A stretch of 64,000 nt of DNA. Origin: Alphaproteobacteria bacterium. Lineage in GTDB: Bacteria; Pseudomonadota; Alphaproteobacteria; Rickettsiales; UBA3002. Positions within the stretch are counted from its first letter, which is position 1, and each line of letters begins with the position of its first letter. This document shows, piece after piece, positions 1 to 64,000 of this stretch. Both the position numbers and the translations under genes were made by a program. Under the pieces are notes generated by a model that was not told the origin of the DNA, did no database searches, and saw only the letters and a list, made by a program, of their open reading frames with translations. Where the stretch lies: assembly GCA_037200745.1 (NCBI GenBank), contig JBBCHK010000010.1, forward strand, positions 3,101 to 67,100. Reading direction: 5' to 3'.

Positions 1-120
1 ATCCACGCCTATGAGATCGCCCAGCACGCGATCAATCTCCCCAGCGCGCTCTGCCTCACCGAGGCCGATATAAGGCGTGTCGTTCACGCATTAAGCGTTA
101 TCCTTCCCAAAGGGAAATAA
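1..120 (+). CDS. 3' end of a gene that starts outside the window (possibly a DegT/DnrJ/EryC1-type aminotransferase C-terminus)
   Basis: Frame 1 is open from base 1 to TAA at 118-120 and reads IHAYEIAQHAINLPSALCLTEADIRRVVHALSVILPKGK. The family guess rests only on resemblance of the C-terminal motif. Confidence 0.3.
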   Translation: MHAYEIAQHAINLPSALCLTEADIRRVVHALSVILPKGK

Positions 121-253
121 CTCTCTGGCCCCACTGGAAAGCTAAAATTACGTGTAAATCCATTATCTTATGATATAATGAAACGAAACCGTTGCGTTTC
201 GTATTCTTTGTGGTAGGGTGGGTGCATCGATTCATTCTTTCAAGGCGGTCCTT

Positions 254-694
254 ATGCGTATCAAAACCCCAACCGTGCTCGCGCTGGCGACGATGTTCGC
301 GCTCATGCAGGCCGCACCGGCCTTTGCCTACGACCATCACGGCGGCTGGGGCGGCGGCCACGGCCACGAAAGCTGGGGAAGCCACGGCGGCGGACGCGGG
401 CATGACGGCCATGGCGGGCCGCTGCTCATCGTCGCTGCGGCGGCGCTGGCCGTCGGCGCGGTCGAGCTTTTGAGCGCGCCGGTGCGCGCCGTCGCGGCCA
501 GCAACTATAACGGCGGCTACGACAATTACGGCGGCCCTCCCCCGGGCGGCGGCTATGCCCCGCCGAACTATTATGCGCAGGCCCCCGCCTACGCGCAGCC
601 GGCGTATGGCTACTACCCGCCGCGCGCCTACTACGCGCCGCAGCCCTACTACGCGCCGCAACCTTACTACGGGCGTCCGTACTATGGCGGCTAA
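254..694 (+). CDS. Secreted/membrane His-Gly-rich and Tyr-Pro-rich repeat protein (hypothetical)
   Basis: Signal peptide MRIKTPTVLALATMFALMQAAPAFA, a HGGWGGGHGHESWGSHGGGRGHDGHGG tract, a hydrophobic helix, then YYAPQPYYAPQPYY repeats. The start at ATG 254 lies inside ORF 218-694. Confidence 0.55.
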   Translation: MRIKTPTVLALATMFALMQAAPAFAYDHHGGWGGGHGHESWGSHGGGRGHDGHGGPLLIVAAAALAVGAVELLSAPVRAVAASNYNGGYDNYGGPPPGGGYAPPNYYAQAPAYAQPAYGYYPPRAYYAPQPYYAPQPYYGRPYYGG

Positions 695-1334
695 GGCGCG
701 GCGGAAATCGGCCGGCGGCCGGCCGTCGCGGGAGCGCGCGCAGAAGATCCGCGACGATATCCTCGACATCGCCACGCGGCTGTTCCTCGAGCACGGCTAC
801 GGCGCGACGAGCATCGAGGCGGTGGCGCAGGCGGCGCGCATGTCCAAGCGCACCTTCTACGCCCGCTTCGACGACAAGGAAGCGCTGTTCGCCGGCGTGG
901 TCGAGCGGCTGGTGGGCCGGCTGCGTCCGAAGGACCCGGCGCCTTTCTTCTCCGGCGGCTCGCTGGAGGACATCCTCAACCGCCTCGCCCGGCTCATCCT
1001 CCACGCGGCGCTGATGCCGGACGCGGTGGCGCTGCACCGGCTCATCCTCGCCGAGGCCGGGCGTTTCCCCGAGCTCGCCCGCATCGCCGACTCGCAAGGG
1101 GGGAGGCACGACGCGATCGAGCACATCGCCGCGCTGCTGGATGCGCACGCCGTACGGCCCGATCGCGCGGCCTCGCGCATCGCCGCCGAGCAGTTCCTGC
1201 AGCTCGTCGTCACCACGCCGCAGCGGCGGGCGATGGGGCTGGGCGGCACGCCGATGAATGAAACGGAGGCCGCGCACTGGGCCCGCGACGCGGTCGCGCT
1301 ATTTCTTCATGGCTATCCGGCGAATCCCCGCTAG
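684..1334 (+). CDS. TetR/AcrR family transcriptional regulator
   Basis: N-terminal HTH (RDDILDIATRLFLEHGYGATSIEAVAQAARMSKRTFYARFDDKEALF). ATG 684 overlaps the upstream gene by 11 nt, and the gene sits directly upstream of the MFS pump. Confidence 0.85.
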   Translation: MAAKARRKSAGGRPSRERAQKIRDDILDIATRLFLEHGYGATSIEAVAQAARMSKRTFYARFDDKEALFAGVVERLVGRLRPKDPAPFFSGGSLEDILNRLARLILHAALMPDAVALHRLILAEAGRFPELARIADSQGGRHDAIEHIAALLDAHAVRPDRAASRIAAEQFLQLVVTTPQRRAMGLGGTPMNETEAAHWARDAVALFLHGYPANPR

Positions 1335-1343
1335 AAAAAGGGA

Positions 1344-2777
1344 ATGGATAGCAGCCAGATCAAACGTTACCTCCCCTGGGTCGTCGCCGCCGCCTTGTTC
1401 ATGGAGCAGCTCGACTCGACCATCGTCAACACCGCGGTGCCGAGCATGGCGGCCAGCCTGCACGTGACGCCGCTCAGCCTGAAGGCGGTGGTGGCGAGCT
1501 ATATCCTGAGCTTCGCGGTGTGCATCCCCGTCAGCGGCTGGATGGCGGACCGCTACGGCACGCGGCGCGTCTTCGCCATCGCGGTGGCGCTGTTCACGCT
1601 CGCCTCGGCGATGTGCGGGCTCTCCGTCAGCGTGCCGATGCTGGTCGCCGCGCGCATCCTGCAGGGCGTCGGCGCGGCGATGATGATGCCGGTCGGGCGG
1701 CTCGCCATCATCCGCACCTTCCCCAAGTCCGAGCTGCTGACGGCGATGAACTTCGTCATCATCCCGGCGCTGATCGGGCCGCTCCTGGGGCCGACGGTGG
1801 GCGGGCTGATCGTGCATTTCCTCTCCTGGCGGGAAATTTTCTTCGTCAACATCCCCGTCGGCATCCTCGCCCAGTTCCTGATCCACCGCCACATGCCCGA
1901 CTATCGCGGCGACGTCTCCCGCCCGCTCGACATCGCCGGGCTGGCGCTGTTCGGCACCGGCACCGCCCTGCTCTCCTGGCTGCTGGAGATCTTCGGCGAG
2001 CATGCGATCACCACGACGCACGCCGTCCTCGTCTTCCTTCTCGCCGCTTCCCTGCTCGGCGGCTACGTGCTGCACGCGCGGCGCATTCCCTTCCCGCTGC
2101 TGCGCCTCGAGCTGTTCCGGCTGCGCACGTTCCGCGTCTCGGTCGCCGGCGGCTTCATCACCCGCCTCGGCATCGGCGGGATGCCGTTCCTGCTGCCGCT
2201 GCTCTACCAGCTCGGGCTGGGGCTGCCGGCGTGGGAGTCCGGCATGCTGATGATGCCGGCCGCCCTCGCCGCGATGAGCATGAAAGTCATGTCGACGCGC
2301 ATCCTCAAGCGCACGGGCTACCGCAAGGTGCTGCTGGCGAACACCTTCCTGATCGGCGCCACGATCGGCCTGTTCTCGCTCATCGCGCCGGGGACGCCGC
2401 TCGCGTTCATCGTGCTGCTCGGGCTGGCGCAGGGCTTCTTCAACTCGCTGCAATTCTCCAGCATGAACAGCATGGCCTATGCCGATATCGGCGCGTCCGA
2501 CTCCAGCATGGCGAGCACCATCGCGAGCTCCTTCCAGCAGCTTTCGCTCAGCTTCGGCCTCGCCTTCGGCTCGCTGGTCGCGGCGTGGTTCCTGGGCGGG
2601 CTGCCGCAGTCGGACCACATGGCCATCATCGGCGCGCTGCACCACGCGTTCCTCGCGCTGGGGGCGCTGACGGTGCTTTCCTCGCTGGTCTTCGTTTTCC
2701 TGCGTACCGGCGACGGCGACAGCGTCAGCCGGGGCCTGAAAGTCGCCGAGGATCCGGCCGTCAAACCGGCGACCTGA
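1344..2777 (+). CDS. MFS transporter, DHA2/EmrB-type drug:H+ antiporter
   Basis: 477 aa with many TM segments and DHA2-like motifs ([40 protein letters not shown]). Confidence 0.9.
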
Positions 2778-2831
2778 GGCCGCTTTATCGCCGGATTATA
2801 ACGAAAATCCGATTCTTATGCACAATATCCA

Positions 2832-2859
2832 TTGACCGGCGGCGGAAATCCTGTATGGT
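2832..2859 (+). promoter_or_regulatory. Candidate sigma70-type promoter of cspA (TTGACC-16 nt-TATGGT), implying a ~185-nt 5' UTR
   Basis: TTGACC at 2832-2837 and TATGGT at 2854-2859. Long leaders are typical of csp mRNAs. Motif match only. Confidence 0.3.
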
Positions 2860-3046
2860 GCCTCTCGAGTTTTTCACTACTCTTGCATGTGTTGGCTGCT
2901 TTGCAGCGTACCTAACGGTACAGACGGTCTTCCAAAAGTTGATCCTGACAGCGTTTGATAAAGAGTTCCCCGAATGGTTCGGGAGGGATGCTCAACGGCC
3001 GCCTCGAAAGGGCGGTTGCAATGTTCTGTCTAAAGGAGACAACGAT

Positions 3047-3253
3047 ATGGCTACCGGTACTGTAAAATGGTTCAATCCGACCAAAGGCTTCGGCTTCATC
3101 CAACCCGACCAGGGCGGTCAGGATGTGTTCGTACACATCACCGCGCTTGAAAAAGCGGGTCTGCGCAGCCTCAACGAAGGCCAGAAAGTCAGCTACGAGC
3201 TGGCGACCGAAAAGGGCAAGACCTCGGCTGCGAACCTGAAACTCGCCGCCTAG
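3047..3253 (+). CDS. cspA: Cold-shock protein, CspA family
   Basis: 68 aa, [34 protein letters not shown], with RNP1/RNP2 motifs. RBS AAGGAG lies 8 nt upstream. Only the last 69 codons of ORF 1520-3253 are real. Confidence 0.95.
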
Positions 3254-3277
3254 TTTTTCTACCCCATTAAAAAACGG

Positions 3278-3318
3278 CTGACCGCGTCCGGACGTTCCGG
3301 GCGCGGTCAGTGTTTATG
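3278..3318 (+). terminator. Hairpin downstream of cspA (possible terminator or attenuator ahead of the helicase gene)
   Basis: CTGACCGCGTCCGG (3278-3291) pairs with CCGGGCGCGGTCAG (3297-3310) and is followed by TGTTTAT. Confidence 0.45.
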
Positions 3319-3327
3319 AAAGTATGT

Positions 3328-4533
3328 ATGCAAAATTTTGACTCGCTGGGCCTGCGCCCGGCCCTGCTGCGCGCGCTCGCGCAGATGAATTTCACCACGC
3401 CGACGCCGATCCAGGCCGCCGCCATTCCCCCGGCGCTCGAGGGCAAGGATATTCTCGGCACCGCCCAGACCGGCACCGGCAAGACCGGCGCCTTCGGCAT
3501 CCCGCTGGTCTCCCGCCTGCTCGCCAACCCGCAGGACGGCGCACTCGTCATGACCCCCACGCGCGAGCTCGCCGTGCAGGTGATGGCGATGCTGCAGCAG
3601 CTGCTCGGCACCAACAGCGGCATCACTACCGCCCTGCTCATCGGCGGCGAAGCGATGGGCAAGCAATTGCGCCAGCTGCAATCCCGCCCGCGCCTGATCG
3701 TCGGCACGCCGGGGCGCATCAACGACCACCTCGCCCGCCGCACGGTGCGGCTCGAGCGCACGTCCTTCCTCGTCCTCGACGAGACCGACCGCATGCTCGA
3801 CATGGGCTTCGGCGTGCAGATCGACAAGATCATCGCCCACCTGCCGAAGCCGCGCCAGACGCTGCTCTTCTCGGCCACCCTGCCCGCCAACATCCTCAAG
3901 CTCTCCGGCAAGTACCTGAGCGATCCCGTGCGCGTCTCCGTCGGCTCGACCACGGCGCCGATCGTGCGCATCAAGCAGGAGACCATCCAGCTCGCCGAGG
4001 CCGATAAATACGGCCAGCTGCTCGTGCAGCTCCAGCAGCGCGAGGGCTCGATCATCGTCTTCGTCAAGACGAAATGGGGCGCCGACAAGATGGCGAAGAA
4101 GCTGCGCGCGATGAACCACCGCGCCGACGCCATCCACGGCAACCTTCGCCAGCGCGAGCGTGACCGCGCCATCGCCGCCTTCCGCAGCAAGGAGACCCGC
4201 ATCATGGTGGCGACCGACATCGCCGCGCGCGGGCTCGACATCCCGCATATCGAGCACGTCATCAACTACGACCTGCCGCAATGCCCGGAGGATTACATCC
4301 ACCGCATCGGCCGCACCGCGCGCGCCGGGGCGGAGGGCGAGGCGATCAACCTCGTCACCCCGGCCGACGGCAAGAAGTGGAGCGCGATCCGCCGCCTGCT
4401 CAACCCGGAAGAAAAACGCGAGCACACCCCGCGCGCCGCGCAGGGTCCGCGCGGCAACGGGCAGCAGCGCCGCCGCTACCGCCCGAACCGCCATCGCGGC
4501 AGCGACCGCCAGGCGATGCGCCCCGCCGCGTAG
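3328..4533 (+). CDS. DEAD-box ATP-dependent RNA helicase (RhlE-like); motif II reads DETD
   Basis: Q motif TPTPIQ, Walker [35 protein letters not shown], and a basic Arg-rich tail. Alternative starts at 3310 and 3316. Confidence 0.9.
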
Positions 4534-4599
4534 GTGACGTACTAATAGACGGTTTATCCGCCGGCTGCTAAAGCGCTCCTGCCAACCAAGGAGCGCGTC

Positions 4600-5250
4600 A
4601 TGCAACTATTCCGTTCCCTCCTCGCCATCGGCGCCGCTGCCTTTGCGCTTAGCGCGCAGGCGGCCGACCTCGCCACGCTGAGCGTGCATGTGCAGGGCAT
4701 CGAGCCCGAAAGCAGCATCCCCGACGCCAACGCGCTCTGCGTGCCGACGGCGAACGGAAAGAGCGGGCCGGGGCAGAGCCTGCGCCCATCCATCGCCTGG
4801 TCGCCGGGGCCGGCGGGGACCAAGTCCTACGTCGTCATCGTCTCCGATCCCGACGTGCCGCAGGACCTGACGCAGGCCGACAAGCCGCAGACCATCCCGG
4901 CCGACGCGCCGCGCCAAACCTTCTACCACTGGGTGCAGCTCGCCATCCCGGCGGACGTCGCCCGCATCGGCGGCAGCGACGAGACCGCGCAGCCCAAGGT
5001 CGGCATCGGCGCGATCAACGACGTCACCGCGGCGAACCCGTTCGGCTACGGCGGCCCCTGCCCGCCCTGGAACGATCTGCGCGTGCACCATTACCATTTC
5101 CAGGTGCTGGCGCTCGACGTCGCCAGCCTGACGCTACCGAAAGGCGCCACCGGCAAGATGGTCGCCAACGTGCTGCCCGGCCACGTGCTCGCGCGCGGCG
5201 AGGTCGTCGGCACCTACACCACCAACGCCCAATTGCTGCACGCGAAATAA
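4600..5250 (+). CDS. YbhB/YbcL family Raf-kinase-inhibitor-like (PEBP) protein, secreted
   Basis: Signal peptide plus PEBP motifs (YVVIVSDPDVP, FYHWV, GYGGPCPP, HHYHFQVLALD). Confidence 0.85.
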   Translation: MQLFRSLLAIGAAAFALSAQAADLATLSVHVQGIEPESSIPDANALCVPTANGKSGPGQSLRPSIAWSPGPAGTKSYVVIVSDPDVPQDLTQADKPQTIPADAPRQTFYHWVQLAIPADVARIGGSDETAQPKVGIGAINDVTAANPFGYGGPCPPWNDLRVHHYHFQVLALDVASLTLPKGATGKMVANVLPGHVLARGEVVGTYTTNAQLLHAK

Positions 5251-5270
5251 TCTTCTACCGTCGGGCCGCC

Positions 5271-5360
5271 GGATGGGTGGCCGAGTGGTTTAAGGCAGCA
5301 GTCTTGAAAACTGCCATACCCGCAAGGGTATCGTGAGTTCGAATCTCACCCCATCCGCCA
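5271..5360 (+). tRNA. tRNA-Ser (anticodon UGA)
   Basis: GGATGGGTGGCCGAGTGG...; anticodon loop CTTGAAA; long variable arm ATACCCGCAAGGGTATC; T-arm GAGTTCGAATCTC; encoded CCA end. Confidence 0.9.
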
Positions 5361-5362
5361 GC

Positions 5363-5791
5363 CTAATGAGGTTTGTCGAACTTGCGGCGTGCCTTTTCAA
5401 CTTGGTTTAGATTTTCCGCCGCCCATACCCATACACCACAGAATGCGGCACCGAGGCTTAAACCCAATGCAGTCAGCCGGTATTCAACTTTGGGCGGCAC
5501 CACCGGGTGAATGGTGCGCACAATCAGCCCATCACGTTCCATGTGCCGCAGTGTCTGGGTTAGCATTTTTTGACTGATTCCGGCAATCGCATCGCTAATG
5601 CGCGTAAAACGTAATTCGCCTTGTTCCGCGAGTAGCTCTAGCACTAGCATCGTCCATTTATCGGCAACGCGGCCAATTAGATCATTTACTAACGCTTCAA
5701 TACGAGGATCAATATCGATAGGTGGAGTTTGCGCTGCATAACGTTTAGCGTCGGCGATTTGCTTTTTACTAAACTTCGGAATGCTGGCCAT
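5363..5791 (-). CDS. HxlR family transcriptional regulator
   Basis: Winged-HTH core RVADKWTMLVLELLAEQGELRFTRISDAIAGISQKMLTQTLRHMERDGLIVRT..PPKVEYRLT. Confidence 0.85.
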   Translation of the reverse strand: MASIPKFSKKQIADAKRYAAQTPPIDIDPRIEALVNDLIGRVADKWTMLVLELLAEQGELRFTRISDAIAGISQKMLTQTLRHMERDGLIVRTIHPVVPPKVEYRLTALGLSLGAAFCGVWVWAAENLNQVEKARRKFDKPH

Positions 5792-5903
5792 TTCTTACAC
5801 TCTCTATTTGGTTAGTATAAAACTAAAAGGTGCCTACTTTCTTTTAGAGAGCATATCGCATATAACGGGATGCAACAAGGGTGAACACGCAACAGGAGCC
5901 AAT

Positions 5904-6674
5904 ATGAAACTTGAGCAAAGAACGATTCTTATCACGGGCGGTACGAGTGGTATTGGCCTTGAACTGGCAAAGCGTTTACTTCAGCAAGGCAACACAGTCA
6001 TCGTAACTGGCCGTGATGCAGTAAAGCTCGAAGCGACAAAGGCAGCATTGCCGAACATCCATATATTGCAAAGCGATGTTAGGGATCCCGTTGCTATCGG
6101 GGCATTATACGACAAAGTACTATCACAATTTCCGGCCCTCGACACGCTCATCAATAATGCCGGTATCATGCGTAACCTCGATATGAACAAACCGCGTGAC
6201 CTGGCCGATGTGACGCGTGAAATTGAGATTAACCTGAATGGCCCGGTGCGTATGGTGCAGCAGTTCCTCCCGCATCTAAAAACGAGGCCGCACGCATTGC
6301 TCGTCAATGTATCGTCCGGCCTTGCTTTTGTGCCGCTGCCCCTTTCCCCCGTGTATTCGGCGACGAAAGCTGCGATCCATTCCTTCTGCCAATCGTTACG
6401 CGTGCAGCTTAAAGGTACCAACGTTACCGTAGTCGAACTTGCGCCTCCAGGAACAGCCACCCCTCTATTTTACGGTGAATTCGAGAAAGAAACGAAGAAC
6501 CAGAAAGGCGTGATGCAAGTGGATGTGCTGGTCAACCATGCGATTCGTGGCATTGAGGCTGGAAAATTAGAAATTCGTCCGGGCTTAAGCAACGTCCTCA
6601 AGCTTATGAGCCGCGTTGCGCCAAGCTTTATGCTTAGCCAGCTAGCGAAAATGGGTGACGCAAAAGATAACTAG
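5904..6674 (+). CDS. SDR family oxidoreductase
   Basis: TGGTSGIG Rossmann motif, NNAG, and YSATKAA catalytic motif. RBS AGGAG at 5893-5897. Divergent from the HxlR gene. Confidence 0.85.
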   Translation: MKLEQRTILITGGTSGIGLELAKRLLQQGNTVIVTGRDAVKLEATKAALPNIHILQSDVRDPVAIGALYDKVLSQFPALDTLINNAGIMRNLDMNKPRDLADVTREIEINLNGPVRMVQQFLPHLKTRPHALLVNVSSGLAFVPLPLSPVYSATKAAIHSFCQSLRVQLKGTNVTVVELAPPGTATPLFYGEFEKETKNQKGVMQVDVLVNHAIRGIEAGKLEIRPGLSNVLKLMSRVAPSFMLSQLAKMGDAKDN

Positions 6675-7067
6675 ATTTCTATATTGGTATGACTCCCTAG
6701 ATAATATCGACGCGAATTCTAGAAGTTTTTCCCAACCGACGGTTTAGTCGATATTCCGCAAACCAAGGCAAACCCTAGATAAGGGAGTTTGCGGGCTATA
6801 TCGCTAGCATCGCCATTTAATTGAGTAAAAACAATAACTTATAAGACTAAAGAATCGTTAAATATCAAAAACTTTCCAAGTTCACTCAGAGACTAAAATT
6901 TCTTCGATGGGTTGTAGATTTTACATCGAAATCAAAAGTTTTGGGGTGAGCAAAGCACCTCCATTCGAGAAAGTTTCTGATAAGGCTGACAAATATTCAG
7001 TACACTGCGACAGAGATTGAGAGAATCTATGAGTGGAAAGAAAAAAGAACCGAGGCGAAGAACAAGC

Positions 7068-7994
7068 CTAATTTATGAAATGGTGAATGGCTGCGTCGGC
7101 GTTATCTTGAAATGAGGTATTTTTCAAAGCAGTAAAAAACGTGCTTTGATCCACCATTTCGCCCGATAACTTACCCTCTTTGCTGGCATAAAAAACGCCG
7201 CTTTTATATCGCGCATCCGAAATGGCATCGACAAAGCGTTTTGCACCTACTTCCAGCTTATGCACCATTCCGCCCATCAATGGGAATACGATTGGCATCA
7301 TCACATATTTCAACATAATCCGCATTGGCAGGGGAAGAGCATTTGGCGCCAAAGTTCCTTTCGTATTCCCTGGGCTCGCAACGACAAACTTGAGATTTGG
7401 GTATTTTCTTGCCATCGATAACGCCCACATAGTCATGACATATTTGACATAGGCGTAAGCCTGCAATGCATTAAACTTCTTACCAAAATATGATCCATCA
7501 AGAACTGCAACAAACTCATCTACTGAGGAAGTCCTCATTGAAACAGGTTTTACTCCGAGCATCTTTACACCCGGCACAGCTTCGGCGCTGATCGATAAAA
7601 CTACTTTCCTCAACTTGTCGCGCTTAATCAATTCCTCGACTAAAATGACATTACCTAAAATATTGGTCGCAGATAATTGATTCATCCCCGAAGGCGTCAA
7701 TTTCGCAGCGGTTTTCCCAATTACTCCGCCAGCATTCAAAATGACTGCATCAATGGGTTCTTTTATTTGTTCTACGGCTTTTCTGACAGAATCTGCATCT
7801 GTCACATCCCCAATAATAATTTCAAAAATCTTTTTCCCCGTTTTCTGCTCAAGGTCCTTTTTTGCTGCCTCTGCTCTCGCTTGATTCCTGCAAAAAAGAA
7901 TTACCTTTTTAGTTTCATTTTTTAAAGCTAACTGGCGAGCAGCTTCTTTCCCAAGCCCTGCATTTGCTCCGGTGATTAAGATACTTTCGTTCAT
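7068..7994 (-). CDS. SDR family oxidoreductase (retinol-dehydrogenase-like)
   Basis: ITGANAGLGKEAA Rossmann motif, LNAGG, and a YAYVKY Tyr-x3-Lys-like motif. 308 aa. Confidence 0.8.
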   Translation of the reverse strand: MNESILITGANAGLGKEAARQLALKNETKKVILFCRNQARAEAAKKDLEQKTGKKIFEIIIGDVTDADSVRKAVEQIKEPIDAVILNAGGVIGKTAAKLTPSGMNQLSATNILGNVILVEELIKRDKLRKVVLSISAEAVPGVKMLGVKPVSMRTSSVDEFVAVLDGSYFGKKFNALQAYAYVKYVMTMWALSMARKYPNLKFVVASPGNTKGTLAPNALPLPMRIMLKYVMMPIVFPLMGGMVHKLEVGAKRFVDAISDARYKSGVFYASKEGKLSGEMVDQSTFFTALKNTSFQDNADAAIHHFIN

Positions 7995-8084
7995 GTTTTT
8001 CCCTTTTTAGATTATCAATTAGAGCTAGCTTGCTATTTTCGAACTATTTAGTTATATATTAGAGCGATACCAAGTCAAGGAGTT

Positions 8085-8729
8085 TTGAACCAAATGATTC
8101 AGAATAAAGATAGGCCGCGTGGGCGGCCACGCAACTTCGACGAAATGCAGGCGCTGGAAAGGGCGAGCCAGGTATTTTGGTCGAAAGGCTATGATGGCGT
8201 AACCATCGATGATCTTGTTGCCGGGATGGGCGTGGGACGGCCGAGCTTGTATGCAGTCTTCGGCGACAAGCGGGCGATATTCTTGCGCTCTCTTAAGATG
8301 TACGCAGAACGGAAAGGCGCACAAGCCAAGAAGGCACTTCTCTCGCCACAGAGCCTTCGAGACTCGATGACCAGCTTTCTAAGTTACGCCGTGGAAAGTG
8401 CAACGGAGAAAGGTTCTGCCCGTGGCTGCCTTATGATTTGCGTTGCGCCGCTGGTGGACGATCCTGAGGTAAAGCAGTTCTTGCAGAAAGCAATTGCCGG
8501 TGGCGCCGCGCTGGTGGAAGGTCGTTTACGGGACGCAATCACAGCCGGTGAATTACCATCCGACTTTCCTGTGGCCGTGCGCGCGATCCAAGCGACGGAT
8601 TTTGCTCGTAGCCTGACCATGCGTGCGCATATAGGCATGCCACGCAAGACGCTCCTCAAAGATGCCGAGGAAGCAGCCGACTTGCTGCTCCTGCCGCTTC
8701 GTGGAAATGCGGGGCAAAAAAGGAAATAA
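8085..8729 (+). CDS. TetR/AcrR family transcriptional regulator
   Basis: HTH region ALERASQVFWSKGYDGVTIDDLVAGMGVGRPSLYAVFGDKRAIF. Divergent from the SDR at 7068-7994. Confidence 0.85.
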   Translation: MNQMIQNKDRPRGRPRNFDEMQALERASQVFWSKGYDGVTIDDLVAGMGVGRPSLYAVFGDKRAIFLRSLKMYAERKGAQAKKALLSPQSLRDSMTSFLSYAVESATEKGSARGCLMICVAPLVDDPEVKQFLQKAIAGGAALVEGRLRDAITAGELPSDFPVAVRAIQATDFARSLTMRAHIGMPRKTLLKDAEEAADLLLLPLRGNAGQKRK

Positions 8730-9106
8730 CGCAATGGCCTTACTAGGCGGTTGTAGATTGTACGGAATACTACTGCTGAGTGCAGCCGCAGTCCGCTAAG
8801 GCGCGGAAACCCCCCAATAGAGTCTTCCGCAACCAGTATCGACTGCTCCGCCATTTTAAAAAGTCGGAATAATCTCCGTTCTAAAATTAGAAGCCGTGAA
8901 CCACAGTGTGACAGGGCATTTGGCGATTGGTAAGTCGCCGCACATATTGTGAGAGTCTCTAATTTCTCTCTCAAAATGCTCTCGAATCTCTGAGGCAGTG
9001 AACTAGAGATTTCAAAGTAGGTTAAAAATATGCTGTAATTTCAAAAGGCCAAATTTTGGCATTCCGGAACTACGACTGGTACTCCAGTTTAGGTTTCCGG
9101 AAGAAT

Positions 9107-9535
9107 CTATGTCGCTCTATTTAAATAGCGCTCAAATGCATTAATCGTACTCAATGTTTGAATCGGCAAGGCAAGTTTAGCGGGGATTTCTAGCAACTTA
9201 TTCTTAAACGACGCGTCGAGTTCATAGAAAATGCGAGTGGTTTGTTTATCGAGTTTTTCAAATACACACTCTGATCGGAAGCTTTTGAATAAAGCCGAAT
9301 TAGAAGTGACAGTAATCTTTTCATTTTCTTTAAATGAAATAGTGCATGTGTAAGTGAAGGCAATACTACGCAGTCCTAACGATAGATCAGCCACGAGATG
9401 ATTCTCACTGCGCTCGTTAATAGAAACTTTCTGAATGTAAGGAAGAATGCGCGGATACTCTTCAAGATTTAAGGCAAGCCGAAATACTTTCTCAATCGGA
9501 TGACGTAAGATTCGACTGCCTTTAAGCTGGGGCAT
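9107..9535 (-). CDS. SRPBCC (START/RatA/COQ10-like) domain protein
   Basis: 142 aa with the length and pattern of the polyketide_cyc2/RatA family (RILRHPIEKVFRLALNLEEYPRILPYI). Last gene of the arsR-desaturase-SRPBCC minus-strand string. Confidence 0.65.
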   Translation of the reverse strand: MPQLKGSRILRHPIEKVFRLALNLEEYPRILPYIQKVSINERSENHLVADLSLGLRSIAFTYTCTISFKENEKITVTSNSALFKSFRSECVFEKLDKQTTRIFYELDASFKNKLLEIPAKLALPIQTLSTINAFERYLNRAT

Positions 9536-9585
9536 GGAGTTTTTGCTGATTACGTTGCTGCCGCTCTAAAGTTTCCTGCGCTTGC

Positions 9586-10494
9586 TCAGTAATGGGTGAA
9601 ATTCCCTGCACGTGGTGGCAACGTGTCCGGTGTTCTAATATTGGAAGCCAGTCCCACACTTTCCAGCAACCTGACGAAATGATAGCCTATATCCAATTGG
9701 CCGGGATAAATACCGTGTCGCGCCGATGAAGGAAATGCATGATGATTATTATGCCAGCATTCGCCCATTGAAGGGAATTGCAGCCCAAGTAACGTTGCGG
9801 GCCTGTACGGCACCATCATCCACCAACCAATCTTGTGTACCGTGCGTATGGCACAAATAACCAACGAACCAATGCATATGCACGCCGACTGCCACACGAA
9901 CGATGACGCCCCAAACTACCCACGGCCATCCGCCAAGCGCATAGAAAATGATCGCGAGCGGCAATTGCTGCCAAGCCCAATAGCGTTGCAAAAATTGGTA
10001 AAATTTATCGTCTGCAATACCCTTGCCGGGGATCAAAGCCGGGCGGATGATCAAGCTTAAGCGTACAATGCAAATTCCACCAACCGTCTCTTACAATACC
10101 ACCGGCATGACGAAGATAGTCATGGCAGGTTGGGTGGCGCTGAGCCCAATCGCGAATATCGTGCGCGCGGATGACCCAAAATGGTCCATGCATGCCAACC
10201 AACACGCCAAAATACACAAGAATACGCTCTACCCATTTGGGGCACTCGAAGGTGCGATGAATCAAGCGCCGATGAAAAACCGACCGAGTGGCCCACACAC
10301 ATTGTGATTTCAAGTGAGATCAAAAAGAGAAGAAATGCACCCCATGTAAAAAACAGTGGGCCAAGAATTATGGCACCTAATAACATTCCACCATTCCAAA
10401 GAGAACGAAATGGATCCCATGAAACTGTTCCGGATACAGCGTCAACATCTGACGTGATGATGAGAGAATTAACTTTGTAAGCATCATCACTCAT
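9586..10494 (-). pseudogene. Acyl-CoA/acyl-lipid fatty acid desaturase, reading frame broken 3 times
   Basis: The His boxes are spread over four ORF pieces: GHSVGF|HRRLIHRTF, HMHWFVGYLCHTHG and WHNNHHAFPSSARHG. One break is an A5 run at 10275-10279 (T5 on the coding strand), where a run of 4 restores GFHRRLIH. Confidence 0.75.
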
Positions 10495-10625
10495 ACACTT
10501 TTAACTGGGCCAGCGAGTACTACTATTTCGTGGGATACAGTAGCAGCGGAAAACGACCAAGCGATTCTGTTCAGTCTGCATGATGACATTTCGCGCCAGA
10601 TAGCGTTGAAACCGAAAAAAGGAAA

Positions 10626-10950
10626 TTACTCATGCGATTTCCTCTTTTTGCCAGCGGCTAACTTTTTGCTTTCTTTTTTAAGAGGGCGACTCACTGGACA
10701 GAAATCGGCCAGAAAATCATACATATTGGTTATAAGATTCTCACGTACTAAACTATAATGGACATACTGCCCCCTTTTTCTCTGAAGTAATCAGCCCCGC
10801 ATTTGTCAGTACTTCCAAATGTTTTGAAATAGTTGGTTTTGCCATATCAAAACGCTTGGCAATTTCTCCCGCATTGAGGCTGGTTTTAGACAAGTAGGCC
10901 AAAATTTGTCTACGTGTAGACGACGACAAAGCTTGAAAAATCTTTTCCAT
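10626..10950 (-). pseudogene. ArsR/SmtB family transcriptional regulator, 1 frameshift
   Basis: MEKIFQALSSSTRRQILAYLS..AGEIAKRFDMAKPTISKHLEVLTNAGLITSEKKG. Removing 1 nt from the C5 run at 10770-10774 continues as QYVHYSLVRENL...KRKSHE to a stop at 10626-10628. Confidence 0.75.
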
Positions 10951-11187
10951 TTAGAAATCCATATAATTAGCTAATTTACTAATTATATACATACCTAACG
11001 ATAATTGCAAGAATCAAAATATTCCATTGTCATCCATATTGGGACCTGCATAATAGTCTGCGGGTTATGTCGAAAATCGTTAATTATCCCCCGCCACTTT
11101 CCCGGGAGCGACTTGATTTGGCTTTATAAGTTGCCATGCGCGTTATATAAGCCGGCGGAGCATGCTCATTCCAATCAGGGGGATACC

Positions 11188-12299
11188 ATGGCGAAAGTGA
11201 CCGGTCTGTCGGGGAACGAAATCTATTGCATGGCGCTGAAGAATTATACGGCCGGGGAGTTGGTCGTCGGCAACAGCGTCAATTCCATGGGCTTCCTCGG
11301 CGGTTTGGGAGCCATGGGGAAAAATATTGCGGGCGGCGAAATAAAGCAGGTCACCGAGGCCATCGAAGAAGGCCGCCTCAAGGCGTTCGGCCGCATGGTG
11401 GAAGAGGCCAAGCGGGACGGCGCGACCGGCGTCACCGGGGTCACCTCCGAGCTCAAGGATTTCGCCGGCAATACGGAGTTCCTGTTCGTCGGCTCCTGCC
11501 TGCATGGAGGATCGGGTGGCTTTTTCACCAGCGCCGGCAACGCGCAGGAGCTTTACTGCCACATGGACGCCGGCTACGAGCCCGTCCAGCACGTGTTCGG
11601 CAACATCGCCTACGCGATGGGGCTCGGTGGCGGGCTGAAGGGCGCCTTCAAGGCCATGGGGCGCGGCGAGATCAAGGAATACAGCGACGTATTCAACGCC
11701 ACCCGCCACGCGGCGCTGGAGCGCATCGTCGCCCAGGCGAAGGACTGCAAGGCGAATGCCGTCGTCGGCATCCGCACCAAGATCATGTACTGGCACGGCA
11801 CGCACGAGATGCTGATGACGGGCACCGCCACCCGCAACGCCGCGTTGCCGGTCCAGGCCAGCAACGCCCCCCGTCACCAGCGACCTGACGGGCGAAGAGC
11901 TCTGGGCGATGACGACGCTGGGCTACACGCCCGTTTAAATTACTCATTTCCGCTTCCATCTATTCCCTCGGCATGGCCGGCGGGTTCAAGGCCGCCTTCA
12001 AGGCCTTCACCAAAGGAGAGATCAGCGACCTCACGACGCTGATCCACGACGCGCGCGAAGTGGCCATCGGCCGCCTGAAGAGCGAGGCGGATGCGCTGGG
12101 CGCCGACGAGGTGGTCGGCGTCAAGACCTACATCGTCGAAGTGGGGAACCTCGTCGAGTTCCTCGCCATCGGCACGGCGGTGAAGAAAACGTCGGGCGTG
12201 GCGGTGAAGACGCCGGTCCTGCCGGCGCACGCGATCGCCCCGGACAAGGACACCTGGATCGAAGGCGCCTTCGGCTTCTCGCTCGACCGCGAGCCGTAG
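11188..12299 (+). pseudogene. Three-domain YbjQ/UPF0145 (heavy-metal-binding-like) protein, 2 frameshifts
   Basis: Three tandem YbjQ-like modules; the last reads GEISDLTTLIHDAREVAIGRLKSEADALGADEVVGVKTYIVEVG..FLAIGTAVK. The frame changes are at the C6 run 11867-11872 and the T3 run 11934-11936. Confidence 0.7.
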
Positions 12300-12305
12300 G
12301 CAGCG

Positions 12306-13429
12306 TCAGTTCTGGAAGATCAGTAGCAGGAAGGCGGCGAACAGGATCAGGTGCACCGCGCCCTGCAGCACGTTGGTGCGGCCGCTGGCGAAGGTGACAA
12401 TGCTCACGGTGAGCGTCAGCAGCAGCATGACGATATCGGTGTTCTGCAGCCCGAGGACGATGCTGCGCCCGGTGACGTAGCAGATCGCCAGCACGGCGGG
12501 CACCGTGAGGCCGATCGTCGACAGCACGGAGCCCAGGAATATGTTCACCGAGCGCTGCAGGTGGTTGGCGCGCGCGGCGCGCACGGCACCGATGGCCTCC
12601 GGCGTCGCCACCATCAGCGCGACGATCATGCCGCCGAGCTTGGCCGGCGCGTGCAGCGTGTCGATCAGGTAGTCGATCGGCTGCGCCAGCCGCTCGGCGA
12701 GATAGACGACCGGCACCATGTAGACCACGAGCAGCGCCGCATGGTAGCGCGACGAATGCGCGGCGGGGCCGTCATGCTCCGCCGCCGCATCGTCGCCGAG
12801 GACGAAATACCCGCGGTGCCGGCTGGTCTGGATCGCCAGGAACGCGCCGTAGAGGCAGATCGACATGCCGATCAGGAACGCCCCCCTGCGCGGCCGAGAC
12901 GGTGGGGCCGGGCGTGCTCAGCGTGAAGGTGGGAAGGATCAGGCTGAGCACCGTCAGCGGGATGATGACGCCGAGATACGCATGCGCGCCCCTGCAGGTT
13001 GTAATACTGCTCGCGGTGCTTCCACGCGCCGATCAGCAGCGACAGCCCGACCATGCCGTTCAGGATGATCATCACCACGGAGACCAGCGTGTCGCGGGCG
13101 AAGGTGGGGTTGTTGCCGTGCATCATCACTGCGGCGATGCTCATGACTTCGATCGAGGTCACCGAGAGCGTCAGGATCAGCGTGCCGTAGGGCTCGCCGA
13201 GGCGGGCGGCCACGCGGTCGGCATGGCGGACGACGCAGAACGCCGAGCCGAGCACGGCGGCGAACAGCCAGGCGAAGACGAGCGCCAGCCAGAGCGGGTT
13301 CGCCAGCCCGGCGAACAGCGCGTCGCCGCGCAGGAGGAACACCAGGCTGGTCGCCACGCTCACGCCGAGGAGCCATTCCTTCCGGAGGAACGCGAGGGCG
13401 GGGTGGTTCGGTCGGGCCGCTTGGGTCAT
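12306..13429 (-). pseudogene. chaA: Ca2+/H+ antiporter (CaCA/ChaA family), 2 frameshifts
   Basis: Two alpha-repeat halves (GEPYGTLILTLSVTSIEVM and GGMIVALMVATPEAIGAVRAA). The breaks are at C4 12989-12992 and C6 12881-12886; removing 1 nt from each gives a continuous protein. Confidence 0.8.
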
Positions 13430-13465
13430 GACAGGTGCTGTGCCGTTCTGTGAAGGGAACTGTAC

Positions 13466-14044
13466 TCAGTCTTTCACCGGCACCGCGTGCACGTCAATGC
13501 GGATGCCGACCGCGTCGGCGACGGTGCCCGTATCGGCCCAGCCGACCTTATAGGCGGCGCGCGAGAGCTTGAGCTCGCTGATCGCCCGCTGCCCGTCGAG
13601 CGTGACGGAGAAAGCGAGCGTCACCGGCTGCTTGACGCCTTTCAGGGTGAGCGTGCCGGTGGTCTCGTATACGTCGAGCTTGTCGGAGCCGAAATATTTG
13701 CAGCCATGCGCCTCGAACGTCGCCTGCGGGAAATGCGCGATGTCGAACCAGTCGGCGGTCTTCAGGTTGTCGGCGGCGTTCTCGCTGTCCGACGCCACGG
13801 AAGCGAGGTCGATCGTCGCGGTGGCGGAGCAATCGCCCGGCTTCGCCGGGTCGAGCCGCGCCTCGCCGCTGAAGCGCATGAAATGCCCGTGGACGGCGAC
13901 GTTGTTCTCCGTCGCGGTGAATTCGAGCGTGCTTTGCGGCGCGCTAAAGGTGAAATGCTTCGGCAGCGGCGTGCGGAAACCGGGCGCCGCTGCGAATGCG
14001 ACGACCGGGGCGAGCAGCGCCAGCCATGCGATCCGCCTCACCAT
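13466..14044 (-). CDS. YceI family periplasmic protein
   Basis: Signal peptide plus YceI-like beta-barrel sequence (LEFTATENNVAVHGHF..TGTLTLKGVKQPVTL). Overlaps the cytochrome b561 gene by 7 nt. Confidence 0.85.
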   Translation of the reverse strand: MVRRIAWLALLAPVVAFAAAPGFRTPLPKHFTFSAPQSTLEFTATENNVAVHGHFMRFSGEARLDPAKPGDCSATATIDLASVASDSENAADNLKTADWFDIAHFPQATFEAHGCKYFGSDKLDVYETTGTLTLKGVKQPVTLAFSVTLDGQRAISELKLSRAAYKVGWADTGTVADAVGIRIDVHAVPVKD

Positions 14045-14580
14045 GGCAGCATCCGCGTCAGCACCGTGTCGCGGCGGATGAGGTGGTGGTAGAAGGCGGC
14101 GAGCGCGTGCAGGCTGATGAGGCCGATCAGCAGGTAGGCGCCGCGATTATGCAGCATGGTGAAGAGCTGCGCCTGCTCCTTATTCGCCGCCACGAGATTG
14201 GGCAGCGTCACCAGCCCGAAGACCGAGACCGGGTAGCCGGCGGCGGAGGACAGCGCCCAGCCGAGCAGCGGCATGGCGAACAGCATGAAGTACAGCGCGA
14301 AGTGGCTGGCATGCGCGCCGAGGCGTTCCCACGACGGCATGCCTGCCGGCAGCGCGGGCACGGGATTCGCCTGCCGCCACAGGAAGCGCAGCGCGACAAC
14401 GACGAGGATGCAGGCGCCGATGGATTTATGCAGGCCGATGTCGGTGAGCTTGGCCGGGCCGTTCGGCAGGTCCATCATGGTCAGGCCGAGGGTGAGCATG
14501 AAGATCACCGCGCCGGCGATGAGCCAGTGGAAGAAGCGGGCGAGGATGCCGTAATTGTTCTGCGTGTTACGCCAGCACAT
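14038..14580 (-). CDS. Cytochrome b561 family protein
   Basis: Four TM helices with conserved His residues (FFHWLIAG, GLHKSIG, HFALYFMLFAMPLLGW, HALAAFYHH). Forms the typical operon with yceI. Confidence 0.85.
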   Translation of the reverse strand: MCWRNTQNNYGILARFFHWLIAGAVIFMLTLGLTMMDLPNGPAKLTDIGLHKSIGACILVVVALRFLWRQANPVPALPAGMPSWERLGAHASHFALYFMLFAMPLLGWALSSAAGYPVSVFGLVTLPNLVAANKEQAQLFTMLHNRGAYLLIGLISLHALAAFYHHLIRRDTVLTRMLPW

Positions 14581-14597
14581 GGAGCCTCCTTGCGGAG

Positions 14598-16065
14598 TTA
14601 GCGATGGTAGCGCGAATCCGGCAGGGTGCCCGGGTTCGGGCTGAAGGGGTTGGCGGCGATGCCGAGATCGCCCGAGAGCGTGCAGCGCAGCTTCCCGCCG
14701 GCGATGGTCGAGCAGAGGTTATGCACGAACTCCGGCCGCGCGAAGGGACCGACGCGCAGCGCCACCTGCGAATTGCCGCGCTGCTGCGCCATGTACGGCG
14801 CGGCGACGCGCACGCGCACGACCGGGAAATCCGGGTGCGCCTGGCGGTAGCTTTCCCCAATAGGCGAGCGCGCTCTGCGCGTCGGGGAACATGCCGACCT
14901 GCGCCCACAGCGTCTTCTGGCCGAGCGTCGAGCTCGGGTAGAGCGACACGGCCTGCTGCGTCGTCGGCAGCGAGGTCGGCGCCGGAACGGAGGCGACCAT
15001 CGTCGGCACCGTCGGCTGCGGGTTCTGCTGGCTCAGCGGCACGCGCTGCGCCTCGCCGACGCGCACGTTGCCCGGCGCGGGCTGCAGCACGACCGGCGCC
15101 GGCGACGGAATGGTGCCGACGGATTGCGGCGCGGGCGCCGGCGCCATCGGCGCCGATTCACTGCGCAGCGGCGGCGGTGGCGGCGGCAGATGCATCATCG
15201 AGGGCGGGACGTCGGCGGCGGCCATTTCCTGCGGCGCGGGCGGCGGCGAAGCCACCGGCGCGGCATTGACGACCAGCGGGGTCGTCGGCGGCAGCGCGGC
15301 CGGCGACGGCGGCGGGGCATTGTCGGTCAGCGACGAGAGCGGTGGAAGCGCCGCCGGGGTCGGCGGCGGCGGCGTCACCGTCGCGGTGGCGACTTCCTCG
15401 ACCGGCGCGCTCGCCGGGGCGGCGGCAACGGCCGGCGGAGCAGCGGCGGGCGCCTCGCTGAACGGATTCATGTGCCACCAGATCGACTTGCGCGTCGACG
15501 GCTGCGCCGGTTGCGCGCTGGCGATCGCCTGCTGCTGCGCCTGCTGGTTGGCGGCGGCGGCGGAAAGCTCGTCCTCCATCGGCTGCGCGGAAGCGGTCGG
15601 CGGCAGGCTGGTCGGCGCGCCGGGCGGGGCCGGCGGCATGTCCTGTGCGGTGAGCGGCGCCGGCTGGGCGTTCGCCGCGACCTGCGGCGCAGGCGCGGTG
15701 GGCGCGTTCACCTGCTGGGTGCCGGTGGGCTCGCCCTGGGCGACCATGGCGGTCTCGACGACGTAGCACTCGTCGCCGCTGGCAGCGAAGGAGGAGCAGA
15801 CCTGCTGCGCCTGCGCACGCGACGCGACCGGCCCGGCCTGCGTGCGGTAGACGGTGAGGTTGTCCGGCGGCAGCGAGATGGTGCGGATCGAGGTCGGCAG
15901 ACCGCCGATCAGGTCGGCGTGCTTGCCCTTGAGCTCGCCAAGGTGCGACTGCGCCTCGGCCTGGCTCTCGAAGGAGCCGAACTGCAGCATGAAGACGGCG
16001 TCGGCGAAAGCGTTCGAAGCCAGCAGGGAACCGGCGGCGAAGGCGAGGAAAAGGCGTTTTTTCAC
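14598..16065 (-). pseudogene. SPOR-domain protein with long Pro/Ala-rich linker, 1 frameshift near the 3' end
   Basis: GTG start at 16065 with AGGAG RBS and a signal peptide. The N-terminal SPOR domain reads FMLQFGSFESQAEAQSHLGELK. The C-terminal SPOR domain is restored by removing 1 nt from the C4 run 14855-14858 (YWESYRQAHPDFPVVRVRVAAPYMAQQRGNS). Confidence 0.7.
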
Positions 16066-16253
16066 GTGTTCTCCTATTTCGGGCGCCTGGCACACCATCC
16101 ATGCGCGACCGGCAATTTAACGAGTCTGTAAGCGAATCGCCGGATGCAGGCAAGCGGTTTTTGCCATTGCCGCACAGAGGATTATCGGCACAAACCCGCC
16201 GGGGAATCCCGATTTTTCTTTCCTTCGCGCGACGGCGCCGCTAGCAGGGAGCG

Positions 16254-17833
16254 ATGAGCTCACCCGCCCTGACCGCCAAGGCCTGGCCGTTCGAGGAAGC
16301 CCGCGCCCTGCTCGCCCGCATCGAGCGCGCGACGCGGCCGAAGGACGCGGTGCTGTTCGAGACCGGCTACGGCCCCTCCGGCCTGCCGCATATCGGCACG
16401 TTCGGCGAGGTGGCGCGCACGAGCATGGTGCGCCGCGCCTTCGCGGAGATCTCGGATATCAAAACGCGGCTCATCTGCTTCTCGGACGATATGGACGGGC
16501 TGCGCAAAGTCCCGGAGAACCTCCCCAACGCCGCGATGATCGCAGAAAATATCGGCAAGCCGCTGACCTCGATCCCCGACCCGTTCGGCACGCATGCGAG
16601 CTTCGGCGACCACATGAACGCGCGGCTCAAATCCTTCCTCGACGCGTTCAACTTCGACTACGAATTCAAATCCTCGACCGCCACTTATAAAAGCGGCGAG
16701 TTCGACGCGGCGCTGCTGCGCATCCTGAAAGAATACGACAAGGTGATGGAAGTGATGCTGCCGACCCTCGGCGAGGAGCGCCAGCAGACCTATTCGCCGT
16801 TCCTGCCGGTCTCGCCGCGCTCGGGGAAAGTGCTGCTCGCCAGGGTCACCGCCCGCGACGTCGAAAAGGGCACGATCACTTACGTCGAGGAGGACGGCTC
16901 AGAAGAGATCGTCCCCGTCACCGGCGGGCACTGCAAGCTGCAATGGAAGCCCGACATGGGGATGCGCTGGGCGGCGCTGGGCGTCGATTACGAGATGTAC
17001 GGCAAGGACCACCTCGCCAGCGCGCCGCTTTACGATGCGATCTGCAAAATCGCCGGCGGCACGCCGCCGCAGCAATTCATGTTCGAGCTGTTCCTTGACG
17101 AGAAGGGCCAGAAGATTTCGAAATCGAAAGGCAACGGCATCACCATCGACGAATGGCTGGCCTATGCGCCGCCGGAGTCCTCGCCCTCTACATGTTCAAC
17201 CTCGCCGCGCAAGGCGAAGAAGCTCTATTTCGACGTCATCTCCCCAGCAAGGTGGATGATTACCTGACGCATCTGGAGAAATACGCCGCCGCCGCCGACG
17301 CGGCGAAGCTCGACAATCCCGTCTGGCACATCCATGGCGGCCATCCGCCGAAGCCGGAAAGCCCGATCCGCTTCAGCCTGCTGCTCAACCTCGCCTCGGC
17401 CTGCAATGCCGAAAGCGCGCCGGTGCTCTGGGGTTTCCTCAAGCGCGAGCTGCCGGACGCGACGCCGCAGAACTCGCCGATGCTCGACAAGCTCTGCGGC
17501 TTCGCGGTGAAATATTACCACGACTTCGTCAAGCCGGCGAAACGCTTCCGCCTCGCCACCGATAATGAGCGCGCCGCGCTTGCCGTGCTGCGCGACTACC
17601 TCGCCGCGCTCGGACCGCGCTGCCGCCGTCCGAGGACATCCAGACCAAAATTTACGACATCGGCCTCACCCCATTACGGCAAGGAGACCATGCGCGACTG
17701 GTTCAAGGCGATGTACGAATTGCTGCTCGGCTCGACGCAGGGCCCGCGCATGGGAAGCTTCATCGCGCTGTTCGGGGCGAAAGAGACCATCACCCTCATT
17801 GACACCGCGCTGGCGCGGCGCGAAGCGGCCTAA
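16254..17833 (+). pseudogene. lysK: Lysine--tRNA ligase, class I; about 5 frame changes at C runs
   Basis: HIGH-type motif [10 protein letters not shown] and KMSKS-type motif [10 protein letters not shown]. There are three frame switches within ~17175-17250 and two within ~17610-17680; each is repairable by 1 nt in a C run. Confidence 0.85.
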
Positions 17834-18647
17834 GGGGTCGGAGCGGGCTTCGCCCTGAGATTCAAGGCGGCGGCGAAGGCATCGACCGCGCGCGATACGT
17901 TGAGGTTCGTAAGGACGCCGTCGCCATGGTCGTTGCGTGTCATCGCCTTCGCCAGTTTTTTCCAGCACCTCGCGCTCGAGCCATAGTCCCCTGGTTGCCC
18001 TCGCTTCTCAATACACGCTCGTCACCGCCGACGATCCCGTGAGTATGAAGCGCTTTCACCTCTTCAAAGTTCAGGCCGACGGCATTCCCTGCCAGCAGGA
18101 AACCCTGATGGATGAATTTTCCCGGAATATCCATGGACGAGTAATGGACAAGGCGCGTCGCCGGCTCCTGCCGCGGCTGGGGACGATGGCCCAGGCTCCA
18201 GAACTTTCGCGCCGGAGCGGCAGGCGCCGCTTCCGGCTCGACCGCCTCTTCTTCGCTGTGACCGGCTGATAGGCCGTGATACGAATGCCGGTGGGGAGGA
18301 TCTGGGCACCCGGCGCCGCATTCGGTATCGGCACGGGCTCGAAATGTTGCTCGGGCACACCCTGGACCAGCTCGCCGGTCTCCTCGGTGAACTGCAGCTC
18401 CAGGCCATACCGGTCGTAAAGTCTTTGCTGAAAAAGCCGCAGCGGCTTCAGGTCCTCGCCTTCGAGGCTGTTCAGCTTCCTGGCGTCCGGCCCCGGAGCG
18501 ATTTTTGTGGTCCTGGGGCCGGGCCCATGCGGCATCCGAGACCTTATCGAGTTCCCGTAACTCGGCCGCCTGCTCGGCTTGCGACGGCTCGGTCTGCGCC
18601 AGTTCTCCTGCCGCAGGTTCAATGTCTTCAAGATTTCTGCTGACCAT
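17830..18647 (-). pseudogene. Disrupted gene of unknown function (pieces in all three minus-strand frames)
   Basis: The pieces are MVSRNLEDIEPAAGELAQTEPSQ.., ..LKPLRLFQQRLYDRYGLELQFTEETGELVQ.., ..HYSSMDIPGKFIHQGFLLAGNAVGLNFEEVK.. and ..LEKLAKAMTRNDHGDGVLTNLNVSRAVDAFAAALNLRAKPAPTP. No family recognised. Confidence 0.25.
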
Positions 18648-18731
18648 GCTAGTCTCGTATCCTGATGTTTGATTTACACTTGAATCTACAGTTCTTTAGG
18701 GTCGCCAATCGTGAAGATTACGTGAAGATGC

Positions 18732-19568
18732 ATGGGCCAGGAGCTAACTGAAATCCTTAGAGAATATGACGGATTCCTCGTCGACCTCTGGGCGTGGTGC
18801 ATGACGGCAGTGCGCTTTACCCCGGCGTCGCGGCGACCGTCGAATGGCTGCATGCGCAGGGCAGGCGCGTCGTTTTCCTCTCCAATGCCCCCCGTCCCGC
18901 TGCGCGTGCCGTCGAGGTATTGACGAAGCTCGGCATCGCGCGCGACCGCTACATCGACGTCGTCACCTCCGGGCAGGTCGCGCGCGACTGGCTGGGCTCC
19001 GGCGCGGCGCCGTTCGGCGGCGACTATTATTACCTCGGCCCCGGCAAGGACGAGGACGTCGGAGGTGGTATCGCCGGGCTGCGCCGGGCGGACATCGGTC
19101 GCGCGTCGTTCATCCTCTGCACCGGCTTCGAGTTCGACCTTCAGCCGCCGGAAGAGATCCAGCCGCTGCTGCACCAACTCGCCGCGCGCGGCCTGCCGAT
19201 GCTTTGCGTCAACCCGGACATCGAGGTGGTGAAGCAGGACGGCACCGCCATCCTCTGCGCCGGCGACGTCGCCCGCGCGCTACGCCGCGCTGGGCGGCGC
19301 GGTGACCTATGTCGGCAAGCCCTATCCCGCCGTCTACGCAACCTGCCGCGCACTGCTCGGCGATGGCAAACTCCTCGCCGTCGGCGACAACCCGGCCACC
19401 GACATCCGCGGCGCCAATGCCGCCGGCATCGATTCGCTGCTGATCGGCGGCGGGATACTCAAGGTATCGTTAGGGCATGTCCCCGGCGAAGAAGAGGCGC
19501 GCGGGCTTTGCCTCGCCGCCGGCGCCGATCCGACCTACGTGCTAGCGTCCTTCGCCCTCGGCGAGTAG
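18732..19568 (+). pseudogene. HAD-IIA family hydrolase (TIGR01459-like), 2 frameshifts
   Basis: YDGFLVDLWG|VVHDGSALYPG...FLSNAPR...CVNPD...YVGKPYPAVY...AVGDNPATDIRGANAAGIDSLLI. The first break is a G-run undercall near 18789. Confidence 0.75.
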
Positions 19569-20104
19569 CGCCTCGACGCGGCCGCGCATATTCGGCTGCA
19601 TCCAGTCCGTCGCGCCCTCGTAGACGGAGCGCATGCGGCCCGTGCGGTCGATGAGGTAGCTCACCGGCACCCCGTCGCCGATCAGCCGGCGCGCGAAAAC
19701 GCCGCTGCTGTCCTGCGCGAGGTAGGGCAACCGCCAGCCCGTTCTGCGTGGCGAACTTGCGCAAACTATCGGGATCCACCCGGTCGACGGCGATGGGAAT
19801 TGACGACCAGCCCCCTGCCCGCATCGGCGGTCTCGAGCGCGTCGAGCGTCGGCAGCTCCTTGCGGCAGGGGCCGCACCACGTCGCCCACAGGTTCAGCAG
19901 CACCACCTTGCCCTTGAAATCCGCCAGATGCGCCGGCTTGCCGTTGAGGAGGAATTCCGCGTCCGGCGGCGACGGGTCGGTGGCGTCCGCCCATTGGTAA
20001 AGCGCCGGCGAGGCGGCGGCCTGCGTGGAAAGGATTGCAGCCAGCGCGAGAGGAATGATATGTCGGAGGGCAACGCACGCAAGGACCCTAGCATGGCCGG
20101 CCAA
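19542..20104 (-). pseudogene. TlpA-family thiol:disulfide oxidoreductase (thioredoxin fold), 2 frameshifts
   Basis: [22 protein letters not shown] active site. The remainder ([21 protein letters not shown] / PYLAQDSSGVFARRLIGDGVPVSYLIDRTGRM) lies in the two other frames. Confidence 0.7.
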
Positions 20105-20139
20105 AAGAAATCCAGCGTAAGGAAGCCGCCGCCAACCCG

Positions 20140-21508
20140 ATGTGGGGCGGCCACTACGCGCGCGGGCCGGAGGAGGCCTTCGCCGCCATCAACCCGTCGA
20201 TCGACATCGACCGCCGCCTCTGGCGGGAAGACATCGCCGCCTCGCAGGCGCATGCGCGCATGCTGGGCAAATGCGGCATCCTGAGCGCGAGGGACGCGAA
20301 AGCCATCGCGCGCGGGCTGGACGAGATCGCCCGCGAGATCGAAGCGGGGAAATTCACCTTCACCGCCGCGCTCGAAGACATCCACATGAACATCGAAGCG
20401 CGGCTGAAGGAGAAGATCGGCGAGGCCGCCGGCCGCCTGCACACCGCGCGCTCGCGCAACGACCAGGTGGCGACCGATTTGCGGCTTTACGCGCGCGCTG
20501 CGTTGCAGCATTGCGATACCGCGCTGCAGCAATTGCAGGCAGCGCTGATCCACCAGGCGCAAAAAAAATACCGAGACCATCCTGCCGCGGCTGACGCACC
20601 TGCAGCCGGCGCAGCCGATCAGCTTCGCGCATCACCTGCTCGCCTATGTCGAGATGTTCGGCCGCGACCGCGCGCGCCTCGCCGATGCATCGCAGCGCCT
20701 CAACGAATCGCCGCTGGGCGCCGCCGCGCTCGCCGGCACCACTTACCCGATCGACCGCAGCATGACCGCGAGTGAGCTCGGCTTCGCGCGGCCGATGGCC
20801 AACTCGCTCGACGCGGTGGCCAGCCGCGATTACCTGCTCGAAATCCTCTCCGGCTTCTCCATCCTGGCGACGCACCTGTCGCGCCTCGCGGAGGAGCTGG
20901 TGCTATGGTCCTCGCCGCTGATCGGCTTCGTGCATTTGCCCGAAGGCTTCACCAGCGGCTCCTCGATCATGCCGCAGAAACGCAACCCCGACGCCGCCGA
21001 GCTCATCCGCGGCAAAACGGGCGGCATCACCGGCGCGCTCGTCGCCCTCACGACGATGCTCAAATCCCTGCCGCTCGCCTACAACAAGGACATGCAGGAG
21101 GACAAGCGCCACTTCTTCTTCGCGCTCGACGAGGTGCTGCTCTGCCTCCCCGCGATGGAAGGCATGATCGCCGGCATGACGGCCGACAAAAAACGCATGC
21201 GCGATGCCTGCACGCGCGGCTACCTCAACGCCACCGACCTCGCCGACTGGCTGGTGCAGCAACTCGGCATCGGCTTCCGCGACGCGCACGCGCTGACCGG
21301 CCGCCTCGTGCGCAAGGCCGAGGTAAAAGGCTGCATGCTGGAAGCGCTGAGCCTCGCCGAAATGCGCGAGATCCACCCGCGCATCACGAAGGACATATTC
21401 GCCGCGCTGAAGCCGGAGGCCTGCGTCGCGCGTCGGCTGAGCTTCGGCGGCACCGCGCCCTCACGCGTGCGCGAGGCCATCGCGGCGGCGAAGAAAGCCT
21501 ATTTGTGA
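20140..21508 (+). pseudogene. argH: Argininosuccinate lyase, 1 frameshift in an A8 run
   Basis: MWGGHYA...[17 protein letters not shown]...GSSIMPQKRNPD. The A8 run at 20561-20568 read as A7 gives [27 protein letters not shown]. Confidence 0.9.
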
Positions 21509-21747
21509 CACGCGCGGCGCTCATCCTGCTTGCTGCGCTGCTGGCCGCCAGCGCCTGCGGCGTGCAGCGCCCGCTGATCCAGCCGTCGCAGGTGCCGGAA
21601 TACGAGGCGCGCCGCGCCAAGCGGCTGCAGCAGATGCAGGACGACACCATCCCGCTGCCGCCGGATGTTTCCGTCGCGCCGCAGCGACCGCCGGTGACCA
21701 CCAACGTCGCGCCGGAGCCCGCCGCGCCGCAGGATACCGGCGACTAG
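21505..21747 (+). CDS. Small lipoprotein (LptM/YifL-like by position between argH and lysA)
   Basis: GTG start overlaps the argH stop (GTGA). Lipobox LLAASAC followed by a Pro-rich tail. Confidence 0.5.
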   Translation: MTRAALILLAALLAASACGVQRPLIQPSQVPEYEARRAKRLQQMQDDTIPLPPDVSVAPQRPPVTTNVAPEPAAPQDTGD

Positions 21748-21749
21748 CG

Positions 21750-23004
21750 ATGGATTTCTTCACGCATCGCAAAGGCGAGCTGATGGCGGAGGACGTCGCC
21801 ATCGCCGATATCGCGCGCCGAGTCGGCACGCCGTTCTACTGCTATTCGGCAGCGACGCTGAGCCGCCACGCGCGCATTTTCCGCGAGGCGGTGGGGATGG
21901 ATGCGCGCGTCTGCTTCGCCGTCAAGGCCAACGGCAACCTCGCCGTGCTGCGCCTGCTGGCGCACGCCGGGCTGGGCGCCGACGTCGTCTCCGAAGGCGA
22001 GATCCGCCGCGCGCTGGCCGCCGGCATCAAGCCGGAGCACATCGTTTTCTCCGGCGTCGGCAAATCGCGCGCGGAGATGGAGTTCGCGCTGGCGCAGGAT
22101 ATTTTTCCAGTTCAACGTCGAGTCGGAAGCGGAGCTTGACGCGCTGAATGCGCTTGCGCTCGCTGCGCACAAAAAAAGCGCCGGTCGCGCTGCGCATCAA
22201 TCCCGATGTCGACGCGAAGACGCACGCGAAAATCTCCACCGGCAAGAAGGAGAACAAGTTCGGCATCGCCATGAGGACCGCGCCCGCGCTGTTCCGCAAG
22301 GCGGCGCGCCTGCCGGGGATTTCGCTCAACGGCGTCTCGGTCCATATCGGCTCGCAGCTGACTTCGCTGGCGCCGTTCCACACCGCATACACGCGCGTGC
22401 GTGCGCTGGTCGACGCGCTGGCGAAAGAGGGCATTGCGCTCGCTACCATCGACCTCGGCGGCAGGGCTGGGTGTGCCTTACAGCGCGAAGGGCGCGCCGC
22501 CGCTGCCGAAGGAATACGGGAAAATGGTGCGCAGCATTTTCGGCGACCTCGACGTGCAGCTCGTCTTCGAGCCGGGCCGGCTGATCGCCGCCAATGCCGG
22601 CGTGCTGGTGACTCAGGTGCTCTCGGTCAAGCGCGCCGCGCGCACTTACGTCATCGTCGATGCGGGGATGAACGACCTGCTGCGCCCGCGCTGTACGATG
22701 CGAAGCATGAAGTGGTGGCGGTGAAGAGATCGCGCGCGCGCAATGCAACGTTCGACCTTGTCGGCCCTGTCTGCGAGTCGAGCGACGTCTTCGCCACCGG
22801 CCCTGAAGCTGCCGCTGCCGAAGGAAGGCGACCTGCTCGCCCTGCGCGGCGCCGGCGCCTACGGCGCGACGATGTCGAATACGTACAACGCGCGGCTGCC
22901 TGATTCCCGAAGTGCTGGTCGATGGCGGCCGTTTCGCCGTCATCCGCGCGCGGCCGGGCTACGACGATATGCTGGCGGCCGACACGATCCCGGATTGGCT
23001 CTAG
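21750..23004 (+). pseudogene. lysA: Diaminopimelate decarboxylase, at least 6 frame changes
   Basis: GTPFYCYS, CFAVKAN (PLP Lys), HIGSQL, DLGGGLGVPY, EPGR, CESSD and GAYGATMSNTYN motifs are distributed over ORFs in three frames. Confidence 0.85.
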
Positions 23005-23538
23005 TGGACGTCCAGGTATCCTATAAAAGGTAATTCCCGATAATGGTTCGCGTAGTCGAGGCCGTAGCCGACGACGAACTTGTCGGGGGATGCTGAAGCC
23101 GACGAAATCGGCGTTGATCTCGACGGCGCGCTTACCGGGTTTCTCCAGCAGCACGGCGAGCTTCACGCTGGCGGCGCCGCGCGCTTTCATCAGCCCGGCG
23201 GCGTGGTGCAGGGTGCGGCCGGTCTCTAAAATATCGTCGACGATGAGGATGTGCTTGTCCTTCACTTCCTCGATCAGGTCGCGGTTGATGGTGACGGCGC
23301 CGGAGCTTTCCTTGGCGCTGCCGTAGCTGGTCAGCGTCATGAAGTCGATCTGCGGGTGCAGGCCGATGGCGTAGAACTCGCGCACGAGGTCGGCGGTGAA
23401 CATGAACGAGCCGCGCAGCAGCGAGACGATGAAGAAATCGGTGCCCATCTTGCCGGCGATCTCGTGCGCCAGCGCTTCGACGCGCTCGGCGATCTCGGCG
23501 GCGGTGAAGAGCACGGGGATGGAGCGTTTCTTCGCCAT
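23001..23538 (-). pseudogene. hpt: Hypoxanthine phosphoribosyltransferase, 1 frameshift
   Basis: ILIVDDILETGRTL PRPP motif. Removing 1 nt from the G5 run 23085-23089 restores the C-terminus [32 protein letters not shown]. The stop overlaps the lysA stop (CTAG). Confidence 0.85.
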
Positions 23539-24242
23539 CAGCGCACGGCCAGTTCCAGGGCATTGCCGAGGTCGAGCACGATGGCGGCGACGGAGTCGGC
23601 GAAGCTGGTCTTCACGTCGCTGATGCGGAAGGGGATAGGACTCGCCGGGCATTCACCGTGTGCTGCACCGGGTAGTTGCGCGCCCAGACGATGTGCCCCT
23701 TCTTGTCCTTCAGCTGGACGCGCACGTCCGGCACGCGGCGGGGCTCGGCGCCGTGGTTGGTGATGGCGCCGGCGATGGTGAACTGCGTCTTGTCGCCGTC
23801 GACGTCGCGCTGCATGGAGATGTCGCTGAAGGCGAGCCCGGAGGTGTCGGTGACGCCGGCGATGCGGTAGAAGACGCCGATCACCGGCCAGTCCTGCGCC
23901 CCGCGGGAAATAGGCGATCGCGGCGACGATGAGCCAGCTCGCGGCGAGCGCCAGCGCGGCGATGCGGTAGGGCTTCGGCGCCAGCAGGCGCGAGGAGAGC
24001 ACCGGCAGGTGGCGCGGCTCGACAGCATCGCCCGGGGCGAGGCTCGCCTGCTCGGCGAGCGTGGCGAAATCGACGGCGACGGGGGGCATTTCTGGACGCG
24101 CGGACTCCACCGTCTCGACGCGGGTCGGCTCGACGAACCACTGGAAGCTGCAGGCGCCGCAGCGCACCGTGCGGCCGAGCGGCGGGACGAGCGCGTCGGC
24201 CACGAGGAAGCGCGCATTACAGCTGGGACACTGCAGGATCAT
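23538..24242 (-). pseudogene. MJ0042-type zinc-ribbon / DUF3426-like membrane protein, 2 frameshifts
   Basis: MILQCPSCNARFLVADALVPPLGRTVRCGACSFQWFV, then a TM segment and a C-terminal beta-rich domain in other frames. The stop overlaps the hpt start (TGATG). Divergent from ftsE, as in many alphaproteobacteria. Confidence 0.7.
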
Positions 24243-24300
24243 GGAGCGAAACGATAAACCATTTGGCCTTGGCGCGCCAGCCGATATATAGACATCTGCC

Positions 24301-24957
24301 ATGATCCGCTGCCAGAACCTCTCGCTCGAATACGTCCCCGGCAAACCGGTGCTGCGGCACATCAACCTGCATCTGGAGCCGGGCTCGTTCACCTTCCTCT
24401 CCGGCCATTCGGGGGCGGGGAAATCGTCGCTGCTGTCGCTGCTGTCGCTGTCGCAGAAGCCGACGGAAGGGACCATCCACCTCTTCGGGCAGGACGTCAC
24501 CGAGCTGTCGCGCGAGGAGCTGCCCGACGTGCGCCGCAAGATCGGCACCGTGTTCCAGGACTACCAGTTGCTGAACCACCTCACGGTGGCGCAGAATGTC
24601 GGGCTGCCGCTGAAGATCGTCGGCGAGAAGCCCACCGAGATCGCGCCCAAGGTGGAAGAATTGCTGGCATGGATCGGGCTCGGCGGCTTTGCCGACGTGC
24701 GGCCGCCCTTGCTCTCCGGCGGGCAGAAGCAGCGCGTCGCCATCGCCCGCGCGGTGATCAACACGCCGCTGCTCATCCTCGCCGACGAGCCGACCGGCAA
24801 CCTCGACCACGAGCTTTCGATGAAGCTGATGTACCTCTTCCGCTCGCTCAACAAGGTCGGCACGACGATCGTCTTCGCCACGCACGACGACTCGCTGATG
24901 GAAGCGTTCGACTACCCGGTGATCTACCTGCGCGACGGGCAGCTGCACCGAAGGTAG
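24301..24957 (+). CDS. ftsE: Cell division ATP-binding protein FtsE
   Basis: Walker [10 protein letters not shown], signature [14 protein letters not shown], Walker [13 protein letters not shown]. 218 aa. Confidence 0.9.
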
Positions 24958-25134
24958 TCTTGGTTTGCGCCTGTCGGCGCGTGGGGGCGAATTCAAGTTC
25001 GCTTCGCTCACTCGCCCCCAGCTGCCGGTTGACTCGCTATCGCTCGCCTCCCTCCGCTTCGCTCCGGGTCCCCTCCTTCGGCGGCCCTACGGCCGCCTGC
25101 GGGCTCGCCCTTACGGGCTACGCAGGCAGTGCGG
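24955..25134. repeat. Mosaic palindromic element, copy A (solo arm, type 2)
   Basis: Reverse-complement match to the right arm of copy D (CCCCCACGCGCCGACAGGCGC..., GGGGGCGAATTCAAGTTCGCTTCGC). Carries the conserved core CTACGCAGGCAGTGCGG at 25118-25134. Confidence 0.75.
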
Positions 25135-25830
25135 CTAGTTCGTCGCTTGCATCGTTGATGGTATCTTCCAGCCGCTTCAGCCAGCCGGCGACGTCTTCGC
25201 CGCAGGGCTCCAGCGGCGACAGGAAACGCAGCGTGGCGAGGCCGGGGGTTTTCCAGATGCTCGCCTTCGGCCAGAACCGTCCCGCATTGAGCGCGGCGGG
25301 GACGACCGGCGCGTTCAGCTCGGCGCTGATATAGCCGACGCCGGGGGTGGAACGGCCTGCGCTCGCCCGGCGGCAGGCGCGTGCCTTCGGGGAAAATGAC
25401 CAGCGTGCGGCCCAGCCCGTGATGCGCCGCCGCCTCCTCGGCGATGCGCTTGATGGTGCCGTTCTTCTTCGCGCGGTCGATGCCGATCTGCCCGCTGCGC
25501 CGGAGATACCAGCCGAAGACCGGGATGTGGTAAAGCTCGCGCCTTCAGGATGAACACCGGGTGGCCGAGGATGACCCAGAGCATCAGCGTGTCCCACGCC
25601 GACTGGTGCTTGCAGGCGACGATGCGCGCGCCTTTCAGGTGCTCCGAACCCTCGACGCGCGAATGCATGCCGGTGCTGCGCGCCAGCCAGAGGAGCGTGC
25701 CGCGCGCCCAGAAGCGGGCGACGTGCCACGTCGCGCGGCGGCTGAGCAATGCCGGCAGCGCGAGGAAGCCGACGGCGCCGGTGAAGGCGAACCAGCCGGC
25801 GAAGAAGACCAGCGTGCGCAGCTTGCTCAT
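25118..25830 (-). pseudogene. plsC: 1-acyl-sn-glycerol-3-phosphate acyltransferase (lysophospholipid acyltransferase), frameshifted
   Basis: ACKHQSAWDT (HX4D-type box), FPEGTR in another frame, and C-terminal YISAELNAPVVPAALNAG. The last codons and the stop lie inside repeat copy A. Confidence 0.75.
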
Positions 25831-26420
25831 GCGGCGGGGAAGAGAAGAAGCCGCAGCCGCGCCGCGAGGTATTTATGGTACTCGGAGAGGATCAGCCGCG
25901 GGGATTTCCGTCCTGCCACCAGTGCTCGCGCGGCGCATCGCCGGGGAAAACGGCGTCGGGGACGAACGTCACCTGCGGCAGCAGGCTGCGGAATTCGAGC
26001 AGGCTGCGCGGCATGTGGTAATGCGCGGTGATCAGGCGGATGGATTTCAGCTGCCGCTCGCGGGCGAACGCGGCGACCTCCTCGGCATTGGTCTCGGTGG
26101 TCGAGGCGAGGTGGCCGAGGACGATGGTCGCGCCGCGCGACTTGATCTGCGCGCGCTGCGCCGGCGTCGCGTGGGCGGCGAGCATCTGCGGCAGCGTCAC
26201 CTCGGCGCCGACGCCGCTGATGAACAGCACCGGGCGCCGCGCCGTCCGCCAGCATCTCGAAGCCGCGCTCGACGCGCGCCTGCCCGCCGGTCAGCACGAC
26301 GATGGCGTCGGTCGCCATCGCCGGCGGCGTCGGCTGCGCGGGGATGAAGAGGAGGAAGACGGCGAAGCCGAGGCTCCACAGCACGAGCAGCGCAAGCAGG
26401 CAGTAGCAGAGGAAACGCAT
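25827..26420 (-). pseudogene. YdcF/DUF218 family protein, frameshifted
   Basis: MRFLCYCLLALLVLW.., IVVLTGG, LFISGVG, ITAHYHMPRS, and a C-terminal ..LILSEYHKYLAARL in another frame. The stop overlaps the plsC start. Confidence 0.65.
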
Positions 26421-26430
26421 GGGGCGGAAC

Positions 26431-26990
26431 CTAGCGCGGCGCGCCCGCCCGGGCGAGGATAAATTGCGCGGCGTCGAATAAGTCGTCGCACACCGCGACG
26501 GGCGCGACCCTCGGGCGGGATGAGCTGGCTCAGCGTCTGCGCGCCTTTGCCGCAGCGCACGAGGATCGCCGGGCAGCCGGCCCTGTGCGCCGCCCTGAAG
26601 GTCGCGGCAGCATGTCGCCGACGAAGAATGTCCGCGCCGGCTCGCCGCCGAAATGCTCGAGCGCTTCAAGCAGCATCCCTGCGCCGGGCTTGCGGCGTTC
26701 GCTGGCGCGCTCCGGGGATGTCCGGCGCGAAATAGATGCGGTCGATACGGCCGCCGCCCTTCGCCACCTGCCCGCACATATGGCCGTGGATGCGCGTAAG
26801 CTCCGCCTCGCTGAGCTGACCACGGCCGACGGCGGACTGGTTGGTGCAGACGGCGATCGTCGCGCCCCGCGTCGTGCAGCAGCTTCAGCGCCTCGATCGC
26901 GCGCGGCAGGAAGACGAACTGTTCGAGCGAGAGGATGCCTTCCGTGCGGTCGCGGTTGATGACGCCATCGCGGTCGAGCAGGACCAGCAT
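26431..26990 (-). pseudogene. gmhB: HAD-IIIA phosphatase (D,D-heptose 1,7-bisphosphate phosphatase GmhB-like), frameshifted
   Basis: MLVLLDRDGVINRD (DxDG motif), TNQS..GRG, RKPGAGMLLEAL and FFVGD pieces lie in different frames. The start overlaps the ftsX stop (TGATG). Confidence 0.65.
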
Positions 26991-27879
26991 CAGTGGATAT
27001 GGTGCAGCATCGATTGCACCGTCAGCCGCGTCGCGAGCAGCGCGGTCAGCGCGATGAACACCGGCAGGGCGATGAACACCGCGACGTGGCGCAGGCCGAA
27101 ATCGAGCGGCGGCAGCACCGGCGAGGCCCAGTGATGCGTCAGCACGACGGCGGTGCCGAAGAGCACGGCCGCCAGCAGCACCCCGGCGAGCGCGCCGCGC
27201 ATGGCGAGGAAGGCGCCGTTCCACTGGAACTGGCGCAATATGTATTCGTCCGTCGCGCCGAAGAGGTGCAGCAGGCTCACCGTCTTGAAATGCAGCTTGA
27301 GGTTGGTGCGCGCGACGAGGGTGATCATCCCCCAGCACGCAGGCGACGAGCAGCGCGGCGACCAGCAGGACGATGCCCTGCAGGAACGTCACCGCCTTGA
27401 CCATGTGCTCGACCCACGGCCCCCGGTCCTCGACGCGGATGGCGTTGTCGAGCTTGCGCAGCTTCGCCGAAAGCGCGGCGACGTCGACCGTCGTGTCGCC
27501 GCCGTTGACGCGCGTGCGCACGTCGATGAGGATCGGCACCGGCAGGTCGCCCAGCGAGAAATGATCGCCCCAGCCACGGCTTGAGCAGCGCCTCCTCGTC
27601 GTCGCGGCCGAGCACGGCGACTTCCTCGACGCCGTCGGTCGCCTGCAGCTGGGCGACGGACTGGTCGATGAGCGGCCTTGCCGCATTGGCCGGCAGCTCC
27701 ACTTCGAGGACGCCGAGCACCTCGTGCGACTGCGCCGAGATGCGCGCCGGAGAGCGTCATCGCGATGGCGAGCAGCAACGCGGCGAAGCCGGCGAGGCAG
27801 CCGATCATCGCCGGCAGCATGCGCTGCGCGTCGTCGCGGGCGAAGGAATGTCGCTGGAAAGCGCCTCGGCGAGTTTCAT
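26990..27879 (-). pseudogene. ftsX: Cell division permease FtsX, frameshifted (at least 3 times)
   Basis: The N-terminus MKLAEALSSDIP.., TM1 LPAMIGCLAGFAALLLAIAMTL, the periplasmic domain and the C-terminal TM bundle (LVARTNLKLHF..LHLFGATDEYILRQF) are spread over frames. Confidence 0.75.
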
Positions 27880-28272
27880 GGGGAGCAGCCTAACATTTTC
27901 GCATCGGCGCGCCAGCAAAAGCTGAAAGAACGGGCATCGGGGCTTTCACGATATTGTCATGAATCCAGGCTATCCTGATGCGAGGGAGTCCCTATGGACG
28001 CGGTACAGATACTGGGCTGCACGGTCTCGGTCAGGGGCAGGCGCGGTACGTTGGGCGACGTGGTCCTATACGATCTCCGGCGACCAGGCCGCCGGGCTTT
28101 ACAGAAAATTCTCCGCGAAAGACAGCTGGCCCTGCAAGGACCTGTCAAAGTTCCAGGAAGAAAGCTCTTCGTTCAAAGTATCCAAAGCCTGGATCTTTCT
28201 GCACTTCGATAAAGCGGACGCGTACGACATTAACGGCACGCTCGAAGAGGCCGCCGCACTGACGCGCGGGCG

Positions 28273-28827
28273 CTAGGCGCTGGTGTCGACTTTCTTCTCC
28301 GCCGCGCCGCTGGCGACGCCGACCATCGCCGGGCGCAGCAGGCGGTCGTGGATGACGTAGCCGGCCTGCAGCACCTGCACCACCGTGCCGGGCTCGGCGT
28401 CCGCCCCCTCGATCTGGGCGACGGCCTGGTGGAAATTATGGTCGAACTTCTGGCCGAGCGGGTCGATGCGCTTGATGCCCTGCTTCTCGAAGGCGCCCAT
28501 CAGCTCCTTCATCGTCATCTCGACGCCCAGCGCGAGTTGGCGAGCGCCGGATCGTTCGCCTTCTGCTCGGGCGCGATGGCGGCGAGCGCGCGCTGCAGGT
28601 TCTCCAGCACACCGACGAGGTCGCGGGCGAAGCCGGTGACGGCGTATTTGCTCATGTCGGCGAGCTCGCGCTCGGCGCGGCGGCGGGTGTTCTCGATCTC
28701 GGCCAGCGAGCGCAGCGACTGGTCCTTCGCCGCGGCGAGCTCTTTATCTTTTTCGTCGAGCAGCGCCTGCAGGGCGCGCGCCATCGCCTCGGGGCCCGGG
28801 CTCCTCGCCTTCGGGCCCGTCGAACAT
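28273..28827 (-). pseudogene. grpE: Nucleotide exchange factor GrpE, 2 frameshifts
   Basis: [34 protein letters not shown] and ..GIKRIDPLGQKFDHNFHQAV..VVQVLQAGYVIHDRLLRPAMV. The breaks are at G4 28791-28794 and near 28535. Confidence 0.85.
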
Positions 28828-28860
28828 CTCGACTACGTTATCGTCCCGTCATCGCGGGCT

Positions 28861-28890
28861 ATATGTGCGCGTTTCCCATCAATTTTCAAG
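28861..28890 (-). promoter_or_regulatory. Candidate RpoH (sigma32)-type promoter for grpE
   Basis: On the minus strand, CTTGAAA (28890-28884), a 16-nt spacer, then CACATAT (28867-28861), about 35 nt upstream of the grpE ATG. Motif match only. Confidence 0.3.
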
Positions 28891-28943
28891 GGCCAGATGC
28901 TTGAAGCGGTTGCATGGGCCCCGTTTCCGGCTAGAACGCCGCC

Positions 28944-29663
28944 ATGACCCGTTCTTTCAAGCGCAGCCCTGCCGATTTGCGCCCGGTAACGCTGACGCCC
29001 GACGTCTCCCGCCACGCCGAAGGCTCCTGCCTCGTCGAGTTCGGCCACACCAAAGTGCTGTGCACGGCGAGCATCGAGGAAAGCATACCGCCCTACCTGC
29101 GCGGCAAGGGCCAGGGCTGGGTGACGGCGGAATACGGCATGCTGCCGCGTTCGACCAACACGCGCAACCCGCGCGAGGCGGCGAAAGGCAGCAGTCCGGC
29201 CGCACGCAGGAGATCCAGCGCCTCATCGGCCGAAGTTTGCGCACTTCGGTGGACCTTGCGAAGCTCGGCGAGCGGCAGATCGTCATCGACTGCGACGTGA
29301 TCGAGGCCGACGGCGGCACGCGCACCGCCTCGATCACCGGCGGCTTCGTCGCGCTGGCGCGGGGCGGTGCATTCGCTTAAAAGCCGCGGGCTGCTCAAGC
29401 TCGGCAACCCGCTGCTGATGCCGGTCGCCGCCGTTTCCTGCGGCATCGTCGATTCCCAGGCGCGCCTCGACCTCGACTATGAAGAAGACTCCGCCGCCGA
29501 GGTGGACGCCAACATCATCATGACCGCCGACGGCAATATCGTCGAGCTGCAGATGTCCGGGGAGGAGGCGACCTTCAGCGAGGCCCAGCTCGCCGAGCTG
29601 ATGGCGCTCGGCAGGAAAGGCATCGCCGAGCTCGCCGCCATGCAGCGCAAGGTGCTCGCATGA
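28944..29663 (+). pseudogene. rph: Ribonuclease PH, 2 frameshifts
   Basis: [78 protein letters not shown]. Confidence 0.85.
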
Positions 29664-30264
29664 GCGCCTTGAGCGAGATCGTCGTCGCCAGCCACAACGC
29701 CGGCAAGCTGCGCGAGATCGAGGCGCTTCTGGCGCCGCTGTCGATCCGCGTCACCTCCGCCGCCGCGCTCAACCTGCCCGAGCCGGAAGAGACCGGCGAT
29801 ACGTTCGAGGCCAACGCCCTGCTCAGGCCGAGACGGCGGCGTGCGCGGCTGCGGCCTGCCCTCGCTCGCCGACGATTCGGGCCTCGTCGTACCGGCCCTC
29901 GGCGGTTCGCCCCGGCATCTATTCCGCGCGCTGGGCCGGGCCGGAAAAAGATTTCTCCGCCGCGATGGCGCGCGTGAAGAACGAGCTGGGCGAGAACGCG
30001 CAAGGGGCACCGGCCTTCTTCGTCTGCGTGCTGGCGCTGGCGCAGCCGAGCGCGGCGCCGCTCGTCGTGCGCGGCGAAGTGCACGGCACGCTGACCTTCC
30101 CGCCGCGCGGCCACAAGGGCTTCGGCTACGACCCCATCTTCCTGCCGCAGGGCGCGACCGAGACCTTCGGCGAAATGTCGGTCGAGGCGAAGCACCGCGT
30201 CAGCCACCGCGCGATGGCCTTCGCGAAACTGCTGGAAGCATTGCAGGCGGAGCAGGCCGCATGA
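29660..30264 (+). pseudogene. rdgB: dITP/XTP pyrophosphatase (RdgB/HAM1), frameshifted
   Basis: [29 protein letters not shown], and FGYDPIF in separate frames. ATGA overlap with the rph stop. Confidence 0.8.
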
Positions 30265-30821
30265 GCGCACCGAAACTCCTCGCCATCGCCGCCTCGCAAC
30301 CGGGCGGAGTCGCTCAACAAAAAGCTGCTGCGCTCGCCGTAGCGCAGGCGGAAGCGGCCGGCGCGAGCGTGACGCTGCGCGATTACGCGGAATACGACGC
30401 ACCCATCTATCGCGGCGAAAAAGAGGGGCTGCCGGAGGGGCGCGCGCAAGCTCGCCGACGATATCCTCGCGCACGAAGGCATCCTGCTCGCCACGCCGGA
30501 ATATAACTGGTCGGTCCCCGGCGGACTGAAGAACCTCATCGACTGGCTGTCGGTCGACCTGCGCACGCCGCTCACCGACCGCACGGCGCTGCTGATGTGC
30601 GCCAGCCCCTCGGCGCGCGGCGGCGTCACCGGGCTGCAGCATTTGCGCACCTCGCTCGAAATGCTCGACGTCTGGATCTACCCGCAGATCGTCGCCATCG
30701 GCCGCGCGCGCGGAGCAGCTGCTCAGCGGCGCGCTCGCCCCGCGAGGCCGACCAGCAGCACCTCACTTACTGCGTCGACGATTTCATCCGCGCGACGAAG
30801 GCCCTGCATGCGCGCGGCTAG
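30261..30821 (+). pseudogene. NADPH-dependent FMN reductase family protein, 2 frameshifts
   Basis: KLLAIAAS.., ILLATPEYNWSVPGGLKNLIDWLS, and C-terminus ..DDFIRATKALHARG in another frame. ATGA overlap with rdgB. Confidence 0.65.
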
Positions 30822-32857
30822 CTGCTTCCTCGCATTGCTGCTGTCCGCCGCGCCGGCGCTGGCGCAGATCCCGCCCTCGCCCATCGCCCATGCCTCGCTC
30901 GCGCTCGACGCGCCGCAGGTGAAAGCGCAGCAGCCGCTCACCGCCGCCGTCACGTTCACCATCCCCGAGCACTGGCACATCTACTGGCAGAAATCCCGGC
31001 GACTCGGGCATCCCGACCACGCTCGCATGGACCCTGCCGCAGGGCATCGCCGCCGGCGACATCGAGTGGCCGGCGCCGCAGCGCATCGTCAGCGGCGGGA
31101 CCGTCGTCAATTACGGCTACAGCGACCGCGTGACGCTGCTGGTGCCGCTCACCCCGGCGCGTGACGGCATCGCCGGCGACGTTTCGCTCAAGGCGGGCCT
31201 GGCTGGTCTGCAAGGACATCTGCATCCCCCGAATCGGCGACGCTCGGCGCCCACCTGCCGCAAGCGGATGCGCGCGCCGCCCGCATCATCGCGGCGGCGA
31301 AAGAGTCCCCTGCCGCAATCGCTGGCCACGGGGCTCAAAGCGACCTACAGCGCGCAGCCCGACCGGATCCTGCTGCAGATCGGCAGCGAGACCGGCGGCG
31401 GCGCGGACGATGTCGCCGCCGCCCCAGTTCTTCCCGGTCGAGGATGGCGTCGTCGACGACGACGCGCCGCAAGTCCTGTCGCAGCACGGCGACGCGCTGG
31501 AGCATTGCCATGAAGCGCGGCAATGCGGAATTACCCGCGCACTGGGCACGGCGTCCTCACGCTCGATGCGGACGGCGGATTGAGCTCCTATGCGATCGAT
31601 GCGACGAGGCAGGCTGGGAACGTCGCCGAATCCGCCGCCCTCCTCCGCGCCGGCGGCGGCTGCCGCTGCTCCTGCTGCTCGCCTTTGCCGGCGGACTGCT
31701 TTTGAACCTGATGCCCTGCGTGCTGCCCATCCTCGCGCTCAAGGCGCTGGCGCTGGCGAAGAAGGCCGAGGCCTCGGCGCGCGGTGCACGCTTGCAGGGC
31801 GTGAGCTACGCGGCGGGCGTCGTTGCCAGCTTCCTGCTGATCGGCTGCGCCATGCTGGCGCTGCGCGGCGCCGGCGCGGCGGCGCTGGGCTGGGGCTTCC
31901 AGCTGCAGCAGCCGCAGTTCGTCACCTTCCTCTTCCTGCTGATGGTGGCGATCGCGCTCAACCTCTTCGGCCTCTTCGAATTGCCGGTGCTGTTCGGCAC
32001 CCCTCGCCGCGAAGCCGGACGAAAAGAAATCGCTCGGCTCCTTCCTCACGGGCGCGCTGGCGGTGGCGGTTGGCGACGCCCTGCACCGCGCCCTTCATGG
32101 CGCCCTGCGCTCGGGGCGACGCTGGCGCTGAGCGCCCTCCCCGCACTGCTCATCTTCGCCGCGCTGGGGCTCGGCATGGCAAGCCCGTTCCTGCTCATCA
32201 GCCTCTGGACGCCAGCACGCGCCGCTGCTGCCGAAGCCCGGCGTATGGATGGTGCATTTCCGCCAGCTCCTCGCCTTCCCGATGCTGGCGACCGCCGCGT
32301 GGCTGCTGCTGGTGCTGATGCAGATCAACGGCATGGGTGGGGTCGCGCTGGCGTTGAGTGGCGCGATCGGGCTTTCCTTCCTGGCCTGGCTCGGCTCTTT
32401 CCTCCCCGCCAGGCGGCCGCTCATCGTGCTGATGCTGGCGCTCGCCGCCTTCATCATCGCCCGACAGCCGGCGCATGAGCACTCCGGCAGCGAAGCCAAG
32501 AGCGCGATGGCGATGGACGCAGAGCCGTTCAGCGACGCACGCCTCGGCGAGCTTCGCGCCGCCGGCCGCCCGGTCTTCGTCGATGCGACGGCGGCGTGGT
32601 GCATCACCTGCAAGCTGAACGAGCACCTCGCCCTGCGCGACGCGGCGGTGGTCGGCGCCTTCCACGACCGGCACGTCGCCCTGCTCGTCGCCGACTGGAC
32701 CAACCGCGACGACGCGATCACCGCCTACCTCGCCACCTTCGGCCGCAACGGCGTGCCGCTCTATGTGTTCTATCCGTCACAGGGAGCGCCCATCGTGCTG
32801 CCCCAGCTCCTCACACCGTCGCTGGTGCTGGACAGGACCGGCCTTCACCAAGATTAA
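30808..32857 (+). pseudogene. dsbD: DsbD/ScsB-family protein-disulfide reductase, many frameshifts
   Basis: N-terminal domain HWHIYWQ.., membrane core LLNLMPCVLPILALKAL, and a C-terminal thioredoxin domain VFVDATAAWCITCKLNE..NGVPLYVFY. Confidence 0.75.
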
Positions 32858-32933
32858 CAATATGTAATTATTTTGTACGCCTTCTTTGGTGTTAAGAAAT
32901 AAATTACATAAGAAAAACAAGGGGGAGTCTTTC

Positions 32934-33561
32934 ATGTTCCGTCGCATTTCTCGTTTTAGTAACATGTCTTTTCGCCGCTCCCCTCTACGCGGCGATGCCG
33001 CCGGTCGGCCAGCCGGCCCCCGATTTCACCGCGACCGATGCGCTCTCCGGCAAGCAGGTTTCGCTGCACGATTTTTCCGGCAAGCTGGTCGTGCTCGAAT
33101 GGAACAATTTCGACTGCCCGTTCGTGAAGAAATTCTATTCGACCAGCGAGATGCAGGAGCTGCAGAAGAACGCGCGCCATGAGGGCGTCGTCTGGATCAG
33201 CATCAATTCGAACGCGGTCGGCAAGGAAGGCTTCCTCGGCAGCGACGCGATCGCCAAGGCGGCGGTCACCCCTGCGCCACGCCCAGCCTTCGGCGTATAT
33301 CCGCGACGTCGCCGGCAGCATCGGCCACCCAGTACGGCGCGGGCTCGACGCCGACCATGGTCGTCATCGACAGGAACGGCGTGCTGGCGTACGAGGGCGC
33401 GATCGACAACAAGCCCTCCGCCGACCCGGCCGACATCGCCGGCGCCACGAACTACGTCACCGAAGCCCTGCGCGACCTGCAGGAAGGCAAGCCGTGAAGA
33501 TCAGCCACACGCAATCCTACGGCTGCTTACGCAATCCTACGGCTGCTTCGTGCATTATTAG
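32934..33561 (+). pseudogene. Secreted thioredoxin-fold (redoxin-like) protein, frameshifts plus a 20-bp tandem duplication
   Basis: RBS GGGGGAG. The signal peptide becomes in-frame after a T-run correction. GQPAPDFTATDALSGKQVSLHDFSGKLVVLEWNNFDCPFVKKFY. The C-terminus ..VKISHTQSYGC|FVHY is split by the duplication. Confidence 0.65.
33509..33548. repeat. Perfect 2 x 20-bp tandem duplication (ACGCAATCCTACGGCTGCTT)
   Basis: 33509-33528 is identical to 33529-33548. The unit length is not a multiple of 3, so it shifts the frame 13 codons before the stop. Confidence 0.9.
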
Positions 33562-33878
33562 TGGTGCGCGCGGTGCGCGCACGGGGGGCGATTAAAGCGC
33601 GCTGACGCGCGCCGCCCCCGCTACCGGTTGACTCGCTCACGCTCGTCTCCCTCCGCTTCGCTTCGGGTCCCCTCCTTCGCCGACCCTCCGGTCGGCTACG
33701 GGCTCGGCCTTCGGCCTACGCAGGCAGTGCGGAAGCTCAGGAGCGCGCGCGGCCACGCACGCCTCTGAGTTTCAGTTCATCCATGCGTAGCCGAATAGGC
33801 GAGCCGCGAGCGATAGCGAAGCGAGGGGGAGCGGTAGCGGGGGCACGTTGTGCCCCCCGTGCGCGTCAGCGCACCACC
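33559..33878. repeat. Mosaic palindromic element, copy B (full length, type 1)
   Basis: Starts TAGTGGTGCGCGCGGTGCGCGCACGGGGGGC and ends GCCCCCCGTGCGCGTCAGCGCACCACC. Core CTACGCAGGCAGTGCGG at 33716-33732. About 85-90% similar to copy C by eye, with indels. Confidence 0.8.
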
Positions 33879-34581
33879 AAACCCTCTCCGGCCCAGGCGG
33901 GCGTTGGTTCAGTGACCTTCTCGGCGATGGCGGCGTAGATTTGTTTCTCCGCCTCGACGACGAGGACACCGCCGAGCCAGGGGCAGACGAGCCCGCCCAG
34001 CCATTCGATGAAATCCCAGCCCCCGAGGACGTGGCGCGTCGGCGGTGCGAACAACATACTCGACGCCTCGCGCAGGGTGAATTTCGCCTCGTCAAGCAGC
34101 GTGCGCAGCTGGGCGAAGCTGTAGGGCGTGCCCTGGCCGAACGGCGTGCCGCTCCTCGCCCACGAGCCGCGACGATTGGGCACGATCAGCAGCAGCCTGC
34201 CGCCGGGAACGAGCAGCTCCCAGAAAATCTTCAGCAGCTCGTCGGGGCGTGGCTCGTATTCGAAGGCGTGCAGCATGACCACGCGGTGCAGCGCGTTGCG
34301 GGCGAAGGGCGGGCGCAGCGCGTCGGCCAGCACGGAGCGGTTGTCGCTGTGCACCGGCCAGTAGATGGCGCCTGCGACGCCGGCATCAGCGCGACGACGC
34401 CGGGCTTGCCGTCCGCCCGCCCGAGCACGCGCAGCAGCGGCGTCGCGTAGCCGATGCCGACGATGGCCTCGCCCGCATGCTGCGGCCAGGCGCGCATCAG
34501 GTGCGCGCGCAGGCGGCGCTTCACCCGGTGGCCGAGCCGCGAGGCGTAGAACTGGCGCAGGGCGATGATCTTGGGGCGCAT
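33866..34581 (-). pseudogene. Class I SAM-dependent methyltransferase (type 11-like), 1 frameshift
   Basis: MRPKIIALRQFYASRLG..IVGIGYATPLL (frame 1) joined to ..VVMLHAFEYEPRPDELLKIFWELLVPGGRLLLIVPNRRG. The last 5 codons and the TGA lie inside repeat copy B. Confidence 0.7.
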
Positions 34582-34664
34582 GGCGGCAGGGTGGCGCAAG
34601 CCTCGCCAACCGTCCAGCGCAAAGGTCGCTTGCGCGCGCATGCCGCCGCCCCTAAATTCGCGCC

Positions 34665-35249
34665 ATGAGCGACACCGATCCCATCGCACGGTTTTCCGAA
34701 TGGCTGGAGGAAGCGCGTGCCGAGCGCAGCATCCCCGAGCCGACGGCGATGACGCTCGCCACCGCGACGAAGGACGGTGCACCCTCGGCGCGCATCGTGC
34801 TGCTCAAGGCGCACGACGGCAACGGCTTCGTTTTCTACACCAACCTCGAAAGCCGCAAGGGCGAAGAGCTCGCCGCCAATCCGCGCGCCGCGCTGTGCTT
34901 CTACTGGGCGCCGCTTCTCAGGCAGGTGCGCATCGAGGGCGGCGTTACCCCCGTGAGCGATGCCGAGGCCGACGCCTATTTCACCACGCGCGACCGCAAC
35001 AAGCAGGCGGGGGCATGGGCGTCGAAACAGTCGCGCCCGCTCGCCTCGCGCCCGCAACTCGTCACCGGTGTCTCGAAGGTCGAGGCGGATTACGACGAAA
35101 AGTCCATCCCGCGCCCGCCCTTCTGGTCCGGCTGGCGGCTGAAGCCGGAGCATATCGAGTTCTGGCAGGAAGGCGAGTTCCGCCTCCACCAGCGCGACCT
35201 CTATACGCGCGACGGCAGCGGCTGGAAACATACGCTGTTGTATCCATAA
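34665..35249 (+). CDS. pdxH: Pyridoxamine 5'-phosphate oxidase
   Basis: 194 aa. ATKDGAPSARIVLLK, FVFYTNLESRKG, RQVRIEG, EFWQEGEFRLHQRDLYTR. Confidence 0.92.
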   Translation: MSDTDPIARFSEWLEEARAERSIPEPTAMTLATATKDGAPSARIVLLKAHDGNGFVFYTNLESRKGEELAANPRAALCFYWAPLLRQVRIEGGVTPVSDAEADAYFTTRDRNKQAGAWASKQSRPLASRPQLVTGVSKVEADYDEKSIPRPPFWSGWRLKPEHIEFWQEGEFRLHQRDLYTRDGSGWKHTLLYP

Positions 35250-35329
35250 CCCGGCAAAAATTTCCGTCGGAATTGACGAAAATGCGGCACGTTCTTGCAA
35301 TGGGAGAGCGTCCACTTACGGAGGCAGCC

Positions 35330-35756
35330 ATGCAGGCGACCCTGAATCCGCTCACGATGAGCAATGCACTTTCCCCTTCATCCAACTACTCGGCGAGCGA
35401 CATCGTGCAGACCGATTCGACGTTCGAGTCGCTCTTCGCCGACCAGAACGAGACGCCGCAGGAGATCCTCAAGGACCTGACCTCGAACGGCGTCAACGGC
35501 TACATGAAGTGGAAGATCGACCAGATGAAGGACAAAGCCACCGCGCAGGTGATGAACTCGATGGGCCTCACCAAGGCGCAGGTCGAGGGGATGCCGACCG
35601 ACCAGCGCATCGCGCTCGAGAAGAAGATCGAGTCGCAGGTGGAGCAGGAGGTAAAAATGTCCATCCAGCAGGAAATGAAGAAGAACGCCAATAGCGGCCC
35701 TCGCCGCCTTCGACCCGATGACCTCCGCCGCCATGCTGGGCGCCCAGGAAGTTTAG
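35330..35756 (+). pseudogene. Hypothetical protein (Gln/Lys/Met-rich), probable 1-nt frameshift near the 3' end
   Basis: RBS GGAGG at 35319-35323. MQATLNPLTMSNAL... Removing one C near 35700 gives ..SGLAAFDPMTSAAMLGAQEV, which stops at TAG 35754-35756 exactly at the edge of repeat copy C. Confidence 0.45.
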
Positions 35757-35760
35757 TCTT

Positions 35761-36055
35761 GGTGGTGCGCGCGTAGCGCGCACGGGGGGCGATTAAAAGC
35801 GCGCTTGACGCGCGCTCGCCCCCGCTACCGGTTGACTCGCTCACGCTCGTCTCCCTCCTTCGCCGACCCTCCGGTCGGCTACGGGCTACGCAGGCAGTGC
35901 GGAAATTCAGAAGTGCGCGCGGCCGCACGACTCAGAGTTTCAGTTCAGCCGTGCGTAGCGCCTTTAGCGGCGCGAGCCGCGAGCCGTCAGGCGAAGCGAG
36001 GGGGAGCGGTAGCGGGGGCACCACGTGCCCCCCGTGCGCGCTACGCGCGCACCAC
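35761..36055. repeat. Mosaic palindromic element, copy C (full length, type 1; perfect 29-bp terminal inverted repeats)
   Basis: 35762-35790 (GTGGTGCGCGCGTAGCGCGCACGGGGGGC) is the exact reverse complement of 36027-36055. Core at 35886-35902. Internal nested hairpins. Confidence 0.85.
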
Positions 36056-36510
36056 TAAAAGTTCCGGCCAGGGCCGGAACCGGAACCGGGCTGGTAGGCC
36101 GCCGGGCCGGAAGGCGGCATGGGGCTCGGCGCCATCAGGCCGGGGTTGATGCCCGGGGCGGGCTGCGGCGCATCGCCCGGCGCGGGCGGCGGCGATTGCT
36201 GGACGGATTGCGTGCGCACGGCCGGCGACGGTGACGGCGGATGCTGTTATCGGTGGTGGCGTGCCGGTGGTCTTCGGCTTGGCGACCGACCAGCCCTGTG
36301 GCCCATGCAATCGGAGAAGAGCGTCAGCAGCTCGGCGTTGCGGTCGCTCTGCGAGACCTGCGCGCCCGGCGGCAGCACCGTGTTGATGTTATGCTCGGCC
36401 TGGTCCTGGCAGTCGCCGTGGTCGCGGTCGTAGCGCGTCTGGATCTGGCTCTGGGCGAGGCAGCCCGCCAGCAGCAACGGCAACAGGAGGATGAGTTCCC
36501 TAGACGGCAT
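36055..36510 (-). pseudogene. Lipoprotein with Pro-rich tail downstream of fliJ, frameshifted
   Basis: Lipobox LLLAGC. After ~70 aa the sensible continuation (..KPKTTGTPPP.. then ..QSPPPAPGDAPQPAPGINPGLMAPSPMPPSGPAAYQPGSGSGPGRNF) requires 2 frame changes. The stop lies at the edge of repeat copy C. Confidence 0.45.
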
Positions 36511-36919
36511 CCCGCCTCACATAGCCCCGGATGGCGATCTCGTCCATCTCCTGCGCATCGCGCTTTTTCGCGGCGTCGGCGCGGCGCTTTTCCCAGTTGC
36601 CGAGCGCCAGCTCGTATTTCTTCATCTCGCTGAATATCTCGCGCAGCTGGGCGGCCAGCTTGTCGAGCTCGGCCTCGACCTTGCGCAAATGCAGGTGCAT
36701 CGCCTGCTGGCGCTTCTTGATCGCGGCGGCGAAATCGCCGAAGAAATGCGCCATCTCCGGCATGGCGGAGGCGGTCTTGAGCTCGTGCACGAGCTGCTGG
36801 TTCAGCAGGTCGATAATTTTGTGCAGCTCCTCGCGCTGCTTCTGCAGCTGGTCCTGCTGGCGACGCAGCGCGTCCATCTCGCGCTGCTTGATGCGGATCA
36901 GCGTAGTCAGGGATTTCAT
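36500..36919 (-). CDS. fliJ: Flagellar export chaperone FliJ
   Basis: 139 aa coiled-coil (LIRIKQREMDALRRQQDQLQKQREEL...). Overlaps the fliI stop, which is the canonical fliI-fliJ order. Confidence 0.75.
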   Translation of the reverse strand: MKSLTTLIRIKQREMDALRRQQDQLQKQREELHKIIDLLNQQLVHELKTASAMPEMAHFFGDFAAAIKKRQQAMHLHLRKVEAELDKLAAQLREIFSEMKKYELALGNWEKRRADAAKKRDAQEMDEIAIRGYVRRDAV

Positions 36920-38258
36920 TTCTTGCCTTCGCTCATGCCGAGCACCCTGGCGAGCTGCTCGTATCCTTCGGCGAGGCTTGCCGATTCCTTCTCGGGCTGG
37001 GTGATGAAGGCTTCGAGCTGCGGGTAATATGCATCGCGCGGTCGACGTCGGGGTCGGTGCCGCGGCGATAGGCGCCGAGGCGGATCAACTCCGCCATGTT
37101 CTCGTAGGTCGCGAGGTGGCGCCGCGCGGCGATGAGCAGCGTGTTCTCGTACTCGCTGTCGCAGTCGGGCAGCATGCGCGAGACGGACTTCAGGATGTTG
37201 ATCGCCGGTAGCGCCCGCGCTGCGCGATCTCGCGGTCCAAAACGATATGCCCGTCGATGATGCCGCGCACACGCGTCGGCGATGGGCTCGTTGTGTCGTC
37301 GCCCTCGACGAGCACCGGAGAACAGCCCGTGATCGCGCCGGAGCCGACCACGCCCGGCCCGGCGCGCTCCAGCAGCCGGGGCAGCTCGGAGAATACGGTG
37401 GGCGTGTAGCCCTTGGTCGTCGGCGGCTCGCCGGCGGAAAGCCCGATCTCGCGCTGGGCCATGGCGAAGCGCGTCACCGAATCCATCAGCAGCAGCACCT
37501 GCTTACGCTGGTCGCGGAAATATTCGGCGACGGCCATCATCGTGTAGGCCGCCTGCCGGCGCATCAGCGCCGATTCGGAGGAGGTGGCGACGACGACGAC
37601 GGAGCGCTTCAGCCCCTCCTCGCCGAGATCGTCCTCGATGAATTCCTGCACCTCGCGCCCGCGCTCGCCGATCAGGCCGATGACGTTGACGTCCGCCTGC
37701 GAATAGCGCGCCAGCATCGACATCAGGATGGATTTGCCGACGCCGGAGCCGGAGAAGATCCCCATCCGCTGCCCCGGCAGCAGGTGAGGAAAGTGTTGAT
37801 GGCGCGCACGCCGAGATCGAGCTTCCCCGCAACGCGGGCGCGCGACGCGGCGGCCGGCGGGCTGGCGCGCAGCAGGTACGGAATGCCGCCTTTAGGCAGC
37901 GGCCCCTTGCCGTCGATGGGATTGCCATCGCGTCGACGATACGGCCGAGCCATGCGTCCGACGGCTCGACGGCGGAGGCGGAAGCCAGCACCGTGACCTT
38001 CGCCCCCAGCCCGACGCCCTCGACCGAGGCGAAGGGCATCAGCAGCGCGATGCCCTCGCGGCCGACGACCCTCGCACAATATTTCATGGTCCGCGCCGTG
38101 GCTGCCCTGCACCTTGCAGCGCGCGCCCACCGACAGCGCCTGCTCGATCCCGGTCGCCTCGATCAGCAGCCCCTTGAACCGCGACGACCCCGCCCGCTCA
38201 GCTCATAGGTCGGCAGGCGGTCGAGTTCGGCAAGCAGGTGCTGGCGCAGGGTGGACAT
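36916..38258 (-). pseudogene. fliI: Flagellum-specific ATP synthase FliI, at least 6 frame changes
   Basis: MSTLRQHLLAELDRLPTYE.., Walker [48 protein letters not shown], and C-terminus ..YPQLEAFITQ are spread over three frames. Confidence 0.8.
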
Positions 38259-38396
38259 CGCGGCGGAGTGTAGCAGAAAGGCAACGCGGGGGCCAGCGTC
38301 GCAGCGACAGGAAGCGCTTTTCTTTCAATCCCATAGCACATGTGTGGTATTCGGCTGTCATCAAATCGTTAAAATTGTGATTGAGTTGAGGCATCC

Positions 38397-38411
38397 TTAA
38401 GAGTATGTTAA
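38397..38411. promoter_or_regulatory. CtrA-box-like motif TTAA-N7-TTAA in the fliI/ctrA divergent intergenic region
   Basis: TTAAgagtatgTTAA at 38397-38411, followed by further TTAA half-sites at 38415-38418 and 38423-38426. About 100 nt upstream of the ctrA ATG. Confidence 0.4.
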
Positions 38412-38514
38412 CACTTAACGCGTTAAGGACTGGTCGCTGATTTCTCCGGGTTTCCTGCGGCCGGATTAACAAGTAGAGTTTGGCATTCTTAACCACGAAT
38501 TCAGGGGGATTTCG

Positions 38515-39252
38515 ATGCGGGTATTACTGGTAGAGGACGATCCTTCGACCGCGAAAGCCATCGAGCTTTCCCTCGCCTCCGAAGGCATCATCTGCGACAC
38601 GACCGAGCTCGGCGAAGAAGGGCTCGAGATCGGCAAGCTGTACGATTACGACATCATCATCCTCGACCTCATGCTGCCGGATATCGACGGCTACGAGGTG
38701 CTGCGCCGCTTCCGCGCCGCCAAGATCAACACGCCGATCCTGATCCTGTCCGGCCTCTCCGGCCCCGACCAGAAGATCAAGGGCCTCGGCTATGGCGCCG
38801 ACGATTACCTCACCAAGCCCTTCAACAAGGGCGAGCTGATCGCGCGCATCCAGGCCATCGTGCGCCGCTCGAAGGGGCACTCGGAGTCGGTCATCCGCAC
38901 CGGCAAGCTGGTGGTCAACCTCGACACCCGCTCGGTCGAGGTCGCCGAGAAGCCGCTGCACCTGACGTCGAAGGAATACGGCATCATGGAGCTGCTCAGC
39001 CTGCGCAAGGGCTCGACGCTGACCAAGGAGATGTTCCTCAACCACCTCTACGGCGGCATCGACGAGCCGGAGCTCAAGATCATCGACGTCTTCGTCTGCA
39101 AGCTGCGCAAGAAGCTGCAGGACGCATCGGGCGGCGAGAACTACATCGAGACCGTCTGGGGCCGCGGCTACGTGCTGAAGGACCCGGAGCCCGGCGCCCT
39201 GCCGGCCACCGCCAAGGAGACCAAGCGCAAGAAAGTGGCGGAAGAAGTCTAG
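38515..39252 (+). CDS. ctrA: Cell-cycle response regulator CtrA (OmpR-type DNA-binding)
   Basis: [108 protein letters not shown]. Near-identical blocks to characterised CtrA proteins. Confidence 0.93.
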
Positions 39253-39271
39253 GCCTGCCAACGAACCAAGG

Positions 39272-39308
39272 AAAAAGCCCGCCCGTAGAACGGCGGGCTT
39301 TTTTATTG
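39272..39308. terminator. Bidirectional Rho-independent terminator between ctrA and cheW
   Basis: AAAAAGCCCGCC-cgtagaac-GGCGGGCTTTTTTATT. A-run and T-run flank an 8-bp GC stem, and the cheW stop lies in the T-run. Confidence 0.75.
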
Positions 39309-39749
39309 CAGCGCGCCCAGCACGCCGTCGAGATTCAGCAGGGCGAGCAGGCCGCCTTCGTGGCGGACGATCTCGGTGGCGACGCGCTTCCAGGATTCGT
39401 CCACCGTCGCCGGGGCGCGGATGAAATCCTGCGGCCGCGCGGTGATCAGCTCCTCGACCTTGTCGACGACGAGCGCGATCTCCTCGTCCGCGTGCGCCAC
39501 GACCAGCACCGCCTGCGAGGCGCCTTCCGGCGGCTTCGCCATGCCGAAGCAGCGCCGCAGGTCGAGCACGGGCACGATCTTCTCGCGATGCGTGGCGATG
39601 CCCACGATGCCTTCCGCCGCCAGCGGCACCGGCGCGACCTCGATGTCGCGCAGCGCATCTTTCACCTGCGCCACCGGCAGCCCGTAAAGCTGCGCGCCGA
39701 TGCGGAAGCTCACCAGCATTTCGGTCTGCTCATGGGCGGCGCTGCTCAT
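39303..39749 (-). CDS. cheW: Chemotaxis coupling protein CheW
   Basis: 148 aa single CheW-like domain (LVSFRIGAQLYGLPVAQVKD..GIATHREKIVPVLDLRRCFG..ALVVDKVEE). Confidence 0.85.
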   Translation of the reverse strand: MSSAAHEQTEMLVSFRIGAQLYGLPVAQVKDALRDIEVAPVPLAAEGIVGIATHREKIVPVLDLRRCFGMAKPPEGASQAVLVVAHADEEIALVVDKVEELITARPQDFIRAPATVDESWKRVATEIVRHEGGLLALLNLDGVLGALQ

Positions 39750-41207
39750 GCGACCTCCCGCAGGCGGGCGACGTCGATCACTTCCGCCTCGATGCCGTCG
39801 AGATCCAGCCTGTGCCCCTTCACCGGCGCCTCGACGACGTCGACCACCTGCTCGACGGCGATGCCGATGCGCTGGCCCTCAACCCCGGTGAGCACCACCA
39901 GCTCGGCGATGTTCGGCCGCTCGGTGCCCGGCAGCGTGGCGATGCGCATGTGCTCACGCGGCGCGCCGATGGCGTCGATGCGGCTGACGTCCTCAAGCCG
40001 CAGCGCCTTGAGCGCGCCACCGCCGGCGCGGAAAAGCAGGAAGCTCGCTGGCTTTAGCAGCGCTTCGCCGACGGCCGGCTTCGGCGCGGCGACCGGCGGC
40101 AGGTCGGCGACGTCGCGGAAGCCGATGCTGCGCGCGATGCCGGCAGGATCGAGCACGAGCAGCGGCGTCGCGCCGCCCAGCTGCACGCAGCCGCGATAGA
40201 GCGGCAGCCGCGAAAGCAGCGCAGGCAGCTTGCGCTGCACCGCTTCCTCCGGCTCGCCGAGCGTGGCGAAGCTGAGCGCGAATTCCGCCTCGCCGACCTT
40301 GACGATGGCGATGCTGTCCTCGCGCGCCGCCTCGACCTTCAGCAGTTCGGCGAGCGACACCAGCGGCACGACGCGCTCGCCGGCGAGCAGCACGCGCACG
40401 TTGAAGACCGTCTCGATGCGCCAGTTGCCGAGCGCGTGGCGATCGAGCAGCTCGAGCACGTAGCGCTCGGGCAATGCGAGCTTCGCCGCGCCGGTTTCGA
40501 CCGGCAGCAGCGCGACGACTTCGAGCCCCGGCGCCTGCGGCCCCTGCGAGCCGCGCAGCGCGTCGGCGAGCGTGCGCGTCAGGGCGCCGAGCTTCTGGAT
40601 GGGCGCGGCGAGCGTTTCGTCGCCTTTGGCTTTCAGTTGCTGGCGCAGGGCGATGAGCTCGCCCACCGCCCAGGCGAGTTTTTCCAGCAGGGCGCGGCGC
40701 GAGATCGTCGGGCTCGGCGTTTCGAGCCCGTGGCGGATGGCCTCGCGCTGTGCCTGCGCCGAGATCGGTGCGGGCGGCCTTGCCGGTTTCGCCGGCAGCA
40801 GCGCCGCGTTCGGCAGCGCCAGCGGCGCGATGGCGGGGGCGGGCTCGGCAAGCTGCGGCTGCGGCGCGCGCTTGAGGTGGGCGAGCAGCGCCGTGTCGTC
40901 GCCCTGCGGCTCCTCGCCGTGCGCGGCGAGGTGCTGGATGAGGTGCTTGATCTGCGCCAGCGCCTCGATCAGCGCGAAGCTGCCCTCGCCGCCGCGCGAC
41001 AGCGCTTCCTCCGCCGCCTGGGCGATGGCTTCGAGCCGCTTCAGCCCGAGGAAGTCCCGACGTGCCCTTGATGGTGTGGACGAGGCGCGAGATGGTGGCG
41101 AGGATCTGCGTATCGCCGGGATTCTGCTCGAGGCGCACGAGCTCGGCATCGAGCAGCGCGAGCGATTCGCCCGTCTCCTCCAGGAACTCGCCGATGAGAT
41201 CGTCCAT
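39746..41207 (-). pseudogene. CheA-like protein with Hpt (P1) domain and two CheW-like (P5) domains but no HATPase_c kinase domain; 1 frameshift after the Hpt motif
   Basis: MDDLIGEFLEETGESLALLDAELVRLE..ISRLVHTIKGTSG|FLGLKRLEAIAQ (phospho-His motif HTIKG). A ~100-aa Pro/Ala linker follows, then two CheW-like modules. No N/G1/G2 ATPase boxes in any frame. Confidence 0.7.
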
Positions 41208-41208
41208 A

Positions 41209-41297
41209 GACTTGCCTTGCCGGTTCTGCGTCCGTTTTGAGGTTGTGGATATTACAGGGCACTGCGCTATTGTGAAGCGTTATCCACAAGGCAAGTC
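41209..41297. promoter_or_regulatory. Split inverted repeat containing a consensus DnaA-box sequence upstream of the cheA-like gene
   Basis: GACTTGCCTTG (41209-41219) and TTGTGGATA (41243-41251) are mirrored by TTATCCACAAGGCAAGTC (41280-41297). TTATCCACA equals the canonical DnaA box. Confidence 0.3.
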
Positions 41298-41303
41298 CGG
41301 TTT

Positions 41304-41605
41304 TAGTGGTGGCTGTGCCACGGGGGTCGAAGACGCCCCCGCTACCGGTTGACTCGCTATCGCTCGTCTCCCTCCGCTTCGCTCCGGGTCCCCTCGTTCG
41401 CTTCGCTCCGGCTCGCCTATTCGGCTACGCACGGATGAATTGGAACTCAGAATATTCTCAGCGCTTCCGCACTGCCTGCGTAGCCCGTCAGGGCGAGCCC
41501 GGAGGCGGCCGGAGGCCGCCGAAGGAGGGGGAGCGGAGCGGGGGCGAGTTCGCGAAGCGAACTTGAATTCGCCCCCACGCGCCGACAGGCGCCAATCAAA
41601 AACTA
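41304..41605. repeat. Mosaic palindromic element, copy D (full length; type-1-like left end, type-2 right arm)
   Basis: TAGTGGTGGCTGTGCCACGGGGG...CCCCCGCTACCGGTTGACTCGCT... Inverted core CCGCACTGCCTGCGTAG at 41467-41483. The right arm is the reverse complement of copy A. The chpT stop sits at its last 3 nt. Confidence 0.8.
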
Positions 41606-42268
41606 GCTCGCCGCCGCGACGGCGAGCTGGTGCTGTGTCGCGACGATCTCAAAGAGGTCACTGTGTGCCTCCACGGCGAGCGTCGCGCCGACTTCTTCGG
41701 CGATCTTGCGGGTCAGGAACGGCTGGGCGCTTTTCGGCGACAGCATGGAATCGTCGCCCTGGCCCTTGAGGATGAGCGCGGTCTCCGGGTCGAGCTTGAT
41801 GGTCTCGCCCTTGCCGCTCAGCGTGACGATCTTGTCGCCCGCCGCATTGGTGCCGATGCGTACCGAGATGGTGCCGCCACGGATCATCGCCGCCGCGGCG
41901 ATGACGAACATGTTGAGGATCAGCCGCGCCGTTTTCTGGCTGATCGAGATGCCGGCGGCGTCGGTATGGGTGTCGGGCCAGTCGAGCTTGACCTTGCTGC
42001 CCTCGAAGAAATTGATGGCGAGCTGTTTCTTGTCGGCCAGGCAGGCCTCGCCGGAATCCGACACGCGGCCGTAGGCCTGGCGGTAGAACTGCAGGCGGTT
42101 GACCGCCTCGTGGGCGCTGGAGAGGATGAGCTGCACGGCCTCGTGCTGCATGTCGAAGCCTTCGTCGCCCAGGAACTCGGCGCCGTTATTGACCGCGCCG
42201 ATCGGGCCCGTCAAATCGTGGCACAGGCGCGTGCACAGCATTTCCGCAAGTCTGGTCTCGGATACCAT
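41603..42268 (-). CDS. chpT: Histidine phosphotransferase ChpT
   Basis: LAEMLCTRLCHDLTGPIGAVNNGAEFL (phospho-His in the CHDL context) plus a degenerate HATPase-like C-terminal half. 221 aa. Confidence 0.85.
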   Translation of the reverse strand: MVSETRLAEMLCTRLCHDLTGPIGAVNNGAEFLGDEGFDMQHEAVQLILSSAHEAVNRLQFYRQAYGRVSDSGEACLADKKQLAINFFEGSKVKLDWPDTHTDAAGISISQKTARLILNMFVIAAAAMIRGGTISVRIGTNAAGDKIVTLSGKGETIKLDPETALILKGQGDDSMLSPKSAQPFLTRKIAEEVGATLAVEAHSDLFEIVATQHQLAVAAAS

Positions 42269-42360
42269 CGGGCCACTTTCTAACGATTCGCGTCAGGTTT
42301 CGCCATGATTTTTATGCTAGGCCCGAAATCTGAAGGAATCGTTAAACTTTTAGGCTTTTT

Positions 42361-42939
42361 TTAGGCTTTTCCCGGCAGGATGCGCGATTCGACGAGCGTC
42401 GCCAGCGCGTGCAGCCCGGTCTGGTGCGCTTCCTGGATATGTGCGGTGATAAGCGACGGGACCGCCAGCAGAAAATCGACATTTTCCTTCTGCTGCGCGC
42501 CCTTCTCGCCGGTGAACAGGGCGGTGGCGAGCCCCTGCGCCTTCGCCGCCTTCAGCGCGGCGAGGATGCTCGGGCTCTTCCCCGAGGTGGAGAGGGTGAT
42601 GAGCACATCGCCCTTTTTCCCCAGCGCCTCGACCTGGCGGGAGAAGACCTGCTCGTAGCCGTAGTCGTTGGCGATGGCGGTGAGGATGCCGGAATCGGCG
42701 GTGAGCGCGATGGCGGCGAGCGCGCGGCGGTCGTCGACGAAGCGGCCGACGAACTCGCCGGCGATGTGCATCGCGTCGCAGGCGCTGCCGCCGTTGCCGC
42801 AGAAAAAGAGCGTGCCGCCATCGCCGAGCGCCTGCGCGCACTGATCGGCCAGCGCGGTGAGCGTCGCGCCGCATTGCGCGAAGAACCCGTCGAGCGCCTC
42901 GTGGTGCCGGTCGCGGATGGTGTGAAGCAGCGCGTCCAT
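42361..42939 (-). CDS. gmhA: D-sedoheptulose-7-phosphate isomerase (SIS domain)
   Basis: FFCGNGGSACDAMHIAGEF, ALTADSGILTAIANDYGYEQVF, LITLSTSGKSPS, AHIQEAH. Confidence 0.85.
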   Translation of the reverse strand: MDALLHTIRDRHHEALDGFFAQCGATLTALADQCAQALGDGGTLFFCGNGGSACDAMHIAGEFVGRFVDDRRALAAIALTADSGILTAIANDYGYEQVFSRQVEALGKKGDVLITLSTSGKSPSILAALKAAKAQGLATALFTGEKGAQQKENVDFLLAVPSLITAHIQEAHQTGLHALATLVESRILPGKA

Positions 42940-43622
42940 CAGCCGCGCAGCGCCCGGATGTTCTTGGCGTAGGCCGTCGCGCCTTGCCCGCCTTTGCCGA
43001 ACACGGCCGAGCCGGCGACGAGCACGTTCGCCCCGGCCGCCACCGCCTCGCGCGCCGTGCCGGAGTTGATGCCGCCGTCCACCTCGAGATGGATGCGGCG
43101 CCCGGATTTGCGGATCATGGTGCGCAGGCGGCGGATCTTCTCCAGCTGGCTGACGATGAAGGACTGGCCGCCGAAGCCGGGATTGACCGTCATCACCAGG
43201 ATGAGGTCGACCGCATCCATGACGTAGTCGAGCACCGTCTCCGGCGTCGAGGGGCAGATGGAGACGCCCGCCTTCTTGCCGAGCGACTTGATCTGCTGCA
43301 GCGCGCGGTCGAGATGCGGCGTCGCCTCGGCATGCACGGTGATGATGTCGGCGCCCGCGCTCGCGTAGCTTTCGATGAAGGGCTCGACCGGCGCGATCAT
43401 CAGGTGGACGTCGAGGGTGAGCTTCGTATGCGGGCGGATGGCGGCGATGACGGCCGGGCCGATGGTGAGGTTGGGCACGAAATGCCCGTCCATCACGTCG
43501 ACATGCACCCAGTCGGCGCCGGCCTTGCCGATGGCAGTGACCTCTTCGCCCAGCTGCGCGAAATCCGCGGAGAGGATCGAGGGCGCGATGAGAAGCTTGC
43601 TCATGAGGCCGATGCGTAGCAT
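42939..43622 (-). CDS. rpe: Ribulose-phosphate 3-epimerase
   Basis: [45 protein letters not shown]. Alternative start at 43604 (MSKLLIAPS). Confidence 0.9.
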
Positions 43623-43639
43623 CGCCTTATGATAAAGTG

Positions 43640-43745
43640 AAGCGCTTCGCGCTTGGGGGGCACTAACGTGCCCCCGCTACCGCTCCCCCTCGCTTCGCTA
43701 CGCTCGCGGCTCACCTATCCGGCTACGCAAGACAGTGCGGCCAGC
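43640..43745. repeat. Mosaic palindromic element, copy E (solo arm, beta-type)
   Basis: GGGGGGCACTAACGTGCCCCCGCTACCGCTCCCCCTCGCTTCGCT...GGCTACGCAAGACAGTGCGG matches the reverse complement of the right arm of copy B. Confidence 0.6.
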
Positions 43746-44999
43746 TCAGCATTTAGTAAAACACGCCGCGAAGAAACCGTCCATGCCGCCATCGCCGGCA
43801 CGCATGTCGAGGCGGGTGCGCAGCATGCCATCCGCAATGCATTCCGCCGGGAGCCCCTGCGCGGGAACGAGCCGCGCGTCCTTGTGCGTGTCGAGGAACC
43901 ATTGCGCCTGCGCTTCGCCTTCCTCCGGCTCGAGCGAGCAGACGCAATAGACCATGCGCCCGCCCGACTTCAGCCAATCCCACGCGCGCGAAAGCATTTT
44001 GCGCTGGAGCGCGGCAAGCTCGGCGATGTCGCGCTCGCCGGTCAGCGCCAACACTTCCGGGTGGCGGCGCCATGTGCCCGTCGCGCTGCAGGGCGCGTCG
44101 AGCAGGATGGCGTCATAGGGCGTCGCGGGCTGCCATTCCAGTATGTCCGCCGTGATGCATTCGGCGGAAAGCTTCATGCGCGCGAGATTCCCGGCGAGCA
44201 GGCGCATGCGGCCCGGGCCACGGTCGAGCGCGGTGACGAGCGCACCGTCGCGCGCGAGCTGCATGGTCTTGCCGCCGGGTGCTGCGGCGAGGTCGAGCAC
44301 GCGCCGGCCGCGCACATCGCCGAGCAATCGCACGGGGTAGCTCGCCGCGATGTCCTGCACGAAGAATGCGCCCTCGGCGAAGCCGGGCAGCGCGGCGACC
44401 GATTCATGCTCCGGCGGCAGGCGCCATATCTGTCCGTCGAGCCGCGCGCCGGACGGCATCGTCGCCGGTTGCGGCAGGTTGAGGTCGAGCGGCGGGCGTT
44501 GCGCGGCGGCTTCGGCGACGGCGGCGGCGATCGCGGCGCCGTAACGCTGCTCCCAGCGCGCACGGAAATGCCCGGGGATATTGTGCAGCGCTTCCGGCAG
44601 CGCCGGCTTTTCGCGTGCGGCGCGCTGCAGCACGGCGTTGAGAAGCCCGGCGAGGCCGGCGTCCTTGCCGCCCTTGATCGCCTCGACGGTTTCGTTCACC
44701 GCCGCGTGCGCCGGCGTGTCGAGCAGCAATAGCTGTGCGAGGCCGATGCGCAGCGCTTGCGTGACGCGCGTCCGTTTCACCGGAAGCGGCTTGTCGAGAT
44801 AGCGCGCGATGAGCGCATCGAGCTGGCCGAGGTGACGCAGCACGGCGAGCGCGAGCAGCATGGCGAAGCGCGCATCCGCGGAATCGCCGGCGAGCGGCAG
44901 GCTTGCGGCAGCCTCGTCGAGCGTGCGTTGCTGCGTCAGCACGGCGTCGAGCAACGCGATGGCTTCGCGGCGGACGGCGGATGGGGCGATGCGGCTCAT
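43746..44999 (-). CDS. rsmB: 16S rRNA (cytosine-C5)-methyltransferase RsmB/Sun family
   Basis: NusB-like N-terminal domain, VLDLAAAPGGKT SAM motif, DAILLDAPCSATGTWRRHPE and YCVCSLEPEEGE catalytic Cys motifs. Start chosen at ATG 44999 (MSRIAPSAV). Confidence 0.85.
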   Translation of the reverse strand: MSRIAPSAVRREAIALLDAVLTQQRTLDEAAASLPLAGDSADARFAMLLALAVLRHLGQLDALIARYLDKPLPVKRTRVTQALRIGLAQLLLLDTPAHAAVNETVEAIKGGKDAGLAGLLNAVLQRAAREKPALPEALHNIPGHFRARWEQRYGAAIAAAVAEAAAQRPPLDLNLPQPATMPSGARLDGQIWRLPPEHESVAALPGFAEGAFFVQDIAASYPVRLLGDVRGRRVLDLAAAPGGKTMQLARDGALVTALDRGPGRMRLLAGNLARMKLSAECITADILEWQPATPYDAILLDAPCSATGTWRRHPEVLALTGERDIAELAALQRKMLSRAWDWLKSGGRMVYCVCSLEPEEGEAQAQWFLDTHKDARLVPAQGLPAECIADGMLRTRLDMRAGDGGMDGFFAACFTKC

Positions 45000-45015
45000 G
45001 ATGGATTTTCCTTTC

Positions 45016-45041
45016 GTCATTCCCGCCTGCGCGGGAATGAC
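45016..45041. repeat. Short REP-like hairpin GTCATTCCCGC-ctgc-GCGGGAATGAC
   Basis: Perfect 11-bp stem. A related unit, ATCCCCGC-gaag-GCGGGGAT, lies at 60763-60782. Confidence 0.6.
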
Positions 45042-45104
45042 AGATAAGACCTTTTGCGAAAGAAGGAAACTTGCATCGCTTCGCTGCAGTGATATGAAAC
45101 CTGC

Positions 45105-45242
45105 ATGCCGCCCGAAACGCCGCCGAAGAAGGACGAGACGCCGCCACAGGCCGTGCCGCAACCGGCGGCGAAGCCCGCGCCCAGGCCCGACCCCACGCGC
45201 TACGGCGACTGGGAAGTGAACGGCCGCTGCATCGATTTCTGA
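45105..45242 (+). CDS. DUF1674 (SDHAF4-like) small protein
   Basis: 45 aa ending in the family signature PTRYGDWEVNGRCIDF. Below the ORF-track size cutoff. Confidence 0.7.
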   Translation: MPPETPPKKDETPPQAVPQPAAKPAPRPDPTRYGDWEVNGRCIDF

Positions 45243-46444
45243 TGGCGCGGCCCGATGCAATCCTGACCCGTATCGCCTGCGCTGCCGCCGCGCTGATGCC
45301 CTTCTTCGTCCTGCTGGGACCGGCGGGCGGTGACATCGCGGGCAGCTTCATCGCCGTGCTTTTCCTGCTGCACAGCGCGATCGCGCGCGACTGGCGATGG
45401 ACGCGCGAGCGCTGGGTGCAATGCGCGCTCGCCCTCACGCTGTTTATTTCGTTGCGCGCGTTATGGGCACCGGATGCGATTTCACTCTGGCGCGCGGCGA
45501 CGTGGCTGCGCTATCCCGTGTTCGGCGCGGCGCTGGCCTTCTGGTGCCTGCGCGGGGAGGCGACGCGCAAGCGGCTGTTCCTCGTCGCCTGCATCGCCGC
45601 CGCGCTGCTGGTCGCCGACACGCTCGTCCAGTACGTGTTCCACGTCGACCTCACCGGCCGGCCGCGCATCGATTACGGCAGCATCGTGCGCCTCACCGGG
45701 CCTTACAAGTCGCCGCATGTCGGCTCGGTCATCCTGGCGCTGATCTTCCCGGCGCTGCTGACGCGCCGCTTCTGGCCGGGCGTGGTCCTCGGGGTCGCCG
45801 CGACGATCGCCATCTACCTTTCCGGCGAGCGCATGCCGCTGCTGCTGCTGCTGCTCGGCTTCCTGCTTTCCTTCCTGCTGTTGCCGCGCGCCCGCGCGAT
45901 GCTCGCCGCCGTCCTGCTCACCGCCGTCCTCGGGGCGGCGGCGCTCACCCTGACGCAGCCCGTCCTGCACACCCGCCATATCGACGATACCCGGCAGCAG
46001 TTCGCCGGCGGCCTCTGGCAATCGGCCTACGGGCAGGTGTGGCATTCGGCGCTGGCGATCGCCGAAGCGCATCCGCTGGCCGGGGTCGGCAGCGAGGAAT
46101 TCAGCCGCATTTGCCCCGACCCCGCCTATGGCGAAACGACGCCGCGCGCGCTGCATTTCCGCTGCCCGCAGCACCCGCACAATATCTACCTGCAATGGTT
46201 CGCCGAGAACGGGATCGTCGGGCTCGGGCTTTATTGCGGCATGCTCGCCTGCTGGATCGGCACCGTCGCGCGGCGCAGCTTCGTGTGGAGCAACGAGCCG
46301 CTCGCCACCGCGCTCGTGGTAACGCTGCTGGTGCGGCTGTGGCCGCTCGCCGTCGGCACGAACCTCTTCAGCTCCTGGTCGGCGATGACGCTGTGGCTGG
46401 TCGCCGGCTGGCTGCTCGCCCTGCTTGCGGCGGGTGAATCCTAG
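45242..46444 (+). CDS. O-antigen ligase/polymerase (Wzy_C) family membrane protein
   Basis: About 10 TM segments, a periplasmic loop, and HPHNIYLQWFAENGIVGLGLY, typical of the O-antigen ligase family. Confidence 0.75.
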   Translation: MARPDAILTRIACAAAALMPFFVLLGPAGGDIAGSFIAVLFLLHSAIARDWRWTRERWVQCALALTLFISLRALWAPDAISLWRAATWLRYPVFGAALAFWCLRGEATRKRLFLVACIAAALLVADTLVQYVFHVDLTGRPRIDYGSIVRLTGPYKSPHVGSVILALIFPALLTRRFWPGVVLGVAATIAIYLSGERMPLLLLLLGFLLSFLLLPRARAMLAAVLLTAVLGAAALTLTQPVLHTRHIDDTRQQFAGGLWQSAYGQVWHSALAIAEAHPLAGVGSEEFSRICPDPAYGETTPRALHFRCPQHPHNIYLQWFAENGIVGLGLYCGMLACWIGTVARRSFVWSNEPLATALVVTLLVRLWPLAVGTNLFSSWSAMTLWLVAGWLLALLAAGES

Positions 46445-46980
46445 CTCGCCTTGCCGTCGTCGCCCGCCCGGTCGGCTTCGGGGATCCAGACCAGCGCCAT
46501 CAGGTAGGTGACGGCGAGCGCGACGACGCTGCCGATCAACACGCTCACCGTGCGGTCGAGCGCGACGCTGAGGACGCCGCCATGCGCCGGGTCGACCAGC
46601 GCCGAGGAGATGACGATCGCGGTGGTCACCGGGCCGATGCGCCAGCCCTGCATCATGCGCGTGAGGTAGATCGAGGCCAGCGCGGTCAGCGCGGCGGCGA
46701 TGGGCAGGAAATCCGCGTGCGGGCCGAAGCCGAGGAGGAAGACCAGCCCCATCGCGCTGCCCACCAGCGTGTTGATGAAGCGCGAGAGGAACGTCGTCCA
46801 CGCGTTCTTCATGTGCGGCTCGGAAACGACGATGACGGTGATCAGCCCCCATACCGGGCTGCCGATGCCGAGCGCCTCCATCAGCACCCAGACGATCGCC
46901 GTGCCGAGCAGGATGCGCACGGCATAATGCAGCCCCTCGAGATAGGGCACCGGCGGCAGCTCGGCGAACGGGTTCTTCAT
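46441..46980 (-). CDS. FUSC/aromatic-acid-exporter-like small membrane protein
   Basis: MKNPFAELPPVPYLEGLHYAVRILLGTAIVWVL.. followed by 4-5 TM helices. Start at ATG 46980 inside ORF 46441-47121. Confidence 0.55.
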   Translation of the reverse strand: MKNPFAELPPVPYLEGLHYAVRILLGTAIVWVLMEALGIGSPVWGLITVIVVSEPHMKNAWTTFLSRFINTLVGSAMGLVFLLGFGPHADFLPIAAALTALASIYLTRMMQGWRIGPVTTAIVISSALVDPAHGGVLSVALDRTVSVLIGSVVALAVTYLMALVWIPEADRAGDDGKAS

Positions 46981-47265
46981 ACGGTCGATATAGCAATCCC
47001 CGCGCAAAAAAACAGCCGCCACGTTGCCGGCGCGCATAATTTCGTTGAGTCTTCGGTTTCTTTCCCTACGATGTTCCCCGGACGGTCGAGAAGCCGTTCG
47101 GGGTGTGAAGACCTCCTGCAATGCCGGCGTTGTGCAGCCGTTACCCGCACTCCCTAGCTTGGCTGGGGAGGCTGTAATGGATGTCCAGGCCTAACGGCTA
47201 AAGATTACAGCAAACCTTGCATTGCAGGTTTCTTCAACTCCCCTGCCACCATTGGGGAGAACGGG

Positions 47266-48195
47266 ATGCATTGCGATCTTGGAGGCGCAACGCCGGGGCA
47301 AAGCGGAATCCCGGCGCATACGGGGGACCTCCGACAGGCATTCACCCTCGTCGAGCTCGCCATCGTGCTGGTCATCATCGGCCTGCTGGTGGGCGGGGTG
47401 CTCACCGGGCGGGACCTTATCCAGTCGGCGAGGATCAATGCTACGGTGAGCGACCTGCAATCCTACACCGCCGCGGCGATGACCTTCCGCGATAAATACG
47501 GCGGCATCCCCGGCGATCTGCGCTACGACAAGGCGGCACAGGCCGGCCTCACCATCAGCGCCGTCAGTCCCGGCGCCACCGGCGAAGGGGATGGCGACGG
47601 CATATTGCGCGACAGCGACGGCGTGGCGTCGGTGTGCCCCGGCGGAACGGCCAATCAATTCGGATTGGGTGGCGAAAATGTGCTCTTCTGGCGGCAATTA
47701 TCGGACGCGGGATTGATCGCCTTCAAATCCGTCGCGGACGGCACGTGCCTCGATACCTCTTCTTTCCTGAACAATACCGCCGCCGAGATCAGCACCCTGA
47801 AACCCCTGATTCCCACGTTGCGCCTGCGCGACTCAGGGTTCGTGCACACCATTACCATTCCTTCTTCGGGCGCAGGCGGCAACGCCCCGGGGAATTATTA
47901 TAAGCTCGGCCAGTTCACGGCGGGCGGAAGCCTGACCAAAGGCGCCATCCAGTCCAGCCCCGTTATGACTACCCGTGAGGCCCTCGGCATCGACCAGAAG
48001 ATGGATGACGGCTTCCCCGCGACAGGCGCCGTGTACTCTAATCTCACTGGCGCCAGCACCACGCCATTCAATGGAGGCTCACCGGTGACGAGTTCCGACA
48101 CGCTCTGCTATGACAATTCCACCACGGCGGGTTCCTACGCAGTGGCCATCGACGACAATCTGCGCTGCAGCCTGTTCGTCCGGGCGGGCTTCTAG
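47266..48195 (+). CDS. Prepilin-type N-terminal domain protein (pilin/pseudopilin-like), orphan
   Basis: ..RQAFTLVELAIVLVIIGLLVGGVL class-III signal-like segment (Ala rather than Gly at -1) followed by a ~260-aa Gly/Ser/Thr-rich domain. The start is uncertain. Confidence 0.55.
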   Translation: MHCDLGGATPGQSGIPAHTGDLRQAFTLVELAIVLVIIGLLVGGVLTGRDLIQSARINATVSDLQSYTAAAMTFRDKYGGIPGDLRYDKAAQAGLTISAVSPGATGEGDGDGILRDSDGVASVCPGGTANQFGLGGENVLFWRQLSDAGLIAFKSVADGTCLDTSSFLNNTAAEISTLKPLIPTLRLRDSGFVHTITIPSSGAGGNAPGNYYKLGQFTAGGSLTKGAIQSSPVMTTREALGIDQKMDDGFPATGAVYSNLTGASTTPFNGGSPVTSSDTLCYDNSTTAGSYAVAIDDNLRCSLFVRAGF

Positions 48196-48197
48196 TC

Positions 48198-48500
48198 TTA
48201 TTCCCAATGCCCGCGGACGTAGGCGCCGTGGTACCAGCCGTCGCCCACCCAGTGGCGGTGGTAGGGGCGATTCCAGTAGCCCCAGTCGTAATAGCGGTGC
48301 GGCTCGTAGCCCAACGGGCCGTAGTAAACGGGCGGCGGGGGCGGCGGCGCGTAATAGCCCGGCGGAGGCGCGTAATAGACGGGCGGCGGCGCGTAATAAC
48401 CCGGGCTCGACAGGCCGATGCCGACGGAGACTGCCGCGTCGGCCGGACCGGCGGCGGAAAGCAGCGCCAGCGCGGCGCTCACGAGTAACAGTTTTTTCAT
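48198..48500 (-). CDS. Small secreted Tyr/Pro-rich repeat protein
   Basis: Signal peptide MKKLLLVSAALALLSAAGPADA, then PGYYAPPPVYYAPPPGYYAPPPPPPVYY and a Trp/His/Tyr-rich tail. Confidence 0.55.
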   Translation of the reverse strand: MKKLLLVSAALALLSAAGPADAAVSVGIGLSSPGYYAPPPVYYAPPPGYYAPPPPPPVYYGPLGYEPHRYYDWGYWNRPYHRHWVGDGWYHGAYVRGHWE

Positions 48501-48585
48501 GACATCCTCCTTGGGTACGCAAAGACCATGGTGCTTCTTAAATAGAAGCCTTGCCGCAAAGGAACGATCCGGCGGCGGCGCGGCT

Positions 48586-48891
48586 TTAATAACCCGGGCA
48601 TAAAGTCGACTGTTTCACGGCGGGCACGCGGGTGACGGTCGTGGGCGTGAGGCCCGCCGGCGTGATCAGGTCGCGCAGCTTGCAGTTGTCGACGTCGCCG
48701 GAGGTGTTCAGCGTCACCGAGTGGCCGGGGATGTCGCCCTGCACGGAAGTGATCGTGTGCTCGGCGAGCAGGCGGCCGGTCACGGCCTTGAGGGAAGCGG
48801 AATCGAGCGCGGCGAAATGCACGGTGATGATATTGGCCTGCGCCGCCAGCGGCAGCGTGAGGACCAGGAGGCTGAGGATCAAACGGCGCAT
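48586..48891 (-). CDS. Small secreted hypothetical protein
   Basis: Signal peptide MRRLILSLLVLTLPLAAQA. 101 aa with codon usage consistent with the host. No family recognised. Confidence 0.4.
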   Translation of the reverse strand: MRRLILSLLVLTLPLAAQANIITVHFAALDSASLKAVTGRLLAEHTITSVQGDIPGHSVTLNTSGDVDNCKLRDLITPAGLTPTTVTRVPAVKQSTLCPGY

Positions 48892-49036
48892 GGGTAAATC
48901 ATGCCTCGGAAGCGCGCGCGGCGCAACTCAATTTTCGGCAATATCGGCGCGGGCGGGCGGCGGGCTCAGGGGCCCAGATTACGGTTGCCCGCGCGCCAAA
49001 ACCCTCTATATCGTCCTTTAAGAAACAGGGTTTCCG

Positions 49037-49783
49037 ATGGCAGGCCATTCCACGCAAAGAACGTCGCCCGGCGCAAGGGCGCGCAGGACGCGAAAAAAGC
49101 GAAGATCCTCACCAAGGTCGCGCGCGAGATCATCGTCGCCGCCAAGTCCGGGCCGGACCCGAACTTCAACGCCAAGCTGCGCGCGGTGCTCATCAAGGCG
49201 CGCCAGTCCGGCATGCCGAAGGAACGGGCGGACGCCGCCATCGCCAAGGGCTCGGGCACCGGCAGCATGGAGAATTTCGAGAGCGTGCGCTACGAGGGCT
49301 ACGGGCCGGGCGGCGTCGCCGTCATTATCGAGGCGCTGACCGACAACCGCAACCGCACCGCCGCCGAGATCCGAAGCATCTTCACCAAGAGCGGCGGCAA
49401 CCTCGGCGAGACGGGCTCGGTCGGTTTCATGTTCGAGCGCGTCGGGCTGATCGACTATCCCCGCCGAGCGCATCATCGAGGACGCGATGCTCGAAGCCGC
49501 CATCGACGCCGGCGCCGAGAACTGCGAAACGGCGGACGGCGTGCATACCGTCACCACGAGCATGGAGTCGTTCAACGCCGTGCGCGACACGCTGGCGCAG
49601 AAATTCGGCGACGCCACCGAGGGCAAGATCGCCTGGCTGCCGAAGGTCGCGGCGAATGTCGGCGGCGAGCAGGCCGAAGCGCTGATGGACCTCATCGACG
49701 CGCTGGAAGATAACGACGACGTGCAGGACGTCTTCACCAACGCCGAGTTCGACGCGGCGACATTGCAGAAGCTGAGTGCATAA
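49037..49783 (+). pseudogene. yebC: YebC/PmpR family transcriptional regulator, 2 frameshifts
   Basis: MAGHS|[62 protein letters not shown]..|..[19 protein letters not shown]. The first break is a C-run undercall at ~49050. Confidence 0.85.
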
Positions 49784-49785
49784 TT

Positions 49786-51060
49786 ATGACCTTAAAAGCT
49801 ACAGAAGTTTTTGTTCCGGGTGCTTACCCAGAACATACGTACGTTGAGAGAGCAGAACAAAAATTAGAAGAAACCCTCAAGAATGCTTTAGATACTCCCG
49901 GACAGATAATTTCTCTTTCCGGTCCATCTAAATCAGGGAAAACTGTCTTAGTAGAAAAAGTTGTCGGACAAGAGCAGCTTATTGCTATTTCTGGCGCATC
50001 GTTAAAACGTCCTGAGGACGTATGGCAACATGTCCTCGATTGGATGGATCTGCCTACCAGCGTGTCGTCCAGCACTACAATCGACGGGAATATAAAAGGA
50101 ACTGCTTCTGCCTCAGTGGGGGCAGGAATTCTTGGCTTTGTAAAAGGAACCGGAAGTCTTTCGGCAACTGCAGAAGCTGGCGGTTCAGTAAAAACCGAAC
50201 AGACTCAAGAACGGGGCGGTTTATTACAAGTCCAACGTGAAATAGCTAATAGCCCCTTCGTCGTCCTAATAGATGACTTCCATTACATGGACCGCACGCT
50301 TCAAGTTGAAGTGGCAAAAATACTAAAGGAAGGGGTGCGCCTTAATATAAAAATAGTAACAGCTTCTGTTTCTCACCGGAACGATGATGTCGTAAGAGCC
50401 AATCCAGAATTAAGGGGGCGTGTTAAGACCATTGATTTAAAATATTGGAGTAAACAAGAGTTAGAGGCCATCGCTAAAGCCGGGTTTGGTATTTTAAATA
50501 TAGGCATTGCTCAAGAGGTAATTAATCAATTTGTTATTGAATCCGCTGGCTCTCCTCAGTTAATGCAACTTTTATGCCTACAAGCCTGCTTTGCTTTAAG
50601 CGCTAACCAAAAAAGCTTGCCATTTAAAGATATTGAAATCAGCTCGGATAAATTGAAGCAGATTTTGGAACAAGCCAGTACGAATACCAATTATCGCTCG
50701 CTAATAGATGTCTTGGACAGCGGCCCTCGCTTAAGAGGAACTGAGCGCAAAACATATAACTGTTATGACAATACATCTGGCGACGTTTACAGGGTCGTTC
50801 TTAAAGCAGTTGCCATGAACCCCCCGCGACTTTCATTTCCATATGAAGAACTTTTGCGTAGAACTGCAAAAATATGTGTTGGTGAGTCGCCAGTGGGGTC
50901 AAGTGTAACTAGCACGTGCTTGCATATGTCCAAGCTAGCCCAAGAGAAGTTCCCTGCCGAAAGGGCTATTGACTGGGACGAGCAAAAGCAGGTGTTTGAT
51001 ATTCCGGATCCGTATCTTTTATTTTATTTAAGGTGGTCCGGCCGCCTATTAGAAGAGTAG
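49786..51060 (+). CDS. Orphan P-loop NTPase (AAA+/ORC-Cdc6/Arch_ATPase-like) with an unrecognised C-terminal domain; low-GC foreign gene
   Basis: Walker A LSGPSKSGKT and Walker B FVVLIDDFHY. A Gly/Ser/Ala-rich insert lies between them. 424 aa intact ORF at about 45% G+C (hand count) versus a GC-rich flank. ATG is 2 nt after the yebC stop. Confidence 0.8.
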   Translation: MTLKATEVFVPGAYPEHTYVERAEQKLEETLKNALDTPGQIISLSGPSKSGKTVLVEKVVGQEQLIAISGASLKRPEDVWQHVLDWMDLPTSVSSSTTIDGNIKGTASASVGAGILGFVKGTGSLSATAEAGGSVKTEQTQERGGLLQVQREIANSPFVVLIDDFHYMDRTLQVEVAKILKEGVRLNIKIVTASVSHRNDDVVRANPELRGRVKTIDLKYWSKQELEAIAKAGFGILNIGIAQEVINQFVIESAGSPQLMQLLCLQACFALSANQKSLPFKDIEISSDKLKQILEQASTNTNYRSLIDVLDSGPRLRGTERKTYNCYDNTSGDVYRVVLKAVAMNPPRLSFPYEELLRRTAKICVGESPVGSSVTSTCLHMSKLAQEKFPAERAIDWDEQKQVFDIPDPYLLFYLRWSGRLLEE

Positions 51061-51548
51061 TGCCTACCAGCCGCATCATCGGCGTCGATCCCGGACTTAT
51101 TTCGACCGGCTGGGGCGTGATCGAGGTGAAGCAAGGCACGCTTACGTTCGTCGCCTGCGGCACCATCGCGCCGAAGAAGGACCTGCCGATGGCGGAGCGG
51201 CTGCTCGCGCTGCAGCGCGGCCTCAGCGGCATCATCGATGCGCATTACCCCACGCAGGCCGCCATCGAGGAGACCTTCGTCAGCGAGAACGGGCAATCGA
51301 CCCTCAAGCTGGGACAGGCGCGCGGCGCGCTGCTGGTGACGCTGGCGGCGGCGGGGCTTCCCATCGCCGAATACGCCGCGCGGCTGGTGAAGAAATCCAT
51401 CACCGGCTCGGGCCGCGCCGAGAAGGAGCAGCTCGCGCAGATGGTCGGCGTGCTGCTACCCGCCTCGCGCGGCCCGCTCGCCGAATGCCGCCACGATGCG
51501 GCCGATGCGCTGGCCATCGCCATCACCCACGCCAATCATGTTCTTTGA
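51033..51548 (+). CDS. ruvC: Crossover junction endodeoxyribonuclease RuvC
   Basis: RIIGVDPGLISTGWGVIE, AAIEETFV, SITGSGRAEKEQ, DAADALAIAITHA. Alternative GTG start at 51060 overlaps the upstream TAG. Confidence 0.9.
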   Translation: MVRPPIRRVVPTSRIIGVDPGLISTGWGVIEVKQGTLTFVACGTIAPKKDLPMAERLLALQRGLSGIIDAHYPTQAAIEETFVSENGQSTLKLGQARGALLVTLAAAGLPIAEYAARLVKKSITGSGRAEKEQLAQMVGVLLPASRGPLAECRHDAADALAIAITHANHVL

Positions 51549-51626
51549 TGCGCCCGGAAAATTCTCCTGAATTTTCCATGGCACGCCGCTTCGCGGGCTG
51601 ATGGCTCGCTCACGCTCCTGCGCTCG

Positions 51627-52025
51627 CTACTTTGGCCACACATAGGGCAGGTCGGCCGGGACGTTGGGGAAATATTTGCGGTAATAGTCGGCGTCCTTGC
51701 GCACGAGGTTGCTCTGGTGCGAGCGGTGGAACGGCTTGTCGCCCAGCCAGTGCGGCAGGACGATGGTCGACTTTTTCGGCTTCAGCAGAGGCATCGTATT
51801 CCTGTAGCCGCGCCGCTTCCATTCCCTGATCGCCTCGTCGTGGTAGAGCGCGAGCGCCGGGGCGTAGTCGCGCCACATGCGCGTCGCCGGGTGGTTGACC
51901 CAGCCGCCCTCGCCGGCGATGGCGCGCAGGAGCTGCTTCGCCTCCAGCCGCTGCTTGCCGAGGCGGCGGTAGTCGAGCACGCGCATCGACTCTTCGAAGT
52001 CGGGATAGGGCAGGAAGGTCTGCAT
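51627..52025 (-). CDS. Pyr_excise (T4 endonuclease V-like pyrimidine-dimer glycosylase) superfamily / MSMEG_6728-like protein
   Basis: MQTFLPYPDFEESMRVLDYRRLGKQRLEAKQLL..WVNHPATRMW..REWKRRGYRN pattern. The ORF extends to 52100, but the family-typical start is ATG 52025. Confidence 0.55.
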   Translation of the reverse strand: MQTFLPYPDFEESMRVLDYRRLGKQRLEAKQLLRAIAGEGGWVNHPATRMWRDYAPALALYHDEAIREWKRRGYRNTMPLLKPKKSTIVLPHWLGDKPFHRSHQSNLVRKDADYYRKYFPNVPADLPYVWPK

Positions 52026-52112
52026 GGGGCCGGAATAGCCGCGTCCGGCTAAAGAAGCGATGTTCTCCGCAAGGACGTTGTGCGGATTCCGACTTTCCAT
52101 TATTGAAGGAGC

Positions 52113-52733
52113 ATGATCGGGAAACTGACGGGCCGGGTGGATTCAGTCGCGGAGGATCACGCGATCATCGACGTGAACGGCGTCGGCTACCTCGTCTATG
52201 CGAGCGCGAAGACCATGGGCGCGCTGCCCGCAAGCGGCGGCATCGTCTCCCTGCGCATCGAGACGCATGTGCGCGAGGACCATTTCCACCTCTACGGCTT
52301 CGCCACCGAAGCGGAACGCGAATGGTTCAGGATATTGACCACCGTGCAGGGTGTCGGCGTCAAGCTGGCGCTCGCCATCCTCAGCGTGTTCGCGCCGGAG
52401 GAGTTGCTCGCTGCCATCGGCGCGCAGGACAGGAAGGCGCTGGGCGTCGTCTCCGGCGTCGGGCCGAAGCTGGCCGAGCGCATCGTCACCGAGCTCAAGT
52501 CGCAGGCGGGGAAAATGGGCGCCGCGGGCTACGCCTTCCCCGCCGCCCACGCCGGCGCCAGGAAAACGAAAGCCCCCGGCGGCACGCCGGTGGAGGACGC
52601 CATCTCGGCGCTGGTGCATCTCGGCTACGGGCGCACGGAGGCGTTCACCGCCGTCATGCGCGTCCAGCAGAACGCGCCGGGCGCGAAGCTCGACGTGCTG
52701 ATCAAAGAAGGCCTTAAGGAGCTCGCCGCATGA
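52113..52733 (+). CDS. ruvA: Holliday junction branch migration complex subunit RuvA
   Basis: [54 protein letters not shown]. Confidence 0.93.
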
Positions 52734-53767
52734 AGCCCGCCGCCTCAGCGCTGACGCCCGAGCGGCAGGAGAACGAGGCCGAGGCCGGCATCCGCCCGCA
52801 GACGCTCGGCGATTTCACCGGGCAGAGACACGTCACCGACAACCTCGCCGTCTTCATCTCCGCCGCGAAGAAGCGCGAGGAGCCGCTCGACCATTGCCTG
52901 CTCTACGGCCCGCCCGGGCTGGGCAAGACGACGCTGGCGCAGATCATCGCCCGCGAGATGGGCGTCGGCTTCCGCCCGACCTCCGGCCCGCTGCTGACAC
53001 GGGCGGGCGACCTCGCCGCCATCCTCACCAACCTGCAGCCGAACGACGTGCTGTTCATCGACGAGATCCACCGCCTCGCCGCCGCCGTCGAGGAGGTGCT
53101 CTACCCGGCGATGGAGGACTACAAGCTCGACATTATTATTGGCGAGGGCCCGAGCGCGCGCACGGTGCGCATCGACCTGCCGAAATTCACGCTGGTCGGC
53201 GCGACGACGCGGCTCGGCCTGCTCACCGGCCCGCTGCGCGACCGGTTCGGCATCCCGCTCAAGCTGAATTTCTACGACGAGGCGGAGCTGGCCAAGGTCG
53301 TCGGCCGCGCCGCCGCGCTGCTCGACGTCAAGCTCGCCGCCGAGGGCGCGCGCGAGATCGCCTGCCGGGCCCGTGGCACGCCGCGCATCGCCGTGCGGCT
53401 GCTCAGGCGTATCCGCGACTTCGCCCATGCCGACGGGCAGGACACCGTGACCGCCAAGATCGCCGACGCGGCGCTCAGGCGCCTCGATGTCGACGTGCTG
53501 GGGCTCGATGCATCCGATCACCGTTATTTGCGCTTCATCGCCGACCATTACGGCGGCGGCCCGGTCGGCGTCGAGACCATCGCCGCCGCGCTCTCCGAGC
53601 AGCGCGACGCCATCGAGGAGACCATCGAGCCGTTCCTGCTGCAGCTCGGCTTCGTCGCCCGCACGCCGCGCGGCCGCGTGCTCTCGGCGACGGCCTACAA
53701 GCATCTCGGGCTCAGCGCCCCGAAGCGCCAGCCGGAGCAGCTCGGATTACTGGAGGACGACGCATGA
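52730..53767 (+). CDS. ruvB: Holliday junction DNA helicase RuvB
   Basis: Walker [40 protein letters not shown]. 345 aa. Confidence 0.95.
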
Positions 53768-54306
53768 AAAAATGGTTCATCACGATCGCGCTGCTCGGCA
53801 TGCCGCTCGTCGCGGCGGCGCAATCCGCGCCCGGCCCGACGGCGCGGGAGACGCTGCGCGCCTTCTACGAATCCTACCTCAACGCGCATCCCGGCCGGCA
53901 CCCGGTGAAGCTGCACCCGGCCTTCTCGAAGGATTTGCAACGGCGGATGAAGGATAACGAGCGCATGTGCGCCGCGCTCGACAAGGACGAGGTCTGCGCC
54001 TGGAATGCGGATTCCGATCCCTACCTCGCCGCGCAGGACATGGACGGGAAGCTCGATTACAAGAGCGCGCAGGTGGCGATCCGCGAGCCTCGCCCGGGCA
54101 CGCTCAGCGTCGACCTCGACCTGTTCCCGGCGGAGAAGGCCACCGGGCACGTCCACCTCGTTTATTCCATGATCCGTGAGGATGACCGCTGGGTGGTCGA
54201 CGATATTACGTACGACAAGGACCATTCCATCCGCAAGGACATCGCCGCGCAGAAGAGGAATTTCCCGTCCTGGCCCGCACTCCCGGCCGCTGCGCCCGCG
54301 CAATGA
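53764..54306 (+). CDS. Secreted hypothetical protein (DUF3828-like?)
   Basis: ATGA overlap with ruvB. Signal peptide [19 protein letters not shown]. The family assignment is tentative. Confidence 0.5.
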
Positions 54307-54731
54307 TCCCGTACGAGAAGGAAGGCGCCTTCTATTTCCCCGTCCGCGTCTATTACGAGGATACGGACGCCGGCGGCGTCGTCTACCATGGCAACTACCT
54401 GAATTTCTGCGAGCGGGCGCGCACCGAGTGGCTGCGCTACCACGGCATCGGGCAGGAGCAGTTAAAGAAAGACATCGGCGTGATTTTCGTCGCCCGGCGG
54501 GCTTCGCTCGATTACCGGCGGCCGGTGCGGCTCGACGACCTGATCGTCGTCGAATCCCGCGTCCTGAGCATGGGAGCAGTGCGCCTGACGTTGCGCCAGA
54601 CCATCCTCAAGGAGAACAAAGCGGTGGCGACGGTCGAAATCGAGCTGGTCTGTATTGACAGCGCATTCGCCCCGACGCAGATTCCGGGCATCATCCGCGA
54701 GCGGCTGCCCGCCGCGCCGCCGCACGCCTAA
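54303..54731 (+). CDS. ybgC: Tol-Pal-associated acyl-CoA thioesterase YbgC
   Basis: VRVYYEDTDAGGVVYHGNYLNFCERARTEWLR hotdog-fold motif. Positioned before tolQ. Confidence 0.9.
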   Translation: MIPYEKEGAFYFPVRVYYEDTDAGGVVYHGNYLNFCERARTEWLRYHGIGQEQLKKDIGVIFVARRASLDYRRPVRLDDLIVVESRVLSMGAVRLTLRQTILKENKAVATVEIELVCIDSAFAPTQIPGIIRERLPAAPPHA

Positions 54732-54750
54732 AAACAACAGGAGTCCTCGC

Positions 54751-55533
54751 ATGAATCCCTCCGCCGCCCCCGTCGCCGACGTCGCGGGCACCGATCTTTC
54801 CGGCAGCGTCGCGGGCGTGGTGCCCGGGCACTCGATGTCGCTCGTCGGCATGGTGGTGCACGCGCAGCCGCTGGTGCTCGTCATCATGCTCATCCTGATC
54901 GGCATGTCGATCTGGTGCTGGGGCATCATCATCGACAAGTACCTCGCGCTGTCCTCCGTCAACGACCGCACCAATGCCTTCGAGAAGGAGTTCTGGTCGG
55001 CCGAGGCGCTCGACAAATTCTACGACAAGGTGAAGAAGCGCAAGTCGCGCCACCCGCTGGCGCTGATGTTCAGCGCGGCGATGGAGGAATGGTTCCGCAG
55101 CAAGGGGCAGGAGCGCGTCGTGCCCGGCGGCAACCGCTCGACCGGCGAGCTCAATATCTCGATCAAGGAGCGCATCGTGCAGATGATGGCGGTCACCAAG
55201 AACCGCGAGCTCGAGCGGCTGGAGCGGGGACTGAGCTTCCTCGCCACCGCCGGCTCCTCGGCGCCGTTCATCGGGCTGCTCGGCACCTGCCTCGGCATCA
55301 TCAACTCCTTCCGCGCCATCGCCGGCTCGCAGAACACCTCGCTCGCGGTGGTCGCACCGGGCATCGCCGAAGCGCTGTTCGCCACGGCGATCGGCCTGTT
55401 CGTTGCGATTCCCGCCGTCATCGCCTTCAACAAGTTCAACGGCGAGATCAACCGCCTCGCCGGCAAGCTCGACGATTTCTCCACCGAGTTCTCGACGCTG
55501 CTGTCGCGCCAGCTCGACAAGGGCGGCTACTGA
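54751..55533 (+). CDS. tolQ: Tol-Pal system protein TolQ
   Basis: MotA/TolQ/ExbB motifs ([45 protein letters not shown]). RBS CAGGAG. Confidence 0.92.
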
Positions 55534-55979
55534 TGGCGATCAACGGACCGTCGGGCAATTCGCGCAGCCGCAGGCGCAACGCCGGCGGATTCAGCGAGAT
55601 CAACGTCACGCCTTTCGTCGACGTCTCGCTGGTGCTGCTCATCATTTTCATGATCACCGCGCCGATGCTGACTTCGGGCGTCTCCGTCGATTTGCCGAAG
55701 ACCAAGGCCTCGGCCCTGCCCGGCAACGACGAGCCGATCGCCATCACCATCCGCGCCGACGGGAAAGTGTACCTCAAGGACTCGGAGATCCCGCTCGACA
55801 AGCTGGGGCCGAAGCTGCAGGCGGTGCTCGGCGAGAAGAAGAACACGCGCATCTTCGTGCGCGGCGACAAGAGCGTCGATTACGGGCGCGTGATGCAGGT
55901 GATCGGCGAGGTCAACCAGGCGGGCTTCACGCGCGTCGCCCTGCTCACCGTGCCGCCGCCGCAGAAAGCGGAGCAATAG
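55533..55979 (+). CDS. tolR: Tol-Pal system protein TolR (ExbD family)
   Basis: [34 protein letters not shown] overlap with tolQ. Confidence 0.92.
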
Positions 55980-55988
55980 GGCGCCCCC

Positions 55989-56834
55989 ATGAACGAGATC
56001 GGCGACATGGAGCAGCGCAGCCTCTTCTATTCCGTGCTGCTGCATGTCGGCGTGCTGATCATCGCGCTGGTCGGCATCCCCAAACTGTTCCCGCACCCGG
56101 AAGAGCCGGCGCCGATGGTGCTGACGGTCGATATCCTTCCCATCACCCCGGTCACCAACGTCAATGCCGAGAACAAGCAGATCACCCGGGCCCAGCAGGC
56201 GGCGGTGCCGCCGACGCCCAAGCCGCAGCCAGCGCCCGTCGCCGCCCCGCCGAAGCCGGTCGAGCAGCCGAAGCCGGATGAGCCGCAGCCCTTCAACCCG
56301 AACGACAACGCCAAGCCGCAGGAAGCGACGCCGCCCAAGCCGGAACAGCCCAAGCCGCAGCCGACCGATACCAAGCAGTTCGACGACGTGCTGAAGAACC
56401 TCGAGAAGGAATCGCAGGCGCAGAAGCAGAAGAACGCCAGGGACCAGGCGACGACGCCGGAGAACACCACGCGCTCGGTGACGCCCTACGACCCGTCGAT
56501 GCAGCTCGGCCTGTCGGACAAGGACGCCATCCGCAACCAGTTCCGCCGCTGCTGGCGCATGCCGGCGGGCGCCAAGGACCCGCATTCGCTGGCGGTGCAC
56601 GTCCACGTGCTGCTCAAGGAGGACGGCAGCCTGATCAGCGCTGAGCTGATGCCCGACCAGGTCGGCCGCTACAACAGCGATAGCTATTTCCGCGCCGCCG
56701 CCGATTCGGCCCTGCGCGCCGTGCACGAATGCACCGAGCCGCCGATGGGCCCGCTGAAGAACCTCCCCGCCGACAAGTACAACGCGTGGAAGGACATGGA
56801 TTTCAACTTTGACCCGGCGGAGCTTTTGGATTAA
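55989..56834 (+). CDS. tolA: TolA-like protein (N-terminal TM anchor, Pro/Lys/Gln-rich linker, TonB_C-like C-terminal domain)
   Basis: TM anchor LFYSVLLHVGVLIIALVGI, PKPQPAPVAAPPKPVEQPKPDEPQP repeats, and a C-terminal domain beginning IRNQFRRCWRMP. Confidence 0.8.
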   Translation: MNEIGDMEQRSLFYSVLLHVGVLIIALVGIPKLFPHPEEPAPMVLTVDILPITPVTNVNAENKQITRAQQAAVPPTPKPQPAPVAAPPKPVEQPKPDEPQPFNPNDNAKPQEATPPKPEQPKPQPTDTKQFDDVLKNLEKESQAQKQKNARDQATTPENTTRSVTPYDPSMQLGLSDKDAIRNQFRRCWRMPAGAKDPHSLAVHVHVLLKEDGSLISAELMPDQVGRYNSDSYFRAAADSALRAVHECTEPPMGPLKNLPADKYNAWKDMDFNFDPAELLD

Positions 56835-56881
56835 CTCCTCATGGAATTTTTAGTCATCGCGCGTCACTGACAGGGAGTCTT

Positions 56882-58198
56882 ATGCGCCAGCGTCTTCTCG
56901 GTCCCGCCCTTGCCTTCGTTGCGCTGATGAGCTTCAGCGCGCCCGCCTGCGCGCAATTGCATATCGACATCACGCGCGGCAACATCGAGCCGATGCCGAT
57001 CGCGGTGACCGACTTCACCGGCGATCAGGCGCTCGGGCGCGACATTTCCTCCGTCGTCGCCGCCGACCTCGAACGCACGGGCCTGTTCCGCCCGATCAGC
57101 GCGCAGGCGTTCCTGCAGCCGGTCACCAACGGCGACGCGGTGCCCAACTTCCCCGACTGGCGGCAGGTCAACGCGCAGGCGCTCATCACCGGCACCATCA
57201 CCGCCACCTCGGGCGACAAGGTGCGCGCCAGCTTCCGCCTGTGGGACGTGCTCGGCGGCCAGCAGTTGATCGGCAAGGAGTACAATACCTACGGCCGCAA
57301 CTGGCGGCGCGTCGGCCACCTGATCGCCGACGAAATCTACAAGCGCCTCACCGGCGAATCGGGCTATTTCGACACGCGCATCATCTATGTGGCGGAATCC
57401 GGCCCGGCGACCAACCGCGTCAAGCGCCTCGCCATCATGGACCAGGACGGCGAGAACCATAAATACCTGACCGACGGGCGCTCGCTGGTGCTGACGCCGC
57501 GCTTCTCCCCCAACTCGCAGCAGATCTTATACCTCTCCTTCGCCGCGCACGAGCCGCGCGTCTTCCTGCGCGACCTGCAGTCGGGCCGCGAGGAGATGGT
57601 CGGCCGCTTCAACGGCATGAGCTTCGCGCCGCGCTTCAACCACGACGGCACGCGCATGCTGATGTCGATCGCCGAGCACGGCACCACCAGCATCTACGAA
57701 ATGGATTTGCGCACGCGCGAGATGCACCGCCTCACCAGCAATCCCGGCGCGATCGACACCTCGCCTTCCTTCTCGCCGGACGGGCGGCTGGTCGTCTTCA
57801 ACTCCGACCGCGGCGGCTCGCAGCAGCTCTACGTGATGGACGCCGACGGCAGCAATCCCCACCGCATCAGCTTCGGCTCGGGCAAGTACGGCGACCCCGT
57901 GTGGAGCCCGCGCGGCGACCTCATCGCCTTCACCAAGATCGAGGGCGGCAGCTTCTATATCGGCATCATGCACCCCGACGGCTCGGGCGAGCGCACGCTG
58001 ACGCAAAGCTGGCTCGACGAAAGCCCGAGCTGGGCGCCCAACGGCCGCGTCCTCGTCTTCACCCGCCAGACCCCGACCGCCGCCGGCAGCACCTCGCGCC
58101 TCTACACGGTCGACGTCACCGGCTATAACCTGCGCGAGCTCATCACCCCCGGCGACGCCTCCGACCCCGCCTGGTCGCCCTTGTTACAAATGCAATAA
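56882..58198 (+). CDS. tolB: Tol-Pal system beta-propeller protein TolB
   Basis: Signal peptide, the TolB N-terminal domain, and repeated ..PSFSPDGR.. / ..PVWSPRGD.. / ..PSWAPNGR.. propeller blades. 438 aa. Confidence 0.95.
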   Translation: MRQRLLGPALAFVALMSFSAPACAQLHIDITRGNIEPMPIAVTDFTGDQALGRDISSVVAADLERTGLFRPISAQAFLQPVTNGDAVPNFPDWRQVNAQALITGTITATSGDKVRASFRLWDVLGGQQLIGKEYNTYGRNWRRVGHLIADEIYKRLTGESGYFDTRIIYVAESGPATNRVKRLAIMDQDGENHKYLTDGRSLVLTPRFSPNSQQILYLSFAAHEPRVFLRDLQSGREEMVGRFNGMSFAPRFNHDGTRMLMSIAEHGTTSIYEMDLRTREMHRLTSNPGAIDTSPSFSPDGRLVVFNSDRGGSQQLYVMDADGSNPHRISFGSGKYGDPVWSPRGDLIAFTKIEGGSFYIGIMHPDGSGERTLTQSWLDESPSWAPNGRVLVFTRQTPTAAGSTSRLYTVDVTGYNLRELITPGDASDPAWSPLLQMQ

Positions 58199-58220
58199 CC
58201 TTCGTCAGGGCATCGCCCGA

Positions 58221-58260
58221 CGAAGCAATCCAGATTGCTGCTTAAAGAACTGGATTGCTT
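58221..58260. repeat. 12-bp perfect inverted repeat in the tolB-pal spacer (GAAGCAATCCAG-16 nt-CTGGATTGCTTC)
   Basis: 58221-58232 pairs with 58249-58260 and is followed by GCTGCCGCTCGCAATGACG, resembling the widespread alphaproteobacterial REP motif class. Confidence 0.6.
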
Positions 58261-58492
58261 CGCTGCCGCTCGCAATGACGCTGCGGTGCAACGGCAAGCA
58301 ATTTCGCCGCGCTTTACCTTCATTACATGGCTTTAACCAACCGTCTGTGTCACTCCTGCCACAGTGACAAGCTTTTCGCGAATGAGTCTCGCGCCCCATT
58401 CCATCCACCTTGTTTTTTAACAAGCGGTATGCGATGTAGGCTTGCAACTGCCGGACTGGCAGAATAAACAGTTGAAATATCGGAGATTTAAG

Positions 58493-58981
58493 ATGAACAA
58501 GACAGCTTTGGCATTGGCTTCGGCACTGCTGCTCCTCGCAGCCTGCACCTCCTCGTCGAAAAACGAAGGCACGGCGGGCGGCGCCGGCTCGTCCGGCTTC
58601 GGCGCCGGCGGCCCGTCCACGCCCGGCACGCAGAGCGACCTCGTCGCCAATATCGGCGACCGCGTCTTCTTCGCGACCGACAGCTCGACCGTCTCCGGCG
58701 ACGGCCAGGCCACCCTCGGCCGCCAGGGCGACTGGCTGAAACAATACGGCAACGTCAACGTGACCGTCGAAGGCCATTGCGACGAACGCGGCACCCGCGA
58801 GTACAACCTCGCGCTGGGTGAGCGCCGCGCCAACGCCGCCAAGGATTACCTGGTAAGCCTCGGCATCCCGGCGAGCCGCATCAACACGGTCTCCTACGGC
58901 AAAGAACGTCCGGCCGTCCCCGGCCACGACGAGTCGGCCTGGAGCCAGAACCGCCGCGCCGTTACGGTCATCGCCCAGTAA
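58493..58981 (+). CDS. pal: Peptidoglycan-associated lipoprotein Pal
   Basis: Lipobox LLLAAC plus an OmpA-like domain (VFFATDSSTVS..VTVEGHCDERGTREYNLALGERRANA..VSYGKERP). RBS GGAG. Confidence 0.93.
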   Translation: MNKTALALASALLLLAACTSSSKNEGTAGGAGSSGFGAGGPSTPGTQSDLVANIGDRVFFATDSSTVSGDGQATLGRQGDWLKQYGNVNVTVEGHCDERGTREYNLALGERRANAAKDYLVSLGIPASRINTVSYGKERPAVPGHDESAWSQNRRAVTVIAQ

Positions 58982-59003
58982 CGCGTCGCGTTCCACTCAA
59001 GAC

Positions 59004-59038
59004 AAAAGCCCGCCGGGAGACCGGCGGGCTTTTTATTT
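59004..59038. terminator. Bidirectional Rho-independent terminator after pal
   Basis: AAAAGCCCGCCGG-gaga-CCGGCGGGCTTTTTATTT. Perfect 9-bp GC stem with A and T tracts on both sides. Confidence 0.8.
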
Positions 59039-59047
59039 CGGATGTCG

Positions 59048-59731
59048 TTAAACGGTTGGCGTCTGGACCGACGCGCTGATCGTGCCTTCCGGCGCGGCGG
59101 CGGAGATCTTCCCTTTCGGGTCGCCGCCGAGGATGACTTCCTGCGTGCCGTTATCGTCGTGCCGGGTGATGCTCACTACGGAACCCTGGCCATGAGTCAT
59201 GTCGGCGACCAGCGCCGTCGCGGCGGAGCGCACGCCCTCATCGACGCCGTCGTTGTAGCTATGCCGCCGGGCGCGGTCGAAGAGGTAGCCGATCGCCGTC
59301 CAGGCGACGACGAAACCGCCGAGCTGCAGCCAGTTCGCCTTCGCCGTGCTGCGGTCGAAATATTCCTTGAAGGACGCCTTGAGGCTCGACCAGCTGAAGA
59401 CGCCGCGCTGCTCCGCCTTCTCCCATGCCGCAATGATCGCCGGGGAGGGAACCTGCTTCGCATACGCCGACATCGAGGCCAGATAGCCAAGGCCGACGCC
59501 CCCTGCCGCTTGCACAAGGAATTCGCCGACGGCCTGAAAGCCCCGGGGAGCGATGCGCTGCTCCCGGTGGCCGACCATGGGCGCCGCCGGCGCCGCGACG
59601 GGAACGAACGGCACCTGGCCGCCCAGATTGGACACGAGCGGCAGGCGCCCGATATTCCCTGCCGGTTCTTCCGCGACCGGTTCGGAAATTTCGACGGGCT
59701 CAGTGATCTCAACGGGTTCGGAAATGGCCAT
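59048..59731 (-). CDS. Hypothetical membrane protein with N-terminal EPVEI(T/S) repeats
   Basis: 227 aa. MAISEPVEITEPVEISEPVAEEP and two hydrophobic segments (FLVQAAGGVGLGYLASMSAYA; WLQLGGFVVAWTAIGYLF). No family recognised. Confidence 0.5.
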   Translation of the reverse strand: MAISEPVEITEPVEISEPVAEEPAGNIGRLPLVSNLGGQVPFVPVAAPAAPMVGHREQRIAPRGFQAVGEFLVQAAGGVGLGYLASMSAYAKQVPSPAIIAAWEKAEQRGVFSWSSLKASFKEYFDRSTAKANWLQLGGFVVAWTAIGYLFDRARRHSYNDGVDEGVRSAATALVADMTHGQGSVVSITRHDDNGTQEVILGGDPKGKISAAAPEGTISASVQTPTV

Positions 59732-59835
59732 GGCCTCATTCTAGACGCGGCCGCCGGGCAGGAATGTGAAGATTTGATGAAGCCTGCGCCCCATCTCACC
59801 TTGAAGCCTCGCGCAAAACTTGCTAGCGACGGGGC

Positions 59836-60723
59836 ATGCGCCGCTCCCTCCTGATTTTACTCGCCCTGCCGCTCCTCGCCACCGCCGCTTTGGCGCAGGA
59901 CGCCGACGATACCTCGGCGCTCACCGACAAGGTCAACCAGCTCCAGCGCGACGTCACCTTCCTGCAGCGCCAGGTCTATGGCGGCGCCGGTGCGCCCGAG
60001 GGCGGCAACGCACCGCTGCCCGCCGCGCCCGTCGCGGCGAACCAGGTGCAGATCTCCCAGCTGCAGGAGCAGATCCGCGAGCTGCGCGGCGAGATCGAGC
60101 AGCTGCAATACCAGAACAAGCAGCTCACCGACGCTGAGAAGAAATTCGAGGCCGACGTCGACTACCGCCTGCAGGCGCTGGAGAAGAATACCGCGTCCGT
60201 CGCCGCCGCCACGCCCGCAGCGGCGGAGCCGGCAAAGGCCGCAGCGCCGGCCGAGCCCGCGCAATACGCACCGAAGGACCAGCTCGCCCCCGTCACGCCG
60301 ACGGCGACAGCGCCTGCCGCGACCGGCAAGGATTTCCCCAACGCCAACGAGCACTATAATTACGCCTTCAAGCTCTTCAACGCGAAGGACTACAGCAACG
60401 CCGCGGTGAGCTTCGACGATTTCGTCCACAAATACCCGAACGACCCGCTCACCGCGAACGCCTATTACTGGCTGGGCGAAAGCTACTACGCGCGCAACGA
60501 CTATACCCGCGCCGCCGATTCCTTCCGTAAGGGTTATGAAGCGGGCCCCAACGAGCAGAAAGCGCCGGACAACCTCTACAAGCTCGCGATGTCGCTCGCC
60601 GCGATCAAGCGCACCGGCGAGGCCTGCATCGTGCTCGGCCAGGTCATCGACAAATACGGCGACGCCAACCCGCACACCAAGGAAAAGGCGACCGCCGCGC
60701 GCGTGAGCCTGCAATGCAAGTGA
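59836..60723 (+). CDS. cpoB: Tol-Pal system protein CpoB/YbgF
   Basis: Signal peptide, coiled coil (QISQLQEQIRELRGEIEQLQYQNKQL), and C-terminal TPR repeats (YNYAFKLFNAKDY..ANAYYWLGESYYARNDY). Confidence 0.9.
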   Translation: MRRSLLILLALPLLATAALAQDADDTSALTDKVNQLQRDVTFLQRQVYGGAGAPEGGNAPLPAAPVAANQVQISQLQEQIRELRGEIEQLQYQNKQLTDAEKKFEADVDYRLQALEKNTASVAAATPAAAEPAKAAAPAEPAQYAPKDQLAPVTPTATAPAATGKDFPNANEHYNYAFKLFNAKDYSNAAVSFDDFVHKYPNDPLTANAYYWLGESYYARNDYTRAADSFRKGYEAGPNEQKAPDNLYKLAMSLAAIKRTGEACIVLGQVIDKYGDANPHTKEKATAARVSLQCK

Positions 60724-60782
60724 CAGGTTCGAGTTGGCGGCTTCGCCGCCTACGAACCTGTCATCCCCGCGAAGGCGGGGAT
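60722..60782. repeat. Two tandem GC hairpins in the cpoB-tilS spacer
   Basis: GACAGGTTCG..GGCGG-cttc-GCCGCC..CGAACCTGTC (60722-60762), then ATCCCCGC-gaag-GCGGGGAT (60763-60782). The second is a REP-like unit related to 45016-45041. Confidence 0.6.
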
Positions 60783-60821
60783 CTCGCGACACAGGCAGGG
60801 CTTTCTCCTGTCTTTGCCGAA

Positions 60822-61850
60822 ATGCTAGAAGAACTCGGTCCCTTCGAGCCCTCCCCGCACCTCGCCGTCGCCCTCTCGGGCGGCAGCGACAGCCTCGCGC
60901 TGGCGCTGCTCGCCGATGCATGGGCGCGCGAGGGCGGCGGGCGCATCACCGCACTCATCGTCGATCACCGGCTGCGCGAGGGATCGACGGCGGAAGCGCA
61001 GGGCGTCGCCGGGCGGATGCGCGCGCGCGGCATCGCTGCCGCGATCCTCACCCCGCCGCACGCAGAGGCCGGCAACAACCTCATGCAGGCGGCGCGGGCG
61101 TGGCGTTACGATGCGCTCGCGCAATGGTGCCGCACGCACGACGTGCTGCATTGCCTGCTCGGCCACCATGCCGGCGACCAGCGCGAGACGGTGGCGCTGG
61201 CCGTCGCGCGCGGCGAGACGGCGGACGGCGTATCCGGCATGCGCCGCGCGCGCAATTATCGCGGCGTGCGTTTCCTGCGCCCGCTGCTCGGCGTCGAAAA
61301 GGAAACGCTGCGTGATCTCCTGCGCGCGCAGGGCATCGACTGGGTCGAGGATCCGACGAATGCCGACCTGCGCTTCGCCCGCGGGCGGTTGCGCGGTTTT
61401 CATCCCCTCCCCCATAGGGGGAGGGATAGGGTGGGGGCATTGGAAGCATTGAGTTCCAACAACGCCCCCCTCCTAACCTCCCCCCGGCGGGGGGAGGAGC
61501 GAGCAGAGCGCGAGCGCGACGTCGCAGCGGCAGCGGCGCGCTGCGCGGTGCTTTCACCCGAGGGCGAAGCGCGACTGGAGCTCGCCTGCTGGGCCGCATT
61601 GCCCGAAGAAACCGCCACGCAACTGCTCGCCGATCTCGTGCGCTGCCTCGGCGGCGATGTCTTCCGCCCGCGCCGGCCCAAGACCCTCGCCCTCGCCGGC
61701 TGGCTGCGCGCACAGGGCGCGGGACAACGCACGCTCGGCGGCTGCCTCCTTGCAAAACGCGGTGGCGAGCTCCATATCCGCCAGGAGAAGCCTGCGCAGG
61801 ACAAGCCCTTCCGCCCGGCGAAACCGCTTGCTGAGAGCCCGTTTTGGTGA
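60822..61850 (+). CDS. tilS: tRNA(Ile)-lysidine synthase TilS (contains an in-frame repeat-derived insert)
   Basis: PP-loop LAVALSGGSDSLAL, LLGHHAGDQRETV, FLRPLL. The start is uncertain (ORF opens at 60714). Confidence 0.85.
   Translation: MLEELGPFEPSPHLAVALSGGSDSLALALLADAWAREGGGRITALIVDHRLREGSTAEAQGVAGRMRARGIAAAILTPPHAEAGNNLMQAARAWRYDALAQWCRTHDVLHCLLGHHAGDQRETVALAVARGETADGVSGMRRARNYRGVRFLRPLLGVEKETLRDLLRAQGIDWVEDPTNADLRFARGRLRGFHPLPHRGRDRVGALEALSSNNAPLLTSPRRGEERAERERDVAAAAARCAVLSPEGEARLELACWAALPEETATQLLADLVRCLGGDVFRPRRPKTLALAGWLRAQGAGQRTLGGCLLAKRGGELHIRQEKPAQDKPFRPAKPLAESPFW
61401..61500. repeat. GC-rich double-hairpin element embedded in-frame in tilS
   Basis: CCCTCCCCC-ata-GGGGGAGGG (61405-61425) and CCTCCCCCC-ggc-GGGGGGAGG (61477-61497) flank an AT-richer core (TTGGAAGCATTGAGTTCCAACAAC). 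Confidence 0.6.
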
Positions 61851-62027
61851 TTGAATTTCCGTCCTTCCTACTGATTTTACCTATCCGACTGAGAGTGAGT
61901 TCGATTATGATGGATGAGATGCTAGGAGCCGGCGCGCGCAGAACCGCAGTGTAGCGGAGCTAGATGAGGATTCGAGCACGCCGGTGACGACGCAGATCGT
62001 CATCAGAATCGAACGTGAAGGGAAGCA

Positions 62028-63971
<1,944 letters not shown>

Positions 63972-64000
63972 TTGGCGCGCTACGCGCGCGGGGGGCGATA
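63972..64000. repeat. Mosaic palindromic element, copy F (only the first ~29 nt; truncated by the window end)
   Basis: TTGGCGCGCTACGCGCGCGGGGGGCGATA, directly after the ftsH TAA, resembles the type-1 terminus GGTGGTGCGCGCGTAGCGCGCACGGGGGGCGATTA. Confidence 0.5.

Follow-up and report, generated by a model that had tools for sequence, protein, structure and literature searches.

Palindromic repeats flush with the stop codons of neighbouring genes in a tightly packed alphaproteobacterial genome

Why should the ends of a repeat element coincide, copy after copy, with the stop codons of the genes beside it? The question is raised by a 64-kb stretch (64,000 nt, hereafter the window) of an alphaproteobacterial MAG whose genome is tightly packed and 64% G+C, and in which one mosaic, hairpin-rich repeat family is present in six copies (A–F) of about 120–320 bp each. 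The original prediction listed eight stop codons lying at or inside the boundaries of these elements. The association is real: all eight entries hold and the stop of rsmB at copy E can be added to them, so that 9/9 of the boundaries facing a gene 3' end are flush with, or overlap, a stop codon. Neither applies to the three boundaries on the side of a gene 5' end.

Copies B, C and D are full palindromes and copies A, E and F are solo half-units. Within 84 kb (the window plus 10 kb on each side), these six loci supply nine unit ends with a common architecture. Each unit, 115–180 nt in length, opens with a T-rich tract and a T-R-R triplet (mostly TAG or TAA), followed in order by hairpin 1, hairpin 2 with its clamp of G- and C-runs, a GCTACCG motif, modules that vary and the inner motif GCTACGCA; two units placed head to head make up a palindrome of ~300 bp. 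Both hairpins are predicted to fold at 9/9 unit ends (z-scores -2.9 to -5.1), and the two-hairpin structure is kept across the nine ends although the stem sequences differ between units (GTGCGCGC/GCGCGCAC, GTGGC/GCCAC, GCGCC/GGCGC and AAGCGC/GCGCTT). GTGG adjoins hairpin 1 in five of the nine units, and GTAG adjoins hairpin 2 in six, the remaining units having GGAG or GCAG. The T-run and T-R-R triplet occur at all nine ends, including the left ends of D and E into which no gene reads, and therefore belong to the element or its target rather than to the genes. The left ends of A and C and the right end of D have TAG-TYTT(T)-G-R in common, with TAGTCTTGGT identical at the former two, and stop triplets in other frames lie within about 45 nt of the ends, as a loop TGA or TAG and as GATTAAAG. 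Copy C has terminal inverted repeats, copy B is similar, and copy D combines different end types. An arm module, GTTGACTCGC, contributes a GACTC site to four units, and GANTC is missing from 5/9; an enrichment of GANTC in the elements was considered and rejected, as 5 of 129 sites lie within them, where their length predicts about 3.

The first copy, A (24958..25134, plus strand), is a solo half-unit of the alpha type that starts with its T-run/TGG directly behind the ftsE stop (TAG, 24955..24957, plus strand) and carries hairpin 1 at 24967-24980, the G/C-clamped hairpin 2, an arm with the GACTC site and the inner motif GCTACGCAGGCAGTGCGG. The minus-strand stop of plsC (CTA on the plus strand, 25118..25120) falls 15-17 nt within its inner end, inside the inner motif. 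Copy B (33559..33881, plus strand) is a full element composed of an alpha unit, a centre and an inverted beta unit, predicted to fold as a single long hairpin (-208 kcal/mol, z -10). The plus-strand redoxin stop (TAG, 33559-33561) makes up the first three nucleotides of this copy, and the loop of its right terminal hairpin contains the minus-strand stop of a methyltransferase gene (plus-strand TCA, 33866..33868). Copy C (35757..36057, plus strand), also a full element, occupies the entire gap between two convergent stops: the plus-strand TAG of a hypothetical gene (35754..35756), located 8 nt ahead of hairpin 1, and the minus-strand stop of a lipoprotein gene (plus-strand CTA, 36055..36057; protein end ..GRNF*), 2 nt from the hairpin 1 of the right end. 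Its terminal inverted repeats span 32 nt and are 97% complementary (35759-35790 / 36027-36058). Just upstream of the lipoprotein stop, the end of the coding sequence forms a hairpin of its own, GTTCCGGC-CCTG-GCCGGAAC, accompanied by TTTT.

Copy D (41301..41602, minus strand) is a full element whose two ends are mosaic and differ from each other. The alpha unit lies at the right and represents the same end type as copy A (93% over 60 nt); here the minus-strand stop of chpT (plus-strand CTA, 41603..41605) lies at the base of a 10-bp hairpin formed by the end of the coding sequence, with TTTTT and then the element coming next. Copy E (~43627..43749, plus strand) is a solo half-unit that takes up the spacer between rsmB and rpe, with TAA (43633-35) at its outer end next to the rpe start and with its inner end overlapping the minus-strand stop of rsmB (plus-strand TCA, 43746..43748), which is placed in the final nucleotides of the inner-end homology (GCTCAG). 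This spacer measures ~123-141 nt, depending on the rpe start codon chosen, and is nearly filled by copy E (~120 nt); in 25 other alphaproteobacteria the median is 57 nt and the shortest spacer 17 nt. Copy F, finally, is a solo half-unit on the plus strand that begins at 63972 and continues past the window end at 64000, with the plus-strand ftsH stop (TAA, 63969..63971) 3 nt ahead of its hairpin 1. The complete unit, at 11945-12055 of the extended contig L002, ends in CTACGCAGGCAGTGCGGAAAT upstream of glmM.

The stops were checked by GC3 frame tracing and against homologues, which placed six of nine in clean frames and three in frames that had to be repaired. Those of ftsE, plsC, the methyltransferase gene, chpT and ftsH were confirmed at their predicted positions. 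Indels in the assembly are the reason why the redoxin, hypothetical-gene and lipoprotein stops need frame repair. A 1-nt correction near 35690 recovers the hypothetical-gene stop, and the lipoprotein stop is likewise valid only after correction; both are borne out by a switch in GC3. The redoxin TAG proved correct in position, once one base is restored near 33494 and one copy of a 20-nt tandem repeat is removed. [quoted passage not shown] An alternative redoxin end at TGA 33495-97, suggested by GC3, was rejected because the homologue tail supports the TAG. With many genes of the window frame-shifted and a third of the stops in need of repair, the coincidences might be attributed to mis-assembly or to frame-shifted ORF calls in a noisy MAG. 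We regard this as exceedingly improbable: the majority of the stops required no repair, the repaired tails match homologues, and an independent Logan contig (L007) matches at 100% identity across 1,937 bp that include the junction between chpT and copy D. The association of the elements with stop codons is thus not a by-product of assembly frame-shifts.

Where exactly a boundary falls depends on its definition. For copies A, C and D the original prediction had placed it on the TAG; judged by the homology that the nine unit ends share, the conserved T-run/T-R-R starts 0-7 nt past the stop and hairpin 1 starts 2-10 nt past it. The assembly carries indels, and junctions may be off by one base.

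Two origins had been proposed for this arrangement, namely that the elements carry outward-facing TAG/CTA ends, or that they target TA(G)-containing sites beside genes and have remodelled the C-termini. Homologue comparisons bear directly on the remodelling. The products of ftsE (ending GQLHRR*, against GQLHRSRR* in a relative), the redoxin gene, chpT and rsmB (27 aligned relatives) all have C-termini of native length. Element-encoded tails are found only in the plsC product, whose last residues AALPA* contrast with ..TAELGG* in a relative, and in the methyltransferase, in which LVVR* comes after a conserved W and a variable tail. Remodelling is seen in two of these proteins and not in the other four, and the sequence evidence tilts towards insertion at native stops or directly behind them, with little change to the proteins encoded alongside.

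The state of these sites before insertion can be approached through an element-free relative. Contig L008 is syntenic over ~12 kb and contains two of the gene pairs in convergent orientation with overlapping stops, plsC/ftsE in TTAG and methyltransferase/redoxin in TCAATAA. The ancestral spacers at both sites would accordingly have been about zero, and the flushness of the ends at these sites is in part imposed. In the methyltransferase, even the nearest relative reaches no more than 62-68% identity, which makes all such 'ancestral' states approximate, and L008, although without the element at the two sites, is at 62% identity too distant to serve as a true empty site. Element-free convergent pairs on the same contig have stop-to-stop gaps of -4 (CTAG), 2, 3, 6, 50, 66, 78, 112, 113, 155 and 393 nt, a spread from which uniform placement per spacer base would rarely yield flush ends. 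Stop-codon usage is less telling. TAG or TAA make up 58% of the stops of reliable genes, so that finding such stops at 5/5 outer ends is only marginal (p about 0.07), and with TAG alone at 34% this usage was set aside as evidence for TAG targeting.

The reading that we prefer, and to which we give an even chance when taken as a whole, is that the family is a lineage-specific, non-autonomous repeat of the REP/BIME (REPIN) or MITE kind that inserts at sites with a TA, inside a stop codon or directly behind it, its half-units having arisen by later deletions. The element would integrate at A/T-containing sites, either a TA inside or just after a stop or a T-tract behind it, and in a packed genome of this G+C content such sites would lie mainly at gene ends and convergent overlaps. 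If a purine is the first base of the element end behind the TA, TAG or TAA would persist at the junction, and the flanking gene would thereby retain a C-terminus of native length. With a junction triplet that is TGG or lies in another frame, translation would instead enter the element by 4-5 codons and end at a stop triplet in the hairpin loop or the inner motif. Solo half-units would represent full palindromes after deletions that halted where selection on neighbouring genes allowed, leaving plsC and rsmB joined to sequence from the interior of the element; at their inner ends the three solos do break off at differing internal positions, as expected from deletions.

We infer mobility, and a TA or T-run as target, from nine ends that all come from one MAG. 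TA is present at one end each of copies B, C and D (end pairs TA/CA, TG/TA and TA/TG, respectively), and a search around these three full copies for an intact TA...TA duplication found none. Removing copy C together with a TA duplication yields TAG-TC-TTA, in which the two convergent stops are 2 nt apart. Such an exact reconstruction is confined to copy C; simple excision of A or B leaves one gene stopless. A stronger form of the proposal, which we consider unlikely, is that the element is a stop-codon-seeking transposon that integrates into the TA of TAA or TAG, especially into YTAR at convergent overlapping stops, each gene's stop being rebuilt from the duplicated TA and the terminal purine of the element. 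Targeting of stop codons, if true, would constitute a distinct target-site strategy, and in this strong form overlapping genes would be prised apart unharmed, providing a 'safe haven' in a near-spacerless genome.

The TAG-TYTT(T)-G-R shared by three of the ends suggests, on the other hand, that the TAG and T-run may belong to the element and not to the target. Insertion could then occur without sequence preference in the last codons of genes or in tiny spacers, the T-run and TAG/TAA being part of the terminal inverted repeat, and the element would survive at gene ends because it brings stop codons in several frames. The conservation of T-run and T-R-R at every end, the identical TAGTCTTGGT of the A and C left ends, the supply of stops in other frames and the fact that plsC and the methyltransferase gene do end at internal stops are all in keeping with this. 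Yet each of the five stops at outer ends shares the frame of the T-R-R or of an adjacent TAG, where random phase would predict about one-third, four proteins are of native length, and behind chpT and the lipoprotein gene the T-run turns the hairpins of the coding ends into terminator-like sites and so looks like native flank; stops carried by the element are, on this evidence, unlikely. Nor need any preference for stops be invoked if elements inserted anywhere in 3' intergenic DNA and a deletion bias then stripped the spacer, flushness marking the limits set by selection. That flushness or overlap extends to the inner ends of solos A and E, which do not represent genuine termini, that convergent gaps in this compact genome can be overlapping or 2-6 nt, and that entire intergenic regions are occupied at C and E would fit such passive packing, which we nevertheless judge rather improbable: two of the spacers were already about zero in the element-free relative, gaps of 50-393 nt persist elsewhere in the contig, and copies D and F retain tens to >100 nt of spacer on their 5'-facing sides.

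It is also conceivable that the hairpins have been retained beside stops for a function, as REP-like 3' stabilisers, as stallers of terminating ribosomes or as barriers between convergent transcripts. Large shares of the REPs of E. coli lie within 15-20 nt of a stop codon (PMC12306157), and those at <=15 nt are reported to stall ribosomes (Liang et al. 2015, summarised in PMC12306157). Hairpin 1, at 2-10 nt past the stop, occupies this reported stalling position, structure is kept while stem sequences vary, and three sites lie between convergent genes; a stabilising or ribosome-stalling role in the 3'-UTR is accordingly plausible by analogy, and the family could tune expression of ftsE, chpT, ftsH, rsmB and others. 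The suggestion that the elements act as terminators fared less well. An intrinsic terminator presents a hairpin and then a U-tract along the incoming transcript; here a G-run comes after the hairpins and the T-run lies upstream of them, and a terminator scan flagged only the chpT coding-end hairpin with its TTTTT and one inner stem of copy C (minus strand). Rfam returned no match at the gathering threshold in the window, and none at E<=1 across B and C. Moreover, the family is absent from relatives that retain the same gene pairs, and is hence not needed for those genes. Selection for function as the cause of the placement thus seems to us quite improbable.

REP, BIME and REPIN elements are mobilised by RAYT Y1 transposases. 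The present family resembles them in its short G+C-rich imperfect palindromes with a GT[AG]G head, GTAG here adjoining hairpin 2 as in GGTAGCGGGGGCAC..GTGCCCCCC, as well as in alternating hairpin orientation, mosaics, long hairpins and placement after gene 3' ends. Set against a published table of REPs, in which the S. maltophilia format is GGTAGCGCCGGGCC..GCCCGGCG, both the imperfect palindrome and the GT[AG]G head are found (PMC2817692). Its units are, however, much longer, with extra modules and the inner motif, no RAYT gene was seen among the called genes of the 84 kb, and 9/9 flush ends with several stops inside the element make for a tighter placement than that described for REPs. TA-targeting MITEs, such as Correia/NEMIS of Neisseria, RUP and other IS630-type elements, share a size of 100-300 bp, terminal inverted repeats (the arms of copy C conform to this), folding of the whole element as a hairpin, and TA at the junction of several ends. 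The Correia end, which we take to be TATAGTGGATT, has TAGTGG in common with the ends TAGTGGTG of this family. Similarity to these MITEs is limited to that one hexamer, and they differ in that the present elements lack an intact TA...TA duplication, mix end types in copy D and commonly occur as solo half-units; TA targeting itself is described for RUP (PMC2229807).

A parallel in placement comes from Coxiella burnetii, where QMITE1 and QMITE2 extend at their ends 1-50 bp into the 3' ends of functional genes (ubiB 2 bp, kdgK 1 bp, ruvB 6 bp, recN 7 bp) and can provide C-terminal residues and a stop, EnhC being an example (PMC5896051). Neither host nor sequence is related, and the overlaps involve a minority of Coxiella copies, whereas here they involve every 3'-facing boundary. 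The CIR elements of Caulobacter and other alphaproteobacteria are intergenic, >100 bp, and have inverted-repeat arms with the CcrM site GANTC (PMC2229807). Compared by description only, they recall the GACTC of the arm module in four units; the site is absent from the other five, and the unit profile has no match in 80 alphaproteobacterial loci that include Caulobacter, Brevundimonas and Phenylobacterium. Gene-end placement is thus already known for REP elements and bacterial MITEs, and the present family is an unusually clean example of it.

Scans of GTDB representatives, metagenome contigs and the 80 alphaproteobacterial loci found no copies outside the MAG. A 31-nt core pattern had 0 matches in the contigs of GTDB representative genomes, indicating that neither the MAG nor a close relative is among them, and an nhmmer profile of the nine units run against the 80 rpe loci (1.4 Mb) retrieved only the MAG's own copies. 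The inner motif matched twice in metagenome contigs, once within a coding region and once without element-like structure, and both matches were taken as chance. Six-frame peptides of B and D gave nothing in a search for element-derived ORFs elsewhere. Extension of the contig by 10 kb on each side added no copies beyond the remainder of F, and within the resulting 84 kb neither a transposase gene was seen among the called genes nor an autonomous parent IS with the same ends.

The family illustrates a way in which palindromic repeats, whether selfish or semi-domesticated, can spread through a genome almost devoid of intergenic DNA, by occupying the exact ends of genes and sometimes donating the final codons and the stop. 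For annotation, this means that the last residues and stops of genes adjoining repeats in such genomes may be element-derived. Assemblies also break at repeats of this kind, and Logan contig L007 itself ends inside one.

Wherever the 3' end of a gene faces a repeat element, the element boundary is flush with the stop codon or overlaps it (9/9), and none of the three boundaries facing a gene start (the left ends of copies D and E and the right end of copy F) does so. The elements constitute one repeat family, defined by repeat finding, BLAST and alignment, with six loci: the full elements B (33559-33881), C (35757-36057) and D (41301-41602), each composed of two head-to-head units, and the solo alpha-type units A (24958-25134), E (about 43627-43749) and F (from 63972, completed at position 12055 of L002, the sequence running past the window end). 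When aligned, the nine units share one layout. A T-rich tract leads into a T-R-R triplet, which is TAG or TGG in three units each, TAA in two and TGA in one; a 2-11 nt spacer, hairpin 1, a hairpin 2 opened by G5-7 and closed by C5-7, GCTACCG and optional modules follow. The inner motif is GCTACGCA, continued by GGCAGTGCGGAAGCTCAG in alpha or TGGATGAACTGAAACTCAG in beta units, and the inner stop points differ among the three solos. The same two-hairpin fold recurs at all nine unit ends despite differing stem sequences (GTGCGCGC/GCGCGCAC, GTGGC/GCCAC, GCGCC/GGCGC, AAGCGC/GCGCTT). The 32-nt terminal inverted repeats of copy C show 97% complementarity, and copy B is predicted to fold into a single long hairpin (-208 kcal/mol, z -10).

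Stop codons were assigned by GC3 frame tracing and then checked against homologues. Eight of the nine had been listed in the original prediction, and all eight were confirmed. The frames are clean for ftsE (TAG 24955-57), plsC (CTA 25118-20, 15-17 nt within the inner motif of copy A), the methyltransferase gene (TCA 33866-68, in the loop of the right hairpin 1 of copy B), chpT (CTA 41603-05) and ftsH (TAA 63969-71). At the edges of copy C, the stops of the hypothetical gene (TAG 35754-56) and the lipoprotein gene (CTA 36055-57) hold after one frame correction, supported by a GC3 switch, and after two compensating shifts, supported by the GC3 trace, respectively. The redoxin gene required two repairs, restoration of a missing G near 33494 and removal of one copy of a 20-nt repeat, whereupon its tail reads ..EGKP/VKISHTQSYGC..VHY-stop; because this parallels the tail of the relative's protein, the native stop is TAG 33559-61, directly before TGGTGCGCGCG. 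An earlier redoxin stop at TGA 33495-97 was ruled out, as the relative's protein runs on to ..DGTPVKLANTQPYGCNIKYAY and its stop. The repeat itself is a tandem duplication at 33510-33549 (CGCAATCCTACGGCTGCTT[A/C], 19/20 identical) in the last redoxin codons, 10 nt before copy B; it doubles TQSYGC and puts the downstream codons out of frame, and in the assembly as it stands translation would continue into copy B. The ninth stop, that of rsmB (TCA 43746-48), overlaps the inner edge of copy E and was missing from the earlier list.

The further proposal that the elements have remodelled neighboring C-termini was borne out only for the plsC and methyltransferase tails; judged by orthologue comparison, the C-termini appear mostly unremodelled. 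The ftsE product ends in GQLHRR, compared with GQLHRSRR in the relative, the rsmB C-terminus coincides with that of 27 aligned relatives, ChpT has its native length, and the redoxin falls two residues short of the relative's. The plsC product agrees with its relative through ..DEL, after which element-derived AALPA replaces GG. The methyltransferase ends in element-encoded LVVR beyond a conserved tryptophan, a position after which all homologues carry a variable tail of 7-27 residues.

How these junctions arose can be considered in light of L008, a syntenic contig from another organism (methyltransferase 62% identical) that shares about 12 kb of gene order and lacks the elements. There, plsC and ftsE converge with a 4-nt overlap (TTAG), and the methyltransferase and redoxin genes overlap by 7 nt (TCAATAA). 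Overlapping convergent stops at L008 2917-2923 and 10989-10992, and at 5825-5828 (CTAG) of L006, a sequence from the MAG, are a sign of extreme gene-end packing in both organisms. A gap of 4 nt follows the methyltransferase gene in the contig of the closest relative, and element-free convergent gaps on the MAG's contig measure -4 (CTAG), 2, 3, 6, 50, 66, 78, 112, 113, 155 and 393 nt. In 25 other alphaproteobacteria the rsmB-rpe spacer, which copy E fills in the window, is never shorter than 17 nt and has a median of 57 nt. The ancestral spacer is almost nil at sites A and B and, from such comparisons, probably also at C and E, so any tolerated insertion there touched stop codons. Tight spacing nonetheless does not account for two patterns. 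The elements occupy minute targets although roomier gaps exist, and D and F abut the upstream stop even though their promoter side retains tens to about 100 nt.

The simplest reading is that the element integrates at a TA within the stop codon or immediately after it, in a T-rich context. A T-run and T-R-R triplet fit this at every unit end, including the left ends of D and E, where no gene reads in. The element end would begin with a purine after the TA, keeping TAG or TAA at the junction (lipoprotein TTT-TA/G, ftsH CAC-TA/A, redoxin TAT-TA/G). Excision of copy C with TA duplication restores ...GTT TAG TC TTA AAA G..., with convergent stops 2 nt apart, a site resembling the convergent-pair architecture elsewhere in the contig. 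The last codons of chpT (41605-41628, minus strand) and of the lipoprotein gene (36058-36082) form strong hairpins. The T-run behind each completes this coding-end hairpin into a terminator-like site with the stop codon at its foot, which makes the T-run look like native flank. Against TA integration, an intact TA...TA pair is present at none of the full copies B, C and D, and the sequence TAG-TYTT(T)-G-R is common to the left ends of A and C and the right end of D; the TAG and T-run could instead travel with the element. The inner ends of the solos differ from one another and nevertheless join gene ends as well (plsC, rsmB), a pattern that points to secondary deletion of half a palindrome, limited by selection on the neighboring gene. 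That the element targets stop codons as such we regard as unlikely.

Precedents for the same kind of behavior exist in REPs, which are located close to stop codons (PMC12306157), in Coxiella QMITEs, which extend a few bases into the 3' ends of genes and donate C-termini (PMC5896051), and in TA-targeting MITEs (PMC2229807). GTAG by hairpin 2 and GTGG by hairpin 1 match the format of the REPs listed by Nunvar et al. (PMC2817692), giving a mosaic of REP-like heads and MITE-like terminal inverted repeats. No Rfam family matches the elements, no transposase was found among the genes called in 84 kb (window plus flanks), and no copies beyond the six emerged from genome and metagenome contig scans, a six-frame peptide search or 80 alphaproteobacterial rpe loci. 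This is a new, lineage-restricted family in which a known behavior is displayed very cleanly. A match to the 21-nt inner motif at 4524-4544 of L004, an unrelated metagenome contig, lies inside a coding sequence, presumably PorP/SprF-like from its translation, and was dismissed as chance; 20-nt G+C-rich motifs yield such matches at this database size.

The suggested terminator role found no support, in that the elements are not canonical intrinsic terminators for an incoming transcript: a G-run, not a U-run, follows the hairpins. Hairpin 1 begins 2-10 nt past the stop codon. E. coli REPs in such a range are described as stalling terminating ribosomes and triggering mRNA cleavage (Liang et al. 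2015, as cited in PMC12306157), and since the distances fit, it is a reasonable idea by analogy that the elements may influence mRNA stability or translation much as REPs do. Near-identical bidirectional terminators (A-run, GCCCGCC hairpin, T-run) lie at 39272-39308 and 58998-59034, 81% complementary to each other; the genome therefore uses canonical intrinsic terminators where spacers exist.

Several neighboring features deserve mention. The gene at 35330-35756, between pdxH and copy C, shows very high GC3 and matches no Pfam family, and the closest relative's contig has a 190-nt gap there with no counterpart called. The called glmM start (L002 12056-12160) abuts the inner end of copy F and gives the protein about 35 residues too many; translation probably begins about 100 nt further downstream, after a stretch rich in A and T. 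A sigma-70-like match (TTCACA-16-TAATAT; 41249-41276, minus strand) lies between the left end of copy D and a CheW-like gene, and copy D may thus sit just upstream of that gene's predicted promoter.

Window G+C is 64%, and small indels disrupt many genes. Single-nucleotide frame-shifts are frequent in genes that are well conserved in other respects, among them plsC, redoxin, lipoprotein, lysA, grpE and rph, for example at 25340, 33250-33320, 33494, 35690 and 36210-36290 and in the ORF 25827-27686; they may be either assembly noise or real decay. An independent Logan contig from SRR28211701 is 100% identical to window 41563-43499 over 1,937 bp, one element junction included. The source lineage has no close relatives in the searched collections, the best non-self matches being 68% identity for the methyltransferase and 70% for Rpe. 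GANTC, the CcrM site, is scarce across the window (129 observed, 277 +/- 16 expected from shuffles), and one such site sits within the GTTGACTCGC arm module of four element units.

Follow-up and report, generated by a model that had tools for sequence, protein, structure and literature searches.

Distributed along the 64,000-nucleotide stretch of alphaproteobacterial DNA analysed here (the window), at the ends of genes such as an ftsE-like ABC ATPase gene, ahpC, chpT, rsmB and ftsH, are six copies (A to F) of a G+C-rich palindromic repeat, three of which (B, C and D) consist of two arms arranged head to head over ~300 nt, the other three (A, E and F) being solo arms. Copy A (24955–25135, + strand) is a solo type-1 arm in which TAG, the long TCTTGG terminus, hairpin 1 (GCGCC-TGTC-GGCGC), a G-run, hairpin 2, a C-run, C/T-rich modules, two small hairpins and the core follow one another in this order. 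Copy B (33559–33880) is a full element made of a type-1 left arm (33559–33732, + strand), a linker (33733–33783) and a type-2 right arm (33784–33880, − strand), and the same organization is found in copy C (35754–36058), with a type-1 left arm at 35754–35902 (+ strand), a linker at 35903–35949 and a type-2 right arm at 35950–36058 (− strand). Copy D (41304–41605), also full, has a left arm at 41304–41431 (+ strand), a centre at 41432–41466 and a right arm at 41467–41605 (− strand). Copy E (43635–43749, + strand) is likewise solo, its arm being of type 2 and its core a variant, and copy F (63969–64000, + strand) is a solo type-1 arm cut by the end of the window; 84 nt more of F are present in the contig beyond this point (L044, 11942–12057), giving an arm of ~115 nt that ends in the core. 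All six loci lie where the original prediction had placed them, their coordinates being borne out, and the shuffling of arms between copies that it had proposed is evident in the chimeric copy D, whose left arm joins a type-1 outer part to a type-2-like inner end and whose right arm is A-type.

The readable sequence amounts to 82.6 kb of a single PacBio HiFi contig from a deadwood metagenome, window included, and within it a profile HMM and a covariance model detect nine homologous arms at these six loci and no further arms. BLAST aligns B with C at 79% identity over 330 nt (E = 2e-77) and A with the left arm of B at 84% over 153 nt; the homologies that had been predicted between A and the right arm of D and between E and the right arm of B, in both cases as reverse complements, are likewise recovered (71% over 175 nt and 93% over 83 nt, respectively). 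The copies are 71–94% identical to one another, each of them lying in its own unique gene context on the one HiFi contig, and their G+C content is 66–70%, that of the genome being 66%.

The unit of repetition is the arm, rather than the 300-nt element. Arms are 100–180 nt long and all of them follow one modular plan which, read from the outside inward, starts with TAG, sometimes TCTTGG, and then TGGTG, and continues with hairpin 1, whose stem is perfect and whose sequence is variable, GGGGGGC, hairpin 2 nested within a stem formed by the G-run and the C-run, GCCCCCGCTACCG, optional modules of C/T-rich sequence in which CCCTCC abounds, a small hairpin or a pair of them and, finally, GGCTACGCA-GGCAGTGCGG. 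Sequence conservation is found in GGGGGGC, in GCCCCCGCTACCG and in the inner core of 17 nt, the last of which contains a small imperfect palindrome (CGCA-GGCAG-TGCG) that adjoins CTAC; in the ~300-nt elements the two arms face each other around a CTACGCA...TGCGTAG stem. The two predicted arm types can indeed be told apart, type 1 carrying GCCCCCGCTACCGGTTGACTCGCT and type 2 carrying GGGGGCAC-n3/4-GTGCCCCCGCTACCGCTCCCCCTCGCTTCGC. The shared core CTACGCAGGCAGTGCGG is also found at the positions previously assigned to it, always at the inner end of the arm, namely at 25118–25134, 33716–33732 and 35886–35902 on the + strand and, inverted, at 41467–41483 on the − strand, with a one-indel variant (CTACGCAAGACAGTGCGG) at 43723–43740 in copy E. 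Its four exact matches in the window compare with 0.02 expected, and none of 100 shuffles reaches four.

The perfect 29-bp terminal inverted repeat attributed to copy C is confirmed, 35762–35790 being the exact reverse complement of 36027–36055 (29/29); at 97% complementarity the repeat extends to 32 nt, its left half spanning 35759–35790 (+ strand) and its right half 36027–36058 (− strand). The terminal inverted repeats of copy B are 29–31 nt long at 93%, and the ends of D match in plan only, since hairpin 1 is of a different subtype in each of its arms. Copy C folds into one long hairpin, with z-scores of −10.9 and −11.1 for the RNA of the + and − strand, respectively, and −9.5 for DNA. Long hairpins are also formed by B, whose minimum free energy is −208 kcal/mol on both strands, and by D; neither folding energy nor G-U counts set one strand apart from the other. 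Folded whole, solo arms have forward-strand z-scores between −0.1 and −3.2, barely beyond those of shuffled sequences, and their C/T-rich tracts are mostly unpaired. On their forward strand the arms carry CCCTCC at 8.2 copies per kb, the background having 0.22 per kb, and their reverse strand lacks it altogether.

Conservation resides in the shape of the hairpins. In fact, the stem of hairpin 1 is perfect in all nine arms, with six different stem sequences, the probability of this occurring by chance being 0.0002–0.02 per hairpin, and hairpins 1 and 2 both keep their perfect stems through compensatory changes. In a structure-aware alignment 86.3% of the cells are paired, as opposed to 79.1 ± 1.8% in shuffled alignments (reached in 0/500), and 9 of the 21 pairs change on both sides, a level of covariation attained by 1 of 500 shuffles; when, as a control, the partners are slid by 1–3 columns, only 35–65% of the cells are paired.

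The outer termini are placed with precision relative to the neighbouring genes: in five out of eight the TAG or TAA coincides exactly with the neighbour's native stop codon. The ftsE-like ABC ATPase gene stops at the TAG of copy A (24955–24957), the TAG of B-left (33559–33561) is the native-frame stop of ahpC, and at C-right the orthologue of p192 ends (...GRNF*) at TAG 36055–36057 on the − strand. At D-right the reverse complement of 41603–41605 is TAG, the native stop of chpT, whose product has 221 amino acids in the window as well as in the relatives L060 and L061, and the TAA at the terminus of F (63969–63971) is the native ftsH stop. On the right side of B a convergent methyltransferase-like ORF ends at TGA 33866–33868, within the loop of hairpin 1, and the inner end of E abuts the rsmB stop (43746–43748). 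The flanks read TA[G...C]TA in A, C and D and TA[G...C]CA in B, TA accounting for only 1.5% of the dinucleotides in the background. The left TA corresponds to a pre-existing stop codon in five cases. A target duplication is harder to make out: the empty sites come from distant relatives only, TA is itself palindromic, so that a 2-nt duplication looks the same as a TA belonging to the inverted repeat, and the exact boundary is ambiguous in A, C-left and D-right because of a longer terminus, TAGT(C/T)TT(G/T)G. For seven of the nine arms, transcription of the forward strand comes from the upstream gene and enters the arm at that gene's own stop codon; copy E is read in the opposite orientation. 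The hairpins are devoid of U-tracts, save one at chpT.

The nearest available relatives, whose FtsH is 81–83% identical and whose genes are syntenic, were searched over ~95 kb with nhmmer, blastn and the covariance model, and no homologue of the repeat was found therein. Five orthologous spacers could be compared and in the relatives all of them are short and lack the element. The spacer of E measures 123 nt here and only 38 and 59 nt in the relatives; for D the lengths are 453 nt (395 nt when counted as far as the true start of cheA) as against 89 and 138 nt, for C more than 300 nt vs 9 nt and for F ~216 nt vs 50 nt, whereas the convergent genes that are separated by 368 nt at copy B overlap by 35 nt in the relative L060. 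With a G+C content of 56%, compared to 66% here, the relatives are too distant for a base-by-base alignment of the empty sites.

The elements were predicted to lack coding capacity, and indeed no reading frame is kept across the copies and no gene is called inside any of them; the stop-free frame of copies A–D finds no match among 5.8 billion proteins, nor do spurious ORFs cover the other copies. The predicted lack of a transposase in the window likewise holds, and extends to the whole 82.6 kb, where neither the called genes nor the ORFs of at least 150 aa include a transposase or RAYT gene, and where Pfam and NCBIfam, run on the low-GC islands and on all larger unannotated ORFs, reveal none. 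A 424-aa ORF (49786–51060) considered as a transposase candidate has only weak AAA-type ATPase character.

That the element belongs to no named family is in line with all the database searches. Rfam gives nothing on any element at E ≤ 1, its gathering threshold yielding only a tRNA-Ser, and the 17-nt core has 43 single matches in 185,579 species-representative genomes, a number close to chance, scattered over unrelated phyla and none extending beyond the seed. The 19-nt core finds ten loci in the JGI metagenomes, none longer than ~24 nt; core and arm module produce chance matches only in IMG/VR, and copy C has no blastn match among the 72,556 plasmids of PLSDB, rhizobial replicons included. 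Thus, no copy outside this contig was found in the genomes, plasmids, metagenomes and viruses searched. The sequence family is previously undescribed, while the class to which it belongs, that of the MITE/REP-like small mobile repeats of bacteria, is well known, and the family appears to be private to its lineage, an uncultured deadwood alphaproteobacterium.

The hallmarks of bacterial MITEs are terminal inverted repeats, 5′-TA-3′ termini, target duplication and long stem-loops (PMC2229807), and TA-ended MITEs comprise the Correia/NEMIS elements of Neisseria, RUP of S. pneumoniae, for which IS630-Spn1 has been proposed as the source of a transposase acting in trans, and ERIC/IRU of enterobacteria (PMC2229807). 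Like these, the present elements are small and non-coding, have terminal inverted repeats of ~25–30 nt and, probably, 5′-TA-3′ ends with a TA duplication, and the whole element becomes one long stem-loop by pairing of its 5′ and 3′ ends; they also lie mostly between genes, near gene ends, and share the transcript of the gene upstream, and would resemble those MITEs in depending on a transposase supplied in trans. Unlike them, they display no sequence similarity to these families, measure ~300 instead of 100–200 nt, are G+C-rich (66–70%) instead of A+T-rich, consist of modular arms that also occur solo, and have a variable outermost hairpin and no IHF site.

The likeness to the REP/BIME and REPIN-RAYT systems of E. 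coli, Pseudomonas and Stenotrophomonas (PMC3337134, PMC3116915) lies in the extragenic, G+C-rich palindromes, in the inverted doublets that form a single hairpin and are accompanied by singlets, in an interior that keeps structure over sequence, in the mosaic of units and linkers and in lineage specificity. On the other hand, the units are 100–180 nt long instead of 20–40 nt, conservation concerns G/C runs and an inner core instead of a terminal REP (a short conserved palindromic unit being replaced by six terminal stem sequences), the 82.6 kb contain no RAYT, and the TA flanks point to a duplication, something that HUH transposition does not produce. The BIME-1/RIB class of E. coli has an IHF-binding motif between the palindromes; this motif, which we take to be WATCARNNNNTTR, is present in no element. 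Among Alphaproteobacteria, the intergenic mosaic elements RIME1/RIME2 and Sm-repeats of rhizobia (Osteras et al. 1995, cited in PMC2573895) are also, as far as that account describes them, mosaics of large palindromes, present in dozens of copies, of unknown function and with conserved secondary structure (PMC2573895); neither the core scan nor the PLSDB search points to a sequence relation with RIME. The CcrM (GANTC)-associated CIR repeats of Caulobacter and Brucella (Chen and Shapiro 2003, via PMC2229807) are, in that summary, alphaproteobacterial intergenic repeats with TA termini too, and one GANTC site (GACTC) occupies a fixed position, not in a loop, in four arms (A, B-left, C-left and D-left), yet it is missing from the other five (F, D-right, B-right, C-right and E); furthermore, the 5′ and 3′ halves of CIR are described therein (PMC2229807) as folding independently with unpaired ends, whereas here the ends pair.

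These data support the original assignment to a dispersed, mosaic family of nested palindromes of MITE/REP-BIME type, and we consider it fairly probable that the repeats, lineage-specific, non-coding, G+C-rich and palindromic, behave as a non-autonomous mobile element of MITE/REPIN-like kind. Insertion would occur at TA, mostly the TA of a TAA or TAG stop in a very short 3′ spacer, and TA would be duplicated; the element proper would have the ends 5′-G...C-3′, each side then reading TA+G, i.e., TAG, inward. With TAG regenerated at each side, both flanking genes would keep a stop and the insertion would be nearly neutral. The mover would be a transposase encoded elsewhere in the genome, our first guess being a TA-duplicating DDE enzyme of IS630/Tc1-mariner or IS5/IS427 type, with an HUH/RAYT-type enzyme as the alternative, and the solo arms would most simply be remnants of, or half-products from, arm pairs. 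The arms might conceivably have a function in 3′ untranslated regions of upstream genes where, on the model of REP/BIME and Correia elements, the GC hairpins would probably become barriers to 3′ exonucleases or be terminator-like. Some features count against a mobile element of this kind: the partner enzyme is not among the genes of the 82.6 kb, the sequence of the outermost hairpin varies between copies, which is unusual for an inverted repeat bound by a transposase, and classical bacterial MITEs are A+T-rich and shorter than 200 nt (PMC2229807). There is also no sign of recent movement, the copies being only 71–94% identical, the searches found no copy outside this contig and, as regards the proposed 3′-UTR function, U-tracts are lacking save at chpT.

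A somewhat unlikely variant is that the arms are REP/BIME- or REPIN-type single-stranded hairpins moved by a RAYT or another IS200/IS605-like HUH tyrosine transposase encoded elsewhere, inserting on the 3′ side of a T(T)AG-like target, which would not be duplicated, the full copies being inverted doublets and the solo arms decaying singlets. T(T)AG does precede most termini, doublets and singlets coexist, all copies are extragenic and G+C-rich, and hairpin shape is kept while sequence varies, as in REPIN spacers (PMC3337134); yet RAYTs are typically REPIN-flanked, REPINs are 89 nt long, about one third of the present length (PMC3337134), and no RAYT/Y1 transposase is encoded in the 82.6 kb. 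The + strand carries all of the solo arms and, in B and C, the type-1 arm, a weak bias (p ~0.06) of the kind that single-strand transposition produces, and the palindrome in the core stands beside CTAC, but conservation is found in the G/C runs and inner core with no short terminal palindrome, no IHF-like site is present, and the two-sided TA flanks of A, C and D fit duplication better. Also against this variant, the palindrome has its GTAG/CTAC tetranucleotide on the side opposite to that of the E. coli REP consensus.

Rather improbable is the alternative that the arms are not selfish DNA and constitute host-selected structured RNA modules, spread by recombination and serving as 3′-UTR stabiliser or terminator cassettes or as the source of 3′-UTR-derived small RNAs, with single-stranded, anti-Shine-Dalgarno-like CCCUCC tracts acting on mRNAs or ribosomes. 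The compensatory changes in hairpins 1 and 2, the restriction of CCCTCC to the forward strand, the largely unpaired state of the C/T-rich tracts in solo arms and the transcription of the forward strand by the upstream gene in seven of nine arms would all suit such modules; the CCCTCC enrichment, however, is not made of independent events since the arms are homologous, E is oriented the opposite way, solo arms are hardly more stable than shuffles, folding favours neither strand and G-U pairs show no asymmetry, and Rfam is silent even at E ≤ 1. The modules are missing at five out of five orthologous sites and in the 95 kb of the relatives, also when searched with the covariance model, which argues against a conserved function tied to these genes. 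An assembly artefact, or chance similarity of G+C-rich intergenic sequences, is effectively refuted and thus most improbable: the contig does stem from a metagenome co-assembly and the surrounding genes, fliI, cheA, yebC and ahpC among them, contain many frameshifts, but the copies differ from one another and sit in unique syntenic gene contexts, E-values go down to 2e-77, the core count is matched by no shuffle, and nine arms have an ordered modular plan in common.

The non-autonomous mobile element that we favour could also be given a bolder form, to which, taken as a whole, we attach little probability: a mobile element docking on stop codons, and thereby colonising zero-length or overlapping convergent spacers harmlessly, which would lead a second life as RNA, its covarying hairpins and single-stranded CCCUCC forming a 3′-UTR module that would stabilise the mRNA or yield anti-Shine-Dalgarno RNAs, and which would be expanding in a genome showing signs of gene decay.

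The family opens neither a new class of elements nor a new mechanism. For a poorly sampled alphaproteobacterial lineage it represents a useful annotation item that explains six puzzling long spacers as well as several gene ends that had been called wrongly, the ORFs continuing into the loops of hairpins; it also provides a marker for strain typing. More generally, it provides a clean example of a small repeat seated on stop codons, even where the neighbours overlap in a relative, and illustrates that what persists in such repeats is the shape of the hairpin and not its sequence. The host genes adjoining the elements include housekeeping genes.

Exactly nine arms, i.e., repeat units of 100–180 nt running from an outer end to an inner 17-nt core, are recovered at six loci by a profile HMM and, later, by a covariance model: copies A (24955–25135), E (43635–43749) and F (63969 to beyond 64000) are solo arms, and copies B (33559–33880), C (35754–36058) and D (41304–41605) are full elements having a left and a right arm. 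With the same two models no further arm is found in the window, in 10 kb downstream or in 8.7 kb upstream, and the summed arm length of 1,222 nt represents 1.65% of the 74 kb scanned. The coordinates and sequence statements of the original prediction were all borne out on re-checking. Indeed, the copies constitute a single family (inter-copy matches with E-values as low as 2e-77), the shared 17-nt core occurs four times vs 0.02 expected, the perfect 29-nt terminal inverted repeat of copy C is present and extends to 32 nt at 97%, and copy F, reported as cut at the window end, is a solo arm of ~115 nt ending with the same core.

Alignment of the nine arms, each oriented from outer end to core, revealed a common modular plan. 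From the outside inward this consists of TAG followed by TGGTG (with an extra TCTTGG-like hexamer in between in A, C-left and D-right), a first hairpin, GGGGGGC, a second hairpin inside a G-run/C-run stem, GCCCCCGCTACCG, optional C/T-rich modules, one or two small hairpins and, finally, GGCTACGCA followed by either GGCAGTGCGG or a linker. Two types can be distinguished by their hairpin 2 and middle modules: type 1 comprises A, B-left, C-left, D-left, F and D-right and type 2 comprises B-right, C-right and E, copy D being a mixture of parts of both. In the full elements a pair of arms is joined head to head, with a CTACGCA...TGCGTAG stem at the centre. The three solo arms, like the type-1 arm of both B and C, all lie on the + strand, a weak bias, and the forward strand of the arms is rich in CCCTCC (8.2 per kb vs 0.22 per kb background), a motif never present on their reverse strand. 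GANTC occupies a fixed position in four of the nine arms, and an IHF-like site is absent from every element.

Five arms have an outer TAG/TAA that coincides with the native stop codon of the gene next to them, namely the ftsE-like gene (A), ahpC (B-left), the p192 orthologue, a gene convergent with that of PNPOx (C-right), chpT, 221 aa long in all three genomes (D-right), and ftsH, having the same end codon in four genomes (F); the inner end of E is 6 nt away from the stop of rsmB, which likewise keeps its native position. For ahpC the native frame, ...TQSYGCFVHY*, matches ...TRSYGCSVKY* of the relative L060. The last 15 codons of this gene, just upstream of B, are broken at 33510–33549, where 20 nt are duplicated in tandem (CGCAATCCTACGGCTGCTT-A/C, twice) and 1 nt is deleted, the native C-terminus being still readable in another frame. 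The flanks read TA[G...C]TA in A, C and D and TA[G...C]CA in B, with boundaries assigned by eye and an exact edge rendered ambiguous in A, C-left and D-right by their longer terminus; TA accounts for 1.5% of the dinucleotides of the window. Since the element ends are 5'-G...C-3', insertion at TA yields TAG inward on both sides, and removal of the element together with one TA restores plausible junctions (AGG-TAG at ftsE; TAA at chpT, ahpC and both convergent genes of the C site). At the last codons of chpT (41605–41628, − strand) a 10-bp G+C-rich hairpin precedes the stop codon and the T-run that begins the right arm of D; this T-run and the hairpin within the gene end resemble an intrinsic terminator, the best such site in 19 kb scanned.

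Synteny with the nearest relatives covers four sites in L060 and L061 (B, C, D and E) and one in L057–L059 (F), and the spacers of the relatives are shorter. The rsmB–rpe spacer (E) is 123 nt vs 38 and 59 nt in the relatives, the chpT–cheA spacer (D) is 453 nt as called, or 395 nt if the true ATG of cheA, at 41207, is used, vs 89 and 138 nt, and the p192–PNPOx spacer (C) exceeds 300 nt vs 9 nt; the convergent ahpC and methyltransferase-like genes (B) are separated by 368 nt and overlap by 35 nt in L060, and the ftsH–glmM spacer (F) is about 216 nt vs a plain 50 nt in L059. This last spacer contains in L057 (11945–12056) and L058 (11957–12036) a distinct palindromic repeat that is rich in GANTC (GAGTCGTGAGTC... 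plus the inverse), a second copy of which was not found in roughly 95 kb of the relatives, and seems to be a repeated landing site of lineage-specific palindromes. Copy C and the PNPOx gene flank a 148-aa ORF (35330–35776, +), with a coiled-coil-like sequence and no Pfam family, whose called stop falls in the hairpin 1 loop of copy C; another frame ends ...MLGAQEV* at TAG 35754–35756. The ORF is absent from L060, in which PNPOx directly faces p192.

The full elements fold as a single near-continuous hairpin. As RNA, copy C has a folding energy of −207.8 kcal/mol on the + strand (z = −10.9) and of −203.5 kcal/mol on the − strand (z = −11.1), with z = −9.5 as DNA; B and D behave likewise, G-U pairs displaying no strand asymmetry. 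Taken alone, the solo arms are barely more stable than shuffles (z from −0.1 to −3.2 forward and from −0.3 to −4.1 reverse), their structure residing mainly in hairpins 1 and 2. All nine arms have a perfect 5–8-bp stem at hairpin 1, built from six different sequences (GCGCC, GTGCGCGC, GTGGC, GCGCGC, GTGCGC and AAGCGC) and each time unlikely by chance (p = 0.0002–0.02 vs shuffles); in hairpin 2 the outer stem changes from GA..TC in some arms to AC..GT in others and the inner one from GCGCGC to GTTCGC/GCGAAC. When the outer modules of all nine arms are aligned with Infernal, in an alignment that is structure-fitted and composed of related arms, 86.3% of the cells are paired vs 79.1 ± 1.8% in 500 shuffles (0/500), 9 of 21 pairs are changed on both sides (1/500) and the covariation score is 0.188 vs 0.099 (0/500); when the partners are slid by 1–3 columns as a control, just 35–65% of the cells pair. 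Template-directed repair could also keep perfect DNA palindromes with no need for selection.

The DNA used is contig JBBCBH010007065.1 (194,518 bp; GCA_037975565.1; window at 99723–163722), from beech deadwood metagenomes co-assembled with PacBio HiFi data (PMC11613949), of which 82.6 kb, i.e., the window and flanks at both ends, was read. Its genes are alphaproteobacterial in character (ChpT, DUF1192, TrcR, Tol-Pal), the G+C of the window is ~66%, and the best FtsH matches among 5.8 billion proteins, all from "Alphaproteobacteria bacterium" MAGs, are only 81–83% identical. The repeat family has no match in Rfam and was not found in JGI metagenomes, IMG/VR or the PLSDB plasmids; one genome for each of 185,579 species gave 43 single hits, equal to the chance expectation, none of which extends. 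L057–L061, having a G+C of 56% and a gene order in common with the window, contain no related sequence and, by the covariance model, no related structure. The sequence family is previously undescribed and apparently restricted to its host lineage.

As originally claimed, the copies lack coding capacity: they share no conserved reading frame, contain no called gene, and the chance stop-free frame of copies A–D has no match among 5.8 billion proteins. Likewise, no transposase, integrase or Y1/RAYT domain was found among the called genes or larger ORFs of the 82.6 kb. The proposed MITE/REP-BIME-type interpretation is judged correct: their features match those of the small non-autonomous repeats already known from bacteria and therefore a mobile element is the favored, and probable, reading. 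Of the hallmarks of bacterial MITEs (PMC2229807), the family has the terminal inverted repeats, the long stem-loop, the non-coding nature and the dispersed copies, TA termini and duplication being suggestive though not provable; it is not A+T-rich and exceeds the size limit. As a first guess, the enzyme would be a TA-duplicating DDE transposase supplied in trans.

The main rival, mobilization by a RAYT/HUH mechanism, is possible yet distinctly less probable. As in REPINs (PMC3337134), inverted doublets form one hairpin, the interior keeps its shape and not its sequence, and there are singlets, likely remnants; unlike in REPINs, the unit is far larger and conservation does not fall on a terminal REP. 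Association with a RAYT gene defines REPINs, and none is present within the 82.6 kb read. Less probable still is an RNA module selected by the host. There is practically no room for the repeats being an artefact. The repeats may affect mRNA 3' ends, by analogy with the REP/BIME and Correia elements. The kind of element is already familiar, the novelty being the sequence family itself, and what remains of most interest is how exactly the elements dock at stop codons and how their small hairpins covary.

Many housekeeping genes of the window are fragmented, at 20654–22724, 28273–30264, 33213–33561, 34372, 36922–38258, 41052–41207 and 49051–49783. GrpE (81+89 aa), RNase PH (118+98 aa), Ham1 (105+99 aa) and the argininosuccinate lyase and Orn/DAP decarboxylase genes are called split and, compared with L060, fliI has at least four frame changes and cheA, yebC, the methyltransferase-like gene and ahpC at least one each. 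The L060 orthologues are intact and the frameshift points are not located at long homopolymers; judging from the sequence, this looks like real gene decay and not HiFi error. A low-GC insert (49786–51060, G+C about 44%) separates yebC and ruvC, adjacent in the relatives; it encodes a 424-aa protein that was rejected as a transposase, having only weak AAA/NTPase matches. What looks like a tRNA-associated genomic island (5000–11000, 42–54% G+C) lies directly downstream of tRNA-Ser(TGA) (5271–5360); no integrase was seen in it, and two short-chain dehydrogenases and regulators of the HxlR and TetR types are encoded there, followed by 2.4 kb without a called gene. Finally, the window has far fewer GANTC sites, the targets of CcrM methylation, than expected from dinucleotide-preserving shuffles (129 vs 277 ± 16).

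Follow-up and report, generated by a model that had tools for sequence, protein, structure and literature searches.

The core of the histidine kinase CheA consists of the P1, P3, P4 and P5 domains (Berry et al. 2023). One gene in the 64 kb stretch of DNA analysed here (the window) raises the question of what a CheA becomes, and what it may still do, once the kinase itself is missing. Set against this core, the encoded protein has P1, with its phospho-accepting histidine, and P5, but lacks P4.

Reading frame of the gene

The gene is interrupted once, at the following position.

39746–41207, minus strand: kinase-less CheA-like gene, encoding 486 aa after removal of one base, with the architecture P1-linker-P3-P5-P5'
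41054–41055, minus strand: single extra base (GGA-C-TTC); either deletion restores KGTSG followed directly by FLGLKRLE, the frame change having been mapped by tblastn

The interval comprises 1462 nt (3n + 1). On the minus strand of the window, frame −3 runs from MDDLIGEF to RLVHTIKGTSG and ends at 41055, while frame −1 reads FLGLKRLEAIA from 41053 onwards and reaches the stop codon at 39746–39748. Without A41055 or C41054, a single ORF of 486 aa is obtained, which reads HTIKGTSGFLGLKRLE, as in every homologue. A preliminary description of this DNA had called for one frame correction past the Hpt motif; the extra base bears this out, and the three peptide strings quoted there are all present. 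The truncated ORF has been annotated by NCBI as a 'chemotaxis protein CheW'.

The location of the frameshift, directly past the Hpt motif, would fit a reading in which this lineage is shedding its che operon, with the P4-less gene and its cheW surviving as non-functional remains and the frameshift having already killed the gene in this genome. However, approximately 14 frameshifts are found in 8 of 23 neighbouring genes of this MAG, including yebC, dsbD, ahpC and ham1, and the affected neighbours are all intact at the related locus L008. The frameshift in the kinase-less gene matches this background rate, housekeeping neighbours being equally hit, and the ORFs of the family are intact elsewhere. 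An indel error in the MAG assembly is its most likely origin, although the frameshift could also be genuine. No pattern emerges clearly from the homopolymer context of the frameshift sites, which thus gives no clue to the sequencing technology. JGI metagenomes were scanned for another strain copy or a closer relative, once with a protein pattern and once with the exact DNA letters across the frameshift site, and neither scan returned a match.

Domain architecture of the corrected protein

The domains of the corrected protein, from the N-terminus, are as follows; kept positions refer to those invariant in F5-class CheA proteins.

40892–41207, minus strand: P1/Hpt, aa 1–105 (Pfam Hpt, E 2.8e-12), with H44, K47 and E66 kept and 38 of 46 invariant positions kept
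41076–41078, minus strand: codon of the phospho-accepting His44 (HTIKG), within P1/Hpt
40727–40891, minus strand: Pro/Ala-rich linker, aa 106–160, without a P2 domain
about 40724–40744, minus strand: EAIRHGL, a subfamily motif in the linker, predicted to form a short helix
40547–40714, minus strand: probable, diverged P3 dimerisation hairpin, aa ~165–220 (alignment and AF2 helices), 12 of 27 invariant positions kept
40121–40534, minus strand: P5, the first CheW-like domain, aa ~225–362 (Pfam CheW and Foldseek), 27 of 57 invariant positions kept
39749–40054, minus strand: P5', the second CheW-like domain, aa ~385–486 (homology to the second CheW domain of F5 CheAs), 13 of 18 invariant positions kept

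A Pfam scan of the corrected translation returned Hpt and CheW and no HATPase_c. The Hpt match, at aa 3–95, confirms the canonical domain with the motif LVHTIKGTSG that had been proposed, and the Hpt site looks functional, judging from the three retained residues and the conservation around them. The 'short coiled segment' previously placed in the linker is instead very probably a diverged P3 hairpin. This region aligns with the H-kinase_dim domain of full CheAs, and the AlphaFold (AF2) model contains two long helices here (aa 170–194 and 197–220); Pfam detects P3 in the relatives P0004, P0139 and P0219 and not in the window protein.

P5 adjoins P3 directly, P4 being absent between them. In the whole-protein Pfam scan, CheW was found in two stretches (E 7e-10). 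Scanned alone, the first CheW-like domain reaches 30.7 bits (E 2.7e-7; gathering score 23.5), and its best Foldseek matches in the PDB are P5 of Thermotoga maritima CheA and CheW (4jpb_A, target-normalised TM 0.89, rmsd 2.0). P5', scanned in the same way, remains under the gathering score, at only 16.3 bits (E 0.0077), but matches the second CheW domain of F5 CheAs column for column and forms a second beta-rich domain in the AlphaFold model, so that both of the CheW-like modules reported earlier stand. P5' carries an internal deletion of ~14 aa that is common to the closest relatives. A C-terminal receiver domain is missing from the window protein.

Absence of the P4 domain

No HATPase_c domain is encoded in any frame of the gene, and none is matched by Pfam. 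When a full CheA was used as the tblastn query, its positions 52–228 matched 41053–40556 and its positions 419–675 matched 40525–39830, leaving 30 nt of window DNA between the two matches versus the ~190 aa expected for P4. The same search gave no P4 match anywhere in the 64 kb window. These results uphold two statements of the preliminary description, namely that an ATP-binding domain is lacking in every frame and that the window holds no partner kinase. Its view that the linker is too short for P3 and P4 is correct for P4 and apparently incorrect for P3, of which a diverged form is probably present. Because the window protein has no ATP-binding domain, it is not able to autophosphorylate, as had been concluded before. 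In the alignment, P4 has been removed by a clean in-frame excision.

In a MAG this rich in indels, a mis-assembly might have deleted a kinase domain that the organism really has. Such an artefact is scarcely credible, since four sources (Logan, ENA, NCBI and JGI) provide independent assemblies in which the domains are laid out identically and leave no space for P4, since seven syntenic loci agree in this, and since the excision junction is in frame. An assembly deletion hiding P4 was consequently rejected.

Genomic context and orthology to F5-class cheA

The gene is situated between chpT and ctrA and is followed by its own cheW.

39303–39749, minus strand: cheW, 148 aa (Pfam CheW, E 5.5e-25), its start overlapping the upstream stop (ATGA)
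41603–42268, minus strand: chpT, the upstream neighbour, encoding the phosphotransferase of the CckA-ChpT-CtrA relay (Pfam HPTransfase, E 1.1e-25)
38515–39252, plus strand: ctrA, the convergent downstream neighbour (NCBIfam CtrA equivalog, 411.8 bits, cut-off 350)

The chpT product also matches the NCBIfam ChpT models (E 1.6e-40), but with scores under their curated cut-offs. The CtrA of the window is 93–96 % identical to that of L008–L010 and L012. In L012, from a related MAG, the gene order is rsmB-rpe-SIS-chpT-cheA-cheW-cheY-cheB-cheR-ctrA-x-fliI-fliJ-x-pdxH (x, unannotated ORF), and cheA encodes a protein of 920 aa (P1-P3-P4-P5-P5'-REC) in which HATPase_c is present. A full cheA-cheW-cheY-cheB-cheR operon likewise separates chpT from ctrA in L002. 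In the same block of the window, L001, L007, L008 and L009, the short gene is followed directly by cheW and then by ctrA, and P4, REC, cheY, cheB and cheR, as present in L012, are gone from the window. L010 is intermediate, lacking P4 but keeping REC and cheY. The stop and start codons of the gene and cheW also abut or overlap in five other loci (L001 and L007–L010) and in the full-length locus L012.

These arrangements identify the kinase-less gene as the positional ortholog of F5-class cheA, a status missed in the preliminary description. Two CheW-like domains are a mark of the F5 class (PMC10782961). The window protein shares with full-length F5 CheAs the N-terminal P1 of the form MDDLI...HTIKGTxGFLGL, the absence of P2, a probable P3, P5 and the second CheW-like domain, and its gene shares the adjacent cheW and the chromosomal slot found in L012 and L002. 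It differs from them in having neither P4/HATPase_c nor a receiver, in the loss of roughly half of the class-invariant P3 and P5 residues, in the 14-aa deletion in P5' and in an operon without cheY, cheB and cheR. A C-terminal receiver is usual in F5-class CheA, although not universal; in this lineage it has been lost along with P4, and cheY, cheB and cheR are gone from the operon. No remnants of cheY, cheB, cheR or rraA and no MCP signalling domain were found in the 64 kb window, which also contains no partner kinase or other che genes.

The block is conserved across the clade, and the fact that chpT, the kinase-less gene, cheW and ctrA alone remain together might indicate that the protein now belongs to the CtrA relay, where its Hpt and docking domains would exchange phosphate with, or localize, receivers of the CckA-ChpT-CtrA pathway and thereby tune CtrA. 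Within the P4-less family no domain is better conserved than P1, and F5 CheAs are hybrid kinases with REC, which is the kind of donor ChpT usually works with. The adjacency, however, is ancestral rather than newly evolved: chpT adjoins cheA even in distant Acetobacteraceae, and the neighbourhood was already in place with the full che operon. As it predates the reduction, it is not evidence of a new coupling. Moreover, in the window chpT and the kinase-less gene lie 395 bp apart, with a terminator-like hairpin in the spacer, and CtrA boxes are found only upstream of ctrA and chpT, with none upstream of the kinase-less gene. Such rewiring is considered very improbable.

Conservation among P4-less relatives

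An exhaustive HMMER search, the only search by which the family was recovered, yielded 13 or more P4-less clusters when grouped at 50 % identity; when the family alignment was used in another word-indexed protein search, nearly all matches were full-length CheAs. MAGs carrying the P4-less gene include GCA_037975565.1, GCA_040384045.1, SOY_31_metabat_223 and the ENA bins ERZ2854929 and ERZ19045379. The P4-less form occurs in seven syntenic loci, the window included, and its ORF is intact in the six others. A scan of GTDB genomes for closer relatives gave one locus only, L011, which is 100 % identical at the DNA level to L007 and represents the same organism. As the members of this pair do not differ, and as all other pairs, at ≤50 % identity, are saturated at synonymous sites, dN/dS could not be estimated from a close pair. 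Among the P4-less relatives, P0209 and P0219 have a receiver domain. In P0124 and P0233, arginine occupies the position of the phospho-accepting histidine, implying that phosphorylation of P1 is dispensable at least in these two relatives.

Judging by ChpT identity, the P4-less L003 falls outside the clade that holds the full-length L012, and the deletion junctions differ among P4-less lineages; for these reasons, P4 has probably been lost independently at least twice. The loss events were assessed from the ChpT identity matrix and the junction differences in place of a neighbour-joining tree of the shared domains, which was set aside since it positioned the P4-less proteins on long basal branches, with a risk of long-branch artefact.

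The kinase-less protein (37–42 % identity) and its CheW (41–50 %) are by far the fastest-evolving products of the block, compared with 75–76 % for ChpT and 96 % for CtrA. This rate is in keeping with a decaying relic, as are the loss of cheY, cheB, cheR, P4 and REC, the disappearance of half of the invariant P3 and P5 positions and the substitution of the phospho-accepting histidine in two relatives. Furthermore, in a genome of 70 % GC, which easily keeps long ORFs by chance, a long open frame alone is a weak sign of function. Nevertheless, P4 was excised cleanly and in frame, probably in two or more lineages separately, which does not resemble random damage. Full-length ORFs, with the abutting or overlapping cheW start, persist in several lineages whose ChpT is only 43–76 % identical to that of the window, and the protein retains 37–47 % identity at divergences that make neutral DNA unrecognisable, much more than neutral evolution would leave. 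Of the positions that never vary in real CheAs, 83 % are still found in P1. The evolution of the protein is thus fast but constrained, and decay to a non-functional relic appears rather unlikely. The kinase-less form is a real family, recurring in several uncultured relatives, and looks like a retained non-catalytic signalling part rather than an assembly error.

Possible function of a CheA without a kinase

On balance, we consider it somewhat likely that this F5-class cheA ortholog, having lost P4 cleanly and in frame, now encodes a non-catalytic array or Hpt component that is open to phosphorylation only in trans. The remaining P1(Hpt)-linker-P3-P5-P5' gene is translationally coupled to its own cheW. 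The protein would dimerise via P3 and, together with CheW, would be docked by its CheW-like domains to chemoreceptor arrays as a non-catalytic subunit, although the loss of approximately half of the F5-invariant P3 and P5 positions suggests that array docking and dimerisation may be weakened or changed. The well-preserved P1 would carry phosphate only when it is supplied in trans, possibly by the P4 domain of some complete CheA whose gene lies elsewhere, through a mixed array or heterodimer, or by back-transfer from a phosphorylated receiver. P1 might then act as a phosphate shuttle or sink, or do no more than give a receiver protein a place to dock. The earlier claim that the protein must receive phosphate from a separate kinase was an overstatement, given that P0124 and P0233 carry arginine and transfer is not universally required.

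Comparable proteins are known. In CheA.XI and CheA.XII, Hpt and CheW-like domains are likewise combined without an ATP-binding domain (Vass et al., bioRxiv 10.1101/2022.05.07.491035); these Pfam architectures lacking HATPase_c were catalogued as 'split' CheA. As in scaffolds of the CheW and CheV type, the CheW-like domains would couple to receptors without kinase activity, whereas the Hpt domain and the dimerisation hairpin of CheA descent are additional to such scaffolds. In CheA3 of Rhodobacter (Cereibacter) sphaeroides, as in the window protein, a working-looking Hpt and a CheW-like domain occur without a functional kinase, and phosphorylation in trans would be needed. CheA3, however, has a 794-aa insert with phosphatase function that contains degenerate remnants of Hpt, P2, P3 and HATPase, and its partner, cheA4, is encoded in the same operon (PMC10782961). 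The window protein differs in its cleanly excised P4, its retained P3, its two CheW-like domains and its origin from an F5 cheA. The likeness to CheA3/CheA4 drawn in the preliminary description is therefore formal and otherwise loose, given the clean excision, the absence of a partner gene from the DNA examined around each locus and the loss of cheY, cheB and cheR.

A dedicated split kinase of this type, in which His44 would be phosphorylated by a specific P3-P4-P5 protein, or by a full CheA, from another part of the genome and the pair would act as one CheA, is distinctly unlikely. The combination of Hpt and CheW-like domains without a kinase, the intact catalytic residues of P1, the retention of P3, which would make heterodimers possible, and the REC and cheY kept without P4 in L010, implying phosphate flow there, all speak for it. 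On the other hand, cheA3 and cheA4 stand side by side in one operon in Rhodobacteraceae, but none of the seven loci shows a CheA4-like gene in the DNA examined; no gene with P3-P4-P5 or HATPase_c was called around L008–L010 (10 kb per side) or on the 3–4 kb contigs of L001, L003 and L007, and no partner kinase or MCP was seen in the surrounding DNA examined for the relatives. The 794-aa degenerate and phosphatase region is lacking, and two relatives have exchanged histidine for arginine.

More speculatively, this clade of uncultured alphaproteobacteria may repeatedly have turned an F5 kinase into an Hpt-plus-scaffold protein that, with CheW, plugs an array-derived module into the CckA-ChpT-CtrA relay rather than into chemotaxis, a proposal that we regard as quite improbable. 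Under this proposal, the kinase-less protein would be either a second, array-anchored phosphotransferase or a dock for receivers of the CtrA pathway. Neither a P4-less F5 CheA nor the chpT-cheA-ctrA linkage was found to be described in a literature search.

Conclusions

In the latest survey of CheA architecture, P1, P3, P4 and P5 were considered an indivisible functional core, and HATPase_c was present in every CheA surveyed by construction of the data set (PMC10782961). In the positional orthologs of an F5 CheA described here, P4 and no other part of this core is gone: P1, P3 and the two CheW-like domains remain, as does the coupled cheW. The condition has persisted while the lineages diverged substantially, and it probably has more than one origin. 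P4-less proteins escape both genome annotation, where they appear as 'CheW', and CheA-centred classifications. They constitute a natural experiment in what a CheA without a kinase can be, whether an array scaffold, a phosphate shuttle or a receiver dock, and the conserved slot that the che operon occupies, with chpT on one side and ctrA on the other, hints that chemosensory arrays and the CtrA relay may be connected.

Reading frame of the kinase-less gene

The kinase-less CheA-like gene is split between two overlapping minus-strand ORFs. The first (39993..41207) opens with MDDLIGEF...RLVHTIKGTSG and continues as Arg/Ala-rich nonsense; the second (39746..41149) begins as nonsense and continues as ...FLGLKRLEAIAQAAEEAL.... 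The interval 39746..41207 comprises 1462 nt (3n+1), and the DNA at the frame change reads ...AAG GGC ACG TCG GGA C TTC CTC GGG CTG AAG.... Removal of A41055 or C41054 yields a 486-aa product with HTIKGTSGFLGLKRLE, matching every homologue; the one frame correction placed just past the Hpt motif by the preliminary description corresponds to a single extra base at 41054/41055.

When intact proteins of the related locus L008 were used as tblastn queries against the window, frameshifts were detected in yebC (1), the kinase-less gene (1), fliI (approximately 4; 36922-38258), orf261 (1), an ahpC-like gene (1), dsbD (at least 3), a flavodoxin-like gene (2) and ham1 (at least 1), and none in ruvABC, rsmB, rpe, SIS, chpT, cheW, ctrA, fliJ or pdxH. 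Because the load of the kinase-less gene (1 per 1.46 kb) equals the background of this MAG (~0.7 per kb), its frameshift is uninformative on this gene specifically, and is most simply explained by an indel error in the MAG. Genes are fragmented in the same way in the public annotation of the source contig (GCA_037975565.1, JBBCBH010007065.1), and scans of GTDB genomes and JGI metagenomes found no second copy of the strain.

Among other genes of the window, yebC (49051-49780) is broken and is intact in relatives, an Na/Ca exchanger gene is split (12306-13465), the class I LysRS gene (lysS, 16245-17267) looks truncated, and argH and lysA look fragmented. Broken genes are spread unevenly, over ~12300-38300 and 49050-49780, 50-64 kb being largely free of them; either indels in the assembly or decay of the genome could account for the breaks. 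An 87-nt tRNA (5271-5357, plus strand) is the sole Rfam match in the window to reach the gathering score. The poorly coding, unannotated region at 5.3-11.2 kb does not represent an rRNA operon.

Domain architecture

In the corrected protein, Pfam detected Hpt (aa 3-95, E 2.8e-12), CheW in two stretches (E 7e-10) and no HATPase_c, and the NCBIfam CheA models matched the N-terminus only. A full CheA query matched the window by tblastn as P1 (Hpt) and P3 (dimerisation hairpin, H-kinase_dim) at 41207-40556 and as the CheW-like domains P5 and P5' at 40525-39830. Only 30 nt separate these matches, where ~190 residues of P4 (HATPase_c) would be expected, and P4 had no match anywhere in the 64 kb. The kinase domain is therefore missing, as had been proposed from the sequence.

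Domain layout of the corrected protein (minus strand), from alignment with full-length relatives and an AlphaFold model covering aa 52-486 (pLDDT 81 on average)
aa 1-105: P1, with His44, Lys47 and Glu66 retained
aa 106-160: Pro/Ala linker without P2, in which the subfamily motif EAIRHGL is modelled as a short helix
aa 170-194 and 197-220: P3-like helical hairpin, aligning with H-kinase_dim
aa ~229-360: P5, directly after P3
aa ~373-383: disordered stretch (pLDDT <50)
aa ~387-485: second beta-rich CheW-like domain, P5' of the F5 type (alignment and model)

The only significant Foldseek matches in the PDB were CheA P5 and CheW of T. maritima and E. coli. Scanned alone, the first CheW-like domain scored 30.7 bits, above the Pfam threshold, and the second 16.3 bits, below it; P3 was undetected by Pfam, and P3 and P5' are assigned from their alignment to homologues and from the model. 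Both CheW-like modules of the preliminary description are accordingly kept, the second on this basis. The 'short coiled segment' it reported is present, but by alignment and model it appears to be the P3 hairpin, which gives the architecture P1-linker-P3-P5-P5'. The linker motif (Q/K)xAI(R/Q)(H/Q)GL(E/D) (aa 155-161, ~40724-40744), kept in many P4-less proteins, lies at about the position of the IRVxVD start of P3 in full CheAs and is predicted, with low-to-moderate confidence, to form a short helix on its own.

Origin from a full-length F5 CheA

Neighbours of the kinase-less gene
41603..42268, minus strand: chpT
39303..39749, minus strand: cheW, its ATG overlapping the upstream stop as ATGA
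38515..39252, plus strand: ctrA

The gene is translationally coupled to cheW; fliI and fliJ are further neighbours, and SIS, rpe and rsmB lie upstream. The best full-length homologue, an 850-aa protein of Falsiroseomonas (locus L002), has Hpt, H-kinase_dim, HATPase_c, CheW and a receiver (REC), and is encoded in the order chpT-cheA-cheW-cheY-cheB-cheR-rraA-ctrA-fliI-fliJ. L012, from an uncultured alphaproteobacterial MAG much closer to the window (CtrA 93 % identical), has the order rsmB-rpe-SIS-chpT-cheA(920 aa, full)-cheW-cheY-cheB-cheR-ctrA-x-fliI-fliJ-x-pdxH, x being an unannotated ORF. F5-class CheAs are characterised by their two CheW domains (Berry, Andrianova & Zhulin 2023, PMC10782961). 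Since a full-length cheA occupies the same slot in both loci, the window gene is its positional orthologue. The window locus is a che operon reduced by the loss of P4, REC, cheY, cheB and cheR; tblastn found no remnants of these in the window.

The F5 che operons of L002 (7274-16577) and L012 (9266-19168) are complete between chpT and ctrA/fliI, and their CheAs are CheA-REC hybrids. The juxtaposition of such a hybrid kinase and a histidine phosphotransferase hints at a possible CheA-REC -> ChpT -> CtrA route, on which a literature search found no paper. A further complete F5 che operon (L004, 3138-18450) has a CheA without REC and chpT ~4 kb upstream, and the cheB product of L012 (13627-14229) has just 200 aa, comprising a methylesterase domain and no receiver.

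A family of P4-less proteins

A word-indexed search returned P0002 (561 aa, 42 % identical) as the only other full-length match, together with the P4-less P0004. Exhaustive HMMER searching across 1.84 billion cluster representatives added P4-less P0121, P0124, P0129, P0130, P0139, P0169, P0185 and P0233 (each of 511-578 aa), P0209 and P0219 (~700 aa, P4-less, REC retained) and two fragments. The same neighbourhood occurs in seven loci (the window, L001, L007, L008, L009, L010 and, partially, L003; L007 is identical to L011). The kinase-less form is a family, not an accident. L010 (10001-12971) is an intermediate state, encoding a 706-aa P4-less CheA with a C-terminal REC; cheW and a single-domain cheY (122 aa) come next, and cheB and cheR are absent.

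ChpT identities place the window, L001, L007 and L008 in one group (70-76 %) and L009 with L010 in another (75 %); the ChpT of L012, with its full-length CheA, is equidistant from both (60-64 %), and that of P4-less L003 falls outside all groups (43-47 %). Deletion junctions also differ, ...DAWxK(F/Y)P... being retained in P0004 and P0185 and not in others. Judged from this one marker and the junctions, at least two losses of P4 are probable.

Evolutionary constraint

Protein identity, window versus L001 and L008
ChpT: 75 %; 76 %
SIS: 74 %; 63 %
CtrA: 83 % (C-terminal 35 aa only); 96 %
RuvB: L008 only, 82 %
Kinase-less CheA-like protein: 42 %; 37 %
CheW of the locus: 49-50 %; 41 %

The main rival explanation is that the che operon is dispensable and slowly decaying. 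The kinase-less protein and its CheW evolve much faster than the surrounding genes and lie on longer branches than full CheAs; constraint on the protein is uneven, yet by no means absent. Within the family, conservation is highest in P1 (45-66 % versus 23-43 % for P5). Of positions at least 90 % invariant among 58 full F5 CheAs, the window protein retains 38/46 in P1 and 13/18 in P5'; the counts fall to 12/27 for P3 and 27/57 for P5. The phospho-accepting His is replaced by Arg in P0124 (L008 10001-11581; LVRTIKG) and P0233 (FLRTIKS), with the remaining P1 conserved.

Regulatory and spacer features

A perfect CtrA box (TTAA-N7-TTAA) at 38397-38411 and one-mismatch sites at 38386 and 38489 precede ctrA, an arrangement consistent with autoregulation; another one-mismatch box precedes chpT (42331-42345), and the window holds 11 CtrA-box sites versus 2.5 expected. 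The spacer between chpT and the kinase-less gene (41208-41602) is 395 bp long, and its counterparts in relatives 90-281 bp. Within it, two inverted repeats are nested (41328-41343/41537-41552 and 41380-41412/41508-41540), a 24-nt unit is repeated in tandem (41375-41422) and a terminator-like hairpin (41540-41576) directly follows chpT. The spacer has no Rfam match and may represent the insertion of a small repeat element. The gene leader lies between the arms of a perfect 11-nt inverted repeat (41209-41219/41287-41297), the 3' arm stopping 2 nt before the ATG, and the predicted leader fold (MFE -31.7 kcal/mol, z -2.7 versus shuffles) could occlude the ribosome-binding region.

Proposed role

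CheA3 of R. sphaeroides carries degenerate P3/P4 within a 794-aa region, with cheA4 next door (PMC10782961). The likeness to CheA3/CheA4 drawn in the preliminary description is formal, extending to Hpt and CheW-like domains without a kinase; the window gene, unlike CheA3, has neither such a remnant region nor a neighbouring cheA4. Architectures of the CheA lineage that lack HATPase_c have been listed as rare 'split' forms, CheA.XI/XII (bioRxiv 10.1101/2022.05.07.491035), and that list lacks a P1-P3-P5-P5' F5 derivative in the chpT/ctrA slot, of which a literature search likewise found no description.

The protein can neither bind ATP nor autophosphorylate. It keeps an Hpt that looks competent, a hairpin of the dimerisation type and both CheW-like domains. 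Most likely it would dimerise and assemble with CheW and presumably receptors as a non-catalytic subunit, and its P1 would be phosphorylated only in trans, by a complete CheA from another locus of the genome or by back-transfer from a phosphorylated receiver, or would serve as a docking surface for a receiver. The intermediate L010, which keeps REC and cheY without P4, argues that phosphate flow persisted in the system after the kinase was lost, and the His-to-Arg variants argue that a structural or docking role alone is left in some lineages.
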